Position numbers and translations under genes: made by a program | Notes under the pieces: model-generated | Databases searched by the model: none | The model's input: the letters and a program-made list of their open reading frames with translations, nothing else | Told to the model about the DNA's origin: nothing | Shown: positions 1 to 64,000 of the stretch, one piece after another | How the letters are laid out: the number at the start of each line of letters is the position of its first letter | Numbering within the stretch: position 1 is the stretch's first letter | Source of the DNA: Tubulanus polymorphus | Lineage: Eukaryota > Animalia > Nemertea | Assembly (NCBI RefSeq): GCF_964204645.1 | Contig: NC_134026.1 | Span: forward strand, 14,480,150 to 14,544,149 | Direction: 5' to 3' | DNA: 64,000 bases

Positions 1-73
1 TAAACGTCCGTCGCCGACTTAAAAATTCGGAATGACGAAAACTTCCGCATTGAGAGCGCCACCGCACCAATTC

Positions 74-568
74 AAATATAGTTGCAAAGCAGCGATAACG
101 GGTTTTCTGGATGCATGTGATCGAAAGGAAAAATTAATTACCGGGTATTCGATGGAAAAAATAAAATGAGATGATTTGGATATTATCGGAGCAATCCTCT
201 TTTTGGTTGAATGGTCTAACCCCAGTATAGTCCCCGTGATTTGGAAATTCTCGGAGCCCTCCTTTATTTACTTACTAAATGACGTCACAAACTGTTATTT
301 CGCCAGTGCTTGTTGTCTAACAATTCAATTCAATTCTTTATTTACAGTAACGTAATAAGTAATTTTAAGTTTCAAATACATTCAGACAATCTGTTGGTTG
401 AGAGAGACCGTTATTACAGTATCAATTTATACATTTCGTTTCGAAGCTGTCAGTTGCCGAATCTGAACGAAGATGAATTTTATTTGACGAAATCGGCGGA
501 AAATATATAATAATAATAATCAACAGAATTTCAAGAGGGCTTTCGACGAAAGTCAGAAAACCCTAATT
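74..568 (-). mobile_element. Non-autonomous Helentron/HINE-like element
   Basis: Subterminal inverted repeats GGGTTTTCTG (100-109) and CAGAAAACCC (554-563), a 5' palindrome, and a 3' stem-loop of the GCTGC-TTT-GCAGC type. The same ~36-nt end motif recurs at about 1661-1697, 15198-15234, 22000-22036, 27356-27386 and 35547-35584. Confidence 0.55.
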
Positions 569-569
569 A

Positions 570-1697
570 TATGGATCGGAAACTCTCCAGCGATGCACTC
601 TATGATCTTAAGAACCTGTCTCTGCTGACTGGGAATAAGATATTTCTCAGCGCGAAGGGGGCGGGGCGCAGCGTCACCAGGTCCCGCTCCGCGAGGAAGC
701 TAGATTTTCAAAGAAATGAGTGCACGCGTACGGCTGTGACCACTTGTTAGGGACGTCATCAAGAAGGGTGGCTCCAAGAATCGCCACATCACAGGTTACC
801 ATGGTTACTGTGAATAAATGGGATTCGACCATTCAAAAAATCAAAATGTACTTTCTTGTTTTGTAAAACAAGTTTATTCATGTCGTTATATAAAGCATTT
901 TGTTTGGAACATTCTTTAATAATGTTTGTTGAGTTTAAAGCCAATTGTCGTTGTGTAATTCCATACTGGTCACTGACATCAAAGTTTTAGTTTTTGTTCA
1001 CATGTTTCGACTTATAAATATCCAACTTGTATGTTCTATCTTTAAATACAGGCCATGTGATTAATTGCGTATCACTCCGTTAGTTTAAAAAGAGAGCACA
1101 TATTTCAATATTGTTAAATAATTAACTACATCATCTTAACTACCCATCACATATAAAATTCAAATGTACGTGATGTATTCTGTAAGCTATGTAAGCTTGT
1201 TCTTAAAATACACTATGAATTTTCAATTTGTACTGACCATAATAGTTTATTTTTCGTAAATAAAATTTATATTTTAATCAAATAATTTCAAAATCTTTTC
1301 TATGCCCTCTGCAACAGAAAGTTACTAAGGACTATTACATATTCAGATGTACGTTGATAATTGATTCAATCGTCCCTTGAAATAATTATATGAACATTAT
1401 TTCGGAAAATGCAGGTGGCGCACAATAATAATACTTAAAACTCATCAAGCTGACGAGTCGTTTCCGTAACCAATGTTACAGACGGGTAACCAATCTACTC
1501 AACTCCACAGACAACTAAACGACCCGAGTAACCCCCAATTTGACTATAACTATAAATTATGTTATGTTAACCGCATTGGTGTGACTTGACACATCAAATG
1601 CGTATCCCGTATTGATATATTTCTATTATCCACTTTTCAAATTATGAATAGCACGCCTGCTCAGAAAACCCGTTATCGCTGCGTTGCAGCTATATTT
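570..1697 (+). mobile_element. Second Helentron/HINE-like copy, head-to-head with the first
   Basis: Ends in CAGAAAACCCGTTATCGCTGCGTTGCAGCTATATTT. Positions 750-840 are a diverged reverse complement of 200-290. The 5' limit is uncertain. Confidence 0.4.
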
Positions 1698-2449
1698 ATT
1701 TATGTAATTCAAAACTTCAGTGTCGTAAAAGTAGAATCTTAATTGACTATATTGCATAGGCCTAAAGCCAGGCCATCAGATGTGTATGGAATTGAATTGA
1801 ATTCAACACAGCAATTCGCCTGAAATTTGCGATGTATCTTTTTGAAAATTAGCGTTAGGATTGCGGGATGTCCACCCCATTTGAAAAAAGTTAATTGGTG
1901 ATCAAATATGGCTGCCGGTGGGGGTGGCCATCTTGAATTTCTTGTTTGCACGATGAAGCCCGATATTCTTGATAGATTTGATGTATATTGAGATCATCGG
2001 CTTTCAAATATGGCCGCCAGTGCAGCCATCTTGAATTTCTAGCACAAAACGACCTGCAATTCTTGATGCATTTTCATCAGTGTAAGAATGTTGGTAGGTG
2101 AAAAAGTATGTCCACCAGGGCTGCCAGATATCTTGGATCTACAATTCTTCATGTATTTTTTTCATCTAGGGTGATGTTTGGGGCAGCTAAAATGGGCTAG
2201 TCTTTTCATGTTAGGATATATTGATAGAAAATTATCTTTAACGCCACTACCATCTTAACAATTTTAAAATTTGATATCGCCACTACCATCTTAACTTTTT
2301 TAAAATTTGTTACATCGTTACAATGTAAATCTTTCTGTAAAACTTTGAATACGGAATCATTTTCATCTACTGCGTCGTGGAGGAATAAGGCCCGCGGGCC
2401 TCTTGACATTATCATTATTACATACTCAACGGATATTTTCTTCTTTCAG

Positions 2450-2642
2450 GTAAGGAACCGAGAAGATATTCATGATCTGCTTCAACTGAGTAATTACATA
2501 GACCTCGTTATTCCCAGAGGTTCGAAGGAGCTGGTTTCTAAGATCCAGGGAGCCACGGATATTCCAGTTCTCGGGCATAGTGAAGGTGTTTGCCACGTGT
2601 ACATAGACAACGACGTCGATCGACTAACCGCCAAAAGAATCG
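2450..2642 (+). CDS. ALDH18A1: Delta-1-pyrroline-5-carboxylate synthase (P5CS), internal exon, glutamyl-phosphate reductase domain
   Basis: Acceptor ttctttcag|G and donor G|gtagct. Translates [53 protein letters not shown], containing the ProA/P5CS motifs DLVIPRG and PVLGHxEGVCHVY. Phase 1 matches the next exon. Confidence 0.93.
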
Positions 2643-5600
2643 GTAGCTATTTTTGAAATAACGTTCATACTAACTGCGATTGGTTTGGATAGAAAAAGGA
2701 TTAATGGGGTTGCTGCCTTGATGATCGACGTAGTCATTATGCAGCTCTCAATCAATTGGATGAAGCCGCTGTCGCACCTATGCTCGAACAATCAATTAAG
2801 GCCCCAACATACGATAATTTCGCAAAATCTTGCATTGGATGTGGGAATTAAAAAGTCCTCTACCAGTGTTGATGTCTTTTCCACCAGTATCGGTTATAGT
2901 GTAAAATCCTCAACCGTTCAATTTATTTTTAGAGTGAAAGTAACTCGATTTCTTATTCTATCTATATATCGATTTTATGGACTTTCGCTTTAGCAAAGTC
3001 CATTATGCTAACGCATATGAAACTGTCTTCCTTTGGTACAAAATATCTTCCAAACGAGTCTCAGTTTCTCTTCGGAACTTTCAAAACATAAATCACAATG
3101 GATTTAATCGGAATCCGTTGCTTTTCTAATTTGAAAAATAAGCAACGGACTCAGTACTTGAATAAAGGCCCCGCAAAGAAATCGATGGAAAGAATATAAA
3201 GACGATAAGATCTCTTGCCGTTTACCCAAAATAACCATTTTCCAACCACATAAGCATATGCGGGTCTCTGTAGTATCTCTTGCTTGGATTGTGACACATT
3301 TTGCAACTTGTAGACCTCAATGTGTATAGATATGACTTCGATTGTTCTAATTTGACTTTTTATTTTAGAAGTGTTACCCTAAGTCATGGGGTTAAGTTAT
3401 GCTTGGTAAATCCATCCTCTCATTAAAGTATCAACGGTAACTAAGGTTTCCACATGATATACTTCAGAGTTCGTGACTTCCCTTGTAACCCCCCCCCCCC
3501 CCGTCATTCGTGCAAAACTGTGTCAGAGTGGCTCACCAGGTGTACCCACTGATCAAATCACATAATTTTTGTCATTCCATGAAAATAGTTTTTAGTCCAA
3601 AAACCGAAAATTCAGATTTTTTTAGCATTGATTGACGTTTATGATGTCATGCAATTTGTCAAAATATTATAATGTACCAATGCGTTAAGGCCAATATTCA
3701 AGGAAATATTTAAACAATTACTTATAGATAGGGTTAATTAGTGATACATTTAGAATATGAAGGATTAAAAGGAAATAAATATAAATTCAGAACATATTTA
3801 ACGGATAGATTTTATAGTTTATCAAGTGAAGATATTGTAGAATTATGTGCTGGTGATTTCTATTTCATATATAAAGGTAAGAATGGAAAAGGACACCATG
3901 ATATAGATTTTGAATGAAATGAAAATGTGTAAAATAAATGGTAGAATTAAAAGAATATAGATTATATATTGATTATAGAAAACTTACAAATCATAAATGA
4001 CATAATTTGCTTATACAATTAGATAGAGAATTTAAAATTGTGTAGATTTAAAATTAGTTTATGTAATTCTTTTTACAATATATCGGATAAAAGTCTTGAT
4101 CATAATGTTTTAATGATTCATGTAAAAAAATTGAATAAATGGTATCATCTCTTTTTGAAACCAGGATTATATAATTTAGAGACTTAAGCGCAATATATAA
4201 ATTGAAATCTAGGTCAAAAATGGGTGGATCTGCAGGATTTGGGATTAAATTCTTTAAAAGTGATATTAGAAATTGAAATATGGCGTTTTCATACCAGAGT
4301 ACGCAGCAGATTGTGCTAAAGAATTTACGAGTTCTCCAGTAATAACATTTGCACAAAAAGGAAAAGTTGCTACATCAGGATTAAATATATTATGCAATTC
4401 ATTAGGTTTTCATACGAATATTGGTTTGATTAAACCTAAACCAAATTGTTTTATTCTAAGGCACACAGAAAAAGAAATAACTGAAGAAGTTAGAGATTTA
4501 TTTGAAATATATAACCCAATAGATTATGTTTATGATTTACTGAAGATGGAACATTTAACTGTGGATTTCCATTAATAGCGGCCAATACTGACAGTTACAT
4601 ACAAAAAATCAAGACAAATGACATAACAAAAGACTTAAAAACATTAAAACATCATTTTGACTTAAGCAATTATCCAAAAGATCATGAGCTATTTAGCATT
4701 GATAATAAAAGCAGCCTGGTAAGTTTAAAAATGAATTAGGGGGTGATGAAATTATTGAATTTGTTGGGATAAGAAGTAAAATGTATAGTTATAGAACAAA
4801 AGATCATGAAGCTGAAAAGTTAAAAGGAATAACAAAGCATGTGGTTGATAAACATATAGAATTTCAAGATTATATAAAGTGTTTATATAACTCAATTGTA
4901 ATGAAACATGAAATGAATTGTGATCAGAAGATTACGAGATGTACATTAATGAAGTTGAAAAAACTAGCTTAAATCCATTCGATGATAAAAGATATATTTT
5001 GGATGATGGAGAAAAAACATTACCTTATGGTTATTAAAACATAAAATCAATATCATCATACTCGAAATCACTACTGGTTTCTTCATTTTTATTTAATTGT
5101 TTAGGTTCTTCCATTTCATTTTTCTCTTTAAAATAAAATTCTATATTATTCCACATTTCATCTCGCTCTCTTTGTTTCTTCTTGTTTGTTAATTCATCAA
5201 ATGGAATTATAATATCGATGTTTAAAAAATTTACAATCTTATTTAAAAAGAATTCATAATTAATTGAATCTGTTATTTTATTATCCACATAATATCTTAA
5301 TATTTTTGTGAATGTTTCTTTTATATTTTCCATATCTTCTTCTGTTGAATTAGTTTTTTTATAATAATCGTTAAATAATAAATATAAATATATTTTCTTT
5401 TGTGTTAAATGTTGATGGAATAATTGTTTTTATTATATCTTTTTTAGTTATTTCACCATTTTTATTTTCTATCATTTTCATTTTTTCAAGCCATTGCTTA
5501 TTCTGGTGTATGATCTTCCATAGAACATATTTTAAAAATTTCATCTAGATATTTCAATTTTGGTTCTATATGAAAATCTCTAGTTTTTTCATCACCCCAT

Positions 5601-5826
5601 AAATTTCTTTGCCATCCACATTCATCACAAAATATCACAGAATCTTCTTGTATTAAATAATTATAAATACATTGTGGGGATTTTTTCTATCATTTCTTGG
5701 TAAAACATCTTCATTAAGTTCTTGGTATATCCTTTCGTTTTCTTTATGTTTTATTGTTTTATTAAGGAAAAATTTTATTAAAATTAATTTCTAATGGTTC
5801 GATGTAATTTTTTTGTGATATAAATA

Positions 5827-6519
5827 ATGGCGGAATTAGAAGAATATAGAATATTTCCTGATTCTAGAAAACTTGCAAATTATACATCACATAATTTACT
5901 AGTACAATTAGATAGAGAATTTAAAAATTGTGTAGATTTAAAATTAGTAAATTTAAGTTTATGTAATTCTTTTCATAATATATCGAATAAAGTCTTGATC
6001 ATTTAGCTTTTAAAATTCATGTAAGAAAATTGATAAATGGTTTCATATTTATCTAAAACCAGGATTATATAATTTAGAAACATTAGCGCAAGAAATTAAT
6101 AAAAGAGCTCGTTTAAAAATGGGTGCAGCTGCTCGATTTCAAATTAGATTTATTAAAAGTGATAGTTCGAATAAAATAAGAATAAGGTTAACTAATGAAA
6201 AACATAGATTTCTAGTAAGAAAACCTTTAGCTAAACTGTTTGGAATTCTTCCAGATAGAGATTATTAAATATTGATACTTATACAAATATAATGCCTTTT
6301 ACCTACAAAAACATTTGACGCAACTAAAGATACAATTTGTAATTCTAGTATATTGAATATTTTACCATCAAAAAATGTTAAACAATTTGGAACACAAATA
6401 AATTATAATTTAGCTGAATGTGATTTCCTTGTATTCCAAAATTTAATAATTTTAAATTAGAAATAAGAAATCATAATGGTTACTTAATTGATTTAAATAA
6501 CTTTCCTGTAATTAGTAAT
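5827..6519 (+). pseudogene. Putative minor capsid (penton-like) gene of the Polinton-like element, frameshifted
   Basis: N-terminus YRIFxDSR...VQLDREFKNCVDLKLVNLSLCNSFHNI, internal LKPGLYNLETLAQEIN, C-terminus FNNFKLEIRNHNGYLIDLNNFPV. This resembles single-jelly-roll penton patterns. The assignment is inferred. Confidence 0.55.
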
Positions 6520-6534
6520 TTCTTTTCTAAATAA

Positions 6535-6968
6535 ATGGATGATAAAGTTGATAATATTGATATTATTTCTCATGATATAAATAAAACTAAATTAAAATTA
6601 TATTTGGAAAAACAAATATTAGAATTTGAAAATGATTTAAAAATTAAAAAAAAAACATTTAAAAAGCAAAATTACATATTATATTATTATTAGTAGTTCA
6701 GTTACAATTAGTTCCGTGATAACATTTCTAGCATTATTCTCACCATTAACACCTTTAGCTATCTCAATTGGAGCTTTAGGTTTAAGTTCAAGTGTATTAA
6801 CCGGCACAAGTTAAAAATTAAATATAAAAAGTAATAAAGAAAAAATTAAATGTAATATAAAAGAAATTAATAAATTGAAAAATACATTACATTATATAAT
6901 GAGTTTAAATGGTAATATAACAGTTGAAGAACAAGATAAATTATCAAAAGAATTAATAAATTATTATT
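6535..6968 (+). pseudogene. Two-TM coiled-coil protein of the Polinton-like element (resembles adintovirus GasderminX-type ORFs)
   Basis: Basic helix, two hydrophobic segments, then KEKIKxNIKEINKLKNTLxYI. Paralogous copies start at 14691 and 20712. Confidence 0.45.
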
Positions 6969-6984
6969 TTTTTTGATTATATAA

Positions 6985-9012
6985 ATGGTAGATAGTTTTC
7001 CAAAAGCTTTTCAATATAAAAATCAATTAAATATAATATTCTAGCAATAGATTTTTAATAAAGATATTTCATATAGAAATGAAGTTTTAGATTCATTAAT
7101 TAATTTAGATATTTATGTCACTGAAACTAATAATTTTAATGCATAGATGGAAAGTATATTTCATGTATATATAAATAATTTCAAAAAATTGAAAGATGAA
7201 AAACAATGGTTATTAAAATCTAATATGAAGTATTGGCAGAACCAATTAAATTTTGCAGTTTATTGCGCAACAATAGGATGTGGAATTAGTTGGAATGATC
7301 ATTTGAATAATTCAAAATATAAATTAATCCAAAGTTTATTTAGATTTCATACTTATTTTCAAATAAGAGACCCCTTTACCAGGATCTAGATATTTTAAAG
7401 AATTAGATAATAATATTAATTTATCAAAGTTTTATAAAATTTGTAATTAATTTAATATAGATATAAATAATTCTGATTTTAGAACAAAAATTGGAACAAT
7501 GAGATCACTTCCTTGCCCAAAAAAATTGTAGAATATTGCACACTTCCCATACCATCTAATATTTTTTTACAATATCCATAATGATAAATTAGGTTATGGT
7601 AAATAATAATAATAATAATAATAATTTATTTACTTATAAAGCGCATTTCTATAAAACATAATCATTGCACTTCACATTATTAAAACATATAAGACAGAAG
7701 CAGGTTAAAACACTAATTGTACAGGTTTCTAAAAAAAAAAATTTTTAAACGTGATTTAAAACATGAGACGGTTGGACTTTCACGAATTTCCTGTGGTAAG
7801 ACATCCATAAAGTTGGTGCCATGAAAGTAAAAGCTTTACGTCCAGCAACACGACTGTTATTAAGTTTAACTAAAATTGTTGGGTCATTGCTAGATCTAAG
7901 AGGTCGACTTGGAACATACTTAGTTAAAAGACTGCAAGTACACTGGAGCAGTACCATTAAGACATTTATAGACAATTAATAACATTTTAAAATTTACTCT
8001 ATCTAAGATGGGCAGCCAGTGCAAATCACTTAAAATAGGAGTAATATGGTCATTTTTTCTAGCCCTAGCAATTAGGCGAGCAGCATTATTCATTACAAGT
8101 TGCAGTTTTTTAATATTAGACGCAGATGTACCAGCCAACAGAGAGTTTGCATAGTCTAGCCTGGAAACCACTAAAGAGTTGACAGCATTTTTACACGATT
8201 GGTCATCCAGAAGGTGACGAATTTTGCTAATGCAATAAAGATGATAATTTGCTGTAGAATAGAAAATATAGATTTAAAAACATTAAATTTAAATTAGTTA
8301 CCGAAATTCTGCGATAATTTAAACAATAAAACAATAATGGTTGGATTTATTTTATTTTAGAAAATAGTGAAGATTTTACAAAATCAGGTATACAAAGAAT
8401 AAATCAATCAATTAGAACTTATTTGATATGTATTCTAGGTGCACAAGTTGAAACAAGATCCCCAATAATTGGAAATTTGAATACATCATTTGATACACAA
8501 AAACAATTCAAAGTTTTATTTGAAGATTCTTTCATAATGATAAAAATAGATCGATTCCAGAAAACATTGTAAGATATCAAAACTATTTAGATAAATCACA
8601 TGTAAGATTGAATTATTGTATAGGCCCTAATTTGTTAATTATTTCTAATGATTTAATATTAAAAATGGGTAATATAATTGGTTATAATAATTTAATTAAA
8701 ACTGCAACAATAGATAATAAGTTTGGATTAAAAGATATAAATAAAAAGATTATTACGGCTCCAAAACTAATGGAAGGTGAAAAAAATAAAAAAACATATT
8801 CAATCAACTGAAACTAAAACTAAGAATATCAAATTGGATAATGATTTTAAAATAAAAGATTACAATACTACAGAAAATATAAAAACTGATATTATCCAAC
8901 ATGATATAATTAAAACTAACAATGATAATAAATCCCATGAAAATACTAAATTAGCTATTACTTGTATAGGAATTGTAATAGGAGGAATATTTTTTATTTT
9001 AATTTTTTTTAT
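6985..9012 (+). pseudogene. Polinton-like ORF-D (WQNQLNFAVYCATxGCGIS motif, C-terminal TM), split by a LINE insertion
   Basis: TAAATG start. ORF pieces at 7147-7389, 8608-8811 and 8777-9019. A second 5' copy begins at 21144. Confidence 0.6.
7602..8256 (-). mobile_element. 5'-truncated L2/CR1-group LINE (ORF2 C-terminus plus 3' tail)
   Basis: SRLDYANSLLAG...LQLVMNNAARLI...HITPILSDLHWLPI..RVNFK motif, with an (ATT)n 3' tail at about 7602-7626. Confidence 0.85.
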
Positions 9013-9019
9013 TATATAA

Positions 9020-10430
9020 ATGGATGTAGAAGGTGGAGAAGATATTGGAATGGATACTTTGATGAACCCGGCATAACTGAAGAACAACCGTCTGATTTTA
9101 GTGAAACAAGTTTTAATGACGGTAATGAGCCAGAATATGATAATAATTTAAATATGCCCGATTATGTTAAAAATGCAGAATCACAATTAGATCCTGAAAA
9201 TTAGATCCAGATTTAGTAAAACAAGATTTAGATGATTTAAACAAAATACCTAAATTAGAACGTATGATTGAAAATTCTAAACTTAACATAAATGATGAAG
9301 ACGTTGGACCTTTAGCAGATCAATTAAAATCTTTAGATGATGGTAAATGGTATTATCATTTGAAAGGTGATTATTATATTGATATCTCGAATCAAAGTAC
9401 AAAACTAAATAAAACATTAGCAGAATCAACTTTGAGAAAATTTAGAATTAAAAAAATCATTAATGATATTATAACTGATGTTACAATACAAGAAAAAGAT
9501 GATAATATAGACGTATTTAAACAAAGAATTAATGAATTATTTGAAATAATCAAAAAGAAATCAGAAACAGAAACAACTTCTGAACAGAATATAACTTCCA
9601 AAACTAGTAAACTTAAATCAAATAAAATTCCAATTGAAAAACTTTTACCGAATGGATTAATTGATGCAACGGATCAACAATTAGAAGATTAAATATATTT
9701 TCTGATAAAGCAATTAGAGAAATTATTAGTAAAAGACTTGCATCTGATAAAATTGTGCATGATAAAAGTATAAGAGATTTTAAAATTAGAACTTTAGAAA
9801 AAGATTGAACTGATAGAATTAAACAAATAGAACAATTAAAGTTAGATAGAGATAATAAAGTTATTGAAGAAATTGAATTTAAAAAAAGAAATGCATATTT
9901 AGAAAAAGAAAAAGATGATTTAGAATATAACATAAAATTACAGGAAGAAGAAATTAAGTTATTAAAAATTATCCTATGATTATAATATTAATAGATTAAA
10001 AGTTGTTGTTAGAGATTTGTTGATAAAACCAAATTCTCAAATATCATTAAAAGATAGAATAAAATTATTATTTAAATTAGAAGGTATAACAATTCGTTCA
10101 ATTCTAACAGCTGTAACTATGTTATTTACAATAGGTTTAGCTATTTCAAATTCATTAAAATCTACATCCAATAAACCGGATAAACCTCCGAGTAATAATT
10201 CTATACAAGATAAAGTTGAGGATGGTTTAAAAAAATTAGCAACATATCTATGGGAACTATCTAAAAAATCTGCTGCAGCATTACCTGGAATTATAGCATC
10301 GATTGTTGGTTTTGTTTTAAAATCTGCTGGAAGTATTATTAACTTTGCTGCTGAACATATTATTTCATTTTTAATTACAATTGTTAGTGCTATTATTTTT
10401 GGATTAGTGAATATGATAAAGAATAAATAA
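9020..10430 (+). pseudogene. Polinton-like ORF-E: acidic N-terminus, coiled coil, C-terminal hydrophobic helices
   Basis: TAAATG start and several stops. C-terminus LKDRIKLLFKLEGITIRSILTA...AAAALPGIIASIVGFVLK...FAAEH. Confidence 0.6.
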
Positions 10431-11093
10431 GTAATTTAAATAATTTTTCTTAATAAATGAGTGGTAGTTATATAAATCCTTACGAAGAGCAACTAAACTT
10501 ATGAAGAGCAACATAAATTTATAGTAAGAAAACCATTAGCTAAAATTGAAGCAAATAAACTTTAAACATATGTTGATGCTTTTGTAAATATAATACCTTT
10601 TACACATTTATATATATATTGTAATTTAATTGACCCTGTAAAAACATTTGAAGTAAATAAAGATAAAACTTGTAATTCTAGTATTTTAAATATTAACCAT
10701 TAAAGAATGTAAAACAAATTGGAACACAAATTAATTATAATTTCTCTGAATGTGATTTCAAACCATGTATTCCACAATTTAGTAATTTTGAGTTAGAAAT
10801 TAGAAATCTTAATGAATACCTAATTGATTTAACCCTGTGGAAGCCCAAACATGCTTCTGGCAGTAGGGCATACCCTTGCAATTACACTAAGCGCCACATA
10901 GTTGAGTCTGCCCTAATTACTCGTCACTCAGATATTAGTACCAATTTAAATAATGGCTTTTCTCCGCATAATTCCCTTCTTTCTAATTATATTACTTCAT
11001 GCCTTGCCAAACACTAATTATTTACTCACTCACCAATTTACTCAATTAATCTGTCCTCCTCTGTGTATATACCCCTTTTTAAATGTATATCTC

Positions 11094-11135
11094 ACACCTG
11101 ACGATGATCTCTAGGGTGAGATCGAAACGTCGTGT
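11094..11135 (+). ncRNA. Minimal type I hammerhead ribozyme in the pseudo-LTR
   Basis: ACAC-CTGACGA-T-GATCTC(tagggt)GAGATC-GAAA-CG-TC-GTGT provides the core, stem II and stem I. Confidence 0.75.
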
Positions 11136-13484
11136 CTTTTATATATTTTTGATTGAATACATAAATTCTGATTTTTAAATTCTTTTAATCTGTAAATAGT
11201 GGGATTTTATCTTATTATCCGTCCACCACGATTGAGTGTGGTTATCGTACTATTATGTTACCCACGGATTTTAATTTGGCTTTGAAATTCTTATTCATAA
11301 CCTTTCCTCATTTGATCTTTGCCTTTCGAAAATACGAATCTGCTGCTTATAAAGCTCACAAATCCAAAGAAAACGTCATATTTCTTCAAAAATGTCTCCT
11401 GGAACAGATTATTCCTAAATCTCTGAATTGGTTGAATAAATTCAAATCAGATCAACCATTTTCCAATGAAGCAGCATCTCATCTAAGAAATTGCATTTTG
11501 GAAGCAAAAGAAACTACCAACTCCAATTTCTATAAAATGCGATTAGTAGAACGTTTTCTCAGACACCATATACCTGATGGTTTCCTTTGGCACTCTCTTC
11601 ATTCAGGCATCAAGAATCTTTGCGCGGTACATCGTCTTAAGAAAAATTCGCATTTCTCTTCCATTCCGAATAATTTAATTGACAACAGCCCTTGGACCAA
11701 ATTTTACGCTACTGATAATGTTGTCAATCTATCTTCGGCTAAATTAACCAAAACCGAAATTCAAATTCTCGGTTTAGGATTAAATTTCTCTCTCCCGCAT
11801 AAAAAACAACACATTTTGCATTTCGTTGAACGTATGGAAAGATCTCCTCCGGCTAGTTTTCAATACAATTTTATATTCATGAATTTGGACACCATTTGGA
11901 ATACCCTTCAAGGTCAATCTAATCAGTTCTTTCCTCGGAGATTTTCGATTGCTCTCCAGGAACTAAAATCCATCAAAACCATCCGCATCTCCAAGGCTGA
12001 GTAAGGCGGCAAAATTGTTATTCAAGATTTGATCAATTACAATTCTAAAATGTTTGCTATTCTCGGTGATTCCAATTTCTACAAATCCATCAAAAACAAC
12101 CCTTTGAAAAAGATGCAATCAGCTTTTAATTTAGGTTTAAAAACATCTCTAAGAAATTTCCTGACCATTCGGACTTCATCTCCAAATTCAACTCTCGGCT
12201 TCCAAATCTCCCTTATGCTTATGGTCTTCCAAAAATTCATAAACCCAATTCACCTTTAAGACCGATCATTTCTAATATCAATTCTCCATCATATCGGCTC
12301 TCCAAATATCTGGCTAAAGTACTCTCCCCGGCGTTGGGTACTTTTTCTGATTCTCACATTCGGCACAATATGGATCTTTTAGACAAACTCAAAAATCTCA
12401 AACCTAATGGACAAAAATTTAAACCTTTCGACGCTGTTTCCTTGTTCACAAATATACCATTGGATCCAACTCTCAATTTGATAAAAAGAAAAAACTCCCG
12501 GACTCCAATCTTGATCTCCCAATTCCCGTAGTATGTTTACTTGAACTTTTGGAACTCTGTACATCCAATCTATATTTCCAAATCCAAGACAAATTCTATG
12601 AACAAATTTTCGGTTTCGCTATGGGTAACCCATTATCCCCGATTTTAGCCCATCTTTTCCTTGAACACTTTGAATCCGAAATTCTCCCTAAGTACGCTGG
12701 CTCTAAACCTAACTTTTGGATTAGATATGTTGATGACATTCTGTGCTTAGTTTCTGATAGTTTTGATCTTACCTCTTTTATCGACTTCATCAACTCCCAA
12801 AATCCATCTTTGAAATTCACTTTTGAATGGGAACAAAATGACCAAATTCCGTTTTAGATGTTCTAATTCACAATACATTTTCTCATTTGATTTTCTCAGT
12901 CTACCGTAAACCTATCAACGCCGAGGCATACCTTCACTTCTTTTCGTTTTCTGCTAAATCAATCAAAATTGGTCTCGCTCAATGCCTCTTTCTCGGTGCA
13001 CTGCGGATCTGCGATGAAACCTTCCTTTCGGCTGAATTTGAACATATATCCAACTCTCTTAGAAAATTGCCTTACCCTGATCACATTTTGAAAATCGCTA
13101 TTTTTAAGGGTAAACGTACTTTCTTCAATTCTAAGCCTCCAGAAAAGAAAAAACACATTTTAGAGTTCATTTTAGTTACGTATGTACCTGTTTTGGAAAA
13201 GTTTCGTCACTCTCTCCCTTTATCGGATAAATAAATCATTTTCACGTATGAAAACAGGATTAGTAGGACTTTGGTTAAAAAAATCAATCTAAACTTTTGG
13301 ACCTAATAACTCGTCACTCAGATATTAGTACCAATTTAAATGACGGCTTTTCTCCGCATAATTCCCTTCTATCTAATTATATTACTTCATGCCTTGCCAA
13401 ACACTAATTATTTACTCACTCAACAATTTACTCAATTAACCTGTCATCCTCTGTATATATTCCCCTTTTTTTAATCTATATCTC

Positions 13485-13526
13485 ACACCTGACGATGATC
13501 CCTAGGGTGAGATCGAAACGTCGTGT
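13485..13526 (+). ncRNA. Hammerhead ribozyme, second pseudo-LTR copy
   Basis: Same motif as 11094-11135 with one stem II change. Confidence 0.7.
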
Positions 13527-15339
13527 CTTTTATATATTTTTGATTGAATAAATAAATTCTGATTTTTAAATACTTTTAATCTGTAAATAGTGGGATTTTA
13601 TCTTATTAACTTTCCTGTGATTTATGGATTAGTTGTAAGATGTAATGAATAATCAATTTTTTTTATAATAAATATGGATATAACTGTCGGGCCGTGTATA
13701 TGTTTTGGGTTTGATTTTAAACATGGTAAAGAAATGAGAATTAAAATAAATGATCTGATAGTAAAAGTAAATCATTTAACAATGCATCAATGATTTATAA
13801 AGAAAATTATGATAGAGAAACAGTAATTGATTTAATTAAAACATCTTTAGAATATAATGAATTTAATGAAGATGGAATTATTGGTGATATTAAAAATATA
13901 TTATCTAAAATATATGATAATCATAAAATCAGTAATGAAATAAATGTTGAATTAATTATAAGTAAGATTTCTAAATATTTTGAAGATGGTATATTTTTAA
14001 TGAATTAATGGCCGATCAGAAGTGGATAATAAATGGATTATATAATGGCGCATTATTATCAGTTGGAACTGTTGGTTATACAATGATCTTGAAGAAAGTA
14101 TTTAAATTTGGAAATATCAGTGTTGATAGATTTGATATAAATGATATTTTAAAATTAACATTTCGCAGTGACTTTATCTTATTAAAAAATTGGTTATTTA
14201 GAAAAAAAGAAATATATTCCTCCAATTGACGTGTAATTTTTTGTCAGATAAATGGCATCTGTAATTATAACTATTATAGGATCGGCAATAGATAAAATTT
14301 TTAATTGGTGGTTATTCATTTAAACATATTGATAAATATGGTTCAGTACCTGAACAAAAAAGACATAATCTAGCATTAGAAAAATTTAATAAAGCAGCAG
14401 AAAAATGTAGAGAAAAAAAAGACAAAATTATATGGATTATATTAATAAAGAATTATATTATCAAAATATTTCACATAGACATTTTAAATCAGTTGATGAA
14501 GCTATGAGTTTATATAATTGAGTAACAAATAATCAAAAATTACAACTATATAAACCTAAATCTTCAGATTATTATACTCCGAGTAAAGAACAACGACAAT
14601 GTGAAAAAATTTGGATTTAAGGTGGAACAGTTGTTATATTTGTAGCGTATAGATTTACAAATCAATTATGTATTATTTTTTGCTAAATAAATGGAAGATA
14701 AAATTGATGGTGTTAATATTATTGCTCATGATATAAATCAAACTGAATTAAAAATATATTTAGAAAAGTGATTTAAAAGTTAAAAAGAAAAAATATTCAA
14801 AAAGTAAAATTATATATTTTTTATCATTAGTGGATCAGTTACAATTAGTCTGTATATAACAAATATAGCGATATTCAGTCCATTAACAGCTTTAGCTATA
14901 TCAATTGGGCTCTCAGGTTTATGTTCAAGTGTTTTAACCGGAATAAGTTCAAAAATGAATATAAAAAGTAATAAAGGAAAAATAAAATCTGATATAAAAG
15001 AAATTAATAAATTGAAAAATACATTCGATTATATAATTATTTTAAATAGAAATATAACAATTGAAGAACAAGATAAATTGTTAAAAGAATTAATTGACTG
15101 GTCCAGTCGTCAATGGCTTCAAGTAGGTATAATTGACTGTTTGTCGACCTTCCTTTTATAAACTGTATCAACCGTTTAACATGATTTTAAGGCTGTGCAG
15201 AAAACCTGTTATCGCTGCTTTGCAGCTATATTTATCATTGATGCCTGCAATATAAGTAGTATTCATAATCGATATCATTATTTTGAATACATTTAGTTGG
15301 AATATCCTTATTATACGTAATTTCTAATTCTTCTATTGT

Positions 15340-16840
15340 CTTTTCAATATCAATATTATTCTTATTCGATTTTTTAGATTCATGCTCTTTAGTTCTGTAA
15401 CTATACACTTTAGATCTGATTCCTATAAGTTCTATCATTTCATGTGAACCTAATTCATCTTTAAACTTTCCTGGGATCTTTTTTTTATTTTCATTACTAA
15501 ATAATTCAAGATGTTTTGGATAATTACCTAAGTTGAAATGATGTTTTAATGTAGTTTAATCATTTGTTAGATTATTGGTTTTTATCTTCGAAATGTAAGA
15601 ATCGGTATCAAAATACATAATTTCAATATGTGTTTCTCCAAAATGTGGTTGTAAAACATTATAGTAAAATCGATACATTGATAATTTTGAAATTTCTAAA
15701 ACTGATGCACCGACATAAATTGGTTTATTTAATTTCATTGACGTTCTTCTCATTTTAACTGCAGCAAAATTTTCATCAAATATTCTGGTACCCATGAACT
15801 TTGAATACGTTTGTAAATGTCTAATTCGTTTACCATTACTAACTAATTCAATATGATTTCTATTACTAATATTTTCACATGCTTTTCCATAAAATGCATT
15901 ATTAAAATATTTTTCAAATTCTAATATTGTATCTTTTTCTGTTCTAAAAAATGAATCAATTCGTTTCATCCATACATAATGATTCTCATTATATAATATA
16001 TCTATAACATCGTTTGAATCATAAATATCAAGTTTCTAATGTATAATATGAAATTAATTTCACATATTTATTATTTTTTTGTGTTATAAACATGTAATGT
16101 CATAAATATTATTTCATCAAATATTAAACCAGATCCTTCAAAAATTTCTCTTCTATTTTATTTTTTACTTCATTATGACATTTATCTAATTTAAAATCTA
16201 TATGATATTTAGGTATAATATGCTGTGACTGAGAAATAATATTGATATTTAGGTATAATATGCTGTGACTCTAGAAATAATATTATATATTGGTATATCT
16301 TCAGATTTTTATAAATCTAACTTTAGTAGATATACTTATTTTATGATATTCTACATCGGTAATTTTCATAATATTTTTCATATTTTCTAAATGTTTTTTA
16401 TTTTCTTCTAATGTTTTACCTTCATGAAGTCTAAATTCAATAGCTGCTGGAATTTTACATGTTGGACAGTAGTATTTGCTTCCATTTGTTAAAAGTATTT
16501 TCTATTAAAATCTATTCATTTTTATTCGAAATCTATATCATGGTGTTCTTTTCTAACCTTTATATATGAAAGAGAAATCACCAGAACATAATTCTTCATT
16601 ATCTTCACTTGATAATCTATGAAATCTATCGGGTATATATGTTCTGAATTTTTATTTATTTCCTTTTAATCCTTTATATTCTGAATGTATCACTAATTTA
16701 TTACCATATCTATTAGTAATTGTTTTAATACTTGTAATTAAATATTTCTTATTCATTGGTAATTCCGCTAACTTTTAAAATTTAAAATCTTTGAATTAGC
16801 ATTTGTAGTAACTTTAATTCTAGCTAGGAATGATTTGTTT
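15340..16840 (-). mobile_element. Internally deleted Polinton-like copy (orfS then PolB)
   Basis: orfS remnant at about 16840-16525, PolB ATG at 16485, and PolB motifs NNAFYGK and YFDTDS in ORF 15556-15969. Confidence 0.85.
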
Positions 16841-16925
16841 AATTTTTCAATTGATTTGATTTTTTTCGTGTATACTTTAAAACGAACCGAATATGATATG
16901 ATACATGTGTCCTATATCTTTATAG

Positions 16926-17047
16926 TAAGGGACTCAAAGTGTAATTATCCCTCTGCCTGTAATTCTATGGAGTCGCTTCTGTTCCATGGTGACCACCTGA
17001 ATAATAATCTATTCGATGAAGTTATTGACATGCTGACATGCGAAGGG
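16926..17047 (+). CDS. ALDH18A1: P5CS exon containing the catalytic Cys motif
   Basis: Acceptor tttatag|TA and donor GGG|gtatgt. Translates (V)[20 protein letters not shown], matching the P5CS YPAACNA motif. In phase with both neighbouring exons. Confidence 0.93.
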
Positions 17048-17128
17048 GTATGTTCTCCATTTAACGTTTACGGATATTATTTCATACGGTTTCTAATTCG
17101 TCACCCATTTCATTAATTCTACCTACAG

Positions 17129-17315
17129 GTCACAATTTACTCTGGACCAAATCTTCAAAGTAAGTTAAAATTTGGACCAACGGCCGCCAGAAATATGAGC
17201 TATGAGTATGGCAGTCTTGCATGTACAGTCGAGATAGTTGATGACCTCGAAGATGCTATTAACCATGTCAATAGATATGGAAGTGCACATACGGATGTGA
17301 TTGTTACATCATCTG
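17129..17315 (+). CDS. ALDH18A1: P5CS exon
   Basis: Acceptor cctacag|GTC and donor G|gtaag, after an 81-bp intron. Translates VTIYSGP...[36 protein letters not shown], the ProA signature region. Confidence 0.95.
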
Positions 17316-17582
17316 GTAAGTTACTTCATTCCTCCATGCACGCAAAATCACTGATATTTCTTCGTGAAGATTATTGGTATAATCATATGTTAGGTTTCCC
17401 TTCCATTTTGCCGGAACCATCCTAAATAATACATGTATATCATGGTATATGTCACGGTTTACTATATGACCGTTTCAAGTCCATTTTGCTATCACTTATG
17501 AGCCTTTCCTCCTTTGGCACAAAATATATTCCTATTCGGAACTTTCAAAACATTCAAAGCAGTAATGCAATCTCTAACCTTA

Positions 17583-17830
17583 TTCATGGGTTTCGTCGTC
17601 AGACGAACCCATCTATGGCATCGTCGTCATGTCTGTCCGTCTGTCTGTCCGTCTGTGCATGTTTCTTTATGACACGATTTAAGCCGTTTGTGTGGACCGA
17701 CAATTCTTTCACACAGGTATTCTCTACGTGATGTAGATGGTGCAGCTTGGTTTATATTTGATTCCGATGGTTATAAGTGCTCTAATTTGGTTAAAAGATA
17801 ATTAACGTTACTCGCTTCAAGCCGCTGTCT
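17583..17830 (+). mobile_element. HINE/DINE-like element 5' end
   Basis: Palindrome ATGGGTTTCGTC-gtca-GACGAACCCAT followed by a (GTCT/GTCC)n microsatellite. The 3' end is not defined. Confidence 0.4.
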
Positions 17831-18710
17831 AGGGCGTTGCTACGACGACGCTCGATCAACATACTGGTACTCGCTGCGTAATACTGAACACGTACATATC
17901 TGTAGATATTGATCGTACTAGCACCGGTTTTAGATAGCGCGCGCGCTGATCGGTCTTAACACTTCTCGGAACTGCTGTGCTAAATGCCGAGAGGCCGAAT
18001 CTACGCGCAATCATTTATTGGGCTCGTCACATTTGATAGTGAATGGATAAATAACCGGTGTCAATGACGGTCGCTACTCCCCATCAGTATAACTCATCAG
18101 TATGAGGAATAATTCTTTCGAGTTTTTTTTCAATCCCCGAAGTTGTTGTTACAATGCTGACCTCGCCGTTTTATAAGCTTACTGATGATTCTTCTAGTAT
18201 TTTCAGGGTCACAAGACATGACGAAATCGCGAAGTTTTCTACAAATTTCACGACTCAATAATTATTTAGGCGGCACCTGATCTATTGATTAATTATGATA
18301 AATAAAGTTTATTTCATTAAAAATTTGTTTTATTCAAACATAGCGTGATCGGTAGGCCCTACTATTCTACGGTAGGCCATGAACTCTTTCATGGGGTAGG
18401 CCTATTACAAATGATACAATCCGCGCGTCCGTGAATAAGTGACACGTGGTGGGGCGGGTTGTGAGGAGCATCGAAACTAATCCGTCACAATTAATAGATA
18501 GAAAACAATGCCTTAAGAGGTTAACTTTTGTTAACATCATTACCAAATCAAAACCTGCACACCCTATCATAAATAGAAATTCTAAGAATTTATTTCAAAA
18601 AATAATAAATTGCGTCTAAATATTGGGATTCGAACTCGTAGCATCGATTCGGGTGCCTTTCCCAAAGCGGGTATCCCGCGGGGAAAACCCATTACTATTT
18701 ATATCGAGAA

Positions 18711-19008
18711 TACCTTTGCATCTTATCAAACCTTAAGAGTCTAGAAATAATTGAAGTTGACTAATTATAGGAAGTTTTTTGTTCGAAATTCCTTTCAAAC
18801 GATCAATAACTTCAGCGAAGTACTTCATCTGACAATTTCTAAACCATTAGCCTTCAGCATTTTCAATTTCTGACCTCGATGAATATGCGAGAAGCGATTA
18901 CTCTTATCACCACGTAAATTTTTTGCATAACGTCTGACGTATGCAGTGATTCTATGCAACTGCGATGATGACGAAAATACGTTTATACCTATAACGTCGA
19001 CCGCTTGC
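18711..19008 (-). repeat. BEL/Pao fragment, near-identical to 45266-45562
   Basis: Direct sequence match. Both copies encode QAVDVIGINVFSSSSQLHRIxAYVRRYAKNLRG. Confidence 0.85.
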
Positions 19009-19011
19009 GAC

Positions 19012-21332
19012 CAATTGTGTAGGTTTAAAATTAGTAAATGTAAGTTCATGTAATTCTTTTTATAATATATCGGATCAAACTTTTGAACATGGAGGGTTTA
19101 TGATTTATATGAGAAATAAAGATAAATGGTTTCAACTATTTTTAAACCAGGATTATATAATTTAGAATCATTAGCGCAGGAAATTAATAGAAGAGCTCGG
19201 TTGAAAATCGGGGGCACTTCTGTGTTTGAAATTAAATTTTATGAAATTGATAGTTCTAATAAACTAAGAATAAAGATAGCTAATGATCAACATAAATTTA
19301 TGGTAAATAAACCAATGGCTAAAATGTTAGGAATTAAACCGCTTACAGTTACTGGAAACGCAGAAGGCTTCTCAAATATAATACCTTTTACACACTTTTA
19401 TATTTATTGCAATTTAATCGATCCTACAAAAACTTTCGAAGCAACTAAAGAAACAATTTGTAGTTCTAGTATATTAAATATTTTAGCGATAAAAAATGTT
19501 AAACAATTTGGAACTCAAATAAATTATAATTTAACAGAATGTGATTTCAAACCATGCATTCCTCATTTTAATAATTTTAGATTAGAAATTATAAATCATA
19601 ATGAATATTTAATTGATTTAAATAATTTACCTTTGATATATGAATTAGTTATAAGATGTAGAGAATATTTTTTTCACTATATAAATGAATATAACTGTTG
19701 GGCCGAGCATATGTTTTGGATTTGATTTTAAACATGAGAAAGAAATGAAATTTAACATTACTGATGTAACTACACATATTAAAAATATTGCATTGTTAAT
19801 GAAACAACATTTGAGTATGAAAAAACAATAGATAAATAGAAAATTATAATAAAGAAAAAGTAATTGATTTAATTAAAACACCTTTAGAATATTATGAATT
19901 AAATGAAGACGGAATTATCGATGATATTAAAGATTAATTATCTAAAATATATGATAATCATAAAAGTAGTAATGAAATAAATGTTGAAATATTTATAACT
20001 AAGATAACTAAATATTTTGAAGATAGTAATTTTTTTGATAAATAAATGAGTGATTATAAGTGGATAATAGCTGGTTTATATAATGGAGCATTATTATCAG
20101 TTGGAACTGTTGGTTATTCAATGGTATTAAAAAAGTATTTAAAATGGGAAGTGTTTATGTTGATAGATTTGATATAAATGATATCTTAAAATTAACGTTA
20201 GCAGTAACTATATCTAATTTAACTATTGATTATTTGGAAAAACAAAAATATATTCCTCCTATATAAATGCGTAATTTTTTTGCGAAATAAATGGCTTCTG
20301 CAATTATAACTATTATAGGATAGGCAATTGTAAACGCTTTAGCATTTACAGTTGGTGGTTATTTATTTAAGCATATCGGAACAAAAAAGTCATAATTTAG
20401 CATTAGAGAAATACAATAAAGCAGCAGAAGAATATAGAGAAAAGAGACAAAACTATATGGATTACATCAATAAAGAATTATATGATCAGAAGCTTTCACA
20501 GAGATTTTCAATCAGTTGATGATGCAATGAGTTTATATAACGCGGTAACCAATAAAGAAAAATTACATATATACAAACCTAAATTATCAGATTATTATAC
20601 CCCAAGTAAAGAACAACAGAAATATGAAATAATTTGGATTTTAGGTGGAACATTTATTGTTATATTTGTAGCATATAAATTTACTAATTAGTAATTTTTT
20701 TTGCTAAATAAATGGATGATAAGGTTGATAATATAGATATTATTCCTCATGATATAAATAAAACTAAATTAAAAAAATATTTAGAAAAACAAATATTAGA
20801 ATTTGAAAGTGACTTAAAGATAAAAAAGAAAAAATATTTAAAAAGAAAAATTGTATATTATTTTATTATCAGTGGTTCAGTTACAATTAGTTCTGTAAAA
20901 ACATTTCTAGCAATATTCAGTCCATTAACACCTTTAGCTATAACAATTGGCGTGCTAGGATTATCATCGAGTCAAAATTAAATATAAAAAGTAATAAAGA
21001 AAAAATTAAAACTAATATAAAAGAAATAAATAAATCAAAAAATACACTAGATTATATAATAAGTTTAAATGGTCATATAACTGTTGAAGAACAGGATAAA
21101 TTATTAAAAGAATTGATAAATTATTAATTTTTTAATTATATAATTGGTAGACAGTTTTCCAAAAGCTTTCCAATATAATAATTCAATTAAATATAATATT
21201 CCAGCAATAGATTTTAATAAAGATATTTCATATAGAAATGAAGTTTTAAATTCATTAATTAATTTAGATATTTATGTTACTGAACCTAATAATTTAAATA
21301 TAAAAATGGAAAATATATTTCATGTGTATAAA
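19012..21332 (+). mobile_element. Polinton-like fragment: penton-like gene, ORF-A, ORF-B, ORF-C, two-TM gene, start of ORF-D
   Basis: Collinear with 13608-15097 and 6535-7175. Starts at 19685, 20046, 20291 and 20712 are each T-run-N6/7-TAAATG. Confidence 0.85.
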
Positions 21333-21334
21333 CA

Positions 21335-22036
21335 CATGATCGATCGAACAGAATTGTTTTAATTTGAACAGAATTTTCTTGTCAGAACATTAAATTTTTC
21401 GTTCGAACAAGTATATTGTAAAAAGTTTTTCCTCCGAACCAAAAGTATTAAGTATTTCGTTCAATCGAACAGAATTGTTTTCATTCAAACATTCGTTCGA
21501 AAAAATGTTTTCGCTCAACCAAATTATTTTGCCGGGACAAAAAGTTTTTCATTTCAACCATAACATAGCTTTTAATTCGAACACATTTTTTGTCAGAATG
21601 AAAAAAAGTTTTGGTTCAAACAAAAGGCGTATTGTTCAATCAAACAGAATTGTTTTCATTCGAACAAGATTTTCTTGTTGGAACATTAAGTTTTTTGGTC
21701 GAACAGTGTGTTAAGGTCGTTTTGGAAATTTACTCTGGTATATTTCGGATTACTGTGTATGTCATTTGTAAGGACATTAAACAGAAGACGACTCAGGATA
21801 CTTCATTGCGTGACTCCACGAGTTAGACCGACTTATTCCAAGATGAGGCGTTCCATTGATTTCGGAAGAGATAACTGCCGAGCCATTTGGACGACCTATC
21901 ATTGATACTGTTTCCTAATAGCCTGTTTAGTAATGGCTGATGTAGTGCCTTATCAAATGCTTTGTGGAAATCCACCGTTGAACTTGATGCTAAGACTGTG
22001 CAGAAAACCCGTTATCGCTGCTTTGCAGCTATATTT
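21335..22036 (+). mobile_element. Helentron/HINE-like element with internal degenerate tandem repeats
   Basis: Recurrent CGAACAGAATTGTTTT-like units over 21345-21710 and the family 3' end at 22000-22036. Confidence 0.45.
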
Positions 22037-22293
22037 AAACTATGATCTTCTGTATCATCTACAATTCCTAGCTTAGTTCTAATTCCATATAATTGTTTTA
22101 TGACTTATTTTATTTTCTAATCTTTTCCATCTATTCTTTGTCCAAACATCCATTAATCCATTTATTTGTATTTATTTTCACCATATGAAATACAAAGTTA
22201 ATTTTGTCTAGGAATTATTTCTGAAATTCTTCTTATTCATATTTCATTATTGTGTTTTAACAACAGTTTCAGCTGTTACAGAATCAAAATATG

Positions 22294-23696
22294 TAACGAG
22301 ACGAGTAGTACTGTTTAGGTTAACTATTTGTTTGACGCACGAGCTTTCGCTTCTAATGAATAGAAGCTTCATGTGAATGAGTATAGTCAATAGAAAAACA
22401 ACAGCTATCGAACTCAGCCTCGAACACTCGCCTCTTCAAATTCCTTTTTTGGACACTAGTCAAAATCATGAACGGTAAACTCGAAACATCGCTCTACAGA
22501 AAACCTACTGACACCTACAGCTACCTTCACGGCACCAGCTTTCACCCACCACACCCACGAGATCCATCGTCTTTAGTCAGGCCATTCGCTACCACAGAAT
22601 CTGCTCCAACACTCAAGACCGCGATCAACACCTACAACAACTGAAAAATGCTTTCCACCAACTCCAGGACAACCCTGAAACCATCGACCAACAAATCACT
22701 CGCGCTACTCACATACGCAGAGAAAGAACACTCCAATGCAACCAGCCCAGGTCTGCAGAAACCGAAAGAATCACCATCGCAGTCACCTACAGTCCGCGCC
22801 TACGCAGAATCCAACGAGTCATATCAGATCTCCAACCCATAATCGAAGATGATGATCATCTACGCGACATACTACCACTAAGACCAGTGGTCGCGTACCG
22901 CCAACCAGCAAACCTAAGAAAACTCCTCATCAGCAGCAAACTATCCACCGAAGAAGACTCAGATAACAAATACACGCGCCCCTGCAACAAATCTAGATGT
23001 CAACTGTGCCCTCTCATCAACTCATCACCGACCGTCGCCGCAGCCAACAACCAACAACTCGAAGTCACTGGATCCTACACATGCGACTCCCCCAACGTTG
23101 TTTATGCCATCACATGCGATATCTGCCCTGGAACCATCTACATCGGAGAAACTGGACAAACATTACGTCAACGCTTGAACGGTCACAAATTTGATATCAG
23201 ACACAAGAAAATGGATAAACCTATCGGCGAAGATTTCAATCTTCCGAACCACACCATCAGTAACCTAAAAGTGACCGCGTTACATAAAATGAACACTTCT
23301 AATAAGCATTCGCGCGAAATTATGGAACAAAAACTTATTCAACGCGGTGATACTGTTAATCTTGGCCTCAATGCCGATCTAGGATTCATGTCCCACTATT
23401 TACTTTGATATAGTAACATTTTGATTTATTTCTCTTTGATTTGATTTAGTTTGTTGTTCCTTGATTAATTAATTATCTACTCACTCACTTAGTTATTAAT
23501 TATCATGTCACTCATCATTTATTTGTAATTACTCTTCTCACTCAGTTCTCTTTAATTAGTGTCAGTCCACCTATAAATACTGTTTGTTTTTCTATTGACC
23601 ATACTCATTCACCTGATGAAGCTTCTATTCATTAAAAGTGAAAGCTCGTGGGTCAAATAAATAGTTAACCTATACATTACTACTCGTCTTGTTACT
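22294..23696 (+). mobile_element. 5'-truncated Penelope-like element (Neptune type) with an inverted pseudo-LTR
   Basis: RT thumb (LYRKPTD), Cys motif PCNKSRCQLC and GIY-YIG endonuclease (VVYAITC..C...YIGETG) in ORF 22887-23408. Positions 22294-22403 are the reverse complement of about 23580-23696. Confidence 0.9.
23610..23650 (+). ncRNA. Minimal hammerhead ribozyme in the Penelope-like 3' repeat
   Basis: CAC-CTGATGA-A-GCTTCT...AAAAGT-GAAA-GC-TC-GTG. The inverted copy near 22338-22375 has a perfect stem II but lacks CTG. Confidence 0.65.
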
Positions 23697-23729
23697 TATT
23701 TTAAACCTGGTTAACACAGCTACTCTACG

Positions 23730-26700
23730 AATAGAGTCAAAATATAAAATGTTAATATATTTTTCTCTAAAATGGGATTGAAAAACATTATAATAGAAAC
23801 CATACAGTAATAATTTCGAAATTTCAAAAACAGTTGAACCTATAAATATTGGTTTATTAAATTTCATTGCCGTTCTTTTTAATTTTACTGCTGTTAAATA
23901 ATCTTTTTTTTCCTAAATGTCTAGGGCTTGATTGTAAATGTCTCAATCTTTTAGAATTATTTACTAAAATTTCTAATATTTTCACATGTTTTACCATAAA
24001 AATTTTTATTCTGTTAAATTATATGTTCTGGCCAATATGGTATATTTTTTAATTTAAATTTGATTTCATCAGGATATTCTAAATCAACTACAAGGAAGTA
24101 ACCAATCGGAGCATCATCTTTTAAACTCTTAATTGCACTTTTTCAATTCTTTTCAATTTTTTCAATTTTTTTTTATCATTTTCAACTTCTGTTAATACAA
24201 AATTTTGAGGTTGCGTCATTGCCCAACCATATGATTTATTTGCATCAATATATGATAATTAATGTTTTTCTTTTGCTTTAAAATGTCTATCCACATAACA
24301 CCACCGATTCCACCTCGAATTGATTTTTCCAACAATAAAACCATATCGGGTTATTTTAGTAAATCTAATTCTACATTTGCATATTTTAAACCACATTGCC
24401 AGGTTAAACCAAGACTTGAATAACAATAACAAGGATCAACATTAAAAAGATTTAAATTTTTCAAATATAACTGCCAATATTATCATATCTGATTTTAAAT
24501 ATAAATCCACTAATTCACCAATATTTTTCATTTTAAAATGATTCAAAATATTCAAAGTTCTATTTAAATCATCACCTTTCACGTGTTCATTTTTAATTGA
24601 TCACAAAATTGTTCTTTTAATAATTTTGTTTCATTAAAATCTTCGTGCGATTTATCAAATTAATATATATATATAATTATATCTTAATAATTTGAAATCG
24701 TGTTCACGTCGATAATAATATCGTGTTATTATAAAATCATTGTGAACTGAACTTTTTGCCCTGAAATTGCTTAAAATCTTAAACAATCAAAATTGAAATG
24801 AAATGTAATTTTCAGATGGTTTTGCCAATAATTTAAAATCTTATTTCCCCACATTTTCATCATTAATAGCGTTACATTCGTCTATTTCTTGATTAATTAC
24901 ACATAATTTTTCTTTTAATTGTTTTATAAATAAGTGAGTATCATATCCTATTGGTACGATATTTTTTTTTTGCTTGTAAATTACAATATTCATGAGCTGC
25001 TCCATGATTTTTTTTGCATTCTAATGATCATGATCTTTGTAACTTTTTCCTCAAATGAATAAAATCTCATTTCACAGTAACAACAATGAGTTACATAATT
25101 AAAACAAATTTCATCTTCTTTTGTCATAACTATATTTTCATTTTTGTTTAATAATTGTGCAAAATCATTTTCTTATTCTATAATTGTATTACAAAATTCA
25201 TTTGCTACATTTTCACCACTAAAAGAAATATATTGACTTCTATATAATTCAGGATAATTTGATTTCATATAATTTCCATATGCAGCGGCAGCAGTGTTTT
25301 TGAAATTTTAATTTGTGTTTTTGAAATAATTTCTTCAGAATGCGTTTGAATATTATAATCCATTTTTTCATCTGATTCCATAAAACTTACGTTTCCAGAA
25401 ATATTAACTTTTGAATATTCAACATATGTTACCAAATCCATTATTTGTTCCATTATTTCTATAAATTTTCTAAAAGCTTCTATTGGTGTACCTTTTAAAA
25501 ATCTAAATATAATAGTTGCTGGACCAATTTTACTATGCAATGTTTTTAAAATTTCTATTGTATCCTTTATTTATAATGAATTAATATAATTTCTAACATT
25601 TTCCATATAAGGTTTATCTGAAATAGATTTAGTTCTTTTAATAGAATTTTTTATTTCTAATCAAATTTTGTTGATGCTTTTAGTGATTTAAGATGTCTTT
25701 TATAACTCCTTTTTATTATAATTCATTACAAACATCACATTTAATTTCATTCTAGCCCACTTGGGACTTAAGTCCCAGCGACTATTGCGTTCACTTTTCG
25801 CCCGTCGTCCGTCCGTCCGTAGACGGAATCCAGTTATTTTGGGAAATGGTTTGATCTTTGGGTTACACATGTATCTACCCTAGACACATCTCCAGCCAAA
25901 AAAACACACCCTGTCAGAATCAAGATGGCTGACTCGCAGCCATTTTTGTTCGCCAAAATCAGCACTTTTTACACATTTTTTAACTTTTTGAGGGAAATTT
26001 TGAAGACGCTTTGATCTTTGAATCCCCCCAGGGCCCATCATCATCAGAAAAAATTGGTCGATCAAAATCACGATGGTCGTCCTATGACCTTTTTAGTGCC
26101 CAAAAATGTCAATTTTGTCCCGAATTCTGAGTCCTGTAGCTTCTTACTCGTTTGCCATTTCTCATTGCAATTTGTGATATTCTTTGGAAAAGCTTGTCTT
26201 ATACCTGAGGTATTTTTGATCAGCCAATTATGGTGCAATTGGCGGCCATCTTGGTGTCATCACTCGTTTGTAGGTGGGAAAAAGTTGTTCGACATTATAT
26301 TGATACCTAAGCATAATTTGTTACGACAATCAATTAGAAAGTTGTAGGCTATAACGTGTTCTACGATTTAAGTGAGTTTCAAGGTCATTGGCTTTTGTAT
26401 ATGGCCACCAGTTGGCGTTGAATAATACAATAACTTTGTATTTCTATATTATATTCGTACCTATGTATATTTTGTTACCACAATCAATTGCATAGTTTAG
26501 TAGCTGATGACATCGTCTTTAATTGTGGTGAGCTTTAAGGACATAAGTTATTCTATATGGTCACCAGATGCATTAAATAGTAGAATAAGTTAGTATTTCC
26601 TTATTAGATTGGTACCTAGGCATATTTTGTTACCACGATTAATTGCAAAGTTGTCGTTCATTACATGTTCTATGATTGTGGTGAGTTTCAACTTCAATGG

Positions 26701-26980
26701 TATATGGTCACCAGGGGGCGTTAAATATCGAAAGTGTTAGATTGTTGAACATTTGAAACCACTTCCCAAGTGGACATAGTGTCGCTGGACCCCTAGTTTT
26801 TATATCATTTAATCGTTCTTTTCTTTCATTGGAATTTTCTGGAGTTTCAAATCTATAACATTTTTTTATGATTTGCAGATTTTTCATGATGAGATTTATC
26901 GAAGTATTTTTACAATATGGACAATAATATTCATTTTTATTAACACCATTTTTTTCTGTTTGGAACTCACGCTCTCCCAT
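23730..26980 (-). pseudogene. Divergent pPolB pseudogene (second Polinton-like subfamily), interrupted by a HINE
   Basis: N-terminal YYCPYC zinc finger (ATG 26980), HCCYC..DHDH..AAHEYCN remnants, YIDAN.SYGWAM, and MKFNKPIFIG..ILYFD. Confidence 0.8.
25751..26800 (+). mobile_element. HINE/Helentron-type non-autonomous element
   Basis: 5' CCACTTGGGA-cttaag-TCCCA palindrome, (GTCC)n microsatellite, 3' subterminal inverted copy TCCCAAGTGG, T-rich flanks. Confidence 0.65.
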
Positions 26981-27151
26981 GTATAGGAAAATGAAAATTA
27001 TTGAGTGGTGATGTGTGATTTGTCGTACTATCGTACTCTGATCTGAAACCCACTTTTTCTAATTACTTCTTTAAAGTTCCTTTCTAGTTTTCAAATTTCA
27101 AAGGTATCTTTTTTCCATTGAACTGAAAATTTTTTCATTATCTCTTTTCAG

Positions 27152-27247
27152 ATAAGAATGCACAACATTTTATGAAACTAGTTGATAGTGCATGTGTCTT
27201 TGTAAACTGTAGCTCCCGATTTGCTGATGGATACAGATTTGGTCTTG
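27152..27247 (+). CDS. ALDH18A1: P5CS exon (not in the ORF track)
   Basis: Acceptor tcttttcag|AT and donor G|gtgag. Translates (D)[31 protein letters not shown](G). The expected next exon (AEVGIS...HARGPVG) was not found in the window. Confidence 0.93.
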
Positions 27248-28160
27248 GTGAGTTTAGAATTGGTGTTCCTGGCTCCTACAAATGCCGTTGAGTTTGTCAT
27301 TAAGATCTTCATTTGCGTCTATGCCTTTTGGCAATACGAAAGAAACTAAATTCAGATATAGCTGCAAAGCAGCGATTACTTTTCTGCCTCACCGGATTAA
27401 AAGTCACCCTGGGAAGCGTAACAACCGATTTCACGAACTAGCTAGTAGATGTTAAGCTAAATTGCATCGCCCATACGTTAATTTGTAGACTTTCTTTACA
27501 TGGATCACCACATGCAACGATAAACTTTACTTCAGAGACTAAACGATTAACTGAAAATACATAACTTCAACCAATCAACATAGACAATTGTTTAGTAGTT
27601 GAGTGAACAAAACATACTAAATGTAATAATGCCACAAACACCGGAAGGTGGAGCCACCTTGCGGCACACAATTGAACAAAATAGTATAGGTTCAACAGGC
27701 CAAATTACCAAAGATATATGAAGTATACAAGTAAAGGTAAGGGTGCACAATGACAGCTGTGAAAAAAGGCCATTTATAGACGAAACACTCCCCGAAATAT
27801 AGCCCACAAAGCCACAAACGTAAAAACTGCAATCTTATACTTCAAAACTTTCAAAACACCATGAGAGAAACCAACTTCCAAGAAACAAAAACTTTCCAAA
27901 TGAAATGTGCAAAAATTAACAAGAGAAACGTAGTTTACAAAGCGTACTAAGATTTCATCAGCTGTTGTTACCTAGGAATCAACAAATTTCCTGTTGTACG
28001 AAGTGAAGAATAACGAAGATAAGGTGCTTTCATAGTCTCCTGGTCTCAGCAGTTGCATGAACTAACCATGATTGTTGGATATTGCACTTGTGTACTTATA
28101 CCAATTTTGAAACCGAACTTAACAACGTAAACTCGACAAATTCTAATTGATTTCAATAGG

Positions 28161-28298
28161 AGTAATTGTATTATTGTATTTTCATACCAAAGGTCGGAGC
28201 TCATAAAGAATGAAAATAGATTCTCGCACGCTCGAATTTATTTTTATTTTTACTCAGCCCTTCAAACTTTGATATGAAAATACAATTATACAATTACT
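28161..28298. repeat. Imperfect terminal palindrome (hairpin), 'flip' isomer
   Basis: AGTAATTGTATTATTGTATTTTCATACCAAAG ... CTTTGATATGAAAATACAATTATACAATTACT, with loop TCGCACGCTC. Confidence 0.9.
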
Positions 28299-30717
28299 CT
28301 AATAATTTCATATATATATATATGAATATCATTTATATGAAATTTGAAATTTCTAAAATCGATTTAAATAGAACATTTGTTATTAAAATGGAGAGTTAAC
28401 AAGTACACAGTGAGAATAACAAATCATTCCTAGCTAGAATCGAAGATACTACGAATGCTAAAAATGTAGATTATAAATTTAAAAAGATAACAGAAATAAC
28501 AATTTATAAGAAATATTTAATTACAAGTATTTAAACAACTACTTATAGATATGGAGATGTATAAGTAATTGATTTAGAATACGAAGGATTAAAAGAAAAT
28601 AAATATAAATTCAGAACTTATTTACCAGATAGATTTCATAGATTATCTAGTGAAGATATTGAAGAATTATGTTCTAATGATTTCTATTTCATATATAAAG
28701 GTAAGAATGAAAAAATATACCATGATATAGATTTCGAATGAAAAAAAAATCATTTTTTTATAAAAACTTTGTATGATAAATGGAAGCAAATAAGAAGTAC
28801 TACTGTCCAACATGTATAATTAGTATAGATGAATCTCAAAAAGCAAGACATAGTAAAACTAAATCTCACTTAGAAAATAGATTGAAATTAGAATATGAAG
28901 ATGATATATTAGAAACTGAATTAGAAGAATTAAAGAATGAAAAAGAAATATATAAATGTGACACACGTAATCAATCATTCAGTAACAAAAAATATTATAA
29001 ACAACATTTGAAATCTAAAAATCATATTGAAAATATTAATAACCATATTTTAGGGGAAGATTACTTTGACAGTTATAAAAAAACAAAGCACAAATGCAAG
29101 AATAAGACATACTCCAAATATTAAGAAATCATATATGGAAAATGTTAGATTATATATTAATTCATTAGATATTAAGAAAGATATTGAAATAACTGAAGCA
29201 GTTATATAGGTCCAGCAGCTATTGAATTTGGATTTCAATAGTTAAAAAGTTATATTAGATTACCATTTAAAACTTATGCAGTAATAGAAGTACAAAATGA
29301 AGATAATAAATGTTTTTTTTAATGGTCAATTATTAGTTGTTTACATTCTACAATTGATAATACACATAGCTTTAGAGTATCAAATTATATACCATTTGAA
29401 AACAATTAGTACACAATAGAAGTACAAAATGAAGATAATAAATGTGTTTTTATGGTCAATGATTAGTTGTTTACATTCCATTATTGATTATACACATAGC
29501 TTTAGAGTATCAAATTATATACCAATTGAAAATGATTATAAGATAGATTTATAAGTATTTGATTTAATTAAATTACCAAAAACAAATGGTAATAATATCA
29601 AACATTATAAATTAGAACCTTTATATCTATCGAAAGATTATGATTCAAATGACGTTATAGACATATTGTATTATGAGATTTATTATATGTGGATAAAACA
29701 AATTGAATTATTTTGTAGAATCTTAAAGTGCATTATTAGATCATAAACACTTATGTGACATTCATGATTATTGTAGATTAATTATAGACCAACCTAATAT
29801 TGTAGACCAACCTGAAAAGATAAAATATTAGAAAGTACCATTTGTAATACATGTATATGGTGATTTTGAATCACTAAATAAGGAATCTACTGATCATGAT
29901 AGAAAAGAAATATATTATAAAAGAAAGAAATTAATTAACTAATTCTAATTCTGATTTAATAGATCATTCATATCCTCCAATAACAAATTCATCAATCAGC
30001 TGCTGTTTTTGGATTATATATTAGATCTGATTATCCCGAAGAAATTAAAAGTGAATATCATAATTATAGAAATGAAAATGTTATTACTTATTTTTGCGAC
30101 TTATTAATTGAATATGAAATAAAATGTAGTAAATTGTTGAATACAAATGAAGAAATAATTATGACAGAACAAGATAAAGAAGATTTTAGTTTTGCAGATA
30201 ACTGTTATTATTGTGAAAAACTATTTCATTTAAAAGATAAAAAAGTAAGAGATCATGATAATTTGAATGGAAAATTTAGAGGGGCAGCACATGAGAATTG
30301 TAATTAACAAGCTAAGAAAATTAATTTTGTTCCAGTTTTATTTCATAATTTATCAGGGTATGATGCTCATTTATTTATAAAACAGCTATGCCTTAAAATA
30401 GAAGAAATTAATAATGAAATAGAAACTCTAAATTCTAATAGATCGAAAAATGTTGACAAAATACCAACTTATAAATCTAAAATATTAGCTAAAACATGTG
30501 AAGATTATATATCTTTCCAATTTGGAAGTTAATGATTTATAGGTTCGTATATATTTTTAAGTAGTTCATTCGATAATTTATCAAAATCATTAGTTGATGA
30601 TGAATTAAAAATATTAAAACAACATTATCTAAATAATAATGATTTTCAATGGGGTTCACCATTTATCCGTTTGTGGATAGATGGCGCCAGTGTTCCTGAA
30701 GTTATTCCTTTTTTACA

Positions 30718-32842
30718 ATGGTGGGTTAATACAAAGGAAAAATGTTAATGAACTTAAAGCTGAGCTTCAGAAGCGAGGTGCAAGGACAACAGGTCGTAAA
30801 TCGAATTTAATAGAAAGGTAAGACTGAAATATTACTTCCTGGGAATAATGAATGTTTATCCTCTGATCTCACTTATATTATAACCAAATCAAAGCTATTA
30901 CGAAAGAGAAGCATTTCTTGTACTGAACATTAAAGAAGGGAGCATGTATTTTTATATCATCTGGTGGCAGCACTTTCTGGTACTCATAATTAAATTCATT
31001 TTTTTCAGGTTGGAGCACTACGAGCGCAATGAGAATTTCTATAATGAACCCATTCTTCAGCCAAGGGAACTAGTCCCAAAATGGCCATCAGATGTAACTG
31101 GCTTCAAACAACTTTGCAGTGACCACAAAGACAGTTTGCCAAAAATTACAGAAGACAATATTCGCGCCTATTTTAAATATAGATTAGCCACTGATAAGGA
31201 AATGACGAAGGACAATAAAGGAATGGAAAAAGCAAAGTTGCTGCTTGAATCAGATAGAGTGGAGGCGTGCAGTTTCTTACCAAATACTGAAAACACATAT
31301 TTAACTGGTATAGTAAGAGCTGCTATGAAAAAAAGGTGTTTTAATTAAGATATATGTTTTTTCAAAATTTTAGAATATAGAATAAGATTTGAAATTCCCC
31401 AACAGTAACCCTACATGTATTTCATTGTACAGGTTTCATATTCTGTGAAAATCAACCTTAAAAAATAACCGGAGAAGTATTAAATAGTGACTGCGAGTGC
31501 CCTGCAGGTCGTGGGCCACATAGCACATGTTCTTTGCTTCTTGTGGTTGTTAGATTTACCGAAACTGGGGACTTGCCAGTTGGAAAAAGTTGTACAGAAA
31601 CCCTACAGTCGTTCCACCAACCAAAGAAATCATATGATGCTAATGAAAATAATAAAATAGTTCTAATCTGTCATACATAAGTCCATTCGTTTTAAGTCCA
31701 CATAAAGTCTCAAATAATAATATAAACAATAATGATAATATTATTACTATAATTAATTGCATGAAATAAGAATGAAAATATGAAACCAAGGACAAAATGT
31801 TCAATCAGCATAAATGTCTTTTATTTTTAGGATCTCCGATTAAAGCTGAAGATCTGCCGTCAACCAGGAAACCCAATTTAGATGATCCACGGCCAGTTTT
31901 CCTGAGATATAGAGAGTGTTTTAAAGATCATGTGAGAAATCTGACAGTAAACTATGTTAGAAATACTGGCAAGGATATTCCACTGAGATACTTATATCCA
32001 CCTGCTAACCTGAAGATGGCAGTCCATGACCACCACTACTTACAAAAGCCATTAACAGAATACTGGGTACTGGACTCTCTGCAGGTACTTATTGTGAAAA
32101 ATAAGATTTCATTTTCAAGTTTGCATTGTGCATTTAAGAAAATAAGAAGAATCAAATTTTTTCTTTTAATCCGTTTACGTAGATATCTCGAGAGGAAGCA
32201 AATGAAATTGAAATAAACACCAGAGAACAAAGTGCTTCATCGTTATGGTTTGATGCCCCACACTGGAGAATCACTGCCTCAAGATTTGGCGAAATTGTGA
32301 AAATGACAGAAAGGCGTGATACAGAGAAGCTCTGTGTTAGTTTGACATCTCTATATAATTTCGATACAGAGGCTACGATTCATGGACGCCAGTTTGAAAA
32401 TGTAGCGATCAAATCTTTCGAATCTAAGTTTAATTCGAAAGTTCTACCATGTGGTATTTTTATCCGGCCTGATCTACCTTTTCTTGGAGCAACACCTGAC
32501 GGCGTTATTGATTCTCAGCACATAGTCGAGGTGAAATGCCCATTCAATGGCCTTGATGCAGAAAAAATCAATGTTGTTGATAGTAACTTCACATTTCTTG
32601 AAATTGTTGATGGAACCTTGCAACTCAAAAAGAACCACAACTATTATACTCAGGTTCAAGGTCAGATGCACCTATCTAGGAGGCAAATTTGTTATTTCGT
32701 CGTGTATGTATTTAAAGACTTGTTTGTTCAACAAGTAAAGTATGATCAAGTGTACTGTGAAACTATTCTCATTCCGAAGCTCACAGAATTTTTCAATGAA
32801 CACCTTGTAAAGCATATTGCCGAAACTCTAACCTCCGCTTAA
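30718..32842 (+). pseudogene. ISL2EU second gene: SAP domain, SWIM finger and YqaJ/lambda-exonuclease domain, spliced and partly degraded
   Basis: ELKAELQKRGARTTGRKSNLIER (SAP), DCECPAGRGPHSTC (SWIM), and LGATPDG..IVEVKCP..YYTQVQGQM (YqaJ). GT-AG introns occur, e.g. 30818-31008. Confidence 0.8.
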
Positions 32843-32906
32843 AATTTAAAACATGTTGTTAAATGTGAATAAAGCTGCAATTTTATTACTAATATCTTTT
32901 CATCTT

Positions 32907-34652
32907 TTATGCTAATTTTCCAGCAATAGATCGTTTAAAATTACAAAACGTGAAACAGATGTACAGAATCCTTGAACCAAGTAATACTCTTGAATGGAAA
33001 AGAGGTTCTTGCAAAATTTTGTACGTTTTGGCCAACCCAATAATTCTCTCGACGTGTATGCGTTTTGAAGCAATTCTACGATCACGGATGACTTCTTCAG
33101 GATTTAACTGGCTTTTACCCTGTAAGAAAGTCGGGATATTACAACGAACATCAATCGGCGCGAAGAGATCTTGACAATTGAGGCCTCGGTCGGCCATGAA
33201 ACTATCACCAACGTCAAACATTTTAGAATCTTTTGATACAAGTGAGGAACGCTCCAAAATCTGACGATCACTAGTTGAACCAGCATAGCATAGCTAACGT
33301 AGGAAACAACTCCACGTGGAGATATTCCTATCATTGATTTCAGAGTGTTTTTGTTTTTGTAGCTGGAAAATGTGGCAGATTGAGCCACTACATTACTTGG
33401 TTTATCTATAGGTATTTCCGTTGCATCAAGCGCAACTCTGGTAGACGGGAAACTTTTCTTAAAATTCAATGGCATATACTTTTCCACCAATTCTTTGCTT
33501 GGCCAAACATCGATTTCCTTAAATTGAAAATAAAGGAAAATAATCCACATGTAAATGATGTTTGAAGCTACACTTTCACTTATGTTGAACATTAATGCAA
33601 GTTCATAGTCGTCCTTAGCTTGGCGTAACTTCATCATTGTCAGAAAAAAAAACTATCCGGCGGATCGTGGAGTTTAGATCTCTCCTGTAGATGGTAGGCA
33701 GCTGGCCCAAGTATATTGAAAACGTACATGAAATGCTCGAAATCGTCAAAACCGGTATAGTACTGCACAGCCCTGCTGTTATCCTTGAAATGATAGATAG
33801 AATATGTTTTGCTTCGTGTTTTATTTTCAGAATGGAGCATTGGACAGCACAATCTATACTAAATGAACTTATTGTGTCATCTTCCTGAGAAACAGGACTG
33901 GGGCAATCGGTGATAACTGTTTCTTCATGTTGAATGTCTATAATATCAGGGACATTAATGGATCTGCAACTGCGTTTTTGGGCTCTTTCTTCTCCAGGTG
34001 TACCGTCTTGTTCTTTGTTAAATGGAAAAATGGATCGAACGGCATCTTTCTTCAAAATTTTCATTTTTTCTGAAAGATAGAAAACAGTTTCCATAATTCT
34101 TAATGCCTGAATGTCATCTCTGATATCTAATTCTAATGATAAAGTATAATACAGTACGTATGTTGTTTAACAAAGTCAAACAGGAATACAAATAATTTCT
34201 ACAGCAGTCTACATCTTTTGAATAGATGTGTATTTATTTTTACAGCACTGTAATGCATGGAATATTGGAAAATAATAAATAGTTCCCTCACCAAGTGAGG
34301 CCGATGAAATAATACTCTACCGGTCGGTAAAAAATTTCTCACTGGTCCTACATCTTGTGTGCTTAAAAGCAATGAGGTGTTCTTTCAAAATGATATTATC
34401 CACATGTAAGTAAAAAAATTGAAATTAATCATAATTTTTGTACTGACCGAGTAACCCGGGAGGTCTGTAATCAGACGCCTTGAAGTGGTCTGAACAGACA
34501 ACGCTGTGTTTCGCAGGACACCACAGTTTTCTCATTTTTTCGTCAAGTCTCTCGATAGCTATGCGCCACTTCATACACAGTTCTTCATCCGATGGAAATT
34601 TATGGCCTCCTTTGTTATTTTTACAATGAGGCACGCTACAATAGGTCGGCAT
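32907..34652 (-). pseudogene. ISL2EU transposase: THAP domain, HTH and DDE_Tnp_4, frameshifted
   Basis: MPTYCSVPHC..HKFP..W..VCSDHF (THAP), then LDATE, MADRG and RIHVERIIG catalytic motifs. Confidence 0.88.
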
Positions 34653-36665
34653 TTTGACACAAAAACGGCCGAAGCGCGTTCCGTTCTCGCGAGATGTAAT
34701 ACCCGGAAGTAAAACTAGTAACCAAGGGAACACTGGTGCCATCTCGTGGTAAACTAATTGGCGAACCCCATTAATGAGATATAAAGGTGCAATACCATAT
34801 TCTTTTTATAAAAAATCATAATGATTTTGAAATAACTGGAATTTCAAAAGATCAATTCTATGGTGAATTGAAAAATGAATATGTTAAAGAAGATATAACA
34901 TTAGGAATTTGGAATCATTTTGGAATGAAAAATCATGGTGAATTAATAGATTTATATTTGATGTATTATTACTATCTGATATATTTGAAAGATTTAGAGA
35001 TATATATGTAAGTTATTTTAATATTGATCCATGTCATTGTTATTCAAGTCCAGGAATTAACTTAGGATTGTAGATTAAAATTGACAGATATAAAAATGGA
35101 TTTATTAACAAATATAGATCAATTATTATTATTTGAAAAATCTATAAGAGGAGGCGTTTCGGGTGTATTAGATGATAGATATTTCAATGTAAATGATAAT
35201 CCTGTTATAATTTATTATATATAGATGCAAGTAATCTATATGGTTGGGCAATGATGAGGCCTCAGCCTTATGGAGTATTTGAAATAACTGAAAATTTACA
35301 GAATCAAAATATTGATGAATGTGATTGGAAGAAAAGAATTCTAGATATTGCAAATGATTCTGATACCGGATACTTCTTTGTTGTAGATTTAGAATGTCCT
35401 GAAAAAAATAAATCTAAATCTAGAAGTATAGCATACTGCCCAGAAGATAAAACTGTAAAACATAATGAATTATCAAAGTTTTAAAAAGGAAAGAAACCTG
35501 AAAATCATATACAGAAAAGTTAATGGTGACTGAGGAACATAAATATAAATATAGCTGCTAAGCAGCGATGACGGGTTTTCTGCAAAGCCATTCAGAATGA
35601 TGGGAATTGTAGTAAATTGAAATACCGATACCGTACATTGAATAAAATGCATTGACAGATTCGAACCTAATATGCAACCACTGTGTAAACGTCAAATATG
35701 ATCCAGCTTTGAAACCGAACATACGCGGACGTACAATCAACAAATATGAATTTATTTGACCAGACATTTATTTTGGCATTCAAACATACTGTATTATCAC
35801 CATGCTTGAAAATGGATCTGTCCTATTAAGAACTCATCGTAAGCACCAGCTGAGTCGATAGATTGAGTGAATTTACAGATAAGAACGTATTATGATTTGG
35901 AATAGATTTAAGAAGTTAATCTTTTTATTGATATATATTATTGATATAATATTTGAATGAATACATATATTGTAGTGTAGATTTAATCTATAAATAATGA
36001 ATTGATTTGGTCTGGGTTTCCGGCTGATGTTGATTTTGGCTTTTATGGATTGCAAATTCTATAGTGATAAACAATTTATACCTGCAACATGTGTGTAAAT
36101 CAAACCTATTACACTAGTTGCGTGTGTTTCCTAATAAACGGGAGAGTCACTCTTGATCTGAGTTATTGGAAAAATAATGTTCATTTGGTTATAGAAATTC
36201 ATTGCCTTTTTAAAAATTATATAGTAATATTTGTTCTGTCCTAATTTTCATTACTGTATGAACCAATGATATGCTTTGTAAATATGATGTAATAATACAA
36301 ATTTGAGTTTGAATTAAATTTGAATATGAGAATCAAGCATAACTTGTGTTTTTTCTACTTGTCTTACTTGTCCCTCGTTAACAGTTCCAGAGTTTCAATT
36401 ACAATCAAATCCAAATTGGCTAAAAAGTACATCGGACTAAATGAAATGAACTGAAATGAACTAAATGAAAGTCACTGCAAACCTATTCCAGTGTTGTGTC
36501 GATCGTGTTGAATCACTTTGCTTTTGAGTTGAAAGAATCAGATCTTCTATGGCGCAACATCGGTCGAAGAGAGATATCTTGGTGTTGACTGTCCTTGACC
36601 ATTTAACTTCATGTGTTTATTGTACATTGGAATCAGCATCATACCCATTTGAACTGCAAAATATT

Positions 36666-37880
36666 CGGGTGTTCGAACTTCGCTGAATCGCTGAACCGCT
36701 GAAACGCTGATTATTATATTAATTTCGCTGAATCATTGAATTTATTCTAAAATACGCTGAATCTATGTAAATCTTACACATTCTAAAGACAATTAATTAT
36801 TTGATCGATTAAATGAGAAATTTCGTTACATATTCGAAAAAAATCCAGTTAGACGGACTACGGTAACGTCCTTCGGCGATGATCACCGGTACTTCGGGTC
36901 ATGTAAACTTGTACCATAGAATAGAAACTGATACAGGTACATGTACAACCGTGGCGTTCGAGCGGTGAGAACCATTTTCTCTGTGAAGAAAGTAAAGGGC
37001 AATATTTAAGCAATAGTTGTATCGCCGATCGGTGGTGTTACATGTGATACATTCAACAGAGGAATTCCCATTAAAACAACAACTGTTTAAACGAAAATGA
37101 TCACATATGATTCTGCGTGAGTTTTATTTAACCTTACAGCTTTAACCTTATCATGTTTAAAATTTATTGTTCCATTGTTTGAATGAACCGGAACCGAATT
37201 TACCAATTATGTATTTCGATTTAAACAAAAAAAAAAGATCTGAAAAAATCTTACCCTTTTCTCACCCTCTTGACACTTATCCTCACCCCTCTATAATTCT
37301 TAATTCAATATAATCCGTCGTAAAAATAGAATTTACGACTGCTTTACGACGTCGTAAAATAGCCACTTCGTACTTTATTCCATCGGCAGTCTGTTCGACC
37401 GTCTGAATTGAATTGAATAGGGCAGGCCTAAATTGAATTAGAATTAATTAGTTCAGCAGTTAAGTGAATTCAATTATCGTACAATCATCGACGTCAATAT
37501 CAACTAGAGGTATCAATATCAAATATAGAGTTTGCAAAACATGAATTTCCTATGTTATTCATAATAATCTGGCAGAAACGAACGAGTAGATAAAAACAGA
37601 TAAACGACGTGGAGAAACGATTGAAATTAAATTGTTGAGTGCTGGATGTAATAAAAATGAACTTACGTTTTGGTCCTGGCCCGCGTCCTCAAAGCGTTTT
37701 TATCTTGCTCTAAAAGCGTTTCTATCGTCGAATATGGCACCACTTATATGATATATTATTTATTATACATTGTTCATTATACAATTGTTTGAAAAAACCA
37801 GTGAAATTAAATGTAATGATAATTAACATAAAATTCAGCGGTTCAGTGATTCAGCTATTCAGCGAAGTTCGAACACCCTG
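36666..37880. mobile_element. hAT-like non-autonomous element
   Basis: TIR (CA)GGGTGTTCGAACTTCGCTGAA with 9-bp CGCTGAA subterminal repeats and 8-bp flanks AAAATATT / AGAATATT. A second copy of its right end lies at about 38040-38309. Confidence 0.7.
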
Positions 37881-39133
37881 AGAATATTAACACGCATAAA
37901 TATAATAACTCATACGTGTAGTAACAAGGCCGAACCAAATTTCCTAAACCTTTCAGCAAAAAAGACAGACATACTAAAAAACCTATGAATACAGGTACTT
38001 TATTTGATAACATAAAATTTTATTTGACGTACCAGCAGAGATTAAATTGTTGACTGCAGGATGTAATAAATATAAACTTACATTTTGGTCCTGGTCCGCA
38101 TCCGCTAAGCGTTTTTATCTTGCTTTGAAAGCGTTACTATCGTCAAATAGACACCACTTATATGATTTATTATTTATTATACATTGTTCGTTTTACAATT
38201 GCTTGAAAAAAATCAGCAAAATTAAAAGAAATGATAATTAACATAAAATTCAGCGTTTCAGTAATTCAGCAGTTCAGCGATTCAGTGATTCAGCGAAGTT
38301 CGAACACCCAAACTATTCATACAACATAAAAACCTACAGTACATGTATACAGTAATCAAACTTTCACCGATGTTGGATATTTGAATGAACGTTAGGCTTA
38401 TTTCAGTATTCTAAAGCAGGAAATAATAAGCCCAATCAATAGGCCGATACCCATGGTACTATTTTATAATGCGTACAGCTGTACCGTACACTTATCAGTC
38501 AAGATTGGAGAAATCGGTATACCAAACATACGTACAGCAAAATGTACAGGCCTACAATGATTTCTGGTATACAAGCCGTGACCACATGAACCTTTTGGAT
38601 CTAGGTTTGACTATTAATGTCAGCAGGTAAGAGAAGGCCCGAGTAAAATTTAATTGCACCGCTCAAATCAATTAGCCTTTCTGCGTGTGAATCACTGTAT
38701 TGTTTTGAAAATAGGCCTATCGAGTGAATTAGTGCATAGACTGAATTAGACTTTGGGCTAGTCCTGACCAAATCCTCTCCATGTTATAATGGCACCAGTT
38801 ATAGTAACATCAGGGCCGACGAGAGGGAAAAAGTTGTGTTTGTAGTACATAGGCATGGTAGGCTTATCGTACCCTCTTGATACTTAAAACGCTGTTGTTA
38901 CATGTACGGTGATTTCTACAGGTTAGCCGTATGTGAGTACGTTGACGCTCAGACTTGCAAAGTTGGGATTCGAAACCAAACGAAAAAAAAAAATAATTAG
39001 TAAGTAGTAGTCCAGTGATTTTACCCACTGTGCCACAGAACATAACTGCAAGGCGGATGAAATTTGATTTACAAATAGCCTAGCCTCACCTAACCCAAAC
39101 TCTATTCTTTCACGCATGCGCGATTGCAGATTA

Positions 39134-39355
39134 TAGGAACTCACGTACGGCGTTTGTAGGGGATGCACGTACGGTTAACCGGCGGAGATCACCGTACATT
39201 CACGTACGGGTAACAACTTCGTACTTAAAATGGTATTGGCTACTAGGAACTCACGTAGGGCGTTAGTAGGGAACTCACGTACGGTTAACCTGTGGAGATC
39301 ACCGTACAGTCACGTACGGGTAACAGCTACGTACTTAAAATGGTATTGGCTACTA
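39134..39355. repeat. Two-copy tandem repeat of about 110 bp
   Basis: TAGGAACTCACGTA...TACTTAAAATGGTATTGGCTACTA occurs twice, with a related inverted piece at about 38900-38940. Confidence 0.75.
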
Positions 39356-39587
39356 TATAATAGGCCTATAGGCAAATAAATACCGGTAGGCTTTCTTACT
39401 TAGCTTCCACACTTCACAACCGAACCAACTGACCAACCAGTATATTTTAGTCCCAGTACGCACCAACCGGCACAGGCCTAACACTGTTTGTCATCTGTGT
39501 GTCATCTGTCATCTGTGTTTGTCATCGTAGTAGGCTATCGATAATCACCTGATACTTATGTGTCGTTTGTTTTCTCTCTGAGACGAA

Positions 39588-39710
39588 AGTAATAGGGAAT
39601 ATGGGGGTTAAAGTCAAAGGTTTGAAGGGTTTAAAAATAAATTCGAGTGTTCGAGAATTTATTTTTCGACTCTTCGACCTTTGGCTTGAACCCCCATATT
39701 CCCTATTACT
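39588..39710. repeat. Imperfect terminal palindrome (hairpin), 'flop' isomer
   Basis: AGTAATAGGGAATATGGGGGTT...AACCCCCATATTCCCTATTACT, with loop GAGTGTTCGA. Confidence 0.92.
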
Positions 39711-39780
39711 CTTATAATATTCATATATATGAATATAAATAACTTCTAAAATTGATTTTTATAGAAGATTTGATATTAAA

Positions 39781-42700
39781 ATGGAAGCAAATAAGAAGTA
39801 CTACTGTTCAACATGTGAAATCAATATAGATAAATCTCAAAAAGCAAGACATAATAAAACTAAACCTCACTTAGAGAATAAATTGAAATTAGAATATAAA
39901 GATGATATATTAGAAACTATATTAGATGAATTAAAGAATGAAAATGAAATATACAAATGTGATACATGTAATCAATCATTCAGTGATAAAAGATATTATA
40001 AAGAACATTTAAAATCTAAAAGTCATATTAGAAATATGAATAATGATATTTGAGGTGAAGATTATTTTGATGATGATAATGATAAGAAACAGAAGACAAT
40101 TAAAAGAATAATAGATAAATTAAACAATAAAAGGCCATACATGGAAGATGTTAGAAATTATATTAATTCATTAGATAATAAAAAAGAAATAGAGATAACT
40201 GAAGCATTTAAAAGTGATATTGGTCCATCTGCTATTGAGTTTAAATTTCACAAAGGTAAAACATTAGAAGAAAATAAAAAACATTTAGAAAATATGAGAA
40301 ATATTATAAAAATAATTACTGATGTTGAATACCCTAAAATTAGCATATCGGCTAAAGTTAAATTTATAAAATCTGAAGATAAACCGATGTATAATATAAA
40401 TTCTCATTCACAACATATAATTTCAAAACAACATATAGATGAAAAATTATATAAATGTTATAATGAAGTACAAACTAAAATAGAAGAGAAATATTTTGAA
40501 GGATCTGGTTTAATATTTGATGAAATAATATTTATAACTTTACATGTTTGTAACACAAAATATAATAAGTTAACTAAATCGAAACCAATTGATGAAAATA
40601 ATTTATCATATTATAAAGATGATAATATAAATGGATCAAGTTATATTAAACTACCATGTAAAACTAATGTTGTTATAAATGTACGAAATGAAAATGATAA
40701 ATGTTTTCTATGGACAATAATTAGTTGCTTACATCCAGTTGAAGATTATAAACAACATAGTTTTAGATTAATACATTATAAACCATTTGAAAATAATTAT
40801 AAGAGAGACAATTATCCTGTTAGAATTAAAAATATCCCAAAAAATAGAAAGAGATAATAATTTAAAAATAAATGTATACGATTTAATCAAATAACCAAAA
40901 ACAAAAGGTAATAATATTAAACATTAGAACCTTAATACCTATCAAAAGATTATGATTCAAATGGTGTTATAGATATATTATATTATGAAAATCATTATAT
41001 GTGGATTAAAAGAATTGATTTATTTTTCAAATCAGAAAATGATCACCATAAAATATATCTATGTAGAAAATGTATAACTAAATTCAGAAATGAAAGTGCA
41101 TTATTAAATCATAAACAATTATGTGAAAATCATGATTATTGTAAAATAGTTTACCAAATGAAAAGGATAAAATATTATAATTCAAAAAACATGATTACAA
41201 GAATAAGGTACCATTTGTAATATATGGAGATTTTGAATCATTAAATAAAGAATTAACTGACCGAGATAGAAAAGAAATATATTATAAAAGAAAGAAATTA
41301 AATTCTAATTCTAATGATGTAATTGATTATTCAGATCCTCTAATAACAAATACTATTAAAAAGATTCACCAAAGTGCTGCAGCTTTCGGGTTATATATTA
41401 AATCTGATTATCCAGAACTAATCAAAAATGAATATTAGTATTATAGAAACTAAAATGTCATCAATCATTTTTGTGACTTATTAATTGAATATGAAATCAA
41501 ATTTAGTAAACTATTAGATACAAATATAGAAATTATAATGACAGAAGAAGATAAAGAAGAATTTGAGTTTGTAGATAAATGTTACTATTGTGAAAAGATA
41601 TTTAATTTTAAAGATAAAAGAGTTAGAGATCATGATCATTTGAATGGTAAATTTAGAGGTGCGGCACATGAGAATTGTAACTTACAAGCTAAGAAAATTA
41701 ACTTTGTTTCAGTAATATTTCATAATTTATCAGGGTATGATGCTCATTTATTTATCAAACAGCTGTGTCATAAAAAAGAAGAAATCAATAATGAAATTGA
41801 AAGATTAAATTCAAATAGATCAAAAGATAAAATACCAACTTATAAATTTAAAATGTTAGCTAAAACCTCTGAAAATTATATATCTTTCTAATTTGGATGT
41901 CTAAGATTTATAGATTCATATAGATTTTTAAGCAGTTCATTAGATGATTTATCAAAATCAATAGTTGATGATGAATTAAAAATATTAAAACAACATTATC
42001 CAAATAAGGATGATTTTCAATTAAAGAGATATAAAGGCGCAATTCCATATTCACTTTATAAATCACATAATGATTTCAATATAACTGAATTATTAAAAGA
42101 ACAATTCTAAGATGAATTAAGATCCGAATATGTTAAAGATGAAGTATATAATAGAACATTGAATATTTGGAATCATTTCAAATTAGAAAATCATGGAGAA
42201 TTAGTAGATTCATATTTAAAATCAGATGTATTATTATTAACTGATATACTTGAAAGGTTTAGAGATGTAAATCTAAAATATTTTAATATTGATCCATGTC
42301 ATTGTTATTCATCACCAGGTTTAACTTGGGATTGTGGTTTAAAATTTACAGATATAAAAATGGATTTTTTAACAAATATAGATCAACTATTATTATTTGA
42401 AAAATCTATAAGAGGAGGAGTTTCAGGTGTATTAGGAGATAGATATTTCAATGTAAATGATAACCCTGGATATAAATTATTATATATAGATGCAAATAAT
42501 CTATATGGTTGGGCAATGATGGAACCACAACCTTTTGGAGATTTTGATATTAACTGAAGTTTTACAGTATGAAAATAATGATAAATTTGATTGGAAGAAA
42601 AGAATTCTAGATATTGCAGATGATTCAGAGACTGGTTACTTCTTCGTTGTAGACTTGGAATATCCCGAAGATAAAAAATTTAAATCTAGAAATCTAGCAT

Positions 42701-43816
42701 ACTGTCCCGAACATAAAACTGTTACGCATGAAGAATTATCAAAGTATCAAAAAAGAATTAAACCTGAAAATCATATTCATACAGAAAAGTTGATGGTAAC
42801 TCAAGAAGATAAATATAATTATGTAGTACATTATAGAATTTTAAAATTCTATTTGTATCAAGGAATGATTCTAAAAATAGTACATAGATATATTTCATTC
42901 AGTCAATCTAAATGGTTAGAAAAATATATAGATTTTAATACCAAACAGAGAACTAAAGCTAAAATTGATTTCGAGAAAGATTTTTTCAAGTTAATGAACA
43001 ATGCATTCTATGGTAAGACTTGTGAGAATATTAGAAATGGAAATTATAGTGAATTAGTTGGTAATGGTAGAAGAATTAGACATTTACAAACATATCCTAA
43101 ATTCATTGGTAACAGAATATTTGATGAAAATTTAGCCGCAGTTAAAATGAGAAGAACTTCTATGAAATTTAATAAACCAATTTATGTTAGTGCTTCAGTT
43201 TTAGAAATATCAAAGTTACTAATGTATGAATTCTATTATAACGTATTACAACCACATTTTGGAGAAAAGCATATAGAAATCTTATATTTTGATACAGATT
43301 CTTACATATTAAAGATTAAAACTGATAATCTAACAAATGATTTGGAAACATTAAAACATTATTTCGACTTTAGTAATTATCCTGAAGATCATGAATTGTT
43401 TAACAATGATAATAAAAAGGAGCCCGGTAAATTCAAAGATGAATTAGGTGGTGAAGAAATGATAGAGTTCATTGGAATTCGATCTGAAATGTATAGTTAT
43501 AAAACCAAAACTCATGAAGCTAAAAAGTTAAAAGAAATAACCAAAAGTGTAGTAGAAAAGAATATTCATTTCAAAGATTACATCAATTGTAAATTTAATG
43601 AAGAAGTTAGAAAACATAAGATGAAATGTTTAAGATCAGAAGATGAAATGTTGATTGAAGAAATGGAAAAAATAAGTTCCATTCGATGATAAAAGATATA
43701 TTCTGGATGATGGTATACACACAGTCGCTTATGGTTGTAATTTAGATGAATACTTAAAGTTCAAAAGAGAAGAGACAAAAGAGAATGAGATTATTAAAAG
43801 AATTCTAGCATGTTAA
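39781..43816 (+). pseudogene. Full-length but disrupted protein-primed-type family B DNA polymerase (zinc fingers, endonuclease VII-like insert, PolB)
   Basis: C2H2 fingers, Exo I YGDFES, CYYC..RDHDHLNGKFRGAAHENCN, HNLSGYDAH, YIDANNLYGWAM, KLMNNAFYGK, YFDTDS and PGKFKDE. Several stops and frameshifts. Confidence 0.93.
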
Positions 43817-43845
43817 TCCAATTCTAATAAAAATATGTATTATAA

Positions 43846-44194
43846 ATGGAGAGTAAATAAGTACACAGTGAGAACAACAAATCATCTCTAGATAGAATCA
43901 AAGATATCACAAATGCTTACTCTGTAGATTATAAATTTAAGAAGTTAAATGAATTAACAATTCATAAGAAATATTTAATTACAAATATTGATACAGTTTC
44001 TAACAAATATAGAGATAAATTAGTTATTCACTTAGAATGTGAAGGATTAAAAGGAAATACATATAAATTCAGAGCATATTTACCAGATTTCATAGATTAT
44101 CAAGTGAAGATTTAGAAGAATCATGTTCGGGTGATTTCTATTTTATATACAAAGGTAAGAATGAAAAATGGCACCATGATATAGATTTTGAATA
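43846..44194 (+). pseudogene. orfS, a ~115-aa small beta-rich protein always next to PolB
   Basis: FKKLNELTIHKKYLITNI..KY.DKLVIHLE..FRAYLP..FYFIYKG. Four copies in the window. Confidence 0.55.
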
Positions 44195-44980
44195 AGAAAA
44201 TATGTTAAATAAATGGTAGAATTAAAAGAATATAGAATATTTGTTGATTCAAGAAGAGTTACAAATTATAAATCACATAATTTACTTGTACAATTAGATA
44301 GAGAATTTAAAAATTGTGTTGATTTAAAATTAGTTAACGTAAGTTTATGTAATTCTTTTTATAATATATCGGGTAAATCTTTTGAACATAGAGCCTTTTT
44401 AATTTTTGATAAAAATAAAGATGAATGGTCCTATATATATATTCAAAACTGGGGTTATATAATTTATATACATTATCGCAAGAAATTAATAGAAAAGCCT
44501 GGCACAAGTTAGGTAGTAATTCCGGGTTTAGTATTAGATTTTTCAAAAGTGAGAGCTCAGATAGAATAAAGATAAGGTTGTCTAATAGTGAAAAATATAA
44601 ATTTATGGTAAAAAACCTATAGCTAAACTGATGGGAATTCCTCCAGATAGATCTTTTCCAAATATTGATGCTACACCAAACTTAATACCTTACACGCATT
44701 TTTATATTTATTGCAATTTAATTGATCCTACAAAGACATTCGGAGCAACTAAAGATATAACTTGTAATTCTAGTATATCAAATATTTTACCATTGAAGAA
44801 TGTTACAGAATTTTGAATGCATTAAATTATAATTTAACATGTGATTTTAAGCCTTGTATTTCACGATTTAATAATTTCAGATTAGAAGTAAGAAATCATA
44901 ATGGATATTTAATTAATTTAAATTTTCCTGTAATTTATGAATTAGTTATAAGATGTAAAGAGTAATTTTTTCACTATATA

Positions 44981-47270
44981 CTGTTTTGCAGAACCCGGAA
45001 CAATCGAAGTGGGGGGTGGACTTGGTAACTTAGACGGCTGGGCCATGACTTTCCTGCAAATAACACATCTTTTGACACAGTGTTTAACATATTGCCGTAT
45101 CTGTGGAATCTACACTCTTTCACGAATTTTCGCTACGGTAGCATTAATGCCAAAATGTAAGACATCAAGATGTGCCTTATGAACGATCAAACGAGCTAAA
45201 CTAGAATCATTGTGCTTGAGAACTGGATTTTTACATTCAAAACTGAGATCTGCATTTTGGATGCGACCTTTGCATCTTATCAAACCTTAGGACTCTAGAA
45301 ATAATTGAAGTTGACTAACTATAGGAAGTTTCTTGTTCGAAATTCCTTTCAAACGATCAATAACTTCAGCGAAGTACTTCATCTGACAATTTGTAAACCA
45401 GTAGCCTTCAGCATTTTCAATTTCTGACCTCGATAAATATGCGAGAAGCGATTACTCTTATCACCACGTAAATTTTTTGCATAACGTCTGACGTATGCAG
45501 CGATTCTATGCAACTGCGATGATGACGAAAATACGTTTATACCTATAACGTCGACCGCTTGCGGATCGCGTTCTCGTACCATTGAATTGTCAGTTGAAGT
45601 TTTAACTACTGATAATATATCAACATTAGGCTGAGTAGGTTGGTCATTTTTGTTGTCTAACCACGGTGGGCCTGTAAACCACAGATCATTTTTTTTTAAA
45701 TCGTTAAGTGACAAACCGCGGGTTAGACAAATCCGCCGGGTTTTCTGCTGAAGGACAATAGTTCCAATTCTCAATTAATGTCAACTTATGAATCTCACTA
45801 GTTCGATTATTCACAAAAGTGGATGATTGGAAAGTGGATGATTGTCGTTCTGATCTAATCCACCCTGACACTATTTGGCTATCCGACCACATGTTAGGAG
45901 GTAATTTCTTCTCTAGAGCTACTTCATCTGCAGAGCGAATGTGATTGCACAACCTTGCTGCAACATTTGCCGCCATTATTCTATTTTTGGAATTGTTAGA
46001 CTCTTTATTGGTGCAACGCGAGATTTTGCAACAACAAACGTCATAATTCAGATAAACAGACGCACCATAGGCTTTGCTACTCGCGTCGCAAAACAAATGT
46101 GACTCAGATTTATCATAACAGGTTAGAATTCTACGAGGTATCGTCAAAATTATGGATCGTACGGTCACTGGTGTAAGAATACCAATTGGATCGAATACCG
46201 TTGCTGACTTTTTGAGTATAAGCCGTTTAGTAATAGGCGAATCGCTTATGATCTGACGTAATGGGAATTTCAGAACATCTTGATCTACATTTCACATCAA
46301 TGCTAGAACGTTTACATCTCTACATGGTTCCAAAATGTCATCATTTATGGCTGATTTATTCAACACTTCTGAATTCGAGGACCAGCACCGAAAAATGAAA
46401 TTCGCGGCGGATTTCTACGAACGACACGATTGGTGAAAATTCACAATATCCGACTGTGACATTAAATTCGTTATCACATTATTGACCTAACAATCTCGAG
46501 AAATCTGACCAAAATATGGTTTATCTGAATTGTTTAAGTGGTACAGCAGAGTGCTATTTAACATAAATGGGCTGCACGTAGCGCCAAACAAAACTCTTTT
46601 GAATCTGAGAACGTCTAACGGAGCTTTAAGATCAGACAAATCAATTAACCAGAAGAAACTAGTTGCATCCCGATCAGCTTCACGTTAGGCTGCGTGAAGA
46701 AAAGCCTCTCTATACCAGTTGCACCACAGTAATCAAATAAACAAAATATATATATTATTGACGTTATATCGCTGAGTGATGCAGGACCTGATTCTAAACA
46801 GTCATTCAGGCTTAGCGAGTTTTTAGACTGTCGACAACTACAGTTGAAAACAATGCGTATCGGGGTTATTGCCGACTGCCTAAACACTGCATGATGAGGT
46901 ATATAATGTTCTACTCCTGAAACGATTTCTGGATCTGGTACCTTTTCGATAAACTCCTGTTCGAGTTTATACTTAATGATACCGTGGTATTTACTGAGTA
47001 CTGGTGATTTTGACAATCTCTTAATGAGAGAATGTGTAGTAGAAATAGCAATACCGTGGTTGGTGGGTAATATCCCGTGATCTAGTTTCCAAGGAGGTTT
47101 TGCGTAATATATACGGACTCCATTCTCGATTGAGTTAGCGAAATAATTCTCCAAAAACGAATTCGTAGTTTCCGTCGGTGGTTCAATACCCAAATTTTCC
47201 AAAGACCAGAAATTTCGTAAATCCATGATATCATTATGAGTAAGAACATGTAACATAGTGGATCTGGAAT
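44981..47270 (-). mobile_element. Decayed BEL/Pao LTR retrotransposon pol
   Basis: FWSLENLGI, HYIPHHAV..RIVFNCS..LNDCL (Pao RT), HLFCDASSKAYG (RNase H), ENPAD..RG, LWFTGPPWL, and an integrase zinc-finger region. Confidence 0.9.
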
Positions 47271-47459
47271 GGTCGTGCACGGGGCGGGTTCGAATCCCAC
47301 AATGCCTGTGTCGGCCTGTTTACTGGAGTGCGGCGCTTCTTTGAGAATGCGTTCTTCGCACCACAGTGTGAACAAATAAAAATTCGAACCAATAAAATTA
47401 ATAAATCACAAGTAATAAAAGCTCGACACAATAATTAATCAATACGGTTTCGGCACCAG

Positions 47460-47706
47460 TGATACACCGGTCACAATCCTCTCTTTAATCGTTATCTATA
47501 AAATACACGAGTAAGGCCCTGGCGAGAGAACGTGTCCGTGCACAAATCCGAATGAATAAATTGAAATACCGGATGATAATCATGAAGATAATATATTTTA
47601 TTTACCTTGAACAAAGAATGATTTTCCTAATCCCTATTGTATATGAATCCATATCGTTCCGAAGCTTCTCCTGTCCTGCTGTCGACACTCGTCTTACTAA
47701 GGTACA
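47460..47706 (-). repeat. Putative 247-bp LTR (TGT...TCA)
   Basis: On the minus strand it is preceded by the polypurine tract GAGAGAGAGGGGAGAA, has ATTAAA near its end, and is followed by TGGTGCCGAAACC (complement of the tRNA-Phe 3' end, a PBS). No second copy was found. Confidence 0.55.
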
Positions 47707-50524
47707 GATTCTCCCCTCTCTCTCGATAGCGGCCCCCTTTTGTAGAAAGAACCGGCATTCTCAGAATTCCGATTCTCCCACGCAGGGTCTTCCGCTTTTT
47801 GGCAAGGAGCAGCTACCCAATTGTCATGACCGTTTTTAGTTACGGAAAATTTAGCCCTACTGATTTGCTGATCTAAAGGTTTTTTAGAAACTGATTTGCT
47901 GATATAAACTTTTTCTTCCAACCCTCCTGTCATGACGCGTTGTGATTTACTCACTCCTTGCTAATCGTTGTTAAGAGAGCAGCTATTGTCTGTGAATTAC
48001 CAACGAGCGCATACAGACAACAGAAACTTCAGACAGCTAGTTTTAACATTTAACACAAATTACTGTTTCTAAAACATTAGCGATTATTAACAATTTGTTC
48101 TTAAACAACATCTAGATTACTCAAATTAAATATCTTTTCAAAACGTTGTTTTCTTTTCTAATTACAGTACAAATTCATCGTTTCTTTTTTAATTATTATA
48201 ATTAACTACGATTCGGAATACATTGTGATTGATTATCAATTCTTAAATTATTTGAAATACTTATACTAATTATTTTATCTACAATTTAACTAATTCTATT
48301 TTAATACAGGATAAGCAAAACAACCACATCTTCCTAAACTTCCGGTTTTTCCTTTTACGGAAAGTAGCCGGGAATATCATCAAGTATCAGCGTGATCCCT
48401 TCACGAGCCTCATTATAAATACACTCCATTGTTCCTACCCAACCAAATATGGTTCCAACTATTTAAAAGTTTTATATAAAGATTTTCTGAATGTTTGCCA
48501 GATCTCACAGCAGAAGAACCGAGAAAGAATTGTTATTTATAGACTGATTTATGGTTTGCGTTGGTAGATGAAAGCATCAAACAAGAACTTTTGTAATTCT
48601 TACTACTTGTACGTTCTTGTCTGACGGCTTTAACGTAACCCCCACGCATACGGAAACAACATTAAGAACATTTCTAAATACTAAGAAACATTTTCAAATA
48701 CTACGAAAATCTAGCTGTGGATTAACACTCCCTATCCAGTTTAAATTTCGTCCCGAAATTTTGAATTTAAACCAACTCGTGAATATCCCGCTGATACCTC
48801 TAGAACAAATCCTGAAAAAGAACATTAGTAAACAATTCATTATAACGAGTAACTATTTCTTAGAGTTCGACACTACAACGCATATTAAAGTTCATGATAT
48901 AGTTTATCATAAAACCGCATTTAAAGTTCTGGATACCCAATCGGAAAAAAGTTCATTCGAGACCGCTGTCCCGCACACTAAACAGTCGAAAGTTAAGCAC
49001 AGAACAGTTCACAGCTTGAGTTTAGAATTTACCGCGAAGTGACGCAACAGCTACCAGACACAACAAGGTACGTCATGGACGGACGAATGACGTCATCCAC
49101 CGCAGTTCCCGCAACTCATACCGCTAAATCGTTCAGTACGGCAATCCGCATTCTTTCTTTACTAATACACGCTCACTGGTACACATAGACGTTACAGTTC
49201 TATGGTGAATATCGGAGTCCTTTCTCCACAGCTAGTATATAACAGTAATGCATTCGCATCTTACGGCTTGAGCGAACAACATTCCATCGAATGTTAATGT
49301 AACTACACGGGAGCCATCTTGAACACACTCGGCTTTACTCCACTAAAATGTCTACGGAAATTATCACTTTTCTTCATATTTCGTATCGCATTGGCCAGGT
49401 GTCTTTGTCCACCCTTCATCACTTAAGTTTGTCAGTATATAACAGGTCTTCGAGAGTGACAAACACCACTAACAATGGCCAGAATCGCATGACTAATCAT
49501 CGAGCATGATTCCATCCCGTTGAAACGGCAACGCCCTAGATCGTTGTTGTAGGCTGTATATAGTTGTTCCTTTTTCCTCGTTAATTGACGAATCGGTGAA
49601 TTAATATCACCCATCTCGGCCAGAGCATACCAGTTGCTGGTTTTTCAAACTATCAGTTGCGTCGAATAGAGTTTCAGGATACCTCCCAACAAGTCCCCAT
49701 CTCCATATGGTCACTATCAGGGGGGTACCCATCAACATCTATTGCGGTTGACAGAAGAAGGCATTCTTCCATCTTAGTGCTATCGTATCTTCGGCGGTCT
49801 CATTCCAACACATCCGATACGGGTATCCTACAATTAATATCATAATAATACAGAGATTATTCAAATATATATGAACAAACAGTATTTATTCAAACAGTAT
49901 TTGTTTTATTGTTATTATTAACAATAACTTCTTTTTTTTCGCAATGATAATTAATGACTTTTCTTTAAACTATCGATGATAAGTACCGGATACTTTAATA
50001 GTCAGGCTAAAGCCGATGTCATGTCAATTACAATTATTAATATCAGCAATTGTCACGATTATCCTTATTTCTGTAAATCATGACCAGGCCATGAGTTCAC
50101 TCACTGGCGAACTAAGTATTATGATACTAAATTTTCATATTTCTTATGTAATGATATCTTAATCACTTACTATAAATCAAAACTTTCCGATAATTCAACA
50201 GGACATACGCATCCTGATTCAACTATTAATTAGATTATATTTACGACTAATAATACGACTAATTCAATTTTGACACGGAGCGCACCCGGGCGCCCTCGTC
50301 ATAATATTTAAATTTTAATTTCAATACAAATATGGATACAGTCTACTGGTATCAGCCAACATAGAATTCCTGGGAATTCCTACCGAATAATCCGGAGGCA
50401 ACAGCCCATCACCAGGAGGAGCTGTGAGTGCCAGTACACCGGGCCCACGTTCAGTCTGGGCCTCATCATCTATTACTACGATCTCGGGCTCCACTGACGA
50501 AACTGTCAGCTGAGTCGCTTCTCG

Positions 50525-52975
50525 TTATTCAGTACTAAAAGAACGATACACCGCGACAACCACAACCTTACTCGGAACCGATACGAGCTGTCTCATTGTG
50601 AAGAGACTAACCCGTAGGGGCACCGAGCAAGCAGTCGGCAGATTGTACATCGTTCCCTGCGAACAAGTCAGTTGCTTAGCCTGCCAGGTTAAGTTCAAGA
50701 GGGCGACTCCACAAATGACTCGTAACGCGACTTTAGTGAGAGCTGGAGGCTCAAAACGACATCTCGTTTCGCAACCGGACAATGTTAGTAGTGGCAAGTC
50801 CAGTGTCTGAATTCCATTCTTAAGTCTTATGGCTAACCTAACCGGATATTTCCCCGGTGAACAAGGTGCAGGCAAGCAGTGTCGGCACCTGTAGCAAATA
50901 GCACGCAATAAAGGCCTGAACACAATTATAACGATGCCCACTACAATAACTAAGAACAGGACGACATCGACGCGCACATTTTTAGCCATGACAACTTCCC
51001 GAATGACTGTAGTATTCCAGCCCTCTCGCTGTAAATCATGAATAGCGGGGTGAACAGTCACCATGGCCTCAGCGGTCGGAAGAAGTCCTGCTCCCAGAAT
51101 TGATAAGGATCCTTGCGACTTAAGTAAAACAAATATCGAGAGCAACATGCTGCCCGCCGAGAGACCAATAGCAAGCAAAGTGAGCCACCCTGTACCGGTT
51201 CCAGACGAAATAACAGGTTCAGAATGATCAAATAAAGCGTCTGCTTGCGATCGGTACTGTTTAGCGTCAGTTTGAACGGTTCTTGCTAACTTTTTGAAAT
51301 CCATGCTAAATTTAGTGTCCACCGCAGCCACTTTTGACCAGTTATTAGCCTTGAAATCCAGACTGGGCAGCGGTGCGTATGGCGTTCCCTGGAACATTGT
51401 TGCTCCAGTAACGTTGGACACTACATTCTTTGAAAAGAAACTATGTAGGACCGGTAAGTTAACAGCGTGCGCAATGGTCACCGTGTCTTTGTTAATACAT
51501 TTGTTAATTCTACCGGGCACAAAAAATTTTGATCCACGCAATGCACATGCACACCGAATTTTTACCAAACAAAAACGACATGCTTTTATTGCTTTTGGTG
51601 ACTTGCCAGGGCAGGCGAGAGTCCAAAAATCGTCAGTGCCTGAAACAACAAAGTAGCCATCCCCTACGTCGACTGCCAGTTCGGCCAGGCCCTGGACTTC
51701 ATACCGTATGTAGCATAACGCTAGCACCTGTGAGGGTTTGTCGAAGAATATACTACTAAGGCAAGATTCCACGGTTATTTCGCGCATGGACACGCGCTGC
51801 CGGCAAGTCATCACGTCGGTACCATGACAAGTAGCAAATATATCGTGACCCATTTCAGTGTAGTAACTACCGTCCCTAGTAGCGCCAAAATAAGGGGCTG
51901 TACCAACAATCATTGAAGTGTTATAGGACGTTGCGTTTATTGGCACTGGCATCAAGACAACCGAGTATAAATCAAAATATGTCTGAGTAGATTGCAAGGG
52001 GATTTTGATCGATATGTAAACAAATTTATCGGTCTTAGTAAAGCACACATCCTTAACTATGTAATAATAGCCTACATCCCTATTAGCTATTGAAAACCCA
52101 GAATGCGTCCTATTTAATTTTTCGGACACATCGTCAAGAACCTTCGAAACCATTTTTGGATTAACCAGGGCTCTAGGCAAATATCCCTCCAATAACTTTT
52201 CAACCCCCTGCAACCACTCACTGGAAACTGCCGTCAGTCGTTCTACTAGGATGATATTTCTTATTGTCATGTCAGACGCTAATGCTAGCATACTCGCATC
52301 GACACTTTGCTTTAGCAGTGTCGCTCGAATTGATTTAAGTTCTTTTGAATTGGCCACGTATGCAGAGGTCAGGCTGCTGATTCGTTTGTCAGTCGCATTA
52401 ATAAATGAAGAGAGTGTCCCCTGTATGTGGGTGATTTGATCCGAATTTAACTTGACTATTTTCTCAACTTTTTCGACATGATTTTCTACTTGCTGAACTT
52501 CATCTTCGGTAGCAGTACCGAACAAGGAAGACGAAATGGATCCGATAAATGAAAGTGGTGCACGTTTGACCCTGCGCCCACTGGCGTGTCGTTTCTTTCG
52601 TGAGTCGGTATCTGCAGCATCAGGTTTCATTTGTCTCATATCAGCCAATTGTCCCCTGATATGGGTCAACGTGTCTAACTGTAGGCGATGCGCCTCACGA
52701 AACATTTCCAAATAGCCGGAGCAGTGAGAACGAAGTTCTGGCTGGACAAGAGAACAGCGTAGCCGCAAGCCTTTACTCGGGGGGTCATTAACAACTAGCC
52801 ATGGTATAGCGAACGTGTGAAACCAGGCACTGTCGCCATTATGGACTCTTCCAATCCGATGAAAGGCGACACCATAGTTTGGCCTCAAGACCGTCGAGGG
52901 CATCAGACAATAGGCCGACGACCATATGGCCACCAAGATTACGACAATTAGCATCCTGAAAAATAGGGATAGCAA
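50525..52975 (-). CDS. env: Envelope/fusion glycoprotein (class I, baculovirus-F/errantivirus-like), 816-aa open frame
   Basis: Signal peptide, furin sites RKKR and RVKR followed by a fusion-peptide-like APLSFIGSISSSLFGTAT, heptad region, Cys-rich domain, and two C-terminal hydrophobic segments. Confidence 0.85.
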   Translation of the reverse strand: MLSLFFRMLIVVILVAIWSSAYCLMPSTVLRPNYGVAFHRIGRVHNGDSAWFHTFAIPWLVVNDPPSKGLRLRCSLVQPELRSHCSGYLEMFREAHRLQLDTLTHIRGQLADMRQMKPDAADTDSRKKRHASGRRVKRAPLSFIGSISSSLFGTATEDEVQQVENHVEKVEKIVKLNSDQITHIQGTLSSFINATDKRISSLTSAYVANSKELKSIRATLLKQSVDASMLALASDMTIRNIILVERLTAVSSEWLQGVEKLLEGYLPRALVNPKMVSKVLDDVSEKLNRTHSGFSIANRDVGYYYIVKDVCFTKTDKFVYISIKIPLQSTQTYFDLYSVVLMPVPINATSYNTSMIVGTAPYFGATRDGSYYTEMGHDIFATCHGTDVMTCRQRVSMREITVESCLSSIFFDKPSQVLALCYIRYEVQGLAELAVDVGDGYFVVSGTDDFWTLACPGKSPKAIKACRFCLVKIRCACALRGSKFFVPGRINKCINKDTVTIAHAVNLPVLHSFFSKNVVSNVTGATMFQGTPYAPLPSLDFKANNWSKVAAVDTKFSMDFKKLARTVQTDAKQYRSQADALFDHSEPVISSGTGTGWLTLLAIGLSAGSMLLSIFVLLKSQGSLSILGAGLLPTAEAMVTVHPAIHDLQREGWNTTVIREVVMAKNVRVDVVLFLVIVVGIVIIVFRPLLRAICYRCRHCLPAPCSPGKYPVRLAIRLKNGIQTLDLPLLTLSGCETRCRFEPPALTKVALRVICGVALLNLTWQAKQLTCSQGTMYNLPTACSVPLRVSLFTMRQLVSVPSKVVVVAVYRSFSTE

Positions 52976-53034
52976 GAATCAGTAATCTCGAAACCACGTA
53001 CTAGTCGTCTCTTTCTCGACGTCTCTTCTTATTT

Positions 53035-56000
53035 TTACGAGTTTTTTCGCTTCACTTTAGCGGCATGGTCATCCCAATAGGCTCGAATGATTTCAGGAGG
53101 CAGGTTTTCGGCTGGCTCAAACGTGTTCTCATTATCGTCATAGCCAACCCATTTTATAAGATATTTCAGAATGCCTTTCTCTTTTTTGTGACGAATCACT
53201 CGTTCTACGTAATAGATTGGCTCAACCGGATTCTCAGGCTGATTTTGATCGCCCGGATCATCCGGTGCGAGCACAGGCCCCTCCTCGGGTTGATCCCTGT
53301 CCTCCCTGTCAATAGGTAGATTCTCAGGTATGTCGTCCTCAAGCGGCCTAATGTCCATTGAAATGAAATGCTTCATTCTATTACAATGTACTGGGACGGC
53401 CAACTCTTGATTCCTCTCATTCTCCAAAATGAAAGATACAGGAGAAATCTGTCGGACAATTCGATAAGGGCCCGTCCATTGATGAAGCAATTTCTTACTA
53501 AGCCTCTTTATTTTCTTTGGAGTGAATAGCAACACTTGATCACCTACTGCGAAATTTGGAGGAACGGCAGTCCTGTCGAAACGTTCCTTCATCTTCTCCT
53601 GCGCCTTTTTGATATTAGCCTTGGCCAACTTTCTGGCCCCCTTCAACTTTGGCAACATTGCTTGGACAAAGCCTCCTGCATCAAAGTAAACGTCCCTCGG
53701 ATTAAGTAAAGCAACGTCCATCGGCAACCTCGGTTCTCGGCCATACATGAGGTAGAATGGCGAGTATTGCGACGTATCCGAAGCTGGACTTACCCGATAT
53801 GCAAATAGAATGGGATAAAGGTATTCGTCCCAATCGGATTGGCGTTCATTGCAGTACATGCTCAGAGCCTTGACAATCACAAGATTCATGTGCTCGACTT
53901 GTCCCTGAGTTTGTGGTCTATACGCACTGGACCGTGCTCGTGGCGTATTACATAGCCGCGACCCCTCGCTGACTAATTTACTCAGGAAATTTGTTCCGCG
54001 ATCGCTCTGCAAGACAGAGGGCGCCCCATGGCGACAAATGATTTGTTCATAGAAGATCGTAGCGACCGTCGTGGCTTCTTGATTAGGCATAGCAAAGCTT
54101 CAACCCACTTTGTAAGATAGTCGACAAAGACCAATATGTATTTATTTCCCGAGTCCGTTGTTGGAAAAGGACCACAGACATCCATTGAGACTCTATCCCA
54201 CGGCCCTGTGACAGCTATGGGGTTAACCGGGGCCCTAATGGGCTTCCCTGGCTGATTCTTAGTCGCACAGTCCTTACAGGATTTAATCAAATTTTCAACA
54301 TCTCGATACATACCAGGCCAGTAATACCTTGCTCGCAAGGTTTTTCGTAGGTCCGTTTGTGACCCAAGTGACCGCCAGTCATTGAATCATGACCAGCCTC
54401 TAACATTTCTGCATACATTCTTTTAGGTATGACTAACTGGCGAGGCCCATCAGCCTCAATTTTCTTTTTAGAGTCTACATGGTAAAGAACTCCATCATCA
54501 TTAACAAAGAAGTAGTCTGACTGCAAGATAATTCTCCGGGCTTCCTTGTCATCATCTGGCAAGGTACCATCGAGTAAATAGTCTATAAGACACACTAATT
54601 GTAAATCAGACCGCTGGAGCTCAGGCTGGGCACAGGCTCATTGTCAGCCTCGAGAGCACACGTGTCGATAGTGTCTTCCATACTATCAGAAATGGGATAC
54701 GGGCGACGAGAGAGCCCATCGGCGTTCCCGTTTGCCTTGCCCGGACGATGCGATATGGAGTAATCAAATTGCTCTAAGTAGAGTGCAATACGGCCAACAC
54801 GACCCGAAAGTGTTTTCATGGTCTGAAGATACCGTAAGCAACTGTGGTCTGTGATAATCTCAAAATGATATCCCGTAAGTAGGGTTCAAACTTTTTGACC
54901 CCCGCCGCAACAGCTAAGAGTTCACGGTCGGTTGTGGAATAATTCCTTTCTGTCCTATTTAATCCACGGCCGGCATAGGCAATTGCCCTTTCCTGTCCAT
55001 CCTGGACCTGCGCCAACACCATACCGATTCCATCATCTGATGCATCGGTATATAATAAGAATGGCGAGGCCCCATAAATGGGAAAGGCCAAACTGGGGCT
55101 TCGAGCATAGCTTGCTTAAGGGTGTCAAAAGCCTGCTGACAGGAAGCATCCCATGTATATGCCACGCCTTTCTTAGTCAACTGGTGTAAAGGGGCGGCGA
55201 TAGAGCTGTAACCTCTACAAAATCGCCTATAATAATTTGTAAAACCCAGAAAACTGCGTAGTTCCTTGAGGTTTGTGGGAATAGGCCATTCCTGTATAGC
55301 AGCTACCTTTTCCGGATCAGTAGCGATCCCGTCCTTTGATATTCGATGTCCAAGGAAGTCAATGGTTTTGACAGCAAACCGACATTTCTTGGGATTTAGG
55401 CGAAGGCCTGACTCACGAAATCGATCGAAAATTTGAGCCAGGTGAATTAAACGACCATCAAAAGAATTCGAGTAACAGATAATATCGTCCAAATATACTA
55501 GACAAAATTTCCCAACCAAGTCTCTCAGCACACCACCAGTCAACCTCTGAAAGGTAGATGGCGCCGATTTCAGACCAAATGGGAGTACCTCAAATTCCAA
55601 AAGAGACGACTGTGTTATAAAAGCAGTCTTATCCCTACTGGCCTCGTCAACTTCAACTTGCCAGTAGCCACTCAGAAAATCAAGTGAGCTAAAGAATGTA
55701 GGTGCCGCTTGACCAACCTGTGCCAAGAGATCATCGATGCTAGGCAGGGGAAAAGAGTCTGAACGGGTGACAGCATTCAATCCCCGATAGTCAACATATC
55801 ACTTGACATCTCCACTTGACATCTCCGTCCGGGCTCTTTCTTCGTACGAGAACTACTGGGGCGGCCCATGGGCTAGTACTATGCTGTACTACTCCCATGT
55901 CCAACATCTGTTTGAAATGTGTGTCGATGACATCTTGCATGGCTGGAGAGGCTCTATAAGGCCTTTTCCGAATCGGGGCTGCGTCCCCTGTGTCAATGAC

Positions 56001-58005
56001 GTGCTTGACTAAGTCGGTTTTGCCAAGTTCGTCCGGCGTTCGTGCGAAGATGTCCCTGTATGAGCGGATGAGTTCTAAAAGTGTCAAATTTTGTGATGGT
56101 GAAAGGTCTGAGTTTGACATCGATTTCAGGTATTCCAATGTCAGCGGATGTCTGAGGGTGTTTTACATGTGTGACCGACACCTCTGGAGGTCGGGTCAGC
56201 TGTCCCGAATTCCCTTCATTCTTCAGGGATTTGTCAAGTGACCACCCATCTGTCCATAAGTGGCCAAGATATATATCCTCATAGAGGGTGACATGTCGTG
56301 ACGCGGGATTCATGACCCGAACTGGAATGCCTGATTGTGTAACGTCGACAACTGACCTCGCACTCATAAGATCATGTGCCCTTAATTGATTTGCCGGCTC
56401 AAAGACTGCCACCGACGCTTGTGTCCTGTCAATCGAATATTTTCCGTCTATGATGACCTCACATGAGGGGGGGGAATGACAGTCATTCGCGTAACCTTGA
56501 CGGACGAAGACTTGCCCAAATTGACAGTATTGTTGAAGTAAATTGCATCGGCCCCTGGTAACAAAAGGGCCTTTCTTGCATAATCAATAACTGCCTGGTT
56601 TTGATCTAAGAAATCAGCTCCAAGAATTACATCGGACGTGATACCGTCTACCACGTACATAGAGTGCGTAATTTCCAAATTGCCTAACACAAAATCCACA
56701 GAAATAACTCCTCTCAGGTCAAATTTAGTTCCATCTACCCCACGGGCAGATTGGAATTGACCGACCTGCAAAGGGCCATTTGATATCTGAGGATGAGTCG
56801 TAAAATAATCGTTCGATAATACAGAGATTTCGGCGCCCGTGTCGATCAAAATACTTAACACTAAGTGTCCCCGAATGGCTACCTGTCACTCGGTTAGCGA
56901 CAGTTGCCATGATTGACGGGGAATAAACCTCTTGTTCAATAGGATTATTCTGACTAGAAAGAGACCCTATGTCGTTGGTTGGCGTGTTACCTAAAGTCGT
57001 CGTAATAGTTGGAAGTTGTTCCTGACAGTGAATAGTAGGTTGAAACTCGGAGTTCGAATCTCCTATTCCAACATTGTCGTTGATTGGCATAATCGGTTTA
57101 GACGTGGGGACAACCTGACCTCTGTCCTGTACGTTGGACATTTCATTACCGATTGGTTGATGAAAACCGCTGGTATTCGAGGTGACAGGACGATCCTGTT
57201 CTTTTTCGAATAACTGACAACAATTTTCCGATGTTGACACCTGATTTGATACATTTGATACGACAGTCTCCGTATCATGATGATCATTACGACATTCCGA
57301 CCGCGAACTGTTATTACTTAAATCAACTGACACTATGTCACATTGTACCGCTGATTCGGAAGTTACCGGGTACTTATACTGATCAGGAGTGCGTTCGTGA
57401 CAATTCAATTGAGACTTCTTATCTCTAAAAAGGTCATCTTCTGCCGTATCCGTCGGACCATTAACCCCTCTAGGGTGTGACCTATCAACACTAATATTGT
57501 CACCCGAGCACGCCATATCTGCACGTACCTCCTGCAATTCAACCGGATCGCTAAACGTGACCCTCCTGTGTCTTTTTACAGGCTCTCTAGTAACCGACAA
57601 CTGGGAATTATTCCTCCAGCTGTCCTCAAAATTTGATCCCCGATCCATATAAAAATTTCCATCTAACGACAACTGGGAATTGTCCCTCCAGCTGTCCCCT
57701 AAGTTACGATCCTGAATGCCATAATCGTCATCGGCCCCCCATGAAGGAGTGTGATAGCCGATAAACCTATCTAAATCCAATGACTCATCGTCATCAAAGT
57801 AATACGAATTATAATTGTCCTCAGTCTCAAAATAACTGTCAACTGAATCTGCTAGCATGTCGCCCTGATTAAATGACACGTCAAATATACCATCCCTATC
57901 GTCCTCAAAATAATCATCATAATCAAAAATATAATTGTCAATTTCCGGACAGTCGTTGTCATATCTATGATACCCCGAACATTTGTCATCCCACAAAAAA
58001 ATCAC
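53035..58005 (-). pseudogene. pol: Gypsy pol, multiply frameshifted
   Basis: Protease LIDTGA, RT YLDD, RNase H YTDAS, integrase GHLG..C..C / SDRG / GQVE, and C-terminal chromodomain YYVERVI..YLIKWVGY..NTFEPAENL. A long acidic linker precedes the protease. Confidence 0.92.
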
Positions 58006-58052
58006 TCATTATCGCCGAATCGGGCGAGGGCTCTGTTGACCATTCATTTCGC

Positions 58053-58099
58053 GACCCCACCCTTGTCGGTTCATAGGATGAGGTCTCCGGTCGTTTCCC
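58053..58099 (-). promoter_or_regulatory. Candidate -1 ribosomal frameshift signal at the gag/pol junction
   Basis: G GGA AAC heptamer, a 7-nt spacer, then an 11-bp stem GACCTCATCCT / AGGGTGGGGTC with G-U pairs. Confidence 0.5.
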
Positions 58100-59156
58100 T
58101 GACTAAATTTTCGATTAGCCCCTTGGAGCCACGCCCAATATTCTGTGGCCAAAACTGACCCCTACTAGCATTTTGGGGACGGCGATTATCACGCTGAAAT
58201 GCGTCCCGGTTTGGTGACCTTTGTTGGTCGTAACGCCACGTCGGGCAATTCCTGGCGTAATGACCAGGGGCGTGACATTGATAGCACACCACCCGGCCAT
58301 CCTGTGACCTTTGTGACGGGCGGCATTCGCTATAAAATGTGGCTCTATCATTCCGTTGAGTACGGGTAGACTTCTGGATGTCCATAATTTGGCGGAACAT
58401 GTCCCGTAACTCAGTCATAACGTCACCCATCGCTTTATTTGGTTCGGTCCCAATTTGCGATACCTTGGGAGACGACAGAGCTTTACGTTGTTCGATATGC
58501 TCCGCCATTCTGGCTGCCTCCGCATCCCTAAATGTCGTCGGACGCTGTGACAACAGGTAGACAGAGATGTCAGGGCGAGAGTTGTTAATTAGTGACATCT
58601 TTTTCTGGTGGTCCGAAAATTTCAAACTCGAGGCCACACGATCAATCTCTTCCGCAAACCTATTGTCCGGTTGTGTCTCCCCATGTCGTATCGTCGTCAA
58701 AGCCGACTCCTTGACCAAAGCCAACGAGGTGGGGCTAAATTGCGCGCAAAACGCACGGACAATATTTTCCCAGGGAGTGACAACTTTGCCACCGGCCGCA
58801 TCGGTTCCCTGATCAATGCAGAGGTCATTGAATAGAACTAGGGCTGGGCCAGCCAAAAACCAATATAATTGCTTCTTTTTTGCAATTTCGTCCCAGCCCC
58901 TAAGCTCGGCCAAACGATCGAACCCTCTGAACCAATCAGAGACGCACTGACTGTCTCGTCCCGTGAATTTGGGGAGCATAGAAAAATTCATAAAAGCGGT
59001 GGCCGTGTCCACCTGCTCCCGTAGGCCTGAGAGGGCCTCCAGGACCGTGTTATCGTTAACGGGGGGATGACCCTGTGGGACCCCTTCGGCAGGGGGTTGC
59101 CCCTGCAAGCCGCCCGCACCGTCCTGCCCGTATGCAGTGCCGCTTCTAGTAGCCAT
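58071..59156 (-). CDS. gag: Gypsy gag
   Basis: LPKFTG..W capsid-like start and CCHC knuckle CYQCHAPGHYARNC. Confidence 0.88.
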   Translation of the reverse strand: MATRSGTAYGQDGAGGLQGQPPAEGVPQGHPPVNDNTVLEALSGLREQVDTATAFMNFSMLPKFTGRDSQCVSDWFRGFDRLAELRGWDEIAKKKQLYWFLAGPALVLFNDLCIDQGTDAAGGKVVTPWENIVRAFCAQFSPTSLALVKESALTTIRHGETQPDNRFAEEIDRVASSLKFSDHQKKMSLINNSRPDISVYLLSQRPTTFRDAEAARMAEHIEQRKALSSPKVSQIGTEPNKAMGDVMTELRDMFRQIMDIQKSTRTQRNDRATFYSECRPSQRSQDGRVVCYQCHAPGHYARNCPTWRYDQQRSPNRDAFQRDNRRPQNASRGQFWPQNIGRGSKGLIENLVRETTGDLIL

Positions 59157-59219
59157 AATATTGTTGAAACGGAGTAATTCTAATTATATTTAAGTATTTC
59201 TATACTACTATGTTAAATA

Positions 59220-60005
59220 CTAAACTCGATCCTGATGATCGGCCCAACAAAGCAGCTTTTCCCAAATGCGGTCAATGTCCGCCACAGTCAACTCTTCGTT
59301 CGACAACGACAAAAGAATGTCGTCAATCCCCTCAAAATTCCACGAAAATGAAGGGCTGGGGACAGACTGCTTCTCTAAAAATGGGCTTAAACACTGACCA
59401 GGTGAAAGATCTAATGGCTGGTCAACCGCAGACAGACCCCAAGGACAGGGCAGACACACCCCAAGGACAGGTCCAGTGGGAAAATTGGTACAGATGTTCC
59501 CAAAGATCCGCCAAACAATTGCCCAGCTGCAGTTGTGTCAACAGACGATGGTCTATCCGCCAACAATGGGGACAGGTCTAATGGCTGCTCTGTGTCCAAT
59601 GGACGTTCGGCATCCCCTGTAGGTCGAACCAGCCGATGAAGCCCGCGTGATAAGCTGGTCAGTCCCTATCGGGCTACAACGGTTCGAATCCGTACCCGAT
59701 GAATTCAGAGTGGGGAAAGAGGGTGCTGAGGGCGGACAAGTGCACCGTATCCGGTCGTAAAAGACCGCTAGCGTTGGGCACGTGCAGTATAAACAAGTGT
59801 CTTGTAACTCAAAGTCCGTTAGCCGGGAATACGGAGTCCCACTATTATTGTCCCTAGAAGGTGACCGTGCTGCAGCTATTGATGTCGGAGTTGCGGGTGT
59901 CAAGCGCACCGCAACGAGACACCTCTTTCGGGGTGGGGCACCCAAATAACCAGCGCTAGGGCGTTTGGTTGTAACCCTTACCGTTATCGGCCCCGACATA
60001 AACAA
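59220..60005 (-). pseudogene. Accessory ORF upstream of gag with three PLDLS motifs, frameshifted
   Basis: Three overlapping ORFs (59553-60005, 59411-59599, 59220-59459) containing PPRKR, a Cys cluster, 3x PLDLS and an acidic C-terminus. Confidence 0.55.
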
Positions 60006-60584
60006 TTGATAATATTATTAATAGAAAGGAAATGTATGATCATCAAGTAACACATTATTATTCGAAAATGGAATTATTAAATTCATGGAATCAATTGTAA
60101 AGCTGAAAAAAAAAAACGGTTATGCTTCGGTCAAAGGAATGATAGAGAAATTGTTACCTAGCAGTGCGGGTTTGCGTAGAACGTGTGATTCAGCTGTTAG
60201 CACTGACCGAGGCTACAATATTGTAACCTAGGTCGGTTCACTGCACAACTTTTTTTGTGAACACTGACCGAGGCTACAATATTGTAGCCTAGGTCGGTTC
60301 ACTGCATGACCTTTGCTTGCGATTACAGGCCCAACCCCAGTCGGTTGTTTTTACAGTATTTGAAGTACTGGCTAGTTGGATGTTTCCATAAATAAACAGT
60401 ATTTTGAAGATGGACATAGAGAATGTTTTTTATTTCGTCTTGAGAAGGTCCTACTGTTCAAAATATGAATTGAAATATAAAGGATGGAGTTAGTTTCCGT
60501 TCCCAATACTGTATTTATGCTTTTAATCATGAAGGATAATTGTGTTATAGCAATTATAGTGATAACCTACGACAGTTTCAAATT

Positions 60585-60990
60585 AGTAATAGGGGTAATG
60601 GGCTTTCATACCAAAGGTCGAACGGTCGAGCCCATTAAAAAACAAAATATTAAAAGTAATTAAAAAACTATAATATATTTTCATAACCGCGCGCATTTTA
60701 TATCAAAACTAAATATTTATTCTAAGATATCAATAATATAAAAAGCATATTGTATTAAATCAATTGGTCGCTCCACTTCGCTACCGCTCCGCTCCGCGAC
60801 CAATTGATTTAATTACAATACACAAATTCAAATAATCAAATATATTCAAATGATAATAATTATTCTATTATTCAACTGAAATGCACGCGGTTATGAAAAT
60901 ATATTATAGTTTTTTAATTACTTTTAATATATGTTATTAATGAACTCGATCATTAAACCTTTGATATGAAAGCCCATTACCCCTATTACT
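60585..60990. repeat. 406-bp imperfect terminal palindrome, 'flip' isomer
   Basis: Outer arms of about 110 bp (AGTAATAGGGGTAATGGGCTTTCATA...TATGAAAGCCCATTACCCCTATTACT), an unpaired middle, and an inner stem TTAAATCAATTGGTCGC / GCGACCAATTGATTTAA. Confidence 0.92.
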
Positions 60991-61070
60991 CTTAAAATAT
61001 TCACATATATGAATAACATTTAAATCATTGAACTTCTAAAATCAATTTTAATAAAAAATATAGTATTAAA

Positions 61071-64000
61071 ATGGAAGCAAATAAATACTACTGCCCAACA
61101 TGTAATATCGATATAGATAAATCCCAAAAAGCAAGACACAATAAAACTAAAACACATTTAGAGAATAAATTGAAACTAGAGTATAAAGATGATATATTAG
61201 AAAATAAATTAGAAGAATTAAAGGATGAAAAAGAAACATACAAATGTGATACATGTAATCAATCATTCAGTGATAAAAGATATTATAAAGAACATTTAAA
61301 ATCTATAAGTCATATTAGAAATAAGAATAATGATATTTTAGGTGAAGATTATTTTGATAATGATAACGATAAGAAACAGAAGACAATTAAAAGAATAAAA
61401 AATAAATTAAACAATAAAAGACCATACATGGAAGATGTAAGAAATTATATTAATTCATTAGATAATAAAAAAGATATAGAGATAACCGAAGCATTTAAAA
61501 GTGATATTGGTCCAGCAGCTATCGAGTTTAAATTTCATAAAGGAAAAACAATAGAAGAAAATAAAAAACATTTAGAAAATATGAAAGAAATAATAAAAAT
61601 AATAACTGATGTTGAATATCCTAAAATAAGTATATCAGTTAAAGTAAAGTTTATAAAATCTGAAGATAAACCAATATATAATATAAATTCTCATTCACAA
61701 CATATTATATCTAAACAACATATAGATGATAAATTAAATAAATGTTATAATGAAGTAAAAACTAAAATAGAAGAGAAATATTTTGAAGGATCTGGTTTAA
61801 TATTTGATGAAATAATATTTATGACTTTACATGTTTATAACACAAAATATAATAAGTTAACTAAATCAAAACCAATTGATGAAAATAATTTATCATATTA
61901 TAAAGAACCTGATATTGAAGCATCGAGTTATATTAAACTACCATTTAAAACTAATGCTGTAATAAATATACAAAATGAAGATGATAAATGTTTTCTATGG
62001 GCTATAATAAGTTGTTTACATCCAACAGAAGATATTACACATAGTTTTAGATTAACTCATTATAAACCATTTGAAAATAATTATAAGATAGATAAGTATC
62101 CTGTTAGAATTAAAAACATCCCAAAAATAGAAAGAGATAATAATCTTAAAATAAATGTATTTGATTTAATTAAATTACCAAATACAAAAGGAAATAATAT
62201 TAAACATTATACATTAGAACCTTTATACCTATCAAAAGATTATGATTCAAATGATGTTATAGATATACTATATTATGAGAATCATTATATGTGGATTAAA
62301 CAAATAGATTTATTTTTCAAATCAGAAAATGATCACCATAAAATATATCTATGTAGAAAATGTTTACATAGATTCAGTAATGAAAGTACATTATTAAATC
62401 ATAAACAACTATGTGATAATCATGATTATTGTAAATTAGTTTTACCAAATGAAAAAGATAAAATATTAGAATTCAAAAAATATGATTACAAAAATAAAGT
62501 ACCATTTGTAATATATGGAGATTTTGAATCATTAAATAAAGAATTAACAGATAAAGATAGAAAAGATATATATTATAAAAGAAAGAAATTAAATTCTAAT
62601 GAAAGTGATTATTCAGATGAACCACCAATAACAAATACTATTAAAAAGATTCATCAATCAGCTGCAGCTTTCGGGTTATATATTAAATCTAATTATCCAG
62701 AACTAATCGAAAGTGAATATTATAATTATAGAAATGAAAATGTTATCAATCATTTTTGTGACTTATTAATTGAATATGAAATAAGATTTAGTAAATTATT
62801 GAATACAAATAAAGAAATAATTATGACAGAAGAAGATAAAGAAGAATTTGAGTTTGCAGATAAATGTTATTATTGTGAAAAGATATTTAATTATAAAGAT
62901 AAAAAAGTAAGAGACCATGATCATTTGAATGGAAAGTTTAGAGGCGCTGCACATGAGAATTGTAACTTACAAGCTAAGAAAATTAACTTTGTACCAGTTA
63001 TATTTCATAATCTATCGGGGTATGACGCGCATTTATTCATCAAACAGTTATGTCATAAAATAGAAGAAATCAATAATGAAATAGAAATATTAAATTCAAA
63101 TAGATCAAAAGATAAAATACCAACTTATAAATTTAGAATGTTAGCTAAAACATCTGAGAATTATATATCTTTCCAATTTGGATGCTTAAGATTTATAGAT
63201 TCATATAGATTTTTAAGTAGTTCATTAGATAACTTATCAAAATCATTAGTTGATGACGAATTAAAGATATTAAAAGAATATTACCCAAATAATGATGATT
63301 TTCAATTAATGAGATATAAAGGAGCAATTCCATATTCATTTTATAAATCACATAATGATTTTAAAATAACTGAATTATTGAAAGAACAATTTTATGATGA
63401 ATTAAAAAATGAATATGTAAAAGATGAAGTTTATAATAGAGCATTGAATATTTGGAATCATTTCGAAATTAAAAATCATGGGCAATTAGTAGATTTATAT
63501 TTAAAATCAGATGTATTATTATTAACCGATATATTCGAAAGGTTTAGAGATGTAAACCTAAAATATTTTAACATTGATCCTTGTCATTGTTATTCATCAC
63601 CAGGTTTAACATGGGATTGTGGTTTAAAATTTACAGATATAAAAATGGATTTGTTAACAAATATAGATCAATTACTATTATTTGAAAAATCTATAAGAGG
63701 AGGTGTTTCAGGTGTATTAGGTGATAGATATTTCAATGTAAATGATAATCCTGGATATAAATTATTATACATATATGCAAATAATCTTTATGGTTGGGCA
63801 ATGATGGAACCACAACCTTATGGGATGTTTGAAATAACTGAAGTTTTACAAATTGATAAATTTGATTGGAAGAAAAGAATTCTAGATATTGCAGATGATT
63901 CAGATACTGGTTACTTCTTCGTTGTAGATTTAGAATACCCTGAAAATATTAAATTCAAATCTAGAAATCTAGCATATTGTCCCGAACATAAAACTGTTAA
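61071..64000 (+). CDS. Protein-primed-type PolB of the best-preserved Polinton-like copy; the frame is open to the window end, so it is missing from the ORF track
   Basis: Manual translation found no stop in about 976 codons and the same motifs as the 39781 copy. Motif A reads YIYANNLYGWAM (Asp to Tyr). Confidence 0.9.
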   Translation, partial: MEANKYYCPTCNIDIDKSQKARHNKTKTHLENKLKLEYKDDILENKLEELKDEKETYKCDTCNQSFSDKRYYKEHLKSISHIRNKNNDILGEDYFDNDNDKKQKTIKRIKNKLNNKRPYMEDVRNYINSLDNKKDIEITEAFKSDIGPAAIEFKFHKGKTIEENKKHLENMKEIIKIITDVEYPKISISVKVKFIKSEDKPIYNINSHSQHIISKQHIDDKLNKCYNEVKTKIEEKYFEGSGLIFDEIIFMTLHVYNTKYNKLTKSKPIDENNLSYYKEPDIEASSYIKLPFKTNAVINIQNEDDKCFLWAIISCLHPTEDITHSFRLTHYKPFENNYKIDKYPVRIKNIPKIERDNNLKINVFDLIKLPNTKGNNIKHYTLEPLYLSKDYDSNDVIDILYYENHYMWIKQIDLFFKSENDHHKIYLCRKCLHRFSNESTLLNHKQLCDNHDYCKLVLPNEKDKILEFKKYDYKNKVPFVIYGDFESLNKELTDKDRKDIYYKRKKLNSNESDYSDEPPITNTIKKIHQSAAAFGLYIKSNYPELIESEYYNYRNENVINHFCDLLIEYEIRFSKLLNTNKEIIMTEEDKEEFEFADKCYYCEKIFNYKDKKVRDHDHLNGKFRGAAHENCNLQAKKINFVPVIFHNLSGYDAHLFIKQLCHKIEEINNEIEILNSNRSKDKIPTYKFRMLAKTSENYISFQFGCLRFIDSYRFLSSSLDNLSKSLVDDELKILKEYYPNNDDFQLMRYKGAIPYSFYKSHNDFKITELLKEQFYDELKNEYVKDEVYNRALNIWNHFEIKNHGQLVDLYLKSDVLLLTDIFERFRDVNLKYFNIDPCHCYSSPGLTWDCGLKFTDIKMDLLTNIDQLLLFEKSIRGGVSGVLGDRYFNVNDNPGYKLLYIYANNLYGWAMMEPQPYGMFEITEVLQIDKFDWKKRILDIADDSDTGYFFVVDLEYPENIKFKSRNLAYCPEHKTV

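Follow-up and report, generated by a model that had tools for sequence, protein, structure and literature searches.

Decayed copies of a Polinton-like virus in a host gene

The window analyzed here is a stretch of 64,000 nucleotides from the nemertean Tubulanus polymorphus (NC_134026.1, positions 14,480,150 to 14,544,149 of the forward strand). Decayed copies of a Polinton-like virus sit within introns of what is, judged from its translated exons, the host P5CS gene; the intron after the P5CS exon at 2450–2642 (~2643–16920) contains the first element fragments, and the copies in the window are broken relics. The features are as follows.

2450–2642, + strand: host P5CS (ALDH18A1-like) exon, its translation and AG/GT borders read from the sequence
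3704–4265, + strand: element fragment with an SSB-like small gene and the start of a penton-like gene; the TAAATG at 3935 lacks a T6 run
4595–5032, + strand: pPolB C-terminal fragment whose DNA is 74% identical to that of the PolB at 43302–43736
5034–5760 (left end approximate), − strand: broken VLTF3-like gene with a Cys-rich N-terminal piece and a C-terminal piece (5037–5429)
5808–5829, + strand: variant cassette T7-N6-TAAATAATG before a penton-like gene (5827–6510, broken)
6515–6537, + strand: variant cassette before a two-TM SLATT-like gene (6535–6964, broken)
6967–6987, + strand: strict cassette before a conserved 442-aa C-terminal-TM gene (6985–8977, broken; interrupted by an RT fragment at ~7640–8300)
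9003–9022, + strand: strict cassette before a 485-aa coiled-coil/TM gene (9020–10430, broken)
10444–10459, + strand: variant cassette (T5) before a ~10-codon stub
13657–13676, + strand: variant cassette before a 126-aa-family gene (13674–14008)
14237–14254, + strand: strict cassette before a 139-aa membrane gene (14252–14659, broken)
14676–14693, + strand: strict cassette before the second SLATT-like copy (14691–15101, broken)
15238–16839, − strand: inverted element fragment with an SSB-like gene, a deleted pPolB and a piece of a 206-aa-family gene
17126–17316, + strand: host P5CS exon (phmmer E 1.1e-19 to PDB 7f5t, 1.6e-15 to 2h5g)
19010–19662, + strand: third copy of the penton-like gene, 5′ end lost
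19668–19687, + strand: strict cassette before a 126-aa-family gene
20030–20048, + strand: strict cassette before a 75-aa membrane gene (20046–20263)
20275–20293, + strand: strict cassette before a 139-aa membrane gene (20291–20691)
20695–20714, + strand: strict cassette before the third SLATT-like copy
~21128–21149: mutated cassette (TAATTG) before a second 442-aa-gene stub
28160–30650, + strand: further copy with terminal palindrome, SSB-like gene and pPolB pieces; TAAATG at 28777
39588–44980, + strand: longest copy, with terminal palindrome, pPolB (39781–43689, broken), SSB-like gene (TAAATG 43843) and penton-like gene (TAAATG 44210)
60585–64000, + strand: further copy, cut off by the end of the window, with a 406-nt terminal palindrome and pPolB

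The initial annotation had proposed an endogenous virophage-like element; by its gene set, the element is a Polinton-like virus of 20–25% GC. Its pPolB is 36–48% identical to pPolBs of viral contigs, and a fragment of the longest copy (39588–44980) matches PF03175 (E 8.8e-6; 25.3 bits against a cut-off of 25.8) and Endonuclease_7 (E 1.2e-5). A mostly intact relative (contig L004; 11.5 kb, 20% GC) additionally encodes an integrase with rve (E 1.5e-10) and Chromo domains, of the rve type through which mavirus also integrates, a Pox_A32 ATPase (E 4.6e-11) and a divergently oriented dNK gene; tblastn with the integrase and ATPase gave no match in the window copies, and both were found in L004 only. 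The L004 orthologue of the two-TM gene matches SLATT_fungal below cut-off (E 0.0013). The penton-like gene is a candidate by size and one weak pairwise match (E 3e-4), with no family match; protein searches with its window fragment, a decayed query, were empty. Of the Polinton hallmarks of terminal inverted repeats at both ends and a 6-bp target duplication, only left-end palindromes were seen, in three copies that are all truncated.

The L004 gene at 5877–7124 appears to encode a jelly-roll-like major capsid protein (MCP), which we counted as a double jelly-roll on the strength of a low-confidence model (pLDDT 49.9): its listed PDB matches are without exception jelly-roll capsids (best E 3e-8, TM ~0.3), the best BFVD match has an E of 5.8e-11, and the MCPs of mavirus and Sputnik rank below that of PBCV-1 in the fold search with this model, which is too weak to place the protein. 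In the window, where tblastn with the MCP found no match, we infer that the ~10-codon stub behind the cassette at 10444–10459 is the start of the capsid gene, the remainder having been deleted, because of the gene order of L004 and a likeness of the first codons judged by eye. No adenovirus-type cysteine protease was found among the 16 ORFs of the incomplete contig L004, and no RNA polymerase among the scanned window ORFs or the ORFs of L004, whose incompleteness is evident from the lack of a visible PolB. An interpretation of L004 as a circularly permuted, nearly complete genome was rejected, since its last ORF does not resemble PolB N-termini significantly and a PolB tail is missing from its left end. 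Queries with the 485-aa, 442-aa (model pLDDT 34.9), MCP and VLTF3-like proteins found no relatives in the viral contig scans, and tblastn of MCP and PolB against phage sequences gave no match. The element may belong to the coral/hydrozoan/bivalve lineage placed near Aquintoviruses (10.64898/2026.06.19.733378), a lead at this stage.

A T-run/TAAATG cassette at element gene starts

A run of T, a spacer of 6–7 nt and TAAATG form a strict cassette that occurs eight times, always on the + strand, within a 14.9-kb span. All eight sites reported by the initial annotation, whose coordinates refer to the T of TAAATG, are present (ATG at 6985, 9020, 14252, 14691, 19685, 20046, 20291 and 20712), its spacer list agrees with the sequence, and the four near-variants are as it described them: 5821 (TAAATAATG), 6532 (T-run broken), 10454 (T5, spacer of 5 nt) and 13669 (TAAATATG). 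Since the span contains several decayed copies of one element, the strict sites represent six different genes, and the 12 sites including near-variants represent eight. The assumption that the ATG of each TAAATG is a start codon can no longer be read from the window, where the genes are broken, and depends instead on the intact orthologous ORFs of L004.

Markov simulations, 200 each at orders 1, 3 and 5, gave mean expectations of 0.08–0.16 strict sites and a maximum of 2, so that the eight observed correspond to a ~50–100-fold enrichment. The distance from a run of at least six Ts to TAAATG is 6 nt in seven cases and 7 nt in two, with none at 0–5 or 8–16 nt; moreover, the strict cassette has no match in the 38,565 bases of the window that lie outside the element, despite 38 TAAATG and 71 T6 runs there. 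T stands at −10 in 11 of the 12 sites. Among orthologues, in a set that had been selected for carrying TAAATG, conservation is 0.77 for the T-run versus 0.43–0.50 for the spacer and 0.39 for distal DNA.

The cassette precedes every gene of a mostly intact relative

All 15 genes of L004, which are non-homologous to one another, start at TAAATG, with T at −10 in 14; the motif is found at 14/15 starts versus 6/387 other ATGs of the same contig. Across L004–L007, TAAATG marks 26 of 28 curated starts versus 53/746 other ATGs, and T occupies −10 in 25/26 of these starts versus 20/53 non-start TAAATG. A blind first-ATG rule yielded TAAATG at 24/26 starts, against 5/131 in 13 other pPolB loci, among them a 22%-GC control with 1/11. 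The base at −3 is T in 24/26 starts versus A in 86/131 control starts, and this T, contrary to the A of controls, fits transcription starting inside TAAAT. The comparison with AT-rich controls named in the initial annotation was run, and the motif withstood it.

Two parts of the initial description need revision. Its restriction to structural and membrane genes was too narrow, the motif preceding all L004 genes, including those for the integrase and dNK; and its intergenic gaps of about 20 nt hold for part of the contig, where 6 of 13 measured gaps are at 0–20 nt, the extremes being an 80-nt overlap and a gap of 710 nt. The coding strands of L004 show no avoidance of AATAAA (60 observed versus 58.9 expected, ~6 per kb), in a test that had no positive control, no tested set being depleted. 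A depletion of TTTTTNT (5 versus 10.8) was dropped as evidence, other homopolymers being equally depleted.

TAAATG starts also occur beyond the close relatives. Two of 39 control contigs start genes this way (L003, 7/7; L048, 8/10), with T at −10 in only two starts each; L058 has TAAATG at 5/11 starts, all with T at −10, L056 at 4/12 and the AT-matched control L034 at 1/11. In relatives at 40–54% identity (L008–L010) it is found at 1/11 starts, and GC-rich relatives carry a different, NCLDV-early-like upstream motif, AATTGAA, at 15/37.

Resemblance to poxvirus late promoters

Vaccinia late promoters, in the accessible parts of PMC11980589 and PMC5294985, place TAAAT(G) over the start codon, with a conserved T at −10 among weaker Ts and a 5–7 bp spacer. 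The poxvirus late layout proposed by the initial annotation agrees with the element in the overlap of TAAAT with ATG, the T at −10 and the spacing; as far as these sources describe them, in orthopoxvirus late promoters, too, TAAAT lies across the start codon, a T-run includes the T at −10 and the spacer varies over 5–7 nt. The difference from vaccinia is that here a non-poxvirus element has the cassette before all of its genes, among them those for the integrase, dNK and an SSB-like protein. Other promoter types are rare at L004 starts (mimivirus late 1/15, mimivirus early 0/15, TATA box 1/15), and the baculovirus TAAG did not fit at element starts. A CroV-like W4-TCTA-W4 is present at 4/15 L004 starts versus 4% of controls, probably as a by-product of T-run and spacer.

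A VLTF3-like gene beside the cassette span

The broken VLTF3-like gene stands between PolB and the penton-like gene, divergent from the latter; it adjoins the left edge of the span initially annotated, where it was overlooked, and supplies a rival mechanism. It matches PF04947 with an E of 2.4e-5 (24.6 bits versus a cut-off of 25), alongside weak Zn-ribbon matches and an ESM Atlas score of 0.88 that serves as a lead only, the neighbours of the piece being general Nucleocytoviricota clusters and not poxvirus ones. Protein searches with this decayed fragment were empty, and no VLTF3-like sequence was found in L001–L027 (L004 included) or in other window copies. VLTF3 has been reported in some (coral) polintoviruses and in Mriyaviruses of 35–45 kb.

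A proposed poxvirus-type helper and the alternatives

The reading we favour, as the probable though far from settled one, is that the element is virophage-like and that a putative helper virus of poxvirus type transcribed its genes from the cassettes with a cytoplasmic RNA polymerase. The T-run around −10 would be the promoter core and TAAAT the initiator; transcription would begin within AAA and slip, producing a 5′ poly(A) leader, so that the T at −3 stays out of the mRNA. RNA polymerase and late factors would be supplied by a co-infecting large DNA virus, an enzyme from outside being invoked because none was found in the window copies or the 11.5 kb of L004. An integrated copy would stay silent until helper infection, upon which packaging, capsid, membrane, integrase and nucleotide-kinase genes would be expressed together, the VLTF3-like gene of one copy being an optional helper-matching accessory. 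Counting against a helper are the TAAATG starts elsewhere, their near-absence in the 40–54% relatives, the VLTF3-like gene and the incompleteness of L004, which leaves room for a missing RNA polymerase or factor; the integrase, implying a nuclear phase, also weighs on that side.

A wider and distinctly more tentative proposal is that animal Polinton-like viruses include a widespread lineage, lacking a protease, whose members are virophages able to switch helpers by recoding all of their promoters, with the poxvirus-late T-run/TAAATG in an AT-rich branch and AATTGAA in a GC-rich one. On this view, the copies described here might preserve in the germ line the fossil traces of a poxvirus-type virus still to be discovered in the host group, and the captured VLTF3-like gene might be a tool to seize helper late transcription.

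Less probable than the favoured reading is a system without a helper, in which host RNA polymerase II would be steered to the cassette in the nucleus by the element's own VLTF3-like or other protein. The gene at 5034–5760, the reports of VLTF3 in coral polintoviruses and Mriyaviruses and the nuclear entry implied by the integrase speak for it, but L004 has the motif at 15/15 genes without VLTF3-like sequence, which is equally absent from L001–L027 and the other window copies; a TATA box lies upstream of one start in 15, sense strands contain ~6 AATAAA per kb, and if transcription began at TAAAT with no poly(A) leader added, the leader would presumably be ~2 nt long.

We think it rather unlikely that the helper belongs to the large DNA viruses outside Poxviridae and shares TAAAT in its late promoter by happenstance. 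For most lineages of large DNA viruses the promoters have yet to be mapped, the polymerase promoters of ranaviruses have been noted to contain TAAAT, and those of ASFV late genes are bipartite as well; unrelated Polinton-like contigs again show TAAATG starts, and the Atlas neighbours of the VLTF3-like piece are not poxviral. However, in the accessible literature compared, a T peak at −10, a free spacer and TAAAT fused to ATG are described jointly for poxviruses only.

The cassette could also be a feature of packing and translation in a compact AT-rich genome, the T-run ending the upstream transcript and TAA-ATG coupling stop to start, as might be suggested by T-runs often lying close behind upstream stops (two in L004 fall inside the upstream gene's last codons) and by direct stop-start joints among the TAAATG of L048. 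This is improbable given that TAA is the upstream stop in only 1/15 L004 genes, that the motif also precedes genes with gaps of 91–710 nt and the divergent dNK gene, upstream of which no gene ends, and that a terminator would not hold a fixed 6–7 nt distance to the next ATG. Chance in DNA of 20–25% GC, inflated by repeated copies (12 sites collapsing to eight genes), is scarcely credible against the Markov controls (at most two sites versus eight), the 14/15 versus 6/387 contrast within L004 and the 1/11 of AT-matched L034.

Relation to known systems

Mavericks/Polintons (adintoviruses, Polintoviricetes; PMC8502044; 10.64898/2026.06.19.733378) share with the element a pPolB with EndoVII-like domain, an rve-chromo integrase, an A32 ATPase, a jelly-roll capsid and a SLATT-like gene, and their copies, as here, lie inside a spliced host gene. 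The element differs in having no protease seen and a capsid unrecognizable by BLAST against the presumed canonical Polinton capsid (L030; E 0.13, not significant). According to a 2026 preprint, virions of animal Mavericks/Polintons have not been observed; a gene-wide poxvirus-type late signal makes the mode of transcription of these elements, and any dependence on a helper virus, testable.

Similar in proposed lifestyle are the entomopoxvirus-associated Polinton-like viruses AHEV_PLV1/2, CBEV_PLV1 and Ca_PLV1 (Barth et al. 2024, PMC11296320), which were found in entomopoxvirus occlusion bodies and tied to poxviruses by co-occurrence. As described in the accessible text, they too are small animal Polinton-like viruses, proposed poxvirus parasites with divergent capsids, but carry a cysteine protease of adenovirus type together with a tyrosine recombinase or no known integrase; the L004 family, with its rve-chromo integrase and no protease seen, falls outside this group. 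Five of its short protein motifs were absent, by exact match, from the accessible supplement of that study, whose main text contains neither "promoter" nor "TAAAT" and no promoter analysis. Poxvirus-associated Polinton-like viruses are thus already published, while promoter evidence for the link was not found in print; nor was a report of poxvirus-type promoters in Polintons found in the accessible literature, which took in few subscription journals and no bioRxiv supplements. If true, the helper reading would provide a mechanism for a poxvirus hyperparasitism for which co-occurrence has been the sole argument to date, would lead one to expect poxvirus-like viruses in hosts from which none may be known and would make the helpers of endogenous Polintons readable from their promoters.

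Mavirus with CroV, Sputnik with mimivirus and Gezel-14T with PgV likewise combine a large-DNA-virus promoter motif with an element lacking RNA polymerase in the sequence seen; the helper promoters used are the late ones in Sputnik and mavirus and the early one in Gezel-14T, according to the accessible part of 10.1101/2022.07.28.501842. They differ in their protist hosts, Imitervirales helpers and motifs (TCTA, AAAATTGA), and in that helper dependence, shown there, is inferred here. The yeast cytoplasmic linear plasmids pGKL1/2, as far as covered by PMC6831550, have an RNA polymerase and a capping enzyme of their own, neither of which was seen in the element, but are likewise linear with TAAA-type initiators, and the slippage-made 5′ poly(A) leaders predicted here have been shown there.

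A start-codon cassette in decayed element copies

The eight cassettes listed in the initial annotation for 5808-20714 (6982, 9017, 14249, 14688, 19682, 20043, 20288 and 20709), each consisting of a T-run, a 6-7-nt spacer and a TAAATG whose ATG starts a gene, were all recovered together with four near-variants (5821, 6532, 10454 and 13669), the coordinates being those of the T of TAAATG. The pattern T6-[ACG]N5-6-TAAATG occurs eight times in this 14.9-kb span, every time on the + strand, and comparison with shuffled AT-rich controls, run as a Markov simulation, found it commoner in the span than in the controls (orders 1, 3 and 5, 200 simulations each: mean 0.08-0.16 matches, maximum 2). In the element segments taken together, a run of at least six Ts stands 6 nt from TAAATG in seven cases and 7 nt from it in two, with none at 0-5 or 8-16 nt; no cassette match falls in the 38,565 non-element bases of the window, although 38 TAAATG and 71 T6 runs occur there. 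Because self-comparison of the window reveals several decayed element copies (65-90% identity), the sites are not all independent, the eight strict ones marking six distinct genes and all twelve marking eight. The site at 10457 appears to be the stub of a capsid gene.

Identity of the element

The element is a Polinton-like virus, and its copies in the window are relics. Its blocks sit in introns of the host P5CS gene, of which an exon (17126-17314) matches P5CS structures (E 1e-19). This spliced gene, together with the kinds of transposons present, suggests an animal host. The AT-rich blocks carry pieces of a protein-primed PolB (pPolB), with a PF03175 match of E 8.8e-6 on a fragment, slightly below the cut-off, and an Endonuclease_7 match of E 1.2e-5; for the first small gene, a phi29-type SSB cluster whose score stays below the highest range provides a lead. 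Relatives of the 485-aa gene number 351 at E<=0.001 among 50%-identity representatives, and an eight-relative alignment of the 442-aa gene was used to fetch 24 metagenome loci. The closest long locus, L004 (11.5 kb, 20% GC), has the gene order of the window module and structural-module proteins mostly 55-90% identical to the window pieces; beyond that module it carries an rve-chromo integrase, an A32 ATPase and a deoxynucleoside kinase (dNK; PF01712, E 1.7e-31). Since its integrase gene is split over two ORFs (L004:7141-8469 and L004:10340-10981), L004 may also be decaying. The predicted fold of its 415-aa protein, of low confidence (pLDDT 49.9), matches double jelly-roll capsids (best E 3e-8 with TM about 0.3 in the PDB, best E 5.8e-11 in BFVD).

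The start signal in intact relatives and controls

The cassette had been assigned to structural and membrane genes, a restriction that does not hold: all 15 curated L004 genes, a set that excludes the integrase's second ORF as well as small ORFs in antisense, start with TAAATG. So do 11 of 13 genes in the related loci L005-L007, against 53 of 746 other ATGs in L004-L007. In these loci a T is found at −10 in 25/26 motif starts vs 20/53 non-start TAAATG, the A at −1 is invariant and the spacer sequence is free. Among orthologues picked for having TAAATG, identity is 0.77 at −12 to −8, 0.43-0.50 in the spacer and 0.39 further upstream. At −3, 24 of the 26 close-relative starts have a T, and among 131 control starts 86 have an A. 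Eukaryotes favour A at −3, so that the T is not explained by translation context. Initiation inside the AAA followed by slippage, a mechanism described in PMC6831550, would take it out of the mRNA. At some starts (L004:565, 1333, 8470 and 9951; window 3935, 43843 and 44210) an A-rich rather than T-rich block lies upstream of TAAATG, a subset that recalls the split between vaccinia intermediate and late promoters.

Under a blind rule taking the first ATG of ORFs of at least 90 aa, TAAATG starts account for 24/26 in L004-L007, 1/11 in L008-L010 (40-54% identity), 4/82 in 17 GC-rich relatives and 5/131 in 13 other pPolB viral contigs, including 1/11 in a 22%-GC contig. A fourteenth pPolB contig, L003, has 7/7 (12/138 when pooled with the other 13), and 25 more integrase-bearing contigs (27 loci, two duplicates dropped) have 23/233, with 8/10 in L048, 5/11 in L058 and 4/12 in L056. 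TAAATG starts are therefore lineage-specific yet recurrent. TAAATG and T at −10 are found jointly in 23/26 starts of L004-L007, 2/7 of L003, 2/10 of L048 and 5/11 of L058. In the Polinton-like viral contigs L003:1-9034 and L048:1459-10262, TAAATG starts thus mostly lack the −10 T; the L003 integrase, nearest to that of L004 (48%), seems by eye to be fused to a protease-like N-terminus.

Resemblance to poxvirus late promoters

Vaccinia late promoters place TAAAT(G) over the start codon and have a conserved T at −10 amid weaker Ts (PMC11980589); the T-containing core of poxvirus late promoters sits 5-7 bp from TAAAT (PMC5294985), and salmon gill poxvirus retains TAAATG at many conserved genes (PMC4542343). 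The L004 starts are like vaccinia late promoters in TAAATG, −10 T and overall geometry, the vaccinia late pattern fitting 14 of 15 starts vs 6 of 387 other ATGs. The mimivirus late motif fits 1/15 L004 starts and the early motif 0/15, baculovirus TAAG fits 3/15 (6% of controls), and CroV-like TCTA fits 4/15 vs 4% of controls, these last matches being likely a product of the T-run plus spacer. The divergent Polinton-like lineage has a real, gene-wide and conserved signal with poxvirus late-promoter geometry, for which the helper is predicted. In the literature searched, which took in few subscription journals and no preprint supplements, no Polinton is described as having promoters of poxvirus type. 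Depletion of TTTTTNT in L004 was dropped as evidence, being not specific.

A broken VLTF3-like gene (PF04947, E 2.4e-5, 24.6 bits, cut-off 25) occupies the − strand between PolB and the penton-like gene, directly adjoining the span on its left; Atlas gives a lead to the same identity with a fairly high score, all ten top family matches agreeing. The initial annotation had overlooked this gene. As no VLTF3-like homologue was found in the loci L001-L027 or in other window copies, the motif is not obviously dependent on it; L004 itself is incomplete. VLTF3 has already been reported from some polintoviruses (10.1101/2023.10.06.561300) and is also named in figure legends of PMC8502044.

Predicted helper and alternative explanations

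The motif, its geometry, its coverage of all genes and a Polinton-like gene set are established. We slightly favour, as the most likely reading, that the element relied on a cytoplasmic RNA polymerase of poxvirus type. The cassette would act as the promoter, transcription would start there and give a poly(A) leader, and a helper virus would supply the polymerase, the element being silent without it. Virophages use the promoters of their helpers (10.1101/2022.07.28.501842), and the element is likened to them, its helper being predicted; a virophage-like working with any helper is fairly likely, a statement on its way of working, apart from any membership in Virophaviricetes. The first poxvirus hyperparasites were proposed from co-occurrence by Barth et al. 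2024 (PMC11296320), the main text of which contains no promoter analysis. Those Polinton-like viruses, found in association with entomopoxviruses, encode a protease but lack an rve integrase, unlike the window element's family, which has an rve integrase in L004 and fell outside the group in a gene-set test. Elements that fall outside the main groups of Mavericks have been noted in corals, hydrozoans and bivalves (10.64898/2026.06.19.733378), and the family may correspond to these; further related literature includes 10.1101/2024.03.25.586562, 10.1101/2024.03.23.586382 and PMC11464507.

That a factor of the element's own steers host Pol II to the cassettes is unlikely. A TATA box fits 1/15 L004 starts. 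The coding strands of L004 show no avoidance of AATAAA (60 seen vs 58.9 in 500 synonymous shuffles), which is what transcription by an enzyme other than Pol II would give, but avoidance was absent from every tested set, so that the comparison has no positive control. A helper among large DNA viruses outside the poxviruses appears less probable still. A T-run terminator combined with stop-start packing is doubtful, given that the TAA of the motif forms a stop-start joint in only one of 15 L004 genes and that the motif also precedes the divergent dNK gene and genes separated from the previous one by as much as 710 nt. Chance is negligible, eight matches standing against a simulated maximum of two.

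In a GC-rich branch (L011, L015-L017, L019 and L020; GC 45-49%, ~31% protein identity), AT-rich islands lie upstream. AATTGAA, which resembles the mimivirus early motif AAAATTGA, precedes the ATG by 26-39 nt at 15 of the 37 starts curated in 8 loci of the branch (0.012 expected per window, orthologues among the 37 not being independent), a hint of different helpers within the family.

Other features of the window copies

Between two element fragments, an AT-rich open stretch of 101 aa (4270-4575, +) has no Pfam or PHROG match. The order of genes varies among copies, an SSB-like gene lying before PolB (28160-30650) or after it (39588-44980), or a VLTF3-like gene being present instead (4595-6510). 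Palindromes and nested or neighbouring insertions are as follows.

Palindromes and inserted elements in the window
28160-28299: imperfect palindrome, 140 nt, start of an element copy
39588-39710: imperfect palindrome, 123 nt, start of an element copy
60585-60990: imperfect palindrome, 406 nt, start of an element copy
Among 10912-13608, 22512-23408 and about 7640-8300: RT element with 307-nt direct repeats (95% alike) on both sides, nested in or near the element
Among the same three intervals: GIY-YIG-bearing piece, nested in or near the element
About 7640-8300: RT-like fragment inside the 442-aa gene
30884-34805: DDE_Tnp_4 transposase next to a YqaJ gene
45266-47400: piece judged by eye to be BEL/Pao-like, accompanied by a 298-nt repeat at 18712-19009
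50525-59183 (-): LTR-type retroelement carrying RT and a Baculo_F envelope gene (E 4.8e-10)

The three terminal palindromes open with AGTAAT and close with ATTACT, and their sequences differ among copies while self-complementarity is kept; they possibly represent a replication origin or a fold-back end. L005 has a similar palindrome-like stretch right before its penton-like gene.
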